A stretch of DNA of 44,585 bases from Nemertoderma westbladi (Eukaryota > Animalia > Xenacoelomorpha), in assembly GCA_032718475.1 (NCBI GenBank), contig JAUCBJ010001959.1, forward strand, positions 1 to 44,585, given 5' to 3'. The position numbers and the translations under genes were made by a program. Numbering within the stretch: the first letter of the stretch is position 1; every line of letters begins with the position of its first letter. Positions 1 through 44,585 of this stretch are shown here, in pieces. The notes beneath the pieces are model-generated. The model saw only the letters and a list, made by a program, of their open reading frames with translations, was not told the DNA's origin and did not search any database.

Positions 1-1285
1 AAGAAAACGGCTTTTTATGTCCGCTAAAACACCTACAGAGTACTTAGCGGGGAAAATGACTAGTTATATCCGCAAAAGCCTTTACATTATTTACTATAAT
101 ATGTAACAAAATAATTGTTTTCGGGTTTAACTTGGAAGCCTCCCCAAATAGTTGATATACAATTATAATTAAAATTATTTCCATGGTCATGGTCATTCAC
201 CCGTCTTTAGTTAGAAATTTGTTTGCATGAAAGACAGTTTAGTTTAGTTTTTACTGATTTATTATCTCTTATCTGACTGGGGTAATAATAAAGGATAGGA
301 TAAATGGAAGCAAAGTGTGACAGTAACAAATACAGTATTTCCCCGTCACCCTAGCATGTCTTAAGTATATGATATATCAAAGGGGGGAGTTTGGATTCAC
401 TGCATAAATGCAGTTCACCAAACTTCCCCCGAATGCACACTGTAACTTCCCCCTTCCCACAAATATCCACTGTTGAAGTAATTTGAAGCGATATAATAAG
501 TAAAAAATTGTGCGAGTTTTTAATTGTGTGGTCCAATTGTTATTTGATTTCTATTTATTATTTAAAGTGCATTTAATATCACACTGGTTTTTAGAATATT
601 ATACTATACAACCTTATGTTTTATTAATTTACCCAATCGAAGCCTCATAAGGGCCGGTTATTTGTACGCATATCCCCTAATGCGCTCAGTAAGGTTCAAA
701 CAACATATTAATATGAAAATAAGTATCTGCAAAGAAAATAACCCAATACTATATAATTTGACCTTATTAAAAAATTTGCACTTTTGCACACTTATTTGTA
801 CAAATGCACTTTAGCAGATCGTAATGGTGGCTCTTATTTAACAAACTTATGTTTATCCTCTACCGATCTACGATGGTGTATGATCAAGTGTCAGTCTCTA
901 AAAGTGTCAAAAATCCAATTTAATAAATCTGGATTTGCGATTTTGGACCATATTCATGGACATTTTTAAGTCACTTTATAGACATAAAAAGTTAAACAAA
1001 TCTTACGATTATAGTTAGAAATCATTCCAAACTACATTTTAATCCAAAAAATAACATTCTACGATGAATAGAACTGGAAATAACAGTGTTTGAAATATCG
1101 AAAAAATGTTCACTATTTAAGTGCATTTTGCACTAAGTGCACATGCGTCTTTTCCCAAGTTGTATCCTATTCCACACACTACAATCTATCCTCTATCCAA
1201 TGAAAAAAGTTTCAGATTAAACGGCCCTGTAGAACCGAAGTTATTGATGTTTAAAAATAGTCACTCGAAAATTTCAAATTCTCTT

Positions 1286-1364
1286 GGTCACATAGTCTAG
1301 TGGTTATCAATCACGTTAATGAAACCTAAGTTCGCGGGTTCGAAATCCAAAATTGACCTGACCA
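1286..1364 (+). pseudogene. tRNA-like sequence (pseudo-tRNA or tRNA-derived SINE head)
   Basis: A-box-like TAGTCTAGTGG, B-box-like GGTTCGAAATCC, GGTCA/TGACC acceptor-like pairing; anticodon and T arms do not pair well. Confidence 0.4.
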
Positions 1365-1972
1365 TTCTTAATTTTTTTGCAAAAAAAATTATTTTTATTT
1401 TTTCACTAAAATCGCTCTAATTTCGGTTCTGGTGGTCCAAATTCAATAAAATTGGTATATTCTTTGCCGTAATTTTTTTCTTAATCTTATGAGAAGGGGT
1501 TATTTTTGGCCCCAAAAAAATTAAAAAAAAGGGCCAAAATAACGCGATATTTTTCGACCCTTAAATTCGTAATTTTAATTATATATGTTAAGATAAAAGA
1601 TAGCGGAGTTAATTTGATACTTTTTACAGGTACTTTTGGCGCAATACGCTAAATTATAATGGAATAGCGATTTGTTAAAAAAAAAATTTGTCGTCCCTTT
1701 TTTAAATATTATATTTCACACGATCTCCTGCCGCTCCAGTTTTATAATACCTCCGGCGCTGTGATTAACGCTGTTAGATAGATAATTTAACGCACTATAA
1801 GTCTGTGTAAACAAATCTCCCGTAAGTTAAGTAGTTTTCGAGCTAGACGATTTCCCGCTAAGCAAGTTTGAAGCGCGAAATTATAATTTTGGCCCTCATT
1901 TTTTTAATATCATCCTTGGAGCAAAACCGATAGCATATTTGAATTCCCCGTATGGATATTGACTGTATAGAA

Positions 1973-2590
1973 TGTGGGGCGAGACACGTAGTCGGCGAGC
2001 CTTGGCATACGGTTCATATAGGGCAAATGGGGCATGTCCGTCTGTCTGTCTGTCCGTCCGTCTGGTAAATGTTTGAACGCGAATATCTCGGCATTGCTGG
2101 TTCGGAATTGAACCAAACTTAGTAGGTAAGTAGTAGAGAGAAAGTTTAGAAAGTTTGTAAAGTTTGGTGAAAAATCATGCAGTCTGACGTCAGCTACGGC
2201 AGATTATGTGGTTTTTAGAAAATGTTAAATTTCTCGAGAAGGCCTCATTTTCCTGAGCTGAAATTTTGGTGGCCGGTAGAGAATCATGAAGTCTATCTTT
2301 TACGAAATTGAAAAGTTAAGACATTTAATTGGGGATCCGCTAGAGACTCAGAAGTAATGACATAGGCCTACCGGTACGGTACTGCTATACAGTGCTGCAC
2401 TGGTAAGTACGAAATTGCAGAATAACAATTTGACACCACCTAGCGGATTAACATATGATTGTATGTAACGAATGAATACATTTATAGCATGGGATATGGG
2501 GTCCAAACTAGACATGCCCCATTTGCTCTATATGAACCGTATGCCAAGGCTTGCCGACTACGTGCTGCGCGAAGTCCCCACGAACGTGTA
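1973..2590 (+). mobile_element. Non-autonomous DINE-1/HINE (Helentron-associated)-like element
   Basis: ~54 bp subterminal inverted repeat (~1985-2038 vs 2511-2564), (GTCY)n microsatellite at ~2035-2062, termini TGTGGGGCGAG...ACGTGCTGCGCGAAGTCCCCAC..CGTGTA shared with the repeats at 10289 and 13661. Confidence 0.7.
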
Positions 2591-4657
2591 CCTTAACCAA
2601 CTAAAGTTAAAAGTAAAAAATTATTCGATAAAAACTACTTTACAAATTCGGGCCCTTTTTGGCCCCTATTGCCGACATATTTTTTGTACCCCCATTCGAT
2701 AGGAACGTAGCCCCAATGGTCTTCTACGAATTTCATAAAAGAATTAGTGGATTCCTACCCGCGTTGTCGAATTAAACATTTCGGAAATAAGTTTTCCAAA
2801 AAAGACGGACAAAAACGTACAAATTTACAGCCCCTTTTTCCACCCGAAATTTTAATAAATACGAAGAGGAATAGGGGAGGGGAAAGAAGAATAAAGATAC
2901 GAAGGTAGTACCACTCTTCCCCTTTCCAACCGCGTTACTTTCGTCCCCGTACGATTAATATTAGCCGAGTTATAGCGGATCCCGCAAAGTCATTTGTCCG
3001 TTTTTTCAACTTTGACGGACATTTTCGGAAAAAAGGCGTGGTAATCTTTTTTGAAAAAAAAAAAACGAATTCACTAATTAAGCCCTTCTATCGTATCCCG
3101 GCGTCGGCTAAGCAATAACCTAGGGTTTTTTCGAGCCACTGTAGAGCGCCTTTCAAAAAAATTTTAAAATTGTCGAAAAAATGACGGATTTTTGTCCACC
3201 GTGTCCGTCGAAGGGTTAGATTTAATAATGTTAGAGTTGCTAATATCTTAGAATTCCGAGCCGCTCACCTGGTGAGAAAATAAAAAAATTTGGTCTGTTC
3301 CTTCATCGAAAAGTCCCCCAGAATCCCAAGTTAACCTATATAGTTAGCGATGGCCTGCGGCTTTAGGAGCGGCCGCGGTATTCACCTCCCTCATAGCGGC
3401 CGCGGCGGTGTTGCGTCAAATGGAGAAATATTTATCCCACCAAGACCCTGTCCCTTGTAGGTCCCCTGGTATGGGGATGGTCTAAACCCCGTATAAGACG
3501 GCACAACTTATTTCCTCAAATCATTATATTTTAGCTTAGTCCATCCCTATGTACGTACAGTACTGCTTAATCGCATGGGGTGGAAGAGTTAAAATAAACA
3601 AATTATTACGTTGTAATACATTCTCCAAATGGGACTGTAATTCAATTGATCATTTCCACTTTACCAAACTCTAAACATCCTCCCCATCGAACACCTTTAC
3701 AAACTACAAGTACAGTCGGTATACAATGGTTATGATAAGACCGGATTATCAAAGTACTTTTTACGACCAAGAAATGTAAATTCACATAATACAAGATCTG
3801 CAGCAAGCAACAAATTTTATATAGCTCGGAGAAATCTAGTAGTGCGTCAAGGTGCATTAACCTACTCTGGATCAGTTCTCTGGAATACTCTACCAAGTAA
3901 TTTATCATCAGTTAGATCAAAGTACTGCTTCACCAAAAATCTGAGAGAAAAGTTATTTCAAAGTGACATTCCATTCTGCTAATCAAATTAATAGTTGGAC
4001 TAAGTCTTTCTTTCATTCTTTTTTGTATTAATAATCTTTTATGTATCGCTTAAAGCACTGCATGTATATTGTTTATGTGTACTAAATTTGGTAAATATAT
4101 TTGTCATGTTCCGCAGACCGTCAGGGTTGCAATTCGGGTGGGGGGAAGGGTGGTTTCGATCCAATGGGCTTCATTCATCAACAACCATATCATCACACAA
4201 TATCATTATCCACATCTTTATGGGTCACCATCAATTTACTAGCATTGCTACTGTGATGGTGTTCCCTCAATATCGCATTTTCATAAATTCAAGTGCAATT
4301 TAACAATTCGTTCGGCTTATTGCGAAATATACAGTTCAGTTCAGTTTTGTTTCACTCATGTTGCGTGATAATATCCATCCATTTTGGGCTCCTGCAGTAG
4401 GCCGGTACGGCTCGACGTCCTCACTCCGTAATTCTCAGGGCTATTTGCGGGAATGTGCTGGGCAGGTTTAAAACATCTAGTTTTAATTCCAAGTCGATTA
4501 CTGGGTGTCCTTATTCCACCATTTTTTATTTACAAATTCACCATAATAGATACACAATTAGGATTAATATTGGTTTTTCTACCGGTGCGATATTACAGTA
4601 TATTACATATGACAGTAGTACATACGGTACCGGTACAGTAAATCAGAACAAAATGTC

Positions 4658-4991
4658 AGAGAAAATTCAATTCAAAATCTGAACAAATTCAATATAAGAT
4701 CAGAAGAATATTCAATATAAAATCCGTTTTTTACGGTGGCTGATCTTTGCCAATTAATTTATTTTTTTTATTTTTTTTTCAGAAGTTCACCATGATGTCA
4801 TAATTTATGGTCGACCAAAAATTAATTTATGGTCGACCTTAAATTATGACGTTATGGAGAACTTCTGAAAAAAAAAATAAAAAAAAATAAATTAATTGGC
4901 AAAGATCAGCCACCGTAAAAAACTGATTTTATCTTGAATATTCTTCTGATCTTATATTGAATTTGTTCAGATTTTGAATTGAATTTTCTCT
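4658..4991. repeat. Long near-perfect palindrome (foldback/MITE-like), arms ~160 bp
   Basis: AGAGAAAATTCAATTCAAAATCTGAAC... at 4658 is the reverse complement of ...GTTCAGATTTTGAATTGAATTTTCTCT ending 4991; centre has two GGTCGACC units. Confidence 0.85.
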
Positions 4992-5232
4992 AAATTAAGT
5001 GGCAAAGATCAGCCACCGTAGTAACCTGCTCCTTTCCCTAAATTGAGAATTTAACATTGAGGCGGGTTATTAATTCGTCAAGGCGGGTTTTGCGTCTCGC
5101 ATTTCTCGCATTCAATTTCCCTGTCTCGCATTCAAATAAACGTGCATTTGGATGGTTTCCTAACCAATGAATGGCCTGTCCAAATCTCGCCCTACAAAAA
5201 ACCGAGATATTCAAACTTCCATAAAGTATTTA

Positions 5233-5370
5233 ATGGTTGACCATAAATTAATAATTTTTGGTCGACCATAAATGGATTTTTGGTCGACCATAAATGGATT
5301 TTTGGTCGACCATAAATGAATTTTTGGTCGACCATAAATTATGACATCTTGGAGAACTTCTGAAAAATTA
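5233..5370. repeat. 22 bp minisatellite (TGGTCGACCATAAATGGATTTT x5) plus partial foldback arm
   Basis: Direct tandem units with the same core as the palindrome centre, followed by TTATGACATCTTGGAGAACTTCTGAAAAA as in the 4843-4870 arm. Confidence 0.85.
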
Positions 5371-5408
5371 ATCATTCGGAAAAACAGTAAATTTAGCTCA
5401 CGCTAAAC

Positions 5409-5422
5409 TGGTGACCTGGACG
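5409..5422 (+). other. Retrotransposon primer-binding site, tRNA-Trp type
   Basis: TGGTGACCTGGACG matches 12/14 to TGGTGACCCCGACG (complement of tRNA-Trp 3' end), 46 bp before the gag ATG. Confidence 0.6.
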
Positions 5423-5454
5423 CCGAACTCATTTTACAAAGAAAAGCACACGCG

Positions 5455-6240
5455 ATGGATCAAAACGACATACAGCTACTAGCTCAGGCCAGCAAAAACC
5501 TAACAACACCTGTCACTGATCCATCTCCTGCACCAGTAATTTCGTCCGTTTCTGTCAAACTCCCTGGACCAACCCTCTGGACAGCCGAACCAGAAGTTTG
5601 GTTTGCTCAAGTGGAGGCGCAGTTTGAAACGAGAACACCCCTGATTACTGTCGACAAGACAAAGTTTAATTACATCGTTGCAGCTCTGGACAATGCCACT
5701 GCTAAAGAAGTTAGATCGATTATCCTCAGCCCTCCAATTGATAATAATCTCTAGGAAACAGCCCTTATCAAAACCTTTGGTAAATCTCAAGCAGCCAAAG
5801 ACAATGAATTACTGTCATTATCTGGTCTTAGGGATCGTACACCATCGGGACTGCTTCGACACATGCGTTCTCTCAATGGCAACCCTGAGACAATATTCCG
5901 TGCTCTTTTCCTGGCTCAAATGCCTATTGAAGAGCGCCGTATCCTGGCTGGCTCCAAAACGTCGGAGCTTGACCAACTGGCAATAGAGGCAGATAACATT
6001 ATTGAAGCTTCATGCAATAATTTCGGCAACCCAGGCATCAACTCTACACATTCAGCGCCGCCTTCTTCAAAGCAAAGAGCAAAAGCCCAGAATGAAGTTT
6101 GTTATTTCCACAATAGATTTGGAGAAATTGCCCGTAAATGCAACCGTGATGGTTGCATCCTCCGTCACCTTGTACCGAATGCAGCCACCCCAAACTGGCC
6201 CAAGTTTTCAACCTCGGGAAACTCCCAGGCAAGCCGCTAG
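5455..6240 (+). pseudogene. gag: Ty3/Gypsy (CsRn1-like) gag with one in-frame stop; no pol or LTR
   Basis: ORFs 5455-5754 and 5863-6240 are in the same frame, split by TAG at 5752; motifs VKLP..W...PEVWFAQVEAQF, RDRTPSGLLRHM, CYFHNRFGEIARKC, terminal GGGAAAC slippery site. Confidence 0.8.
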
Positions 6241-6415
6241 ACGTCTCCACAGTCGGCCTTGATAATAATTTAATTTAATAAGTTGAGGTTTGATAATACA
6301 TTAGCATATTAGCTAGTGGACATTAACATACTGAACATTAACATTATTTAAATTATTGAAAGCTGCGCTATAGAGAGGGCGTTATATTATTTAATTATTA
6401 CCTAACACTAGCACT

Positions 6416-7695
6416 GCGTGACCCCGCGCCCGGGAAGGTCAAGGTAGCCTTGCAATTTATATTCCCGGAAAACAAGATAAGAAAAAGTTGGTTGGGACAG
6501 CGTGTTCGGTAATTTATATTTCATATTTCAGGAAAAATTAAAAAAGAACTAAAAAGAGATGGAAAGGGTGTGTTGGTGCTAGAGAGATTCTAGCGCCCTA
6601 CGTGGGTTGTTTAGCGGATTCGCAGGCACATTACCACACTGTTACACACAGACACACGCTCACACAAAGCAAAGGGCTGAAGGGTCTTAACATCGACGAC
6701 GATTAGGCTTAACTGATCTGTATAGGCCTAATGCGGACGGACAGCACAACTGCAATAGGGTTACTTGGGGGAGACACTCACACTCAGTGCGTTGAATGCC
6801 GGAGTTCGGGCCAGTCAATGGCAGTAACAAGTTGGCAAATATGATACCGACCTGAAGTATTGCGGCGTTGCAGTGACTTTCTCCAGTCAGCCAGTAGCGG
6901 CAGTCTGCTACTCTCTGACTCTAGTACTCTGTAATCTAACTGAGGGATAACATCGAGGAAAACCCTTCTTCTGATGGTTGAACCAGTTCAGCAGTTAGTT
7001 TATTGTATAACAATCAAAGCAATAATAATAACAATATCAACAGAATAGTAGAATAACAGAAACGTGAGTGCAAATGAGAGCTGGTGTGTAAGTGTAAGCG
7101 TAAATGTACCGGTAGTGTAGTGTAATGTAGTGTAGTGTAGTGTAGTGCTGAAAAGTATGGCCTATTAGCAACCCAACGTGGGGTATGTAAAATAATACCG
7201 AGTCTGATAATTATGATTTGAATTGCACTATATATACATTCGGTAAAAAGCAGTATTGCCATACCTCGCTAGGTGGCGTTATATAAAGGAAATTAACAAG
7301 GCCAACAATGTAAACAAATTTGGTATACAGTATAAGGGATACGGGCATTTATAGGGTGTCCCCGCGCCTAGGTAGGTCCAAGTGGCTCTGCAATTTATAT
7401 TTCCGGAAAATATGATAAAATATAGTGGTGTGGCACAGCGTGTTTGGTAATTTAAATTTCCGGAAAATAAAAAAACTAAAAATATAAGAAAAAACTATGG
7501 AAAGTGTGACCCCGCGCCCGTGTAGGTCCAAGTAGCTCTGCAATTAATATTTCCGGAAAATTATATTCCCGGAAATAGGATAAAGTAAAGAGGGGTGGGA
7601 CAGCGTTTTCTGTGATGAATATTCCATATTTACCGAAAATAAAAAGAACCAAAAATGGATGGAAAGCGTGACCCCGCGCATGGGTAGGAACCACT
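6416..7695. repeat. Diverged ~150-160 bp repeat family, units starting ~6416, 7354, 7504, 7666 (last partial)
   Basis: Recurrent GTGACCCCGCGCCC..AGGTCCAAGTAGCTCTGCAATT.ATATT.CCGGAAAA...GGGACAGCGTGTT; ~780 bp unrelated sequence lies between units 1 and 2. Confidence 0.7.
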
Positions 7696-8789
7696 TGGTA
7701 CATAATTTATAGAAGGCAATACATCTTTATATCAGAAGGCAATTCGTATCTGTTTACAATCATAGACCGCTTCACTCGCTGGCCAGAGGCAATTCCTCTG
7801 CAGAACGCCACCACTGCACTGAGTCCAGTGCCTGTGCACTCATTAGGCACTGGATTGCTCGGTTTGGTGATTGTCTCATATCGCGGCTCCCAATTCACTT
7901 CATGTATTAATATTTCTATTACATATTATTTTAATGATCAAATGATAATAATACACTAAATTTAGCTCATGCTAAAATAGACAGGCTGACAGACAAACAG
8001 ACATACATACAGACCCAGATACAAATATCCTAGAGTTGGTCAGTTGTAAAAACTGACATCATAAATGAAATCAACGACCAGGAAAACCCTTACGGATGAA
8101 AATGTGAAGTATGTAGTTCTACTTATATAACAAATAACACAAACAAAAATAAACAATGAAGATTTTATTCTAATTTCACTTTCGATTACTAGTAATGGAT
8201 TCGACGAGCCAAAAAATCATATTTAGGCCCTGCGGATTCAATGACGGCAACAATGTTCCAAACAAATGGAGACACAGTAAGTAAAATCTGATTTAGGATT
8301 GAGCTGAGCTCAAATTATTTGTGTAAATCACGAAACACCGGAGGCAGTCTGCGTCCGCCTGTTACACCAGGCATTTGGTTGTTAGTGGGGGCGCTAACCT
8401 AACTCTCAAGAGTGATCACTCAACTATCCAACTATTTCTTTCAACTGGCAAAAATGCCATAAACGTCATGGTACATTCTTTCTAGCAAACAAGTTTACAT
8501 TTATGGTTAGAAATCCATCTACTTTACAATAGAAGGTCATTTACCTTGAACATCACCTGGGCGTTATTGATTTTTTTTAGAATAAGGCCATCCATCATAC
8601 GAAGTTCAGTTCAGTGGTACAATAATGGATAAATCAATGGATAGCATTCGCATTTAAATCATTACTTATGTATGCACCATATATACTGTATGAATATTCC
8701 ATATTAAGATGCACGTAGTCCATATTAGTGCTTCCAAGATGAAGATTTCTAATTTAATTTAATAATAATTTCGTACTTAGAAGTATGTG

Positions 8790-8982
8790 ATATACATATA
8801 AGTATATACATATAAGTATATACATATAAGTATATACATATAAGTATATACATATAAGTATATACATATAAGTATATACATATAAGTATATACATATAAG
8901 TATATACATATAAGTATATATATATAAGTATATACATATAAGTATATACATATAAGTATATACATATAAGTATATACATATA
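8790..8982. repeat. 14 bp minisatellite (TATATACATATAAG) x ~13-14
   Basis: Direct reading; accounts for the repetitive YIL/YVY ORFs. Confidence 0.95.
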
Positions 8983-10033
8983 ACCAGTACATCATGCATA
9001 CAAACTAGTAAGGGGAAATATATACATCAGGTAACTAACTGTATGCACGTTTTAATTGTAGTTATTTACTATATAGAAGTGCGTAGTGTGTACCCGTATA
9101 AATTATTTTATCTCTTATAATGATTTGATATTCTCCATTTCATGATATTGTCTTAGTAATTAATTATAATTTAAAATCACAAAATATCAAATTATAAATT
9201 CTTACAATTATATACAAATTATCAAATTAAAATATCAAATTAACATCACTTCTTTCCCTTGTAATATTCGTTAACAGCTAATGACTGAAGTGACCACATC
9301 ATAATAATGCACTGGGCGACACCAAGCAACTGTTGTCTTAGTTTTGAATCAATTATTATGTGCATGCTTTACAAGGATTCCAAATGTGTAAAACTTTATA
9401 GGATTTTCTTGAGAGATTGAAATATATCTGCCATCAAATGTGGCACGTATTTGCCTCAGCGCTCTGTCCGTTGCCAAATACTCTAGAAGATTAGACGAGC
9501 CTGGACTTTTCTCAACTCTCACTTATTATTATATTTATTGATATATGGATTAGATATAGTGTTTTGTAACCCCAATAACCAATTAGTATTATAACATTTA
9601 ACTGTTGTTTTGGTTAGAATATCTTGCACTGTAAACTACTACTGACCAATAATGTCCCACATTGGTTTACTGGGCATCCTTGAATTAACATCTAATAGGT
9701 TCCGTGGGTTTTATTTAAATTTTATTTAAATTAAATTTTTATTTAAATACGATTTTGATGCGGCAGAATGTATAAAGTTGATTAACTGCGCGCGCTCATA
9801 TCTCCTTGCATCTTTAAATGTCCGCTAATTAAATGAGACGCAATTTTATCGATGACTGGATTGGAAATAAGTTATCAGTCTTTATGCTTGATTTTATTGA
9901 CCTTTATATAAATGTTATTTTATTTCACTTTATTTTTTTTATTTACTTTTTATCCTATTATAATTCAACTGAATTGAACACAATAATAATGCAATCAAAG
10001 TTTATTTAGCCTAGTTTACGATGGGATATAAAG

Positions 10034-10233
10034 ATGTTTAATCTGATACTATATACAGCTGTACTGCTAAGCAGAGCATATGGACTTGAGGATGAGGAAC
10101 ACAATTGTCAAAGAGCAGTAACATTTGGACGGGGCACACATGGTTCATTCCCTAACCATATGTTGGTTAACCACGCAATTCGGAATGTTTACAAAGATGT
10201 TTCTAGAATCCGTTGTGCGGTAATGTGTACGAG
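10034..10233 (+). CDS. Host extracellular protein, exon 1: signal peptide + first half of PAN/apple domain
   Basis: MFNLILYTAVLLSRAYG hydrophobic leader, NHMLVNH..SRIRCAVMC; donor AG|GTAACT, phase 2. Confidence 0.8.
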
Positions 10234-10288
10234 GTAACTTATAATAATGATAATGAACAATAATTTTATAATTTTATAACTGTGCTGT

Positions 10289-11563
10289 TTGTGGGGCGAG
10301 CCACGACGTTGGCGGAGCCTTAGCGAATTGACACTGTTAGGGGGTGGGTCAATTTATGCAAATAGTTGTCGTCGTCGTCGTCGTCGTCGTTGTCGTCGTC
10401 GTCGTTGTCGTCGTCGTCGTTGTCGTCGTCGTTACGATTTTGACATGCTAATAACTTTGTCGGATTTAAAGCTGCCAAGTTGAAAATTTGTAGGTATCAA
10501 TATGAGCAAAAGTTGAGATTTTTTAGAGACTTTCAGACACCATCAGTGCAATGGTCTCCCGCTAGAGGGCCACATGTCTAAACATTAAATGGCCACCCAT
10601 TTCTTTGCTTTTAATCCGTTTAAGCTGAAACTTGGGAAGTATGTACTAGACCATTAGCTGTAAATTTCAAAGGAGGCTAATCTGTCTGCAGTTCTCCAGT
10701 CTGCCGCTAGAGGGCGAAATGTCCCGAATGTGAAATTATTCTTCCATTTAGTTGTTTATGATCTGATTACGCTGAAACTTGTCATATATGTACTAGATGA
10801 CATCCTGAGTCTTTGTGTGGATTGTAATCGGTCCGAAGTTTTCCAGTCTCCCGCTAGAGGGCCACATGTCTAAACATTAAATGGCCACCCATTTCTTTGC
10901 TTTTAATCCGTTTAAGCTGAAACTTGGGAAGTATGTACTAGACCATTAGCTGTAAATTTCAAAGGAGGCTAATCTGTCTGCAGTTCTCCAGTCTGCCGCT
11001 AGAGGGCGAAATGTCCCGAATGTGAAATTATTCTTCCATTTAGTTGTTTATGATCTGATTACGCTGAAACTTGTCATATATGTACTAGAAGACATCCTAA
11101 GTCTTTGTGTGGACAGTAATCGGTCCGGAGTTTTCGAGTCTGCCGCTAGAGGGCGAAATGTAGGAAAGTGATAACCTTTGCGAATTCCTTGATCTTAATC
11201 TATTTAAGCTGAATTTTGGAATATACAGTACCGGTATGTACTAGACCACATGCCTCGTCTTTGTGAGGAAGGTGATCGATCCGTAGTTCTTTAATATGCC
11301 GCTAGAGGGCTAAATGTATGAAAGTGAAAACCTTCCAACATTTCGTTATTTATGATCCGTCAATCGGAAACTTGGTAGATATGTAATAGACCATAGGATG
11401 TGGCTTTGTAGGGAAACTAATCCTTCCTTCTTCAGTTACCCAGTCTCCCGCTAGAGGGTTAACGTTTTCCGGGAAAATCTTCTCCTATGTTTTTATAATC
11501 CTTTCGAGTTGATACTTAGCATTAACTCATTTCACGTGCTGCGCGAAGGCCCCACTTCGTGTA
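10289..11563 (+). mobile_element. 1275 bp HINE/DINE-1-like repeat, copy A: (GTC)n tract + 7 units of ~146-156 bp
   Basis: Same termini as the 1973-2590 element; (GTC/GTT)n at ~10365-10433; GCTAGAGGG anchors at 10561, 10706, 10853, 10998, 11145, 11301, 11450. Confidence 0.8.
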
Positions 11564-11787
11564 TTATATATTATGTAGATGGTTTACCAGTAACTCATTT
11601 ATATTATTGATCTTACATTTTTGCTTCTGTGCTTCTAAACACTTTATAGGCCTATCCTTATATAAATCATTAATATACTATACGCGCCCATCCATTAATA
11701 CTTGGGACCAAACTCGCTAAGCTAGATGAACATAATAAATTCATCCGCTTCGAATGTTTCCGGCGATTTTTAACCCCGTTCCGCAAC

Positions 11788-13095
11788 GTGGATAGCCAAT
11801 TTAAAGACCGCGCTTTGACCAAGCTCAGCCTAAGAAACTCAGCTGCAGAGAAGTTGGATAGCGCTGGATTCGTCATTTTCCAAGAGATTTGTATATCGAA
11901 CTTGCACTCCTCTGTTATACAAAGACCTCGAATCCCCACAGGTTATTCTGTCGTGGAAATTCAGACAATAGGTCCACCTGAAGAGACAGACACGCCCACC
12001 TCAGCTATGCACTTAGAAGACGAACCAATATGTCTAGAATCTGAGGAGATTCAGCCTATCGCGCCCCGGAACAGCGACAACGATTACATCATAGAATGGT
12101 ATCAAGGTCCACAGTGTCTCACTGCGTACGATTATCGACATGCCAACTATGTTTCTAGGCAACGTTGTCGGTTATGCGCATCGAGAGACCATGATACGCC
12201 CATGGACACAAACGTCCGCTGTTCCTATTTCCAAGAACAACCGACTATGGAAATTTATTGCGCATATTGCAGACTCAATAACTTGCACATTTTTGCGGTT
12301 TGCCCTCAATTTATGACTCAATGTCACCATTGTCAACTAAAGGGACACGCCAGTTTCGATTGCCCTTTTAATCGCGATTTGGAAAGCGTAGATGAAATGA
12401 TCACACTACGTTACATCAGAGCTTGGGAAGCGAACGCTGATTTACATTGTGATTCGCGCCATCATTATTATCCTGGACGCGCTTACGAAGGAGTTTATGC
12501 GTTCCATCCTTATCTATTCGCTTCTGTCGAACAGAAATCACGCATATCGAGTTACGAGCTACTGAAGCGCGTCGGAGAATGTATTTCAACCAAATTTGTA
12601 CGCAAATTTCTCAGGAGTGTTAATCCTAGCGACCTTCATTCCTATAACTTAATCAATTATATCCGTCAGGATCCGGACTATGGAGACTTATTTGTTAACT
12701 CACACCCCGAGTTACAGGAAGTATATCGACGGCCTTACGAATACCGAGCCCGCGAACGCGAGTTGGAAAGAACCATTAAACCCCGGAGGTTTCTAACTGC
12801 CTATGGTCCACCCACGGCTCTCGTTCAGACCACTCGTAAAGGACCCGTAAGAGCGGCTGTCTTAAAACGAGCTCTCAAAGCCGTTAGACCCCTCTCCCCC
12901 GACGTTGATGTCAATCAACCCGGTACTTCGACTGGCGGATACACCGACCATAATCCTACACCCTCTGATGCAATCATATTGCACCCTTCACCCAGGAGTT
13001 ATAGCCCTCCTTGTAAAGTGGCTCGCCCCAAAGAGAAAAAGACTCTGGCTAGCTTTAAAAAACTGCGTAAACGCCGTCCGCGCAAGAAAGACTAA
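11788..13095 (+). CDS. Cargo ORF: triple CCHC-type zinc knuckle + WExxADxH domain, basic NLS-like C-terminus
   Basis: Uninterrupted frame (open from 11674; first ATG 12007); CRLC..H, CAYC...H...C, CHHCQLKGHASFDC, RAWEANADLH; ends KKLRKRRPRKKD. Confidence 0.75.
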   Translation: MDSQFKDRALTKLSLRNSAAEKLDSAGFVIFQEICISNLHSSVIQRPRIPTGYSVVEIQTIGPPEETDTPTSAMHLEDEPICLESEEIQPIAPRNSDNDYIIEWYQGPQCLTAYDYRHANYVSRQRCRLCASRDHDTPMDTNVRCSYFQEQPTMEIYCAYCRLNNLHIFAVCPQFMTQCHHCQLKGHASFDCPFNRDLESVDEMITLRYIRAWEANADLHCDSRHHYYPGRAYEGVYAFHPYLFASVEQKSRISSYELLKRVGECISTKFVRKFLRSVNPSDLHSYNLINYIRQDPDYGDLFVNSHPELQEVYRRPYEYRARERELERTIKPRRFLTAYGPPTALVQTTRKGPVRAAVLKRALKAVRPLSPDVDVNQPGTSTGGYTDHNPTPSDAIILHPSPRSYSPPCKVARPKEKKTLASFKKLRKRRPRKKD

Positions 13096-13660
13096 CTGTT
13101 TAGAGTATTTACATATATTAGAAACTGTGATTTTTGTATATTTATAAACTTGAATCCCATTTTCTGGGAGCGGTGTAAAAGCTTTTGCGGATATACTCAG
13201 TCCCCCTCGCCCGCAAGGTACCGTTATAGGTGTTTTAACGGACATAAAAGTCATTCTTCGATATGTGTGCTTTGGTGGACATGGTAAGGCAAAAAACCCG
13301 CAATGCGTAAAATACCCTGGCACAGCTTAGCCTTGATGATTCAGATTACGACATCTAACAGCTGGTTGCTGGCATGGAAACGGCCATTGGACACATGGTT
13401 CTTTGTTTAGCTTAACAGCCAATCAGAGCGATTTTTTCTGTCGATGTGGAGATATTTGGCAGATCATGCTAGGAGTGTTCAGTCTTACTGTTTTTCTTGA
13501 TACTGTTGTGTTTTTTCTATCTAGGCCAGGAACACCGGCTCTAGAGTCAATTCATTTCAGACTTTAGAAGAAACATTAGTAGGCTTAAGATTATAGAGCG
13601 TTTAACTGTTATCATAACATATCATTCATAACAATCTTAACAACTCAATCGGCACATATA

Positions 13661-14935
13661 TTGTGGGGCGAGCCACGAAGTTGGCGGAGCCTTAGCGAAT
13701 TGACACTGTTAGGGGGTGGGTCAATTTATGCAAATAGTTGTCGTCGTCGTCGTCGTCGTCGTTGTCGTCGTCGTCGTTGTCGTCGTCGTCGTTGTCGTCG
13801 TCGTTACGATTTTGACATGCTAATAACTTTGTCGGATTTAAAGCTGCCAAGTTGAAAATTTGTAGGTATCAATATGAGCAAAAGTTGAGATTTTTGAGAG
13901 ACTTTCAGACACCATCAGTGCAATGGTCTCCCGCTAGAGGGCCACATGTCTAAACATTAAATGGCCACCCATTTCTTTGCTTTTAATCCGTTTAAGCTGA
14001 AACTTGGGAAGTATGTACTAGACCATTAGCTGTAAATTTCAAAGGAGGCTAATCTGTCTGCAGTTCTCCAGTCTGCCGCTAGAGGGCGAAATGTCCCGAA
14101 TGTGAAATTATTCTTCCATTTAGTTGTTTATGATCTGATTACGCTGAAACTTGTCATATATGTACTAGATGACATCCTGAGTCTTTGTGTGGATTGTAAT
14201 CGGTCCGAAGTTTTCCAGTCTCCCGCTAGAGGGCCACATGTCTAAACATTAAATGGCCACCCATTTCTTTGCTTTTAATCCGTTTAAGCTGAAACTTGGG
14301 AAGTATGTACTAGACCATTAGCTGTAAATTTCAAAGGAGGCTAATCTGTCTGCAGTTCTCCAGTCTGCCGCTAGAGGGCGAAATGTCCCGAATGTGAAAT
14401 TATTCTTCCATTTAGTTGTTTATGATCTGATTACGCTGAAACTTGTCATATATGTACTAGAAGACATCCTAAGTCTTTGTGTGGACAGTAATCGGTCCGG
14501 AGTTTTCGAGTCTGCCGCTAGAGGGCGAAATGTAGGAAAGTGATAACCTTTGCGAATTCCTTGATCTTAATCTATTTAAGCTGAATTTTGGAATATACAG
14601 TACCGGTATGTACTAGACCACATGCCTCGTCTTTGTGAGGAAGGTGATCGATCCGTAGTTCTTTAATATGCCGCTAGAGGGCTAAATGTATGAAAGTGAA
14701 AACCTTCCAACATTTCGTTATTTATGATCCGTCAATCGGAAACTTGGTAGATATGTAATAGACCATAGGATGTGGCTTTGTAGGGAAACTAATCCTTCCT
14801 TCTTCAGTTACCCAGTCTCCCGCTAGAGGGTTAACGTTTTCCGGGAAAATCTTCTCCTATGTTTTTATAATCCTTTCGAGTTGATACTTAGCATTAACTC
14901 ATTTCACGTGCTGCGCGAAGGCCCCACTTCGTGTA
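13661..14935 (+). mobile_element. 1275 bp HINE/DINE-1-like repeat, copy B (direct repeat of copy A, offset 3372)
   Basis: Only 2 substitutions spotted versus copy A by eye; identical microsatellite length. Confidence 0.8.
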
Positions 14936-15173
14936 AGATATTCATACTAATTATCTGTTTAGATGATCTTGGGCAACCGGCTACTATTACCCTTAATATA
15001 AAAAATCCTATCTGCTAAAAATGTTTTTATATTAAGGGTGAGTGAGGGTGTATAAACGGTACTTACATAAATATGCATACGTTGTGGCATGCAGGCAGAT
15101 GAAATTATTTATATAAAGCACTCCATGTTACTAGCGATTAATTAATAAGATTTATTTAATTTGTATTATAAAG

Positions 15174-15381
15174 GAATCCGCTCTGCAAATCATTTAATTA
15201 TCGCAATAAAGTACTGATGAATCCTCCCTTCTCATGCCAGTTGAATGGAGCGTATAAAGAAGATGTCCCAGACCACGAGTTCATATCAACTGATATATTT
15301 GATTACATGGCTGTTAGTGATGATGGAGGGACATCAGCTTTATCAGATACCAACCTCGCAAATCGAACCACAACACCCACT
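15174..15381 (+). CDS. Host gene exon 2: second half of PAN domain + Thr-rich linker
   Basis: AAG|G acceptor; NPLCKSFNY...CQLN...FDYM completes PAN in the correct phase; donor GTAAGT. Confidence 0.8.
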
Positions 15382-15514
15382 GTAAGTGATACCGGTACAA
15401 TAACAACATGGGATTTAAATACAAAATAAACACTGGAAGAAAATCCAAAAACGAAACTAATCTATTAACATATAATTCAAAATTTATTAAAGTAAAATTA
15501 TTTTATAATTTCAG

Positions 15515-15590
15515 TGCAACTGTACCGGAAGAGAAACCAAACAAGTTGAAGGATACATTGAGAGTGGATGCCAAATGGGCCCCAAAAAAC
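15515..15590 (+). CDS. Host gene exon 3 (short Cys-containing exon)
   Basis: TTTCAG acceptor, CNCTGRETKQVEGYIESGCQMGPKK, GTAATG donor; supplies the needed phase 0 to 1 change. Confidence 0.55.
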
Positions 15591-15807
15591 GTAATGTATT
15601 TTTCATTTTATACAACCACTGAAAGAACTGCTGTATCTTATGGAGTCAAAACGAAAATTTATGTTAGATTTCATTCTTCGGGAGATTTTGGATTACTGGA
15701 TGGACTAGAAAATGGAAGATCATCTATTATTATTATACTTATTTATTAATTATTAATTCAACTTTATGTTGTTTATTTATCTAACAAAATTAAACAAATT
15801 ATTTCAG

Positions 15808-15966
15808 ATATTGGAGAATGGAGTGAATGGACCACGATCAGCAGTGCATGTCCACCAGCAATACCATATAGGCAATGGAGAAGCTGTGAAAAAATGAGAT
15901 GGGATGGGGGATGCGATGGTATTGAAGATTTTCCACGTTGTCCGCTTAATGCGAATATTATATATG
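15808..15966 (+). CDS. Host gene exon 4: thrombospondin type-1-like repeat
   Basis: TTTCAG / GTGAGT, 159 nt phase 1-1; GEWSEW..C....RQWRSC.....CDG....C. Confidence 0.7.
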
Positions 15967-16620
15967 GTGAGTCTGATGCATTCAAATAATGCATTAAATA
16001 TTGGATCAATTTGAATAATGTATTGGATGAGAGTGCATTAAATTTATAGCAAGTTAATTTGAAGCAAAGTCCATTATCTCAGGACGTTTTAGCAAAATTG
16101 TAAATAATTTAATATTAATTACATGTAACATTGATAATCTCAAGTTAGTTAATCGCTTGGAGTTACTTAATTATCATAATAATGAATTTGAAGTGCCAGT
16201 TATTCTAATGAGAAACTGAATAATTCTCATAATAATTACTAACTAAAGTCCATGTTTTACATTATGCAGTCAGCATATTATCGCAGGGAGCTGATTTTGG
16301 GCTCATTCTGTTCGGAATATAACGATTTTATTCAAATCCACTTCCAATTTTATAATCTTATTATTTGTTCTCATTCAAAAACGCTGTTAAAAAAATACAC
16401 ATTTTTCAAAATTATGCTCCAACATTCGAGATTTTTCAGTCTAATATAGCAATAATAGCTAGTTTAAAAAAATATATAGGTTTATATCTTATTATTTAGC
16501 GACATTGAAATAATTACGTCTCAAATGCATCCAAATCGTTGTTTGTCTGTAATAATTATCGGAATCGTGTAATGTTAAATAAACGATGCTATTATTTTGA
16601 GGAACTTGGACAACCACTAA

Positions 16621-18975
16621 ATACTACTACGATCGGCATGCTGCATTGCAGCTGCATTATATATATATTACATATATATTTATAATGCTGTGCTGGCTTG
16701 TCGATAAAATTGCGCCACAACTCCCTATCACCCATGACATTTGCTAGATTATCCGCATATTCAAGGCCAGTGTCCCTTAAAAGATGCGTCTCAAGAAAGT
16801 CATGGGCTGGCTGTCCACCATGCTTATTCACTCCATGAGGCTGCCAAAGTACAAGATAATGCATTGAGTGGTCGTCACGGTGAAACCAATGTCCTGCAAA
16901 GCGGAGGCGGTTCCGTTCAAGAGTCGAGATAGGGAAGACTATTGGAACACCTCCAGTGTTGTATAGAGTCTGATTGGAGATGTGTTCATTGTACTTGACA
17001 CAATGAACCCAGCGAAAATCCACGGTACTTTCTTTTGAAAGTGCCAGGATTTGTTATCCTCTGCAGTTAGAGCCCAGCATGGAGTCCCATATAAGAAAGA
17101 GTACTGGTACTACTACAGCCATAAATAATCGAACCTTATGGTTCAGTTTTATTATATGAGACTTCCAAATCCTGGACAGAATATTTAACGCTGCCCATGC
17201 CTTCCCTTTATGTATACAACTGACTTTCGGATCCCAATCTATTTATATAATCTAAATAATCTATCAATCTAAATTTATTTAGATCCCATGTAGCAGAAGT
17301 CATCCACATGCTCGAGCAAGCCGTCCCTAGAACTTATGCCCTTACGATCAGACATTTCTTCAGGGATGTTTAGATTCACTGTCATGGTTTTGGTCTTCTT
17401 GGAGTTAACAAAAAGACCAACACTAGAACAACCTGCTCCAATTAGCAGACGGGAGCCTTTGGGCTCACTCTAGTGATTCTGACAGTACCCCTATGTCATC
17501 AGCAAAGTCTAGATCATTAAGGTACTTTGCTGAAATTCCTCTACTTCGTGTGCCAGTAGTGGGTGTTACCATCACCCTATCTTTATTAAGACGGTCCAAG
17601 GACGAAGGACATGAATAATGAGTATAACATAATCTCAAAATAATAGGATTCATATTCTGCGTGTTAGAGTGGACATTTCGGCAGTTCCGAATTCTGTGGT
17701 CAGTGCAGGGGGCCTTAATCCTGATTCGATGGTATACAGGAACTGTTTCCGCAGCTGCTAACTTAACTGCTTCTGTGAAAGCAGTATAGCCCTCGCAGTG
17801 ATCTGTTGCCTCAAGAGGCGAGAACCTCATACCTGTTGCTCAGCTGTAGTGTGAAGCTGGATCTCACACTTGGCTGTTGCAACAGAGAGGACCAGTCATG
17901 CCGCGGCAAGGCAGATTTCATAGTTTTGTTAGCATGCAGACTAAGTCTTACCTTGGCCACAATAAGGCGGTGATCACTGGAGAAAGGTCGTAGTGTAAAT
18001 GCACTACAGTCTTGTACAGAGCTGCATTTCCTACGAAACAGAATGTGGTCTATCTGGGACTTGTGGCCACTGGGTCCAGTGTAAGTCCTTAGCTTTCCAG
18101 TATGCTTCTTGAACTGAGTTCCAAATGAAATGAGATGAAATCCTGAAGATGGATGGAATTTCGGTTAACACTATTGCTGTAGTCCCAGGGCACTTGCATT
18201 GAAGCTCGCCTTGTTGCATTGGGGACCCAAGTGTTAGTGCATTAACTCGCTAGTCTAGTGACTTGCCTCAATTTACCGAAGGCTTGGCTATTCGGGGTGA
18301 AATGTGAGAGTAGCCTCCAACTCCAGAATCCCTCTCCACCTCGCAATCTGGCCTCCCTAGTGACCCAGGTTTTGGGCCAGTAAGGTCATCAGGAAAGGGA
18401 TCAGGTAAGACAGGCAGCCAGTCAGGAGATAACTGACGACTGTGAGGCCTATTGTGTCTGGTAGTTCTAGTGGCCAGACCTCCGCATTACTAATGTAATC
18501 CATAGTGGTGGATGGGGGTGCTTTTTTGCCAAGTTGGCTCTCCGGGCAAATACCACACCCTGTTTGCCATTCCACAGGGTGGGTGTCGCAGTGAAATCAG
18601 ATATGAGGCCCATCACACATACCTACTCTGAATCACATGTTCCACCATTGACTGTGCAGCTCAACTGCTGGGCCACGCCCTGTACCCCAGATGCATTTCG
18701 CATTGGAGTGCAACAAATTGGAGACGAGTACGCTCTACTGCGCTCTATTGGTGGATAACAATCTGACTGGTTAGGCCATATACCCCTGCAGCCAAGTATA
18801 TGGGTCCTTAACCCAGGACCAAGGGTGTTCCTATCCCAGAATGAAGGGAGTCCTAGTTACACGACCAGATAATGCCCTTATTCAGAGGGTCTATGCAGCC
18901 ACAGGTGGCCCCTGCTTTATGCTGCATGGAGGTGGCAAGTTTCCTGAATCAATGACCCAGAATACCTGACCTGAC
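16621..18975 (-). mobile_element. Degenerate RTE-type non-LTR retrotransposon with internal deletions
   Basis: APE fragment PFSSDHRLIV (~17955-17990), RT YLNDLDFADDI, DDFCYMG, RLRFAGH; (TAG)n tail at ~16621; same family as 42280-42914; 5' limit approximate. Confidence 0.8.
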
Positions 18976-19267
18976 CACTATTAAATATATACTAAACCAA
19001 TTAAGCTGAATTTTATCCAGTCATTTATATTCGTAGAATCATAACCTCCAATTTTCGTTTTTCAAGGACCACCCTAGTATATATATATATATGTTGGTCC
19101 TTTTAAAACTTTTCCTTTATTATGTTATTACATTTACTGCATATATAAGTTAGTTATTAACTATATTGGTTATTATTTTTGTGCAAAATTAAGTGTTTGT
19201 TTTATCTTTCCTGTACTGCTGTGATATTAGTATGTATCCTAATAGTAATAATAATATAATATTGCAG

Positions 19268-19390
19268 ATGATGACGAATGTCTTTCTAATACACACAATT
19301 GTGACATAAATGCATACTGCAACAATACCATCGGTTCCTTTAATTGTAATTGCAAATCAGGTTTCGAGGGAGATGGCATTATCTGTACAG
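19268..19390 (+). CDS. Host gene exon 5: calcium-binding EGF domain
   Basis: [41 protein letters not shown]; CAG / GTAATA; 123 nt phase 1-1. Confidence 0.92.
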
Positions 19391-19654
19391 GTAATAATTA
19401 TTGGACTGGTAGAATTACGTGAAGGTTTAAATACCGGTACAAAATAACAAAAAACCAAGGCTGCAAGGTACACCAGCATTACCTTGTACCGTGTACAAGT
19501 AGGCCTAAAGAAATTCATGGCAAATAAGTTGAAAATACAGGAAATCTACATATACAAGTCTTTATACTGATCTTTTTACTATGGTGTGTTGAATTTTGCT
19601 TTTGCTACAGTAGCTAAAACTAATTACTGATAAACAAGAGGTCTATCTACATTA

Positions 19655-20030
19655 AAACATCTCTAAACTTTGCTGACGAACTATGATTACTCTCAGAATC
19701 ACTAGAGAGAGCCCAGCAGCTCATCAGATCATTAGATCAGGGTACTTCTAGTTTTGTCTATTTCTTCAATCTATTTTGACAGTTAAATCAGACAGTCATA
19801 CTAAGTGGTCAGACTTAATTGACAGTCATCAGAAAATTTCTGAACATATTAGCATAAGATATATTGATGGTGTACTTGAGCACGTGAGCAAGGTGGACAG
19901 CGCATGACTTTCTTGAGAAGCCCCTTAAAGGAAATATACATACCTCGCAGAGGTGGATATTCTTGTGAAGCATATGGGGGATAGGGAGTTCTGGAGTTGT
20001 AATTTTGGTGAAACGCTGGCATAGCATTCT
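19655..20030 (+). mobile_element. Old RTE-type LINE fragment
   Basis: LNFADEL.LLSESLERAQQL and GGQRMTFLR match the other two RTE copies. Confidence 0.6.
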
Positions 20031-20394
20031 TAATGCACGCTACGTTGTTACATCAAGGCAATTGTAGATTGCATGATGGTGATACAAATTTTTTGATAAG
20101 CCATCATAGCATCTCAATGTGCAGCTGCAATACAACAGGCAGATTATAGATAGATAAATAGATGATACACAGTACCAAAAAACAGAATACTACGATAATA
20201 CTCAAACCTTCAAATATAGTTCAGAATAATATTTTTCACAAATTTGAAAGAAAATTTTTGGAAGAAAAGTTTATCACATTTCATCCATATTTCACACATA
20301 CTTGAAATAAATGTACAAACCTATTCAAAATGATATTCTTTGAATACATGAATAGCATTATGACAACTTACCGTTGGCAAATTATATCTCTTAG

Positions 20395-20511
20395 ATATTG
20401 ATGAATGCCTAAGGGACACCCACAGCTGTGAGGCGAACTCGATTTGTAACAATACAATAGGCTCCTATGACTGCATTTGCCCCTACGGATATATTTGGAA
20501 TGATGAATATT
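20395..20511 (+). CDS. Host gene exon 6: calcium-binding EGF domain
   Basis: DIDECLRDTHSCEANSICNNTIGSYDCICPYGY; TAG / GTAAGT; 6th Cys formed across the junction (T|GT). Confidence 0.92.
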
Positions 20512-21268
20512 GTAAGTTTTAAATTCAAAAATATAAAATTTAATAATTTATATAATATTTAATATCATTAAAATCAACGAATTATTAACATATGATAAAA
20601 ACAAATTCATTATACCACATTTTATTCACATTAAATAATTAATTTATCTACTTTAAGTACTCTGATTCACAATGGAATTCATTGAAATCTCAAAAAAGTG
20701 GTGTCAATTCACTGGTACAGTCACATACAGTTGCAACACTCTGTCTAGAAGACATTTCTTCACTACTTCACTAATAATACATCATGTTCAATACATCGAA
20801 TTGAGAATGGGTATAGTCATACTTTGCGATTAAAGCAAGGCAATAAAATATACTAGAAATGTACTGAAAGATAATAAAGGGGCTGCAATGCTTTATTAAT
20901 ATCATAATGTTGAAATTTTCACAAACCCAATAACATTATTAATGAATGAGACTAATTAAATTTTAACATCCCAATGTTGTAAAAAGCCATGTAAATGAAC
21001 AATTCGTATTTTTTTTGAGGGATATCAATATCTGACAATATTATATTATCTCTAAACACCAGTGGAAGTAGAACAGAATCATATAAAAGCTAATTAGTGA
21101 TAAGATGGCAGTGACCAGAAAGTTGAATCTATAGCGCCTGCAGAGTGGTGCTGGGTACTGGAAACTATATAAGTATCTTCCGAGGATATATATACAATGG
21201 CTCATTTGGTTATTTGTTGCACCAAAAATCAAAACTATAGTCCTTATTCTCTATTACAATATTTACAG

Positions 21269-21934
21269 GTTCCTGTGCTACTCAAGCCTACTGGCCTTTG
21301 AGTATCCAGTATGGAGCTACTGATAAACTTGGGGATCTAAATGGAACCATTTATAAGAGAATATCATTTGGTGTCGGACCAGCAGGAGTTAATGACCAGG
21401 CCATGTATTTCCGTGAAGGTTATGTTTCTATTCAACATGGTATTGAACTGCTCTCAGAAACATTTACACTAACAGCATTCATAAAGCCGATATTTGATGG
21501 AACAGGTGCTATTATTGAATTTGGAGATCCTGGTACAAGAGGTTCACATTTTCTTTTACACCCGAGTATATCCACTCTTTGGTACAACAGCATGAATGGG
21601 GCATCACAAACAGTGTTTAACCTGGATAATGCTGTAGAAATAAATGTGTGGCAAATGGTGGCCCTCATTGTCACAGCTGCGGAGAAGAAGGTGGTGATAT
21701 ATAGTCGAAAAGTAGGAAACGCAGATCATCTAAGATTGGAGTTAGGAACACCTTCAACAGGACGACGTTCTGGAGATTCCAACACGCTAACAATAGGAAG
21801 AGAACCAAATGTGAATAATGCATTTAAAGGATACATAGCCCATGTCCGGTATTACAGCTGTTATGTATCAGCATTCCAATTGGAAGACATTTACGGAGAG
21901 AGTTTAGGACTAGAAACTCAGTTTGACAGTTCAG
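21269..21934 (+). CDS. Host gene exon 7: LamG/concanavalin A-like domain 1
   Basis: YWPL..D..G..NG, FTLTAFIKP, NVWQMVA, LTIG....FKGYIAHVRYY; TTTACAG acceptor, G|GTTAGT donor (read-through stop at 21939). Confidence 0.88.
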
Positions 21935-22228
21935 GTTAGTTAAATTTAAATCATTTTTTAAATTGAGTAGGATTTAATAAATGGGGAATGTGTTCCAGAT
22001 CTTCACAGATTTATAACTCTGTATAGATGATATATTTTGTAATAAAGCCCCTATCATGAATAAAGCAAAGATAAGGAAAGGCAATGTTATAACTATATTG
22101 ATATGGACATAATTATTAGAAGTTTTGTCGGGTACAGCTTTACAAAGCGACTCGGCAATGACTTCCAGTCAGTTGCAGTGAGAGGTTTAAGACTTTAAGT
22201 ACTGTAGGGTTGAGCACAGTGGCAGCAT

Positions 22229-23375
22229 ATGATGGTATTGACAGATGGGTGGCCATGAGGAGGTAAATTGCGGACATACAAAATTTAAATATGAAAAAAG
22301 ATATGTAAAATTTCTTCAAATTTCAAAATTGTTAATGCAAAAATTAATAATTACATTAGATTTTGAGGAGTCATCAGACCGTACAAAGAGAAGAAATGTT
22401 CAATAAATTACTGATCATTATGAAACTTCTGCGCTAGTAGCAGCAACAGCTTCTTCCTTTCAATCAGCAGGTAAAGTGAAGAGCGGGCAGCAGATTCGCT
22501 TAATAAGTGATCATAAGTTTACATCTTATACACCAAACCAATCTATTGCTTTGATATTAAATGCCAAATTGACCAAAGCAGCGTATAATGTACTTCGCCT
22601 TCAAGCTATTAATAAATCTGCCAATTTAAATCCAGCTTACAACCGCGTTCGTGAAGCTAAACAGTTGTGCTACCCAACTGGAATTGAAGTCAGCAATTTT
22701 TCGGCATCCATCCCTCTTCAACATCTATTAGACCATACCGTTTCTCGAATCTGTGAAACCAGCAATGATGTTATTGAGTCCTTAAATTCTAATTCCAAAA
22801 CCGGCAATATTTGTAGATTTGGGCTTTGAACTAAAGCTGGATTTGATGGTAGCTCTGGCCAATCAAGATACAAACAGCTTCCCAGAATTGATGGTGATAC
22901 AGATGGTTCGAACATATTTATATCCTGCTTGGTTCCACTCGAATTGAGGGCATTCTCAGAATCATCTGAAAAACTTATAATTTGGCGAAATCAACATCCA
23001 TCATCAACATTATATTGCCGACCAATTCGATTCGAGTTCACTAAGGAGACTAAACAAAGGATTCTTGCTGAAGACATAAGACTCACGAGTGAGAAAAATG
23101 CCTTGATGCCATCTGAGGTTGTAATTGGTACTGAAAAATTACATGTCGAACATATATATTCGATCTCACAATGATTGATGGGAAGGTTCATACAGCACTC
23201 AGTGACATGACAGAAAGTTCACAGAGTTGTGACTTGTGTGGGGCCATACCTTCCCAGATGAACAATATTAAAACCTTGCTAGCCCGTCCAGTCTCCAAGG
23301 AAACTAAAATGTACCATCATGGACTATCCATTTTACATCAATGGATTCGATTTTTTGAGTGCCTGTTGCACATTG
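22229..23375 (+). pseudogene. Transib (RAG1-core-related) DDE transposase, 5' part
   Basis: FEESSDRTKRR, GFDGSSGQSRYKQ (D1), PSSTLYCRPIRF, MIDGK (D2), CDLC, GLSILHQWIRFFECLLHI; stops and frameshifts; probable intron 22263-22359; start approximate. Confidence 0.88.
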
Positions 23376-25535
23376 TGATAAACAACCGCGACCTCTATAC
23401 TAACAGCAGAACTGTTGAACAGACAAATACCCGTTAATATCCTTCTGTCAACCTAATGAGCTCTCGCCTAACCAATAAGACACAAAAAATGCTCTACTGT
23501 TAAGTAAAGGGGATCAGGAGCGTGCTATTACTAAATTGTAAGGGTTGCTAAATACAAAACTGCTACTTACCGTTGGATGGCGCTAATCTGCCGTCCGCTA
23601 ATATATTTTACTAAATTGACACAACTCCTGCAAAATCGCTTGTTCCTTTCTCTACCGATTGCTCGATAGAGAGCTAACTGTTCGAATCTATGAGCCACGC
23701 GGGAATAACCAAAACAATAAACCCGAGTCGGCTCCCTAAGCTTACTTAAGACGAGTGCGAGAGGCTTTGCACTCAGAGTATTCTTACGCCTAAATTTATC
23801 ACTATTAAAGCACGCTATTGTCTACGTCTTTTCTAATCGCGAATACTGGGGGTTCTCTAACGTAATGTGTGAATGCGAGAATATTTAAAATAATCAAATG
23901 ATACAGTATTTGTTTCTACGTAAATAGTACCGCTCTGGGTCTAAACTTGCCTGCCGCTGGCTTTAGGCCAGCAAAATTACTAGCGTATTGTGTGTGCCGA
24001 ATAGTGCGATCTAGCTGATTGCCCGCTAATGCAAATAACCGCTCAGCGTGAATAGTTTACAGTACTCTAATTATTACCTTAGCTACTCTCCGCTATGCTG
24101 CGTACTAAGTCTTAATTTTACTAATCAATTACAGTCACAAATATGTAACAGCGTACTAATTACTAAGAGTTCCAGAATGCGTAATTCTAATTTATTACGC
24201 AACAGGTTTCGCTAGTAATAGCCTAAATTGCCGTATTACTTTGACCTAATCAGTAACTAATTGTTGTAACTAAGAAATAGAAATCAATCAAAGAGAAAAG
24301 AGCGCCTACCTAAACATTCACAATCATAGGCACACTTCAGTAACACACCAATCAGCGTCAACAATCACAGTTCGCAATTATGCAGTTAACTACTGTATAA
24401 CCCACAATTATGCGACTCACTATTCTTACTCCACACTCAACGTTGTAATACGCGCAGGCCTCTCCCGGATACATCTAGGATTCCTAACTAACCCAATTCC
24501 TGCCCCCCTAATACTAAATAGAGACGAAACCTGGATCATCAGCCCCCTAGTTACTGTATCGGCGAATGGTCTGCGTGTTACAGTGCAAATGCCCGCCCGC
24601 AACGTTGACCCCCCGCCAGCGTTGCCCGTCTTTGAATCCTCCGCTCTCCCTTAGTCGCTCAACCCCCGATGTGCCCACCGCCTACTGGCACCTTAGCCCT
24701 CCATTATGCTAATAGCTACCGTAGCGGCGCATGCAAAATCACAAAGTCTGACAGTCTCAGAAATCCCTTAGGATTATTGCGTAGAAAGGAATCACATAGA
24801 ACCATTAATCAAAAGGTAGAAATCATAGTTCCGATTGTAATTAGCAGCAATCGATAGGATTAATTGAGAAACACAATCAAGAATAATCGCACTAGCAAAT
24901 CATTTCGAGAAATTAATCGAAAATAGCAAATTGCAGAAATACGCTAAAATATCCGTCAAAAAATGAATAGGGACAGCTCAGCAAGTACAGGGGTGATAGC
25001 ATGAGCTCTACCGGCACACCGCCAATTTATAGGTGATCCGAGTGGGTGATGCAATAGGGTGACTCAATCGCTCTCCCATTGGCTCTCCAGTCCGCGCTAG
25101 CATTAGACCAACCTGGAAGCAGTTAGTCCAATAAGGAGGCCGGATTGTAGCCCTATTGCCCTCAAATTATTACCATATATGGTAATGGATCATGTTCCTG
25201 GCTGCTGAATAGCCAAGACAGCGTCCCTATGCTAGCCCTATTGAAGCTAATATCAGCAAGCACGAAATCCAGGGTCCGACTAAACTTGCTACCCTGGAAC
25301 TATCTACATATATCCTAATACAAAATTACGTAGGTAGGGCTACATATTATACAAAATGGATGGGTTCAAATATATGGGCATTTCGATTTCCCTATCTAAA
25401 TATCATTGCGTTATTATGCCTTATCTAAAATATTATGCTGCACAACGGACTAATATTACGTACAGTATAACGGACTAATATTGCATACTGCATAACGGAC
25501 TAAAATATGTGGATACAGCGCCATATACCGTAACA
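23376..25535 (-). repeat. 3' LTR (23376-24697 shared with the other LTR; probably extends to 25535)
   Basis: Minus strand TGTTACGG...TTTATCA preceded by purine-rich GGAGCGG; CArG CCATATATGG (~25173), CCAAT (~25078), TATAAA (~25026-25031), AATAAA (24191-24196). The 25535 boundary is inferred. Confidence 0.75.
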
Positions 25536-26179
25536 CCGCTCCAAGGGAAATCATACAATGTTTCCCTCCAATTGTAGAAGAGTATAAGGTGATGTATACA
25601 AAACAAAATAAATTTCTTCCAACTAATCTAAATACTTGATACTATAAATCCTACTATTTACAAAATATTGCGATAGATATTGCATAATGAATTGCATACA
25701 AATTAAATTTACAAATATTATCTCTCTCATACAAATTAAATTTACAAAATATTGTTTCTCGTTCGTTCTACATAATGATTACTACATACAAAATCAAATA
25801 TATAAAATTTTGCTAGGGCAAGTGAAAGGAGTAAGCCAAACCCGCAGGTTTGTCTCCCCAATCACTTCCTTTGCCTCTCTCATAATATAAATTCAAACAG
25901 CTCAACTAGTGTATATGAGTCTAGTCGAAGATTTCTAAAATGCTACAATATACATCAGAGCGACGATGATGTATATATCTAGAGTCTGTCGCCCTGTGCT
26001 ATAATGTATTATCGACCCGCTCCTGGGTTCTTTGGGCTCGCTCCTCTCTTTCGCCCTCTTCCCAGATACACCAGTCTACCTCCAGTCGACTCCGTTGACG
26101 GCGTCCGTGAGGCGTCACTCCCCGGAACCGGCGACGATGTTCCCTGAGCCCCGACAGATTCCCGGCTTGTGCTTTTTCC

Positions 26180-29100
26180 TCAGCCTCGTCCCAATTGTCG
26201 TGCTCCTGTGGTCGCTTCCGCCAACTCTTCCTTATGCAGTTGCACACGCGCTTTCTCCGATGCTCCCTGCGCCTTGCGCTGCAACCTTTGCGCTTCTATA
26301 ATAGAATGATAGTGGTCGTCCTTGACTTGACGCTTGTCTTGGACCCCTCCTCCTGGTTCCTTCCGCGAGCCTTGAGCTCCAGCGGTTGTTGCTGTGGTCG
26401 CTGCGATCCTTTGCTCCTGTATCCTCTCAGCGGTCAATGAACCCACTGGCACATGAGTCAACAAGAATTCGTTGCGGTATTGAATAGCCGCCATCCTCCA
26501 ATCACCTCGCGCGCGTACCACTTTTCTAGTCTCCGTAAATACACCCTTCGTGATGCGATCGCAAATAGCAATGAAGTTCCAGGTATACTTATTGTCCATA
26601 TTCAACTGTCTGAAGTATTCTCGGACTACGATAACTCCAGTGTTCTGTGGAAGGTCTTGAGCAGTTAGGATGAGTTCCTGATATTGTGGTAGCGATTGTA
26701 GATATGGCTCGTACGCAACATGTGATGGGTCTACCGCCCAAAATCCATATCCCGCCTTGAATGGTAACCAACGCATCTGCGCTTGAATATGGTAGTCGGC
26801 CACACTCTCCCACTTATCTAACATCTCCCGAAGTAGGTTAGCGCTATGGTTTTGAAAGAATCATCTCGCAGCTGACATCTCGCGCTACGATGTCCCTTTA
26901 CCCCACAATATCCACATTGAGAAATGAAGACGGTGCACGTGTGAAACGAATGGTCGGTCTCATTACACCAACGACAGACCTTATGCGCCGCCTCTACTAC
27001 CGCGTCGCACGACTTTAGATTGTGCCTTGTGCTGCCGCACAATTTGCACCTACGCGCTTGTGGAAACCAGGCCCTCTCGTATATGAGGTCTCCAATCGGT
27101 TTCGCACTTCCTTCCTTCCCAATGTCTAATACGATGTCGTCTTCTCCGGTCAACGGTTGTCGATCCGGAACAAAGTAAACATCCTCGCCCTTGTCCTCTA
27201 TCTCCAATATTTCCTCCCGCGTTCGTTTCGGATATGTCTTCTCCACCGGAAGATCTACTCCGAACACCTCTACTAACGTCTCCGGCCAGCCCTCCTTAAC
27301 AGGTCTATCAGCCTCCGAGTGGAAGGGAGTACCAAACCCGCGGGTTTGATTCCCGAACCACTTCTCCAAAGCTTCTGGCGTCGGATACTCCATCGACGGT
27401 CGGTCTCCCAAATCTCCGATGTTCTGTCGATATACTCCTTCGAATATCGCTAATCCTCTCCTTACCATCGACGTATTCTCTAACGATTGGTTGAAGAACG
27501 GGGTTAAGAAACGCTTCATCACGTCGGATTGGATTCCCCCTTTCGAGCGAATGTATTGATCTCCTCCGAATACCAATGGATGACGCTTCAAAACTCGCGC
27601 AACGATATCCGCTAATAAACAAGTCACCGTGTTCGACTCAAGCACCAAATAATATTGTAGCGATGCACGGGGTGGCACGCAAATGTTCCAATACACTAAC
27701 GCTTGCCGCTTGAAGTGGGATTTGAACTCCGCTCCCGGTGGCGTGTTGTATTCGCCATACGCCTCCTCGTACTTCTTCTTCGTCTTTAACTTAAAGTCCC
27801 AATTATACAACAAGTGTGCTATAAAGCCCATACCAGTCTTAGCAGAGTTGGGATACTCCCTATAAATTCCAATATCCTGTGCCCATAGCAACAATAGCTT
27901 GGTGTCGACAAACGGTCTCGGCAATCTATCTTCCAGATCAGTCATGGCGTTGAAGTCGCTCTCCAAATCGCTCTGGACTCCCGATCCCACCTTGACGTAA
28001 TCTTGGTTGAGAATAGCCTCTCTAACTTTCTTGGGTAGCATCCTGGCGTCGATACGCTCCGCTCCGTGCATACCTCCTCGCCTGCATACCTCCAAAATCT
28101 GCTCCCTAGGATCCTTCCCCTTCCGATATTGTGTCGTTATGATGGGCTCTGGTCTCTCTCGATCCGCCCTCACACGCATAAACACATGAGTCACACCATC
28201 GGCTGCACGAATTTGAATACACTTGCTAGTCAAACATTCTTGATGGGACCCTCCTTCATTGTCGTAGAACATCACCCTCCAATCCTGCAGTGATTCCTCC
28301 GTTTTCCTCCACTGACGCTGAATCTCGTCTGATGGGGTCCACATGCGCTCGATAGCCTTGTGGTCATCATATCGGGTATAAGAACCCTTCCTCCTCAGCC
28401 ACGTCTGGTCTACCTCCTCGTCGTCTGGGAATGTAGCCACCGCGACCCATACCTTGATGTACTTATCCAACCATCCAAATAGTTTACTCTCCTTCCCCGG
28501 AGCTCCAATCTTATCCAATGTGTCGTAATCTGTGATCTGCATTGGGACATCACGCAAGAACTTCGCGCATAAAACTTCCCGTAGACAGTCAACGTTCCAA
28601 TGATCCGCCATTCTTACCATCGGCAAGAATCGTATCGCTTCTCGCGACTCCGGATGATCTACTAATATCGCAGGTTCGGGGCCGTCGGAATAATACACCG
28701 GTCGGGGTTGAGATACGACCTGTGGAACAAATCCGGTCACTCTCCTCGTCTCCTCTTGATGTCTATCCGCGGTCTTATTATACTCCACTATCCTGTTCTC
28801 AAATAACTCTTTCGCCTTCGCCGCTCGCTCCTCCTGCCGCAACGCGTCTATGTCGTCCTGATGCTCAGGCGTGAGGCTTCTCGCTCGGTGAGGTGAAGTA
28901 AACGCAGTCCAGGGACTCGAGAGCTCCAAACCCGCGGGTTTGGTACCCGAGTCCCGCGCCGCTTCGCGCCGCGCCTCTAGATCCTTATAGGCTCGGTACA
29001 GCGAAATGGCCACTGCCGTCTCTATCAAACTGGGTGTCGAACAGGGTTTAATCTCCGTATACGGATCTAATGTCGTAACGGTCGGCGTAATGGGTCTCGG

Positions 29101-29715
29101 AGGTCGCTTTCCGCTGAAGTCGATACTGATCATCGGGTTGCTCATCGGGTAACCTCCCTCGTTGTATCTAAGGAACTGGTGAGCTGGACATCGCGTTAAT
29201 ATCGGTTCCGGATGTTGTTCGTCTAATCAGTCGGGAATCGCCACGTCTTGCTTATTCATGCATTCACCACACTTGTAGAACAGCTTGTACACGCTGAAGA
29301 CTTTCGACGTCTCCTGATCCTCGCCTCGAGTCCTCCGGTACAGATGCATTCCGTCGAACTGATCTCGGATTGCAGGTAGAGGTTCTTTGTGTCGTAAATA
29401 CATATTCATATGGTACAGTCGTGCGATCTCCTCGTCCGGATCTGCGCTGATGTCACATACGTCCAAAGCAAAGTCGTAGGGATACCGCGTGCGATACTCT
29501 CTCCGCAAAACTTCCATCCGGTCCCCCAACGCTCTCATTCTTTCCCTCCGTAATTCCTTATCATAAGTCGGTTTATATTTTCCGTTTAGCTCCATCACGG
29601 ACCGCCCATGGTAGTAAACGTTCGAATCTTTACATCCCGGTCGCGCGAATGGTAGCTCCGCCTCCTCTCTGGCAGTAAATCCTCTGCGCGGTTGCGCTCT
29701 AATATCCCTCTCCAT
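26180..29715 (-). pseudogene. Accessory ORF of the BEL element: C3H Zn motif, DEDDy 3'-5' exonuclease, triple Zn knuckle, WExxADxH domain
   Basis: 162 aa and 775 aa ORFs are in frame across one TGA (29227); 214 aa ORF overlaps by frameshift at ~26820; ExoI FYDNEG, CIQI, LP..V...IL...YVKVGSGVQSD, FVDT, GMGFIA, W..., YYLVLE. Confidence 0.8.
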
Positions 29716-30476
29716 TATGCCTCGCGTATATACATATATATATATCCCAATAAGTGCCGTTACGTAACCAATTACACTGTGGGTAAATCAGTTAGATGTC
29801 GCCGAAAGACAGACCTCCCGAACCCCCCCCGCCTTCCAGCAGTTCAGGTTCGACTCTCTAGATCCCGTCTCTTCCTAACTAACTATCCTCTAACCTATTC
29901 CCATGCATAGCGCAAAAACTTTGGAGATAAACTGGCCGTGACCAACTCACTTTTTGATGCCCAAACTACTCCCATTACTCGTAATAAACTACAGTAGTTA
30001 GAAAGGACCATAGCCACAATACTCGACTATACCAAACCCACAGGTTTGATAATCGAATATCACACATCCTGCAAACTACTGAGTGGGGTCCATGTACGCC
30101 TCTGGTGCTACTAACCTTTAGCACCTTAGTTGCACTGTTGGCACCAATCTGTGGAAGTTGCTAAACTCAATTTACACTCCTACGTAATATAGCCGTCACC
30201 ATGGTTTCTAAATGCTATTTTCCAGGCTTCACGACTTTCAAATTACTGTTTCTATAGACGAATTCTAAAACGCGTCTATACACAGCGTCTGGAATTGTCT
30301 TGGGTTCACTTCTAATTTTTAAAATTTAAATTTTTCCAAAAAATTTTTTTTTTTAAATAAAATTTTGTTTTGATACCCACTAGACAAAACTCAACGCAAA
30401 TCACCACAACCCCGCTCCTATGCATTTCCTTGTATTTGCATACGAGGAATGCATACGAAGTGAGTTGCGTCCAACA

Positions 30477-32008
30477 CTAATTCTGTTTTGAGGCAGGAGA
30501 CAAATTATAATCTCCCGTCTCGATACGTGTCTCCTCTAATAACACGATATCTTGGACCGGTCGGTCCAAGGTATGTAAACCATTAGTTTTACACTTTTTT
30601 GGGTGCGGACACTTGCACCTAATTTTCACAGTGACTGTGCGCACTATGTTTTGCACGTCTGGGTGTGTGTGTGCAAGATCACTCCAGTCTCCCAATACTT
30701 TCTCTTGACAATGGGTTCGGTTATCAATACGTAATCTCCCTTTTGGAGACTCCGAACCGTTTTGTACCACTTTGTTCTGGTAGATATGGTGGGAAGATAG
30801 TATTCCCGCCAATATTCCCAGAATGTGTACGCGACTAATTGTGTTACCTTCCAGCTTTTACGACTATATAGGTCGGCACTAATGGGTTCTGATGCCGGCA
30901 CAAGAAATGCTGGACTCTGCATTAGCAAATGATTCGGCGTTAATGCAACACCGTCTGGCAACATAGCTATCGGCCTCGAGTTTAGGGTATGCTCGATTTC
31001 GATGAAAGCTGTAACCAGTTCGTCGTCGGTAAGTTGTTTATTTACAGGCAATGTCTTGGCAATGGCCTGCTTTACAGAGCAAACCAAACGCTCCCAACTT
31101 CCTCCTCTCCAAGGAATTTCTGGAGTATTAAATCTCCACTCTACTCGTTGCGGCAAAAGTGCTGCAGAAATTTCCTTATTCTGTGCTGCTTTATGAGCCG
31201 CGTTCAACTCGCTATTCCTTCCGACAAAGTTTGTACCCTTATCGGAATAGAACGCCTTTACTAGTCCTCTCCTGGCCATAAATCTCTTTAAGGCCAGGAG
31301 CAGAGATTTGGTCGACATGTCTGCCACACGCTCGATATGTATGGCTCTACTAGCCATGCATGTCAGCAGCAGACCCCATCGCTTGTGGGTCAGCCGTCCA
31401 CTCTTTGCTTCAATCGGACCAAAACAGTCCACCCCTGTGTTCGTAAAGGGTGGGTCATATGCCTGCACTCTCGCTTCCGGGAGTTCAGCCATCTCCTGTT
31501 CCAATACTCTGGCGTTCACCCTCTTGCAAACCAGACAGGCGTCGTACATAGTGCCGACTGCCCTGCTTGGCTGCAATAGAATGAATCGCTGTCTCGCTGC
31601 CGACAAACAGTGTAACTTTCCCGCGTGATGCAACCTCTTGTGTATATCCCATAGAATCGCTCTTTGCAATTCTATCGGGTGACTAGGGATTATCACTGGG
31701 AACCGAAACTGTGAGTTTATGTCGACAGTCTGGATTCTCGATCTATGACAAATCAAACCCTTATGGATTAATGGACTCCATTTTCTAAGGGGTTTATAGA
31801 GAACTGGTCGTTGAGCCGATAATAGATGGAATTCTTTTGGGAAGGCACACATTTGATAATGCTTCAAATGCTTTAATTCCGCTTGATCAATCTCATCCTC
31901 TGTCAGAGGTTGTTTCAATTTCCGAATTCGCTCACTATTAGTGCTCGATGGTATCTCAAATGTTTCGAATGTTTTAAACAAAGGTGCAAAATGTATCGGC
32001 TTAACCAT
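30477..32008 (-). pseudogene. pol: BEL/Pao integrase (HHCC, DDE core, C-terminal domain), frameshifted tail
   Basis: H....H...CLVC, PPFTNTGVDCFGP, YSDKGTNFVG, PWRGGSWERLV, NSRP, LTPNHLL, FWEYW.EYY. Confidence 0.92.
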
Positions 32009-33093
32009 GCAGTTCTTTTACAAATTGTCAGCCAAAAGGCAGACGAATTTAGTAATTTGTCATAAACACTGCATGACTCTAATGCCAGCGACGGTTGTCC
32101 GCTAACTAATGGAAGTTTCGAATCCAAACCCGCAGGTTTGGAAACCAAAGGCTCCGTTGTGTCGGTCATTTTCTGTCCGTCACTTACTAACTGTGACTCT
32201 GGTTTAGTCTGTAAGGGTGGTTTGATGTCATAACTTACCCTTCCGGAACTAGTAGTCACGTAAGTCTGTTGGTCTGGCAGGTCTCCGGGCCGCTCCAATG
32301 ACTCTTCAGGCCGCTCCAATGACTCTTCAGGCCGCTCCAATGACTCTTCAGGCCGCTCCAATGACTTAAGTTTGGCCTTAGACTTTGACTTAGAGACTTT
32401 CTCCACCTTGACTTCTGCATCTTCAGGCATCGGATTGGTCACTATCTTTAGTCGCTCTGGCCAATGTTCCTGTGTCCTCGTTAGAAAATCAGGTCCATGC
32501 AACCAAAACTCCTGCGACTCTTCCTGACAGAATTCCACCGGCATTGCACCTCTCGAAGTTATGTCGGCCGGGTTCAACACTCCCGGACAATGTCTCCATT
32601 GTTCCTTCGTCGAAAAGTCAACGATCTGAGCGCGTCTATTGGCCACAAATGTCTTTAGTGCAATATTGTCGGCCGCAATGTATACTAACACCAAGGATGC
32701 GTCCGTCCAATAGAATAAGGTCAATGTCGTGTCTAACTCCTCTGTTATCTGCTTACTTACCTCGACTGAAACTACAGCCGCCTGTAACTCTGCACGAGGG
32801 ACAGTCATGTATTTGACCGGCATTGTCTTTGATCTAGAAGTCACAAAGGCCGTCTCGAACTTGTCCTGACTTGCCTCTCGGCGAAGGTAGGCTACCATAC
32901 CAAAGCCGGTGTCACTTGCGTCACTAAATAGGTGGAGCTCTAAATCAGCTGGGAATACCAGCTGATTCGGAAAGTAGGAACGGGGTACATCTATATTTTT
33001 CAATAGATGCAACTCGGCTTCCCACTCCCTCCACTGCATATTGGTTCGTCCCACTCTACGTCGGACAACCAAATTTTCCTCATGCACGCTCAT
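31915..33093 (-). pseudogene. pol: BEL/Pao RNase H region and linker
   Basis: LHLFSDAS..GFG.VAYLR, TVPRAELQAA, YWTDA, FVANR, WRHCPGVLNPADITSRG, WLHGPDFL. Confidence 0.92.
32289..32365. repeat. 21 bp coding tandem repeat (SLERPEE x ~3.7)
   Basis: GGCCGCTCCAATGACTCTTCA repeats within the RH-IN linker. Confidence 0.9.
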
Positions 33094-34787
33094 GCCTGTA
33101 ATATTACTGGACTGATAAAGTTCATCGGGTCAAATAGTCTACTTAATGTCGATAAGCAAATCCTCTTAGTCAAAACCTTGTCTGGGCTACTGGGCTCAAA
33201 TCTAACTCTTACCTGGAACTTATCTGAGTTCGGGTTCCAAGCGAGTCCCAGTACTCGCGCCATGGGGATTGGTTCTACCCCCAATTCAATGTCTCCGCTC
33301 CCGCGATCTTTCACCGGGAACGACTCTAATAGGGCCTCCGAGTTCGTAGTGAACTTGGTTAGAGAAAAACCCCCTGTAGCCAAGCACTCTTGCAGGCCGT
33401 GAGCCACTTCTATGGCTTGTTCCGCCGTGTCCTTGGACACCAATCCGTCGTCCATATAGAAGTTTCTCAAGATGGACTCGATTACTTCTACTGGGTACTT
33501 ACCAATTTGGGCTGTTGCCGTTTTCTTTAAAACGAACAGCGTGCCATTCGGACTATCGCGGGCGCCAAATATCCTAACGTACATTTGGTATGTAACCACT
33601 GGGCCGGATAAGTCTTCATTCTTGTACCAGAGAAAGCGAAGGCTATCCTGGTCTGCCTTACAGGCTCTTACCTGGTGGAACATCGCCTCGATGTCACAAG
33701 TGAATGCGAATCGCCGCTGTCTAAAACGCAACAGTATTCCAATCAAATAATTGTTCAGGTTGGGACCATCCATCAACTCTGAATTCAGGGACATGCCTCT
33801 ACAGACTGCTGCGCAGTCGTTGACTACTCGGACTTTGTCAGGTTTGTCAGGGTGAGTCACATAGTGGTGTGGAAGGTAATAAGTCTGGTCTGTCACTAAG
33901 TCAGGGTCCTCTACCTTCCCAGCAAATCCCTTGGCAAAATAGTTGTTGATCTGGGCGCAATACTTCTCCCTAATGCCTGGATTCTCCATTGTCCGTGGTC
34001 CATTGACATGCGGCTCAGCTGGTCTCGTTTCCCATATCTGGTGTGCGATCAGCTGTTCTGCACCAATCAACATAGAAACATTCCTATAACCTACCTGGTG
34101 TCTCGGTATCCTGAGCTTGTCAAAATACTCCTGTGCTATGGGACTCATCGGCGGCACCTTACCTAACTGCCTGCCGAATCCCTTCATAGCTAGACACTTA
34201 AATCCGTCCAATGGCAAAGCTTTCCGTTCTTGTCGAGTGTGTTGCTCTCTCGGAAGTAGGGAATCTAGTTCCACCGAAATTATGTGTCCCTTGAGGTCAC
34301 CTACCCCGTGCATAGACTTCAACTCTATTTGGATCTCCTCGGCGTCCTGGAAGCTAGAAACGGCTCTCGCCACTTCCTCGTCGATAAACGATAATGTGGA
34401 CGCAGTGTCCAACATCACATATATTCGCTTTGATCCCTTATCACCGGTAAGTTTCACCGGAATCACGCTAAATATTTCCGACGTGGCCGATGATAAATAC
34501 GTCCGCGCGCTGGTCGATGAACTATCCGCGGTGAAACCTTGGCAGGTCACTTCTCTCGCGCTCGACTCGCCATCCTCGTCCGACGAACCTGGTTGGTAAC
34601 CATCGTCCTGGATGCCAGTGTACGTATTCCTTCTTATCGATACGGGTTCTTTGTGAGGATTTCGCTGTAAGTAACGGTCCGGTTGGGGTATGGAAATCCG
34701 CATGTAGCAACTTGTGATGTAGTCTGCCGCATTCCATGCATCCGTCCTTGCTGTTCGGGCACTGCCGCCGTACATGGCCTGGCGCAA
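33090..34787 (-). pseudogene. pol: BEL/Pao aspartic protease + reverse transcriptase (internal deletion between them)
   Basis: MLDTASTLSFI; YYLPHH.V....K..KVRVV.D, SLN..L..GP.L, DIEAMFHQV, FGARDSP, FYMDD, RVLGLAW, FDPMNFISP. Confidence 0.92.
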
Positions 34788-36642
34788 GACATGCCCAACA
34801 GGTGTCCAACGTCCGCACTTGAACTCTTTTCTGTTCCGAATTTAATTCTTTGAACCGTCTGCAACTATCTAACTTATGGTCGTCAGATCTTACCTCCTTT
34901 AGTAAACAGTATTGGCAACCTACAAATCCATCCGGCAACTCCTGTTGCTTTAACCTAGGTCTATCTAACCGCTCACCTGACCATACTCGCGAGTCTGATC
35001 TAAAGGCTGGGGTACTCGAATTATATCTGTCTACTGAGTTAAATGTCACAGTGGTCCTGTCATCGTCAAAACTTACCATAGACTTACCGGTAACAGGTTT
35101 AGACTCTCTCATATTCTCTTCTGAGAAGTTTGATTTCATCTCTGCTACTGCGTCTGTGGCTATCATGTCATGAATATGCTGAAGTGTCAACACCTTACCT
35201 TGGCCCTCCAACTTATTCTCTAATTTGCGCCATTTCTGTCGATAACGCATGTTTAAACGTCTTATTACGCTCTTCAAAACTTCGGCGTGATCACCATGAT
35301 GAGGTAGATTCACCGTCTTCAAGATGTCCAATGCGTTCGAAATAGCGTTCGCTAAGTTCAACAGCTCTAACGGAGTTGTAATCCTTCCGCCCTTACCCAA
35401 GTCTTCTACTATCGACTGCGCCATCTTGGTTTTATTCCCGTAGATGTCACTAAGCGTCTTCATCGCTAATTCGAATGCTCTTTCGTTGCCGACGAAGTTA
35501 TCAGCAATGGCTCTAGGTTCTCGATGGAGCATCTGAAGCAAATAGTTGAACTTCTCGTTGGGAGTAAAGGTGCTGTTGGTTAGCTGCTCGTCGACATAGG
35601 TTTTGAAGGTCCTCCAGTGCTTGTGGTTGCCCATAAACTTCTGGGGTTGTTGCGTCGGCAGTCCTTGCCTAGCAGCAAACTTACCTATGTCCCTAAGGGT
35701 TGCGTCGTTCCGGGTTAACAAATGGTTTAGTTCCGCAGGGTTGTTAAGTCTGGTCCTTTCCCGGTGGTTCCAACTTACCTGCTCCGCGTCGGTCCTTCTT
35801 TCCTTATAGTTTCGGGACTTCTGACGTCTCATTTCTTCCTCTTCATCGCTTGACTCGGTGTCAGTCCTTAGCGCTCGCGATGATTTGCACGCTGAGGCCC
35901 TGACCCAAGCGTCCTGAATAAATCTTTCTGCCGAATTTTCGAAATTGGGATTAGAGATGTTCGGGACAGGCGTCCTTACCTGAGGTCTATGTGGTATAGT
36001 TTCCTCCGATATGCGTACTCGTTGACTAGGCTGGACTTTGTCAAACTCAGGCCTGCTAGGATTAGAATTACTTCTTACCTGGGCTGCTTCCTTTAACCTT
36101 AGGTTGCTAAGCATGTCCGTTATAGGTTGGATGTGCGGCGATATAGCTTGCGCTAAACTAGCACTTAACTCATCCCTCGTAATAAATTCCTGGCTAGGGT
36201 TCTGTTGTATAGTCGGCTCTATCTGAGTAATTCGCTGTCTCTCATATGATCCCTCTTCCGGTTTAACCCGGAAGTTCTCCGTCGAACTGGGTCGGCGCTC
36301 CGTCCGCGTATTCCAAACCCGCGGGTTCGGTTCGCCCAATACTCGTCCCGTTGGAGTTTCTTCTCTAAATTCTCCATTGTCTCGTTCGGTGTATAGTGGT
36401 GCGGTGTTCCGATGACGTAGATCCTGAGCGATGGGTGAAGCACCAATACCAACTGGTATGCGATATGTAGAGAACGGTTTAGCGATCCGTGTACTCGTAA
36501 TAGCTGGACCGGGTATAGGAATTCTGGTCGTCGTCAACTCACGTATGGTCGGAGTTCTCGCTTCCTGTTCGGCCTTCTGCAGTGCGAACAGTTCTCGCAA
36601 CTCGGTCCCTACACTCGCCCCACATTCTTCGATCATTCGCAT
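34522..36642 (-). pseudogene. gag: BEL/Pao gag core with three Zn knuckles
   Basis: KFMG....W..F, EKFNYLLQML, L...YG; CQYC..H....C, CWACLAPGHVRRQC, CMECGRLHHKLLH. Confidence 0.9.
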
Positions 36643-36670
36643 CCCCTTCTCGGCGATTTAATTCGCCTTC

Positions 36671-38341
36671 CTAGTCCGTTCTTCGCTCTCTAAATTTAAT
36701 CTCACACTTTCCTTCCTTTATTTCTCCTTTCTTTAACTGCGCCAGTTTACTTTCTTCTTCTTCCCTCGCTCGTCTCGCTGCGCTCTCTTCTTCCACTCGT
36801 GCCTTTTCTTCATACAATGCGCGTCTTCTTTTTTCAATCTCGAGTTCGCGTTCCTTGCGTCCGCGTTCGAGTTGAAGCTCGCGCTCCTTCTGTTCACGAT
36901 CGAGTTTCTTGCGTTCGCGTTCTGCTTGGAGTTCGCGCTTCTTCGCTTCCTGTTCGCGTTCGAGTTGGAGTTTGCGTTTCTTCGCTTCCCGCTCGCATTC
37001 AAGTTGGAGTTCGCGTTCTCTCTGTTCGCGTTCGAGTTCCTCGCGCTCGCGCTCGGCTTGGAGTTCGCGTTCCCTTTGCTCGCGTTCCGCTCGCTCGCGC
37101 TTACTTATCTCTTCCAACTCTTGTAACTCTGCGTCCAACTTACGTGTGCGCTCCCGTTCCCGCTCGGCTTCCTTCCGTGCTTCCGATGCACGCAAAACTT
37201 CCGCCTGTTGTTCATCCAGTCGGCGTCTTCTCTCCTCCGCCGAGTTGTGCGAAACAAGGGATCTAGCACATATAACCTTACCTCGCGCGTGACTAACCTG
37301 GGGATCGCCGCTGTCTCTAGATGCGTCGTCGGGTGGAGTCAACGTCCTCTGTTGGATGTTCTCCGTCGTCGGTAGCACCTGGCCTGGTACCACCACTCCA
37401 TTCTGCATCAGCCAGCTAGTAACTTCCCTTTGATAACGGCGCTCCTCTTTATCTTGGATCTCTTCTCGCTCCACTAAGTCTCTCAACTCTGCGTCACTCA
37501 CTTGAGTCGCCTGCGCTTGTGATGCCCATAGCAGCCAGTTCTCCGTCCTAACCCGTCGGAATCGCTCCGATAACTCGCGGTGCTCCAACAAGGCTGCTAA
37601 AACCCTGTCGTAAATCCTCGTCGCCACGTCGCTCGACTGAGACTCTACTGCCTTCTTTGCTAGGACTGCAAGCTCCTCCGTCTGCTTGAATAACGCTGAG
37701 TTATATCCTCTTCTAATCTCTGCTAACTCTACCCTCCCGATGTTCGCTGAGTCGGCTAACATCTTCCTTACCTTGTCCGCCGTCCGTGTTATATGTCCGG
37801 CGTGCGCGCGAAGTTTCTTCTTTATCGCAGTGTCGAACTCTCTATCACTTACCTGACTTACACTCGGTGGACTTGAAGGATTATTTCGGGAACTACGGGT
37901 ACTCCTTACAGCCGTCGGGACCACGGCACTTACCATACCCACAGGTCTGGAAACCGGGCTCCGGGCTCTCGCTTCTGCTACACTACCCTCCCTATCACTC
38001 ACCTCTGGTTGGGTTGCTGTACAATCCTTCCTTACAGTAGCGGTAGGGGATTCTAATACTATTACTTGAGGTTGTTGTTCTTCCTCACTAGTCACTGTCT
38101 CATCCTCCTGTTCACTTACGTCAGCGTCGCTCGCTGCGTCTTCATAGTCGGCATTGTCGTCAACAGTTATATCGACGCTATCGTCAGTCGGCGGTCCGGC
38201 CGCCGTCTCATAGCTGTCCTCTAGTGCCTCTTTGTCTGAGACACTCATAGTCTTAATAATGTTTGCCTTCCGGCAAAATATCTCGCAAAAGTTCGAGATA
38301 TAATTATAATTTAACCGAAATACGGTCAAATTATTTGTCAA
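36671..38341 (-). CDS. BEL/Pao gag N-terminal part: acidic region + long E/R coiled coil
   Basis: 556 aa ORF just upstream of the gag core, likely ATG ~38248; ERELQ/EREQ repeats at ~36780-37110; out of frame with the core. Confidence 0.7.
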   Translation of the reverse strand: MTNNLTVFRLNYNYISNFCEIFCRKANIIKTMSVSDKEALEDSYETAAGPPTDDSVDITVDDNADYEDAASDADVSEQEDETVTSEEEQQPQVIVLESPTATVRKDCTATQPEVSDREGSVAEARARSPVSRPVGMVSAVVPTAVRSTRSSRNNPSSPPSVSQVSDREFDTAIKKKLRAHAGHITRTADKVRKMLADSANIGRVELAEIRRGYNSALFKQTEELAVLAKKAVESQSSDVATRIYDRVLAALLEHRELSERFRRVRTENWLLWASQAQATQVSDAELRDLVEREEIQDKEERRYQREVTSWLMQNGVVVPGQVLPTTENIQQRTLTPPDDASRDSGDPQVSHARGKVICARSLVSHNSAEERRRRLDEQQAEVLRASEARKEAERERERTRKLDAELQELEEISKRERAEREQRERELQAEREREELEREQRERELQLECEREAKKRKLQLEREQEAKKRELQAERERKKLDREQKERELQLERGRKERELEIEKRRRALYEEKARVEEESAARRAREEEESKLAQLKKGEIKEGKCEIKFRERRTD

Positions 38342-39370
38342 ATAATCAGTTGGTCCAAAATGTCAAATAAATTCGCAATGCAATATTGTGAATTTAATGG
38401 GGTATATAGTTATAGCAAATACTAACACAATATTTAAACAAAAATATTATTATATAGCTACTATATAGTATTAAATACCGGTATAGCACGAAATAACTTT
38501 TTGAATCTAATACAAAATATTCAAAATATACTTGCCGCCCGAATATTTCTAATTTTATATATATAGCTCCAAACAACGTAATTTTAATTTCAAATATTAT
38601 ATGTATCCACTAGCGCGTGGCTACATCTTCGGGTTGCGACTCTCTCTAACTCTCTCTCTAACTTGAGCGATTCAAAAAACCATGGCCGGCTAAACCTAAA
38701 TATCCTAACTAATAAATTGAGTTCAGCTTCGCAGTTAAACAACCGATAATTTTTTACTGCTTCCACAAACACAATGGTGCCAACAGAACAACTAACCTTG
38801 TTTGCTGTGAGATTCCACGTCCGCGTCCAAAGATTCAGGCCCTTCGCTGATTGCAAACCGAACCCGCAGACCCACACGAACCCCAAACTCAGAAGTTCCG
38901 TCTTGCCATGTATCTCCAGATGGTATAAAATAACTAAGCGGTTACCTAACATACCGGTACAAAACTCTAGAATTTTACAAAATAATTTTGACCGAAACTG
39001 AATTCTCGCAAACCTAGCTAAAATTTTCAAAAAACTTACTAATTACAATTTGCCCTGAGGCCTAAAGAACTGCTGTATTCGCAATTAGCAAAACGCACTA
39101 CCGTACATCCACTGTATGCAGCACAGTAAGTAAAACAGTACACTAACCTAACAGCCTAATGTACTACTGTACTATTGTACGCAGCCAGTGAATACAGTAA
39201 TCTAAACTAACAGCCTAAGGGAATATACTCAATGTCTTACTGTACGCTAGCCTATAGCCTACAGCAGACGATCACGTGCTCTAATTTATTACTTAATATT
39301 GTGATACTACTAACAGCCTAAGAATACACTATTGACCGCTGCAAGCAACAGCCAATAAAACGCGTATTAC

Positions 39371-40693
39371 TGATAAACAACCGCGACCTCTATACTAACA
39401 GCAGAACTGTTGAACAGACAAATACCCGTTAATATCCTTCTGTCAACCTAATGAGCTCTCGCCTAACCAATAAGACACAAAAAATGCTCTACTGTTAAGT
39501 AAAGGGGATCAGGAGCGTGCTATTACTAAATTGTAAGGGTTGCTAAATACAAAACTGCTACTTACCGTTGGATGGCGCTAATCTGCCGTCCGCTAATATA
39601 TTTTACTAAATTGACACAACTCCTGCAAAATCGCTTGTTCCTTTCTCTACCGATTGCTCGATAGAGAGCTAACTGTTCGAATCTATGAGCCACGCGGGAA
39701 TAACCAAAACAATAAACCCGAGTCGGCTCCGTAAGCTTACTTAAGACGAGTGCGAGAGGCTTTGCACTCAGAGTATTCTTACGCCTAAATTTATCACTAT
39801 TAAAGCACGCTATTGTCTACGTCTTTTCTAATCGCGAATACTGGGGGTTCTCTAACGTAATGTGTGAATGCGAGAATATTTAAAATAATCAAATGATACA
39901 GTATTTGTTTCTAAGTAAATAGTACCGCTTTGGGTCTAAACTTGCCTGCCGCTGGCTTTAGGCCAGCAAAATTACTAGCGTATTGTGTGTGCCGAATAGT
40001 GCGATCTAGCTGATTGCCCGCTAATGCAAATAACCGCTCAGCGTGAATAGTTTACAGTACTCTAATTATTACCTTAGCTACTCTCCGCTATGCTGCGTAC
40101 TAAGTCTTAATTTTACTAATCAATTACAGTCACAAATATGTAACAGCGTACTAATTACTAAGAGTTCCAGAATGCGTAATTCTAATTTATTACGCAACAG
40201 GTTTCGCTACTAATAGCCTAAATTGCCGTATTACTTTGACCTAATCAGTAACTAATTGTTGTAACTAAGAAATAGAAATCAATCAAAGAGAAAAGAGCGC
40301 CTACCTAAACATTCACAATCATAGGCACACTTCAGTAACACACCAATCAGCGTCAACAATCACAGTTCGCAATTATGCAGTTAACTACTGTATAACCCAC
40401 AATTATGCGACTCACTATTCTTACTCCACACTCAACGTTGTAATACGCGCAGGCCTCACCCGGATACATCTAGGATTCCTAACTAACCCAATTCCTGCCC
40501 CCCTAATACTAAATAGAGACGAAACCTGGATCATCAGCCCCCTAGTTACTGTATCGGCGAATGGTCTGCGTGTTACAGTGCAAATGCCCGCCCGCAACAG
40601 TGACCCCCCGCCAGCGTTGCCCGTCTTTGAATCCTCCGCTCTCCCTTAGTCGCTCAACCCCCCGATGTGCCCACCGCCTACTGGCACCTTAGC
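39371..40693 (-). repeat. 5' LTR, truncated at its outer (U3) end
   Basis: 1323 bp matching 23376-24697 with ~8 differences; does not end in CA on +; no intact TSD. Confidence 0.9.
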
Positions 40694-40700
40694 TTGCTTG

Positions 40701-41367
40701 CTTACAAAATGCCACATAAAAAATGGGCTGCAAGAAGTGCATCTGCGAAATCCTCAGTGAAGACTGAAAAACTACGTATACAGCAGGCCTTTAGAAGCAG
40801 GCTTGGCCTCAATGTAAACCAACCCAAACCTGGTGGATCTGGAACGACCAACGATGGTAATACAGCAAGGCGTGTATTTCAAAATGCCGAAACATCTTCT
40901 GAGATTCTTGGAATTGACAAGACATTCATCAAATGCCTTCATACCATCTTAATAACACTATCTTGTGGTTTCGATGTTGATATTGATGCATTCCGCACCT
41001 ATTCCCAGAAAACAGCAGAGCTATATGTTACTTTGTTTCCTTGGTACTTACTACATGCCACAGTCTATGCACAAGGTGTTGCTTCATGGATGGAAACCTT
41101 GCTATTAAAGCATTATCTTTTCCAATTGGTATGTACAGTGAGGAAGCCCAAGAGGCTAAAAAGAAAGATTTTAAGAGATTTCGAGAAAATTTCTCTAGAA
41201 AATCATCACGTATAGACAGAAACCGTGACTTAATAAATCGTCTACTTTTTTCATCAGAGCCAGTAATAGCATCATATCGCCATATTCACACGAATATGAA
41301 ACCAAAAAGGCAATCAAGGGACGCTTTGGGTCTACTCAAGCCATTCGACAAAGATAGCATTTTGTAA
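40701..41367 (+). pseudogene. Transib transposase, 3' part
   Basis: AYKM..KKW, KPGGSGTTNDGNTARRVF, PWY, frameshifted H-K-V-L-L-H-G region, IGMYSEEAQEA (catalytic E), SRKSSR, NRDLINRLL. Confidence 0.9.
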
Positions 41368-41387
41368 TAAGCTGTTGGCAAATGTAG

Positions 41388-43237
41388 TATGCCACTTGGC
41401 TTGGGATCCAATAAGACTCAAACATTCTGGTTTTGGGCTTCCAGCATTTGGTCAAACAAAAAGCCAGTGGCACATATAGTGTGCCACTTGGCTTGGGATC
41501 CAATAAGACTCCAACATTCTGAATTTTCACTTCCAGCATTAGGTCAATCAAAAAGTAAAACTCTGTCTCCCTGCAACACGTTGACGTCGTGGCAGAGCTT
41601 AGAACTGAACATTTACTTTAGATTACTAAGGTTGCAGGAAATTGTGCCACTTATGGAACATCTCAAAATTAATAATAATTATAAATAAATAATATATAAA
41701 AACAAATAATAATAATAACAATAACAAATAATAACAGCTTTGAAAACCTATAAATACCGAAAATAGCACATTTCTATGAAGCTTTACAGATTTTGATATT
41801 TTGTGCCATGCTAAACACATGTGCCACATGCTCTAAAAAGTGGCACCTATGTTCCACTAGAGAATTTGAAAACATTTGTAATCGAATCAGCACCGTTGGA
41901 AACCTATAAATACCGAAAATGGAACATTTCTATGAAGCTTTAGAGATTTTGACATTTAGTGCCATCTAAACACATGTGCCACATGCTAAAAAGTGGCACA
42001 TATGTTGGGGCACTAGAGAATTCGAAACCGTTTGTAATCGAATCAGCACCTTTGAAAACCTATAAATACCGAAAATTGAACATTTCTATGAAGCTTTAGA
42101 GATTTTAATATTTTGTACCATGCTAAGTACATGTGCCACATGCTAAAAAGTGGCACCTATGTGCCACTAGAGAATTTGAAAACATTTGTAATCGAATCAG
42201 CACCATTGGAAACCTATAAATACCGAAAATGGAACATTTCTATGACGCTTTAGAGTTTTTGATTTTTTGTGCCATGCTACTACTACTACTACTAGGATCG
42301 GCATGCTGCATTGCAGCTGCATTTTTAAGAATGCTGTGCCGGCTTATCGACAAAATTGCACCGCCACAACTCCCTATCACCCATGACAGTTGCTAGATCA
42401 TCCGCATCTTCAAGGCCAGTGTCCTTTAATATGCGTCTCAAGAAAGTCATGGGCTGTCCACCATGCTTATTCACTCCATGAGGCTGCCAAAGTACAAGAT
42501 TATGCACTGGCTGGTCCTCACGGCGAAAGCAATGTCCTGCAAAGCGGAGGCGATTTTGTTCTACTGTCAAGCTCGGGGGAACCAATGAGACACCTCCAAT
42601 GTTATATAGTGTCTGGTTGGAGATGTGTGCATTGTACTTGACACAATGAACCCGGCGTAGCATTCTTGTGAATGTGCCATCCAGAGATTTGGTGTCCTCA
42701 GCAGTTAGAGCCCAGCATGGACTCCCATAGAGGAGTACTGGAACTACTGCTGCTCTAAATAATCGGACCTTAAGTTTCCGATTAATTCTCGTTGACTTCC
42801 AAATCCTGGAAAGCCTATTCAAGGCTGCCCAAGCCTTTCCCTTACGTATTCGAAGGTCCTCACCTGACTTCCGGATCCATGATCCCAGGTAACAGAAGTC
42901 GTCCACATCATCAGCATGCTAAACACATGTGCCATGTGCCACAAGCTAAAAAGTGGCACTTCTACGCTACGAGTGAATTTGAAACCATTTATTAGTGCTT
43001 CAGCACCCTGTTAAACCTTGTGGAACCGAAATCTGCGCCATTCTGCCTGTGTCTATTGTGTTTGCTAAATACGCGAATTTTGGCACGTGCCAGAAATGGC
43101 ACAAAGCCACCCTTTGAGAATTTGAGACCCACCTCAGAAGATTCGCCGCTATCGAAAACCCGTATAGGTGAAAAATAGTGCCCAAACTATGAATATTTTT
43201 TTTCGAAATAAGGAATTTTGGCCGCAAAACAGTGCCC

Positions 43238-43243
<6 letters not shown>
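41388..43243 (+). repeat. Transib right arm: two ~55-60 bp units, ~145-155 bp subterminal tandem repeats, terminal CCCACTGTG
   Basis: GCCACTTGGCTTGGGATCCAATAAGACTC x2; AAACCTATAAATACCGAAAAT x4 (41740-42280); end reads CACAGTGGG on -, the RSS-heptamer-like Transib terminus. Confidence 0.75.
42280..42914 (-). mobile_element. 5'-truncated RTE-type LINE with TSD, inserted in the Transib arm
   Basis: 193 aa RT C-terminus (DDFCYLGS, PVLLYGS.CWAL, RLRFAGH); (TAG)n tail; 7 bp TSD CATGCTA at 42273-42279 and 42915-42921. Confidence 0.92.
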
Positions 43244-43268
<25 letters not shown>

Positions 43269-44008
43269 GCCAAACTTCCAAGTAAATGCATTTCAGAAAT
43301 TAGTTTATCATACAGCCTTCTCCACAATAATTATAAAGTGGGGTTAGCACTTTGGGAAATCTGGTGTCTAGAAATATTCAAAACTAACACACTATCTAAT
43401 ATGATGGAGAGACGCCCCCTATCTGGTTGCTGCGACATTGATGTGTAAAATAGTTAGTACAATAATGTATTTGCCGGCACCTCAAAGTTTAAGAAAAGTT
43501 AGGACTATACTGAGGAAAATTGGCGTTAGCAGTTTACGTAATCTGTGGGAATGGGGTGTGAGAAATAAGGACGTCCACTTCTTGGATCCGTCCAAAAATT
43601 TAATTCCCCACCAATTGTATTCCAATTTTTATGAATCTAGACAGAAGTTTGAAATTTTTATCAGAATTCTAATTTTAAACCTACATATTCTCCACTATAA
43701 ACGAACAATTTAAATTTGTAGGCTACAGCCTCTGATGTTTGGCACTTTGGCATTATGATCTACCACGTACTGGGGTTGGGGGCTGGGGGTGCTTGTTTTT
43801 TCTCTTCCCTTCATGGATGCACTTAATGACTACCTGCTACATTTTCTTTGCGTTTCTATTTATCAATAATAAGTTGGTTTGTTTTTCAAATCATATTATT
43901 TATCAGTTTTATATCATCAGTCAATTTTACAGTGACTAAAATAAAAAGTCTATCTTTCAACATATTCATAAATATTTTTCAACCTTTGTACTCATATATT
44001 TTTTTTAG

Positions 44009-44585
44009 ATAATTGCAACCTCGAAACCTACTACTGGCCACTGAATATCCAGTATGGAGCTACTGATAAACATGATAGTTTAAGTGGCACCATAAGAAAG
44101 AGTGTTTCATTTGGTGTTGGACCAGCAGGAGTTAATGACCAGGCCGTGTATTTCCGTGAAGGATATGTTTCTATTCAACATGGTATTGAACTGCTCTCAG
44201 AAACATTTACAATAACAGCATTCATAAAGCCGATATTTGATGGAACAGGTGCCATCATTGAATTTGGAGATCCTAGTACAAGAGGTTCACATTTTCTTTT
44301 ACACCCAAGTATATCCACTCTTTGGTACAACAGCATGAATGGAGTATCAGAGGTTAGATTGGATAATGCCATAGAAATTAACGCTTGGCATATTGTGGCC
44401 TTTGGAATCAATGCTGTGGAGAAGAAAGTTACATTATACAGTCGAAAAGTCGGGAATTCAGATCCTCTGAGATTGGAGTTAGGAACTCCTTCAACGGCTT
44501 TGATTTCTGGAGAATCCAACACTCTAACAATAGGAAGAGAACCAAATGGGAATAACGCATTTAAAGGATACATAGCCCATATCCG
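44009..44585 (+). CDS. Host gene exon 8: LamG/concanavalin A-like domain 2 (runs off window)
   Basis: Poly-T AG acceptor, phase 1; DNCNLETYYWPLNIQYGATDK...FKGYIAHI; open frame, highly similar to exon 7. Confidence 0.85.

Follow-up and report, generated by a model that had tools for sequence, protein, structure and literature searches.

In a 44,585-nucleotide stretch of a contig from Nemertoderma westbladi (JAUCBJ010001959.1; hereafter, the window), we identified two copies of a protein module that appears to be the C-terminal half of a retrotransposon ORF3 protein. One copy is in a gene of a BEL/Pao element, located behind pol and ahead of the 3' LTR; we will call this gene the BEL cargo. The other, ORF A, would be a truncated copy from a second high-copy family, likely of LTR elements, and the HINE-like repeats that surround ORF A would be later neighbors. 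We put the probability of this reading at roughly two in three. From their sequences, the BEL cargo and its three database homologs are predicted to combine a DEDDy-like 3'-5' exonuclease with three CCHC knuckles and an aromatic block.

Table 1. Features of the window, by position (., no strand given).
Feature	Positions	Strand	Remarks
5' end of related LTR-like repeat	13..86	-	upstream flank unrelated
Left HINE-like non-coding repeat	10289..11563	+	(GTC)n microsatellite, ~146/292-bp central tandem repeats, 3' hairpin
Spacer (low-copy) from left HINE to ORF family	11564..11675	.	single-copy depth at 11645-11666
ORF A, 5'-truncated copy of high-copy accessory gene	11676..13095	+	tail of post-nuclease region, acidic linker, three CCHC knuckles, aromatic block, basic C-terminus
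ORF A zinc knuckles (three, CCHC-type)	12166..12366	+	found by homolog-only profile, among other evidence (see text)
ORF A post-knuckle block (WExxADxH ... aromatic pair)	12424..12654	+	predicted helical, low confidence
GGAGCGG, putative polypurine tract	13167..13173	+	directly before TGT; 10-mer twice in window, here and at 25542 (-)
Putative 3' LTR start (begins TG)	13174..13660	+	cut by right HINE; LTR identity inferred
Right HINE-like repeat copy	13661..14935	+	
BEL 3' LTR	23376..25535	-	23376-24697 matches 5' LTR; extension inferred from GGAGCGG/TGT and CCAAT/TATA-like boxes
BEL cargo after frameshift (WESVADYH block)	26180..26860	-	
BEL cargo main open frame	26818..29226	-	DEDDy-like exonuclease ~28269-27637; three knuckles 27048-26875
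BEL cargo N-terminal part	29227..29714	-	ATG 29714; ends at in-frame stop 29229-29227
Candidate branch point and splice acceptor	29777..29795	-	63 nt before cargo ATG
Inverted-repeat arm	30126..30152	.	complementary to 38769-38795
BEL/Pao pol (Peptidase_A17, Integrase_H2C2, DUF5641)	30644..34841	-	several frames, broken
BEL gag (DUF1759, zinc knuckle)	34522..36657	-	
Candidate splice donor (38796), then second inverted-repeat arm	38769..38796	-	
BEL 5' LTR, 5'-truncated	39371..40693	-	1315/1322 aligned bases identical to 3' LTR

The BEL/Pao element (23376-40693) has paired LTRs that enclose gag, pol, and the cargo. Its reading frames match Peptidase_A17 (E = 1.1e-22), DUF5641 (E = 1.2e-11), DUF1759 (E = 4.3e-10), and Integrase_H2C2 (E = 2.7e-5), and its target duplication is incomplete. 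The cargo protein, of about 1,100-1,200 residues, is a fusion of the predicted nuclease with three CCHC knuckles and another block. The element's gag is separate, and the knuckles of the cargo lie outside it. We give even odds that the cargo is produced from an env-style spliced RNA (see the candidate splice sites in Table 1).

Among 1.84 billion representative proteins, we found three homologs of the module (P0001, P0002, and P0003; E = 1.2e-6 to 3.8e-4). All three share the nuclease-like region, the linker, the three knuckles, and the aromatic block. (P0001 and P0002 are naturally open.) Profiles built from these homologs alone were compared to 1,015 frames from the window; they recovered the nuclease region of the BEL cargo (E = 2.2e-17) and the knuckle modules of both the cargo (E = 9.1e-10) and ORF A (E = 7.7e-7). 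The corresponding post-knuckle profile reached the BEL block at only E = 0.84 and missed ORF A, and with Cys and His masked it gave nothing significant. Of the putative catalytic residues in the cargo, D420 (ExoII) and Y526/E530 (ExoIII, Y-x3-D/E) are in register with P0001-P0003, and the last acid of the motif is E, as in P0002. The ExoI motif (D-x-E) is present in P0001, in P0002, and in an upstream frame of the contig that encodes P0003 (L001). In the cargo, we assigned it by eye to D322/E324; MAFFT placed it differently, probably because of a 45-residue insertion.

Other searches hint at the same kind of nuclease. P0002 has a weak match to PF01612 (E = 0.2). In the ESM Atlas, where P0002 was the only query, the top match was a cluster with DNA_pol_A_exo1 and zf-CCHC (0.86, which is below 0.9), and all 10 of the best 10 named matches were in the DNA_pol_A_exo1 family or clan. 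Foldseek with the model of P0002 (pLDDT 36.9) ranked EXD2 first (E = 1.2e-3), followed by RNase D, Egalitarian, and Nibbler, none of them reaching E = 0.001. The best match of the profile to a sequence in PDB was 7C42 (E = 2.5e-4, in the knuckle region only). (With the BEL frame itself as the query, the best PDB match was a rotavirus-type VP4 chain at E = 0.013, which we took to be chance.) For ORF A, the AlphaFold model of the module was poor (pLDDT 47.4), and a structure search turned up nothing beyond generic helical matches (best Z 5.0).

None of the five proteins matched a curated family above threshold, nor anything in PHROGs or NCBIfam under E = 0.2. As the first-pass annotation proposed, both of the window's proteins contain a real transposon-borne region without a Pfam match. 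Word-indexed homolog searches confirmed 0 of 1,080 candidates for ORF A, 0 of 5,968 for the BEL frame, and 1 of 7,988 for alignment A1, which was P0002 itself. Related-loci searches with ORF A confirmed 0 of 1 viral and 0 of 28 metagenome stretches. With P0003, 1 of 132 was confirmed, which was its own contig (2,486 nt), and we saw no element hallmarks there.

ORF A is homologous to the BEL cargo and to the three database proteins. The shared motifs that were first noticed are present both in ORF A (CRLC at 12166, CAYC at 12259, CHHC at 12322, and WEANADLH at 12424) and in the cargo (CKLC at 27048, CRWC at 26976, CGYC at 26916, and WESVADYH at 26812). A tblastn comparison within the window gave two colinear pieces that span the BEL frameshift: 82 columns at 30% and 85 columns at 25%, with a joint E of 1.6e-10. 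The Smith-Waterman score of ORF A against the BEL protein, with an X at the frameshift break, was 157, as compared to 39.1 +/- 4.9 for shuffled sequences (z = 24; 0 of 500 reached it). The significance persists if Cys and His are masked (score 69, z = 6.4, 0/500), as well as for the post-knuckle part alone with masking (score 59, z = 7.9, 0/500). Upstream of 11788, the first 38 codons of ORF A align with residues 545-579 of the cargo, a block adjacent to its predicted nuclease (z = 5.6, 0/500). As a control, ORF A against the knuckles of BEL Gag reached only z = 2.3 (17/500), and the cargo against gag reached z = -0.8. DNA-level similarity was not detected between ORF A and the cargo (z = 1.2; 10 of 100 shuffles reached it). 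Thus, the claims that the similarity is at the protein level only, and that it extends past the knuckles and across the BEL frameshift, are borne out.

ORF A had been described as a 435 aa ORF. The open frame is real, but it is not a complete gene: the supposed start at 11788 is a GTG. Because the frame is open upstream to 11674, matches the cargo over its first 38 codons, and has its first ATG at 12007, we consider ORF A to be a fragment. It is truncated at 11676, just behind the part that corresponds to the nuclease domain in the BEL cargo, and this explains why it lacks the nuclease. The idea of natural forms with and without the nuclease is therefore not upheld. Full-length copies of the A family very probably retain the nuclease.

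To describe the A family, we used contigs from four public sequencing runs (X1, X3, X4, and X5; our guess is that X4 is RNA). The contig tables list 20 of 106 loose ends and 27 of 948 pieces, and record presence, not absence. In all four runs, contigs of the ORF family continue upstream into one shared other sequence, and the listed loose ends before 11676 agree fully. The depth of the family is at least 56,000 in X3 and X1; its subfamilies are 13-15% diverged, and single contigs are about 100-160 times deeper than the flanks. Of the 15 listed variant places, 12 are third codon positions (p = 2.9e-4), including all 5 upstream of 11788.

At its 3' end, ORF A is followed by GGAGCGG/TGT (13167-13176), with a repeat boundary at 13174. 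In another copy in the window (86 to 13, 79%) and in contigs 29 and 30 of run X5, similarity begins exactly at 13174, and all four runs have loose ends at 13184-13188. In other words, other subfamilies have the motif and the first bases after it in common before they diverge. The motif that follows ORF A is the one that follows the BEL cargo, and in both cases it precedes a TGT; since a repeat boundary also lies there, the A family may be a second LTR family, and we think that it is probably an LTR element. (The start of the BEL LTR at 25535 was chosen partly by the shared motif, so the match of GGAGCGG/TGT is not fully independent.) A single LTR-like end is present, and this putative LTR was seen once; at the DNA level, it does not resemble the BEL LTR (z = -0.9).

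Alternatively, the A family could be an element of a non-LTR type (Penelope-like, tyrosine-recombinase, or a DNA transposon), with the gene shared between element classes. There are precedents: in bdelloid rotifers, DEDDy ORFs are shared between the LTR elements Juno and Vesta and the Athena/Terminon elements (PMC5408684), and Dada DNA transposons contain DEDDy domains (PMC3706591). Also, no gag or pol was linked to the A family in the contigs, which break inside the repeat, and DNA alignments of the A-family and BEL 3' regions were not significant. But an ORF, a purine tract, and a boundary that starts with TG form the layout of the 3' end of an LTR element, and 10 of these bases are identical to BEL, so we consider a non-LTR type to be unlikely.

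The first-pass annotation viewed ORF A as the cargo of a HINE-like element and proposed an exchange between LTR and HINE elements. The two flanking repeats do resemble HINE/DINE-1 elements, which are non-autonomous Helentrons: they are non-coding, with a microsatellite near the 5' end, a 3' hairpin, T-rich flanks, and central repeats, which are 140-180 bp in HINE/DINE-1 (PMC4067079, PMC7492417). We saw no clear 11-15 bp subterminal inverted repeats in them, just a 7-bp inverted match by eye. The likeness covers only the flanking repeats; both copies are complete, and ORF A lies between them and inside neither. In run X3, the HINE contig over 11188-11561 has a depth of 5,286, as compared to 45-47 for the flank contigs; across X3 and X1, the HINE depth is at least 5,286. 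At 11645-11666, the depth falls to 23.5-43 (X3 and X1) or to 0 (X5 and X4). Two single-copy contigs (X1-5 and X3-10) depart from the window at 11674 for 335 unlike bases, and none of the listed contigs from the four runs bridges the junction at 11674/11676. Because this junction is low-copy while the HINE and the ORF family are both high-copy, we do not believe that ORF A is carried by the HINE. (If the HINE sat inside an LTR of a non-autonomous element and had been copied to both of its LTRs, 11564-11675 should be high-copy; as this stretch is low-copy, we rejected that idea.)

A HINE or Helentron might still have captured the 3' part of an LTR ORF3 and, through rolling-circle read-through, mobilized it within a HINE-ORF-HINE composite. 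Helitrons do capture gene fragments (PMC6431247), head-to-tail HINE joints exist (X1, 14927 to 13662), and the two copies that bracket the fragment in the same orientation differ at just 2 of 1,275 bases. However, such near-identity is expected of a young family, given its roughly hundred-fold excess in depth, and the unbridged junction and the upstream continuation of A-family copies also argue against capture, which we rate as slightly less probable than a non-LTR type. Even if a single transduction took place in the window's lineage, a broken gene would have been captured passively, and it would not be an accessory gene of the HINE.

An expanded host gene family (EXD/Mut-7/RNase D-like), acquired once by the BEL element, is very improbable: the closest folds are cellular enzymes, but both of the window's copies are intron-free and in mobile-element settings, the A subfamilies are diverged and deep (see above), and no named host protein was matched in the homolog searches. 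The module is neither a single-copy host gene nor, given the separate gag and the controls against Gag, a Gag nucleocapsid.

The module had also been likened to the TRAMP adaptors Air1/Air2-ZCCHC7, which have tandem CCHC knuckles. The matches to Air2 (E = 7.3e-4 and 0.086) are confined to profile positions 411-476, and HIV NC and Lin28 score similarly, so this likeness is that of a generic CCHC array. Air proteins have five knuckles, no nuclease, and Trf4 as a partner.

Among mobile elements, Cer19 is of the BEL/Pao type, and some Cer elements of Caenorhabditis elegans are said to have a 3'-5' exonuclease ORF. Cer19-ORF2 (C38D9.2, F15D4.5) is, as here, a second gene inside the LTRs with zf-CCHC signatures, and it is likened by description; no exonuclease is reported for it (0 occurrences of the word; PMC7084138). 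DEDDy ORF3s are already known from LTR elements of bdelloid rotifers: Juno and Vesta have an extra ORF behind pol, in the place of env, with RNase D-like motifs in which one acidic residue is swapped from D to E, as in the BEL cargo (PMC5408684). This comparison is by architecture. Here, the carrier is BEL/Pao, and the predicted nuclease is joined to three CCHC knuckles and an additional block; in that paper, "CCHC" and "zinc" have 0 occurrences. In literature searches that covered the main text of openly available papers, we found no report of an exonuclease-knuckle ORF in a BEL/Pao element.

Judging by domain order, the architecture as a whole is closest to RNase D from Trypanosoma brucei (TbRND, PDB 7C42), which has a DEDD 3'-5' exonuclease followed by an array of CCHC knuckles (PMC7797062). 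These knuckles bind the RNA substrate, and the combination is described as very unusual (PMC7797062). TbRND is a single cellular enzyme that trims the U-tails of guide RNAs, with four knuckles and a short linker (PMC7797062), whereas the proteins described here have three knuckles, a long acidic linker, and an extra C-terminal block, in a mobile-element setting.

By analogy to TbRND, the knuckles would hold single-stranded RNA a few bases short of its 3' end and would pass that end to a two-metal nuclease site. The predicted nuclease might then work in trans against small silencing RNAs of the host, or against the precursors of these RNAs, and so ease the silencing of the element. We tentatively favor action in trans, at well under even odds, because the accessory gene stands apart from gag-pol. 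That the nuclease trims RNA or cDNA of its own element is a little less likely, and binding without cutting is less likely again. A role against host RNA silencing is possible. A broader proposal is improbable but worth stating: several invertebrate LTR lineages might carry a knuckle-guided ribonuclease that is built like trypanosome RNase D and is expressed from a spliced RNA, with long-range pairing across gag-pol that brings the splice donor and acceptor close to each other. This ribonuclease would trim host piRNAs or siRNAs, and seven YGYG-loop hairpins along the element's RNA would be a self mark for the knuckles.

To our knowledge, LTR elements with an enzyme-type third gene have been described in few animals, and a function has been proven for none of these genes. 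The more striking claim, transfer to a rolling-circle element, fails. Nevertheless, a nuclease-plus-knuckle gene is under codon constraint in two families that lack DNA similarity, one of which is high-copy, and this argues that the gene benefits the element. The likeness to trypanosome RNase D provides a concrete biochemical prediction, which the open homologs P0001 and P0002 make testable. If small silencing RNAs do prove to be what the nuclease attacks, this would be a rare counter-defence by an animal transposon.

The protein similarity between ORF A, a 5'-truncated copy of a high-copy accessory gene, and the BEL cargo, an extra gene of a BEL/Pao element, is genuine. The two align in two colinear pieces (tblastn), and none of 500 shuffles reached their full score of 157 (z = 24). 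As the first-pass annotation had claimed, this similarity is confined to the protein level: there is none between the two at the DNA level. The same annotation offered masking of Cys and His as a way to refute the relationship. The relationship survived, because none of 500 shuffles reached the masked score for the whole alignment (69, z = 6.4) or for the post-knuckle part (59, z = 7.9), while ORF A against Gag of the same BEL element, as a control, gave only z = 2.3. The similarity does run colinearly beyond the knuckles, as described, but a third block had been overlooked: residues 2-38 of ORF A, which precede the GTG at 11788, match cargo residues 545-579 (z = 5.6).

Coordinates of the main features, on the forward strand of the window
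Feature	Position	Strand	Remarks
ORF A	11674-13095	+	open frame between two 1275-nt HINE-like repeats
BEL/Pao element	40693 to 23376	-	Pao-type gag and pol domains
BEL cargo gene	ATG 29714 to 26180	-	between pol and 3' LTR
Transposase-like frames	22407-23375 and 40694-41367	+	split by the BEL insertion

ORF A had been interpreted as cargo of a HINE-like element, and so as one side of an exchange with an LTR element. The two HINE-like repeats that flank it differ at 2 positions, and HINE and ORF alike occur in high copy number: as rough ratios, single contigs reach depths of 5286 and 7329 in sequencing run X3, versus 45-47 in the flanks, and 1817 in run X5, versus 19. Contigs were compared for four of the seven listed runs, using the best 20 of 106 loose ends and the best 27 of 948 pieces. 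Among the contigs listed, the ORF family is split into subfamilies that are 13-15% diverged. Within the spacer, at 11645-11666, X3 and X1 show a depth of just 23-43, and X5 and X4 a depth of 0. X1 and X3 each have one spacer contig, which departs from the window sequence at 11674 and continues with 335 bases of other DNA; none of the contigs listed from the four runs bridges the spacer and the ORF. ORF-family contigs start at 11676 in all four runs, with fully concordant loose ends among the rows listed. Thus, the HINE-ORF arrangement is not an amplified unit, the window copy of ORF A is cut at 11676, and the proposed exchange between element classes is unsupported.

Among the best-supported variants listed, 12 of 15 in the ORF are at third codon positions, and these include 5 of 5 upstream of 11788. 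This pattern agrees with ORF A being coding upstream of 11788 and with the copy being cut at 11676. Since the cut corresponds to about residue 545 of the cargo, just behind ExoIII, the absence of the nuclease is most simply explained by loss of the 5' part, rather than by a natural form without a nuclease, as had been suggested.

What carries the ORF A family is probably an LTR element; we put the probability of LTR origin at roughly 70%. The ORF A stop is followed by GGAGCGG|TGT, a 10-mer with a single other occurrence in the window, which lies behind the BEL cargo. Similarity to two X5 contigs and to the copy at 86->13, which is 79% identical, begins exactly at 13174; other subfamilies follow the sequence as far as 13184-13188 before parting from it in all four runs (among rows listed). 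Such a 3' layout would fit a purine tract followed by an LTR start. Two points count against an LTR origin: the putative LTR body of the ORF A family and that of the BEL element are unrelated in sequence, and neither a second LTR nor a gag-pol linked to the family was found in the window or in the contigs listed from the four runs.

The LTR parts of the BEL/Pao element are identical at 1315 of 1322 bases; its 5' LTR is truncated, and part of the target duplication is lost. It is inserted in a transposase-like frame that has no Pfam match and that we take, from its motifs, to be Transib/RAG-like. The cargo frame is disrupted by an in-frame stop (29229-29227) and a frameshift near 26860-26830; both window copies of the module gene are broken. 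Upstream of gag, a 563-codon open frame at 36671-38362 (-) encodes a long charged coiled-coil-like repeat; it has no significant Pfam match and is probably either an N-terminal portion of gag or an ORF in its own right.

The window DNA is repeat-rich and eukaryotic; its content suggests that it is probably from an invertebrate. A shorter HINE-like element (1973-2590) shares the terminal motifs of the HINE-like copies and has a GTCT/GTCC microsatellite and 54-nt subterminal inverted repeats. A Laminin_G_3 domain frame (E = 2.1e-10) at 21241-21939 has a second copy 22.7 kb away (44031-44585, 85% identity), and RTE-like fragments (DUF6451) at 16592-18164, 19662-20149, and 42325-42918 are likewise duplicated. 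A Gypsy-type gag remnant with an in-frame stop (5407-6240; DUF7041, E = 1.8e-17) adjoins a foldback repeat (4658-5372).

With the 802-residue BEL frame as query, a full phmmer scan returned three proteins at E up to 0.001: P0001 and P0002, which have naturally open frames and lie on contigs of 7.1 and 9.4 kb, and P0003. In each of them, an N-terminal region resembling a nuclease is followed by a low-complexity linker, three CCHC knuckles, and a block that closes with an aromatic cluster. Among 1015 window frames, profiles made only from these homologs pick out the BEL nuclease region (E = 2.2e-17) as well as the knuckle modules of both ORF A and the BEL cargo; the post-knuckle profile is weak for the BEL block (E = 0.84) and did not find ORF A. 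Because the ExoI-like motif of P0003 sits in an upstream frame that overlaps the main one on its 2486-nt contig (frames 257-571 and 546-2405), this copy is frameshifted too.

Four weak lines, each below threshold alone, concur in suggesting a DEDDy-like nuclease: PF01612 for P0002 (E = 0.2); the top Atlas match for P0002, DNA_pol_A_exo1 plus zf-CCHC (0.86); the Foldseek order for a poor model of P0002 (EXD2, T. brucei RNase D, Egalitarian, Nibbler); and the BEL cargo motifs D322-x-E324 (ExoI, assigned by eye), D420, and Y526-x3-E530. In the PDB, the profile matches the knuckle array of RNase D best by sequence, and Air2, HIV NC, and Lin28 score nearly as well. A nuclease-plus-knuckle layout has been described for one cellular enzyme, RNase D, whose knuckles bind its RNA at bases 5-9, counted from the 3' end (PMC7797062). 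DEDDy ORF3s are reported from the rotifer elements Juno and Vesta and as common to Terminons (PMC5408684), and a second ORF with CCHC from Cer19 (PMC7084138). Our literature searches, which covered the main text of open-access papers, returned no report of an exonuclease-knuckle fusion in a BEL/Pao element.

With two mismatches allowed, the 18-nt palindrome CCAAACCCRCRGGTTTGG is present at seven sites (25836, 27332, 28926, 30032, 32124, 36313, and 37933; 0.05 expected), all within the BEL element, in coding DNA in three phases and in non-coding DNA. On the sense strand, every site folds to a hairpin with a YGYG loop; Rous sarcoma virus NC is reported to bind a UGCG tetraloop via its zinc finger (PMC5035970). 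These hairpins may serve as dispersed signals for packaging or localisation, or the palindrome may be a dimeric DNA-binding site.

A candidate branch point and acceptor (29777-29795) precede the ATG of the BEL cargo by 63 nt, and the BEL leader holds a donor-like site at 38796, one of nine within the element. For the 28 bases behind this donor, the best pairing partner is 30160-30120 (-37.5 kcal/mol, versus a mean of -22.3 and a best of -28.5 for 30 random 28-mers). A 27-nt inverted repeat (38769-38796 / 30126-30152) begins at the donor-like site and encloses gag-pol; both arms hold TGGTGCCA, which we take to be primer-binding-site-like. Long-range pairing of the arms would loop out gag-pol, and the inverted repeat is a candidate for bringing about env-style splicing of the cargo gene. 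The cargo protein is predicted to act as a knuckle-guided 3'-5' ribonuclease, and as targets of this putative enzyme we slightly favor host small RNAs over the element's own nucleic acids.

Follow-up and report, generated by a model that had tools for sequence, protein, structure and literature searches.

An extra gene of a BEL/Pao retrotransposon in Nemertoderma westbladi with a predicted DnaQ/DEDDy-like exonuclease domain and three CCHC zinc knuckles

Introduction

The window analyzed herein (the whole 44,585-nucleotide stretch of Nemertoderma westbladi contig JAUCBJ010001959.1) contains a retrotransposon with an extra gene, ORF3, at the env position. What does this gene encode, and which step in the life of the element may it serve? 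The original prediction was of a DEDDy-type 3'-5' exonuclease with zinc knuckles, acting in counter-silencing, end trimming, or proofreading for reverse transcriptase. We favor the reading that ORF3 is a selected third gene with a predicted DnaQ/DEDDy-type exonuclease domain and three knuckles, which would trim the element's own RNA at its 3' ends (probability of approximately 0.4).

Results

Host element of ORF3

ORF3 belongs to a 17.3-kb multi-copy BEL/Pao element on the minus strand, with the following parts.

39371..40693, minus strand: 5' LTR, partial (last 1.32 kb only)
30477..38362, minus strand: gag-pol of the BEL/Pao type, at least five ORFs in the broken window copy
25865..25881, minus strand: polypurine tract
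23376..25864, minus strand: 3' LTR, probably approximately 2.49 kb, with a TG start after the polypurine tract and a CA end

A step in depth at 25870 lies near the edge of the 3' LTR. The two LTRs were identical at 1315 of 1322 aligned bases (99.4%), and an empty site (joint 23372-40698) was detected in runs X1 and X3; the element family is abundant and was recently mobile. Its copies in these runs were divergent and transition-rich.

In gag-pol, DUF1759, Peptidase_A17, and DUF5641 were all above the Pfam cut-off in the expected order, Integrase_H2C2 was detected with an E-value of 2.7e-5, and the RVT_1 match was weak. With these BEL-specific domains predicted in order between LTRs, the element is assigned by its proteins to the BEL/Pao superfamily (Belpaoviridae). 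A typical Semotivirus is 4.2-10 kb in length, with LTRs of 0.2-1.2 kb, an 18-nt site downstream of the 5' LTR that binds a tRNA-Arg or tRNA-Gly primer, and a third gene that is env-like if present (PMC8742986). In contrast, the window element is 17.3 kb in length, its LTR is approximately 2.5 kb, and its third gene lacks a transmembrane segment. A tRNA-type primer site was absent from the leader, which starts without TGG and has its first TGG at +17. We file the element as BEL/Pao by its proteins, and not as a typical semotivirus.

Reading frame and selection

26180..29715, minus strand: ORF3, approximately 1,178 codons, with two breaks in the window copy
29777..29795, minus strand: candidate splice acceptor, proposed from its letters (CAG with a branch-point-like CTAAC), 62 nt upstream of the ATG of ORF3
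28330..29715, minus strand: N-terminal part of ORF3, approximately 460 residues, with a CxxC...CxxH motif that straddles the stop codon
29227..29229, minus strand: stop codon private to the window copy, from depth in X1 and X3
26850..26865, minus strand: frameshift break, missing from most other copies

Downstream of the integrase pieces and before the 3' LTR lie three minus-strand ORFs (29227-29787, 26818-29226, and 26180-26860). They had been proposed to rejoin via one TGA and one frameshift into approximately 1,170 codons; the span between the ATG at 29715 and the stop at 26180 measures 1,178.7 codons, which corresponds to one stop and one frameshift. At the stop codon, the window copy differed from 16213 of 16252 in depth in X1 and from 30122 of 30122 in X3, while the frameshift near 26.86 kb was not common to 81% (X1) and 95% (X3) of the depth. 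Since most other copies lack the stop and the frameshift, and the homology to relatives extends into the third ORF, both joins are real. Programmed read-through was ruled out because the stop is private to the window copy.

Within the 816 bases at 28900-29715, N-terminal to the exonuclease-like domain, 31 of the 33 segregating changes were synonymous (25 synonymous and two nonsynonymous upstream of the stop; six and none downstream). On either side of the stop, the N-terminal part of ORF3 is under purifying selection. The original prediction depended on ORF3 not being a one-off insertion and on a dN/dS-type sign of selection. Both held, the latter for 28900-29715: the breaks are private to the window copy or to a minority, and the open frame across copies, together with the synonymous bias, rules out a one-off insertion or dead passenger.

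The N-terminal part gave nothing above the Pfam cut-off, and 28330-29226 had no PDB match. The maximum 19-residue Kyte-Doolittle mean across the three ORF3 pieces was 1.34; therefore, ORF3 has no transmembrane segment, as claimed at the outset, and env identity was ruled out.

Domain order in relatives

26875..27048, minus strand: three canonical CCHC zinc knuckles, exact C-x2-C-x4-H-x4-C
26590..26860, minus strand: conserved post-knuckle domain with an aromatic G-F motif, from homology to relatives
11674..13095, plus strand: truncated, diverged relative of ORF3 (E 9e-9, 22% identity)

The three knuckles predicted to follow the exonuclease-like domain each fit the CCHC pattern (27048-27007, 26976-26935, and 26916-26875), and here the family profile matched AIR2, the finger domain of Trypanosoma brucei RNase D (7c42, E 2e-4), and retroviral NC. 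The same order of exonuclease-like domain, three CCHC knuckles, and tail was present in three proteins from outside the window (P0001-P0003), two of which were retrieved via their knuckles and not via the exonuclease part. With an X placed at the break, the post-knuckle part scored 72.7 bits, whereas 300 shuffles of it had a median of 52.1 and did not exceed 67.1.

The ORF at 11.7 kb comprises the post-exonuclease region, three knuckles, and the tail in a single frame. The match of the post-knuckle domain to it had an E-value of 3e-4 with tblastn; taken alone, this domain gave an E-value of 0.25, which is not significant. On each side of this ORF lies a copy of a 1,281-bp repeat with a microsatellite and subrepeats of approximately 147 bp, which may resemble MITE/Helitron-type repeats. 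A small LTR element was considered for this ORF and not adopted, as the flanking repeats look non-LTR.

Word-index homologue searches returned only P0002 itself, and their blanks mean little because one of these searches did not recover its own members. Viral contigs, phages, and plasmids yielded no useful relatives, metagenome contigs only P0003's own contig, genome contigs a single gypsy gag knuckle, and 301 bacterial genomes three weak matches to profile A2.

Predicted catalytic motifs

27600..28330, minus strand: DnaQ/DEDDy-like 3'-5' exonuclease domain, predicted from motifs of the WRN/EXD/RNase D type
28252..28269, minus strand: FYDNEG, favored ExoI (D-x-E) from alignments; rival register at 28153-28190
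28221-28210, minus strand: CIQI, from the translation
27967..27993, minus strand: KVGSGVQSD, ExoII, aligns to EXD2 and RNase D
27912-27901, minus strand: FVDT, from the translation
27693-27679, minus strand: YWNIC, from the translation
27637..27654, minus strand: YYLVLE, ExoIII, Tyr kept and final acid Glu

The motifs on which the exonuclease was predicted (FYDNEG, CIQI, KVGSGVQSD, FVDT, and W...YYLVLE) were all located, in order. This order, with KVG..D, DT, GL/GM, W, and Y-x3-acid, is similar to that of EXD2, WRN, Nibbler (Mut-7), and RNase D (PF01612). Unlike PF01612 members, the window domain is below every curated cut-off, has Glu at ExoIII and two insertions, and is accompanied by no detected HRDC; Pfam gave no HRDC match in 26821-27501, though it also misses the exonuclease domain.

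In ExoII, G, S, and D were invariant in the four family members, and the Asp, which aligned to EXD2, in all 14 rows of joint alignment A5. The position of ExoI is ambiguous. FYDNEG was picked by E-INS-i and by A5, and 20 pairwise N-terminal alignments placed ExoI at FYDNEG (seven), at the rival ADRE motif (one), or elsewhere (one), or left it unaligned (11). Family-only alignments used another register, one of which lost the first Asp, and an insertion of approximately 26-30 residues adjoins the motif. FYDNEG is the favored register.

The presence of Glu in place of the last catalytic Asp, as originally noted, was confirmed. The window protein and P0002 have Y-x3-E at ExoIII, P0003 has Y-x3-D, and P0001 has C-x3-D. 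Since the window ExoIII is not the canonical Y-x3-D, we name the predicted domain DEDDy-like and not a canonical DEDDy member. Glu occurs in one of the three outside homologues; the change is thus a variant of the family, which need not reflect decay.

The domain may instead be a pseudo-nuclease, i.e., a weak or dead DnaQ-like RNA-binding scaffold that serves as an adaptor through which genomic RNA is exported, transported, or packaged. EXD1, Maelstrom, and Egalitarian are described as catalytically weak or dead, and the activity of Egalitarian is dispensable. The Glu at ExoIII, the loss of Tyr in P0001, and the insertion at an ExoI of uncertain register are consistent with such a protein, as are the inactive DEDD derivatives retaining RNA binding that are cited in PMC5408684. 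However, the window protein, P0001, and P0002 all retain D-x-E, the ExoII Asp, and the ExoIII acid although they are approximately 22% identical, acidic residues are conserved among family members at 20-24% identity, and P0003 has the canonical YxxxD with its ExoI in an upstream frame of L001. We consider a pseudo-nuclease somewhat unlikely.

Fold assignment

Several weak lines of evidence together make the DnaQ/DEDDy assignment probable, and a DnaQ fold for this domain is quite probable. In the ESM Atlas, 24 of 30 matches were PF01612 with a score of 0.91, a level (0.9) that shuffled proteins reached in 4-10 of 100. The nearest Atlas cluster of P0002 (0.86) was a euglenozoan combination of PF01612 and zf-CCHC, which we regard as a lead only. 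The family profile had EXD2 as its top match in the PDB (E 0.33), with ExoII and ExoIII in register. With hhalign, P was 0.0017 for an RNase D set and 0.0012 for a WRN-like set, both bacterial; 23 of 25 RNase D and six of 16 WRN-like proteins were above the 99th percentile of their own shuffles, while none of 20 in a third bacterial PF01612 set exceeded shuffles. A profile from P0001-P0003 alone scored the window domain at 56 bits, against at most 5.5 in 1000 shuffles.

The window domain had no Pfam or NCBIfam match, and, with block HMMs of bacterial exonucleases, the window protein was not distinguishable from shuffles. The unguided AlphaFold model (pLDDT 33) had no exonuclease match, and no structure search without a guiding alignment was significant. 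BFVD returned nothing at E ≤0.001; 3'-5' exonucleases ranked first and 14th, with an RNase H-like protein in third place. A guided model (pLDDT 48, ExoI half unmodelled) gave Foldseek E-values of at least 0.07 and Z scores of at most 6.2. Its matches were DEDD/proofreading-type domains, among which Nibbler (Z 6.2, rmsd 5.4, 139 aligned) and EXD1 (Z 5.1) were tied with many others; this comparison is circular, as the input alignment contained DEDDy sequences. A rotavirus VP4 stretch in phmmer against the PDB (E 0.003) was taken as chance, and Roquin in the PDB profile search (E ~1) was set aside. The exonuclease domain of the original prediction was supported by the Atlas, EXD2, and hhalign lines, but not by a significant unguided structure match.

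No single search was significant, and the scores of shuffled proteins in the Atlas are in favor of a chance motif resemblance in an unknown domain. However, independent weak lines name one family, and the motif order is right in four diverged proteins. We regard chance resemblance as highly improbable.

The proximity of the guided model to Nibbler and EXD1, both of small-RNA pathways, may point to an active exonuclease that destroys host small RNAs or their precursors or trims them wrongly, and the abundance and recent mobility of the element family are compatible with counter-silencing of this type. However, the 2'-O-methyl group at the 3' end of mature piRNAs protects them from trimming. Moreover, the rotifer DEDDy ORF3, as described in PMC5408684, did not clearly track copy number or silencing. 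Counter-silencing is unlikely in our view.

Priming and hairpins

39361..39370, minus strand: primer-site position, not tRNA-type, 10-nt perfect complement to an LTR 10-mer
40440..40449, minus strand: candidate self-primer 10-mer, with a second copy at 24445-24454
27333..27348, minus strand: hairpin CAAACC-YGYG-GGUUUG, one of six (others at 25837, 28927, 30033, 32125, and 36314)

The primer-site position pairs with the LTR 10-mer at 10 of 10 bases plus a G-U, with the 3' end of the 10-mer flush with the LTR boundary. A complement of at least 10 nt was reached by seven of 3000 shuffled LTRs and nine of 1000 leader offsets, and the duplex formed in both the MFE and centroid folds. In the self-priming of Tf1/Tj1, a cleavage frees the 5' end of the mRNA, which then acts as primer (PMC4600332). 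As described for these elements, the window primer-site position pairs with its own LTR and not with a tRNA, and the sequence has the two Tf1-type features, an LTR-complementary primer-site position and a primer 3' end at the boundary. Unlike in Tf1/Tj1, the complement and the LTR end are separated by 1,069 nt.

The hairpin occurs six times in the window against 0.09 expected, always inside the element; five of the six are more stable on the sense strand, and an Rfam search gave no match. This distribution also suits the adaptor role of a pseudo-nuclease, which might recognize the RNA via the hairpins; however, Gag has knuckles too.

These observations allow a bolder proposal: a tRNA-independent BEL/Pao lineage with its own primer-maturation nuclease, in which the knuckles would load on the hairpins and the active site would trim LTR-derived RNA to the 10-nt duplex, ORF3 being a member of a wider exonuclease-triple-knuckle family. 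We consider this proposal quite unlikely.

Discussion

Exonucleases on mobile elements have precedents. The bdelloid rotifer elements Juno, Vesta, and Athena/Terminon carry a DEDDy ORF3 (PMC5408684), as the original prediction stated. Similar to the rotifer ORF3 described there, the window gene is a separate DEDDy-type ORF after pol, at the env position, with no transmembrane segment and with one catalytic Asp changed to Glu. Unlike the rotifer ORF3, it has a BEL/Pao host, and its Glu is at ExoIII (DEDE) and not at ExoII (DEED); compared by description, it also differs in its approximately 1,178 codons, long N-terminus, three CCHC knuckles, and tail. The selection tests described for rotifers covered env-like and GDSL ORFs only, which were neutral (PMC5408684).

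The trypanosome RNase D, TbRND, likewise combines a DEDD exonuclease with CCHC fingers in tandem behind it; these fingers are described as binding RNA and raising cleavage (PMC7797062). The Atlas cluster nearest to P0002 is of this type. However, TbRND is cellular, with four fingers approximately 28 residues past the domain, whereas ORF3 is retroelement-borne, with extra domains and three knuckles approximately 190 residues away; the resemblance is one of architecture. No BEL/Pao exonuclease was found in the open literature searched, and an existing annotation in Repbase, Dfam, subscription journals, or supplements is possible; the word 'exonuclease' is absent from PMC3118150, PMC6238403, PMC8556966, and PMC12440569. 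Within this literature, the claim of an unprecedented gene stands for BEL/Pao, but not for the exonuclease-CCHC architecture, given the TbRND account (PMC7797062). The BEL/Pao host, the WRN/EXD-type motifs, and the triple knuckle are new relative to this literature; DEDDy ORF3s and the exonuclease-CCHC combination are known.

For the favored reading, trimming of the element's own RNA, we propose the following steps. ORF3 may be expressed from a spliced subgenomic RNA in the manner of env. The knuckles would grip single-stranded RNA, and three canonical acids with Tyr, and Glu as the fourth acid, may support catalysis. By analogy to trypanosome RNase D, the substrate may be RNA. During replication, the element's own RNA would then be trimmed at its 3' ends, either to remove a tail or to shorten the RNA as far as the duplex formed at the self-complementary primer site.

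A DNA exonuclease for cDNA 3'-end trimming or reverse transcriptase proofreading would use a fold common to WRN and polymerase proofreading domains, and CCHC knuckles also bind ssDNA. Dada DNA transposons likewise carry a DEDDy exonuclease, proposed to process DNA ends; unlike ORF3, this is a canonical DEDD domain inside a DDE transposase (PMC3706591). However, ORF3 is a separate gene, unfused to reverse transcriptase or integrase, the divergent, transition-rich copies give no sign of high fidelity, and the known exonuclease-CCHC enzyme is an RNase. We consider a DNA exonuclease very unlikely, and proofreading is the least supported of the originally proposed functions.

In the literature covered, retroelement-borne DEDDy exonucleases are known as predicted genes, with function not demonstrated. 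The present study adds BEL/Pao to the hosts of this gene type, which were rotifer LTR and Penelope-like elements, and gives direct evidence of purifying selection in the N-terminal part. The exonuclease domain is unbroken in the window copy and, thus, may be assayed alone. If the domain acts on RNA, this would reveal how a retrotransposon gains from an enzymatic ORF3, whether through processing of its own RNA ends, the making of primers, or evasion of small-RNA silencing. Four diverged proteins have the exonuclease-knuckle-tail architecture in common, which suggests an as yet unnamed family that merits definition. If the primer reading is true, this would be a retroelement with a dedicated primer-maturation nuclease.

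ORF3 is an accessory gene of a BEL/Pao family

ORF3, the extra minus-strand gene between the integrase and the 3' LTR, extends from an ATG at 29715 to a stop at 26180 in the following element:

About 40697 to 23376, minus strand: BEL/Pao retrotransposon, recognized by its terminal repeats and Pfam domains

Its 1,178.7 codons contain one stop and one frameshift, in agreement with the gene of ~1170 codons that the original prediction rejoined from broken ORFs. In X1 and X3, DNA runs that come from two separate studies, >99% of the depth differed from the window copy at the stop, and the frameshift was not common to 81% (X1) and 95% (X3) of the depth. Variants were scored in 28900-29800, in the N-terminal part of ORF3 rather than the exonuclease domain, using 38 of the best-supported 40 of 61 rows considered, a choice that favours common variants; the row at the broken codon and another lying 5' of the ATG were left out. 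Among these 38 rows, 31 of the 33 changes segregating among copies were synonymous, compared with an expectation of 34% for transitions (binomial P 7e-13), and 4 of the 5 changes private to the window copy were non-synonymous. Support for selection on the exonuclease domain is indirect: diverged contigs over 28136-28455 showed 45 substitutions and zero gaps. All 30 bins of the element were covered in X1 and X3, with ORF3 at approximately half the depth of pol, although such depth cannot rank genes. X6 contigs skipped 27840-29828 and 29240-29570; therefore, deleted derivatives exist. We concluded that ORF3 is a genuine, selected accessory gene of this family. The alternative of a one-off insertion conflicts with the lack of the stop and frameshift in most other copies and with the synonymous bias in the N-terminal part. 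CxxC and CxxH half-motifs flank the private stop (29230-29270 and 29170-29190) and, judged from their sequence, may form a further zinc finger.

Relatives of ORF3

A phmmer search of 1.84 billion representatives yielded three matches at E <=0.001, the unnamed proteins P0001, P0002, and P0003. The knuckles scored best in P0001 and P0003, and the exonuclease part in P0002. All three share an exonuclease-like domain, a low-complexity linker, three CCHC-type knuckles, and a conserved tail, in this order. Against a profile of these proteins alone, the window domain scored 56 bits, compared with <=5.5 bits in 1000 shuffles. The 2.5-kb contig of P0003 (L001) carries no other long gene, and the ExoI motif of P0003 sits in an upstream frame. 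The P0003 exonuclease domain occupies two L001 frames (257-571 and 546-2405), split between ExoI and the next strands; an intron and a frameshift are candidate explanations. Another relative was found in the window:

11674-13095: fifth, truncated, diverged ORF3 relative, a 473-codon open frame (E 9e-9)

Its knuckles and tail share one frame and, therefore, independently support the frameshift join in ORF3. It is flanked by two 1,281-bp repeats (10289-11569 and 13661-14941; 99.7% identical) containing a microsatellite and ~147-bp subrepeats, with which it possibly moved as a composite unit. An intact gypsy-type gag-pol at 1987-6105 of L002, a contig of a bacterial MAG, is apparently host-animal contamination.

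Exonuclease domain and active site

The window domain had no Pfam or NCBIfam match, and its single-sequence model (pLDDT 33) had no exonuclease match in a structure search. However, several weak comparisons make the predicted DEDDy exonuclease probable. PF01612, the DEDDy family, accounted for 24 of 30 ESM Atlas matches at 0.91 (0.9 was reached by 4-10 of 100 shuffles) and for all of the ten best family-bearing matches. P0002 matched PF01612 weakly (E 0.2), and its three best ESM Atlas clusters were PF01612 (0.86-0.77). The top PDB match of the family profile was EXD2 (E 0.33), with ExoII and ExoIII in register. Profile-profile P values were 0.0017 vs. RNase D and 0.0012 vs. WRN-like bacterial proteins; the 99th percentile of the shuffles made for each comparison was exceeded by 23 of 25 RNase D proteins and 6 of 16 WRN-like proteins, and by 0 of 20 from a third PF01612 set. 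A model guided by an alignment of ten bacterial exonucleases and P0001-P0003, which is a circular test and lacks the ExoI half, reached pLDDT 48. The Foldseek check that had been proposed ranked EXD2 and WRN first with this circular model (E >=0.07). VIA-align of the guided model returned Nibbler (Z 6.2, rmsd 5.4, 139 aligned), diDNase, WRN, and other DEDD-type domains (residues 103-281). No single test was decisive; we assign a probability of roughly 0.85-0.9 to a DnaQ fold. ORF3 probably encodes an RNA exonuclease that is DEDDy-like and carries three knuckles.

The ExoII Asp was invariant in 14 of 14 alignment rows. In ExoIII, the window protein retains Tyr and has Glu in place of Asp, a Glu also present in P0002; the motif is canonical in P0003, and P0001 has the Asp but not the Tyr. 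Near ExoI, about 26-30 additional residues in the window protein cause alignments to disagree on this motif. The family-only MAFFT alignment placed the homologues' ExoI on FMRVRADRE (28153-28190), with which the first Asp would be lost. E-INS-i and a joint alignment both selected the proposed motif, FYDNEG (28269-28252), instead. Of 20 pairwise tests, 7 also chose FYDNEG, 1 chose the rival, 1 pointed elsewhere, and 11 left the motif unaligned. FYDNEG is the favoured assignment on these alignments, and we consider exonuclease activity to be fairly probable.

Structure and insertion of the element

The two terminal repeats are identical at 1,315 of 1,322 aligned bases. The gag-pol is split into at least five frames, in which DUF1759, Peptidase_A17, and DUF5641 matched above the Pfam cut-off. 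The true LTR probably measures ~2.49 kb, since TG follows a polypurine tract at 25881-25863 and depth rises stepwise at the same place; on this reading, the 5' LTR would retain only its last 1.32 kb, with ~1.17 kb missing. Runs X1 and X3 contain the empty site (23372 joined to 40698); therefore, the insertion is young or polymorphic. Host DNA at this site is intact despite the apparent ~1.17-kb truncation, and at the edges (40693-40700 and 23373-23375) just 3 bases are duplicated and a few filler bases added. One-ended, non-canonical integration is suggested.

A leader of about 1 kb (38363-39370) separates the 5' LTR from gag. The gag itself is very long, with >1,200 codons in two broken frames, and includes a charged coiled-coil repeat (36826-37088). 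Contigs of X4, a run labelled as a different organism (B), matched gag, pol, and ORF3 at about 97-99% identity (compared over 22800-41200); a close relative, mislabelling, contamination, and horizontal transfer are candidate sources. The element is flanked by a duplicated host gene, represented by a laminin G3/concanavalin-like exon at 21241-21939 and 44031-44585 (Pfam E 2e-10; copies 85% identical). Fragments of another repeat lie at 16592-17215, 19887-20149, and 42287-42918; the ORF at 42325-42918 matches DUF6451 (E 6e-6) and is likely a LINE remnant. MITE-like 122-bp inverted arms with 22-bp subrepeats and a 14-bp minisatellite occupy 4658-4991 and 8790-8985.

Expression, hairpins, and priming

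A branch-point-like CTAAC with CAG at 29795-29777, upstream of ORF3, suggests expression by splicing. Six copies of a 16-nt hairpin (0.09 expected) occur inside the element and nowhere else in the window, spread over the LTR, gag, pol, spacer, and ORF3:

25837, 27333, 28927, 30033, 32125, 36314: 16-nt hairpin copies, two within ORF3

The tetraloop is variable, and the extended outer stems diverge in sequence. In five of six, the fold z was below -3.5, and in five of six the sense strand was more stable. Variation was confined to the loop or preserved pairing, with two-sided changes in 4 of 12 consensus pairs. Gag or the ORF3 knuckles may bind these hairpins. A partial look-alike lies near 38850.

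A primer site of the tRNA type was absent from the leader start. The first 10 bases of the leader (39361-39370) pair perfectly with an LTR 10-mer (40440-40449; 24445-24454) whose 3' end is then flush with the LTR boundary, which suggests self-priming from the LTR; this complement was found after the fact, and complements at least as good occurred in 7 of 3000 shuffled LTRs and at 9 of 1000 leader offsets. The 10-mer sits between the sole TATAAA and sole AATAAA of the LTR, and the pairing is present in the predicted RNA fold. A 3'-5' exonuclease halting at the 10-nt duplex could produce the primer. However, Tf1 obtains its primer by cutting its mRNA close to the 5' end (PMC4600332, in part), and we regard this role for ORF3 as unlikely.

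Comparison with known elements and proposed function

As stated in the original prediction, DEDDy ORF3s have been published for the rotifer elements Juno, Vesta, and Athena/Terminons, including a DEED variant (sections of PMC5408684, PMC6431247, and PMC6338049); Dada transposases also carry DEDDy domains (PMC3706591, in part). The ICTV profile of Belpaoviridae describes only env-like third genes, genomes of 4.2-10 kb, and tRNA priming (PMC8742986). No BEL/Pao-borne exonuclease was found in the literature searched, which included part of PMC3601003 and was separate from Repbase and Dfam; a term look-up did not find the word "exonuclease" in PMC3118150, PMC6238403, PMC8556966, or PMC12440569.

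The architecture had been considered unprecedented; however, the exonuclease and CCHC pair is known from Trypanosoma brucei RNase D, the single characterised enzyme found with this combination. The family profile matches its finger domain (E 2e-4), and its cleavage is strongly enhanced by the CCHC fingers, which bind RNA (sections of PMC7797062). Thus, neither the gene type nor the domain pair is without precedent. By analogy with this enzyme, the knuckles of the ORF3 protein would grip RNA while the exonuclease trims 3' ends, and ORF3 of this BEL/Pao family likely encodes an RNA-gripping 3' trimmer.
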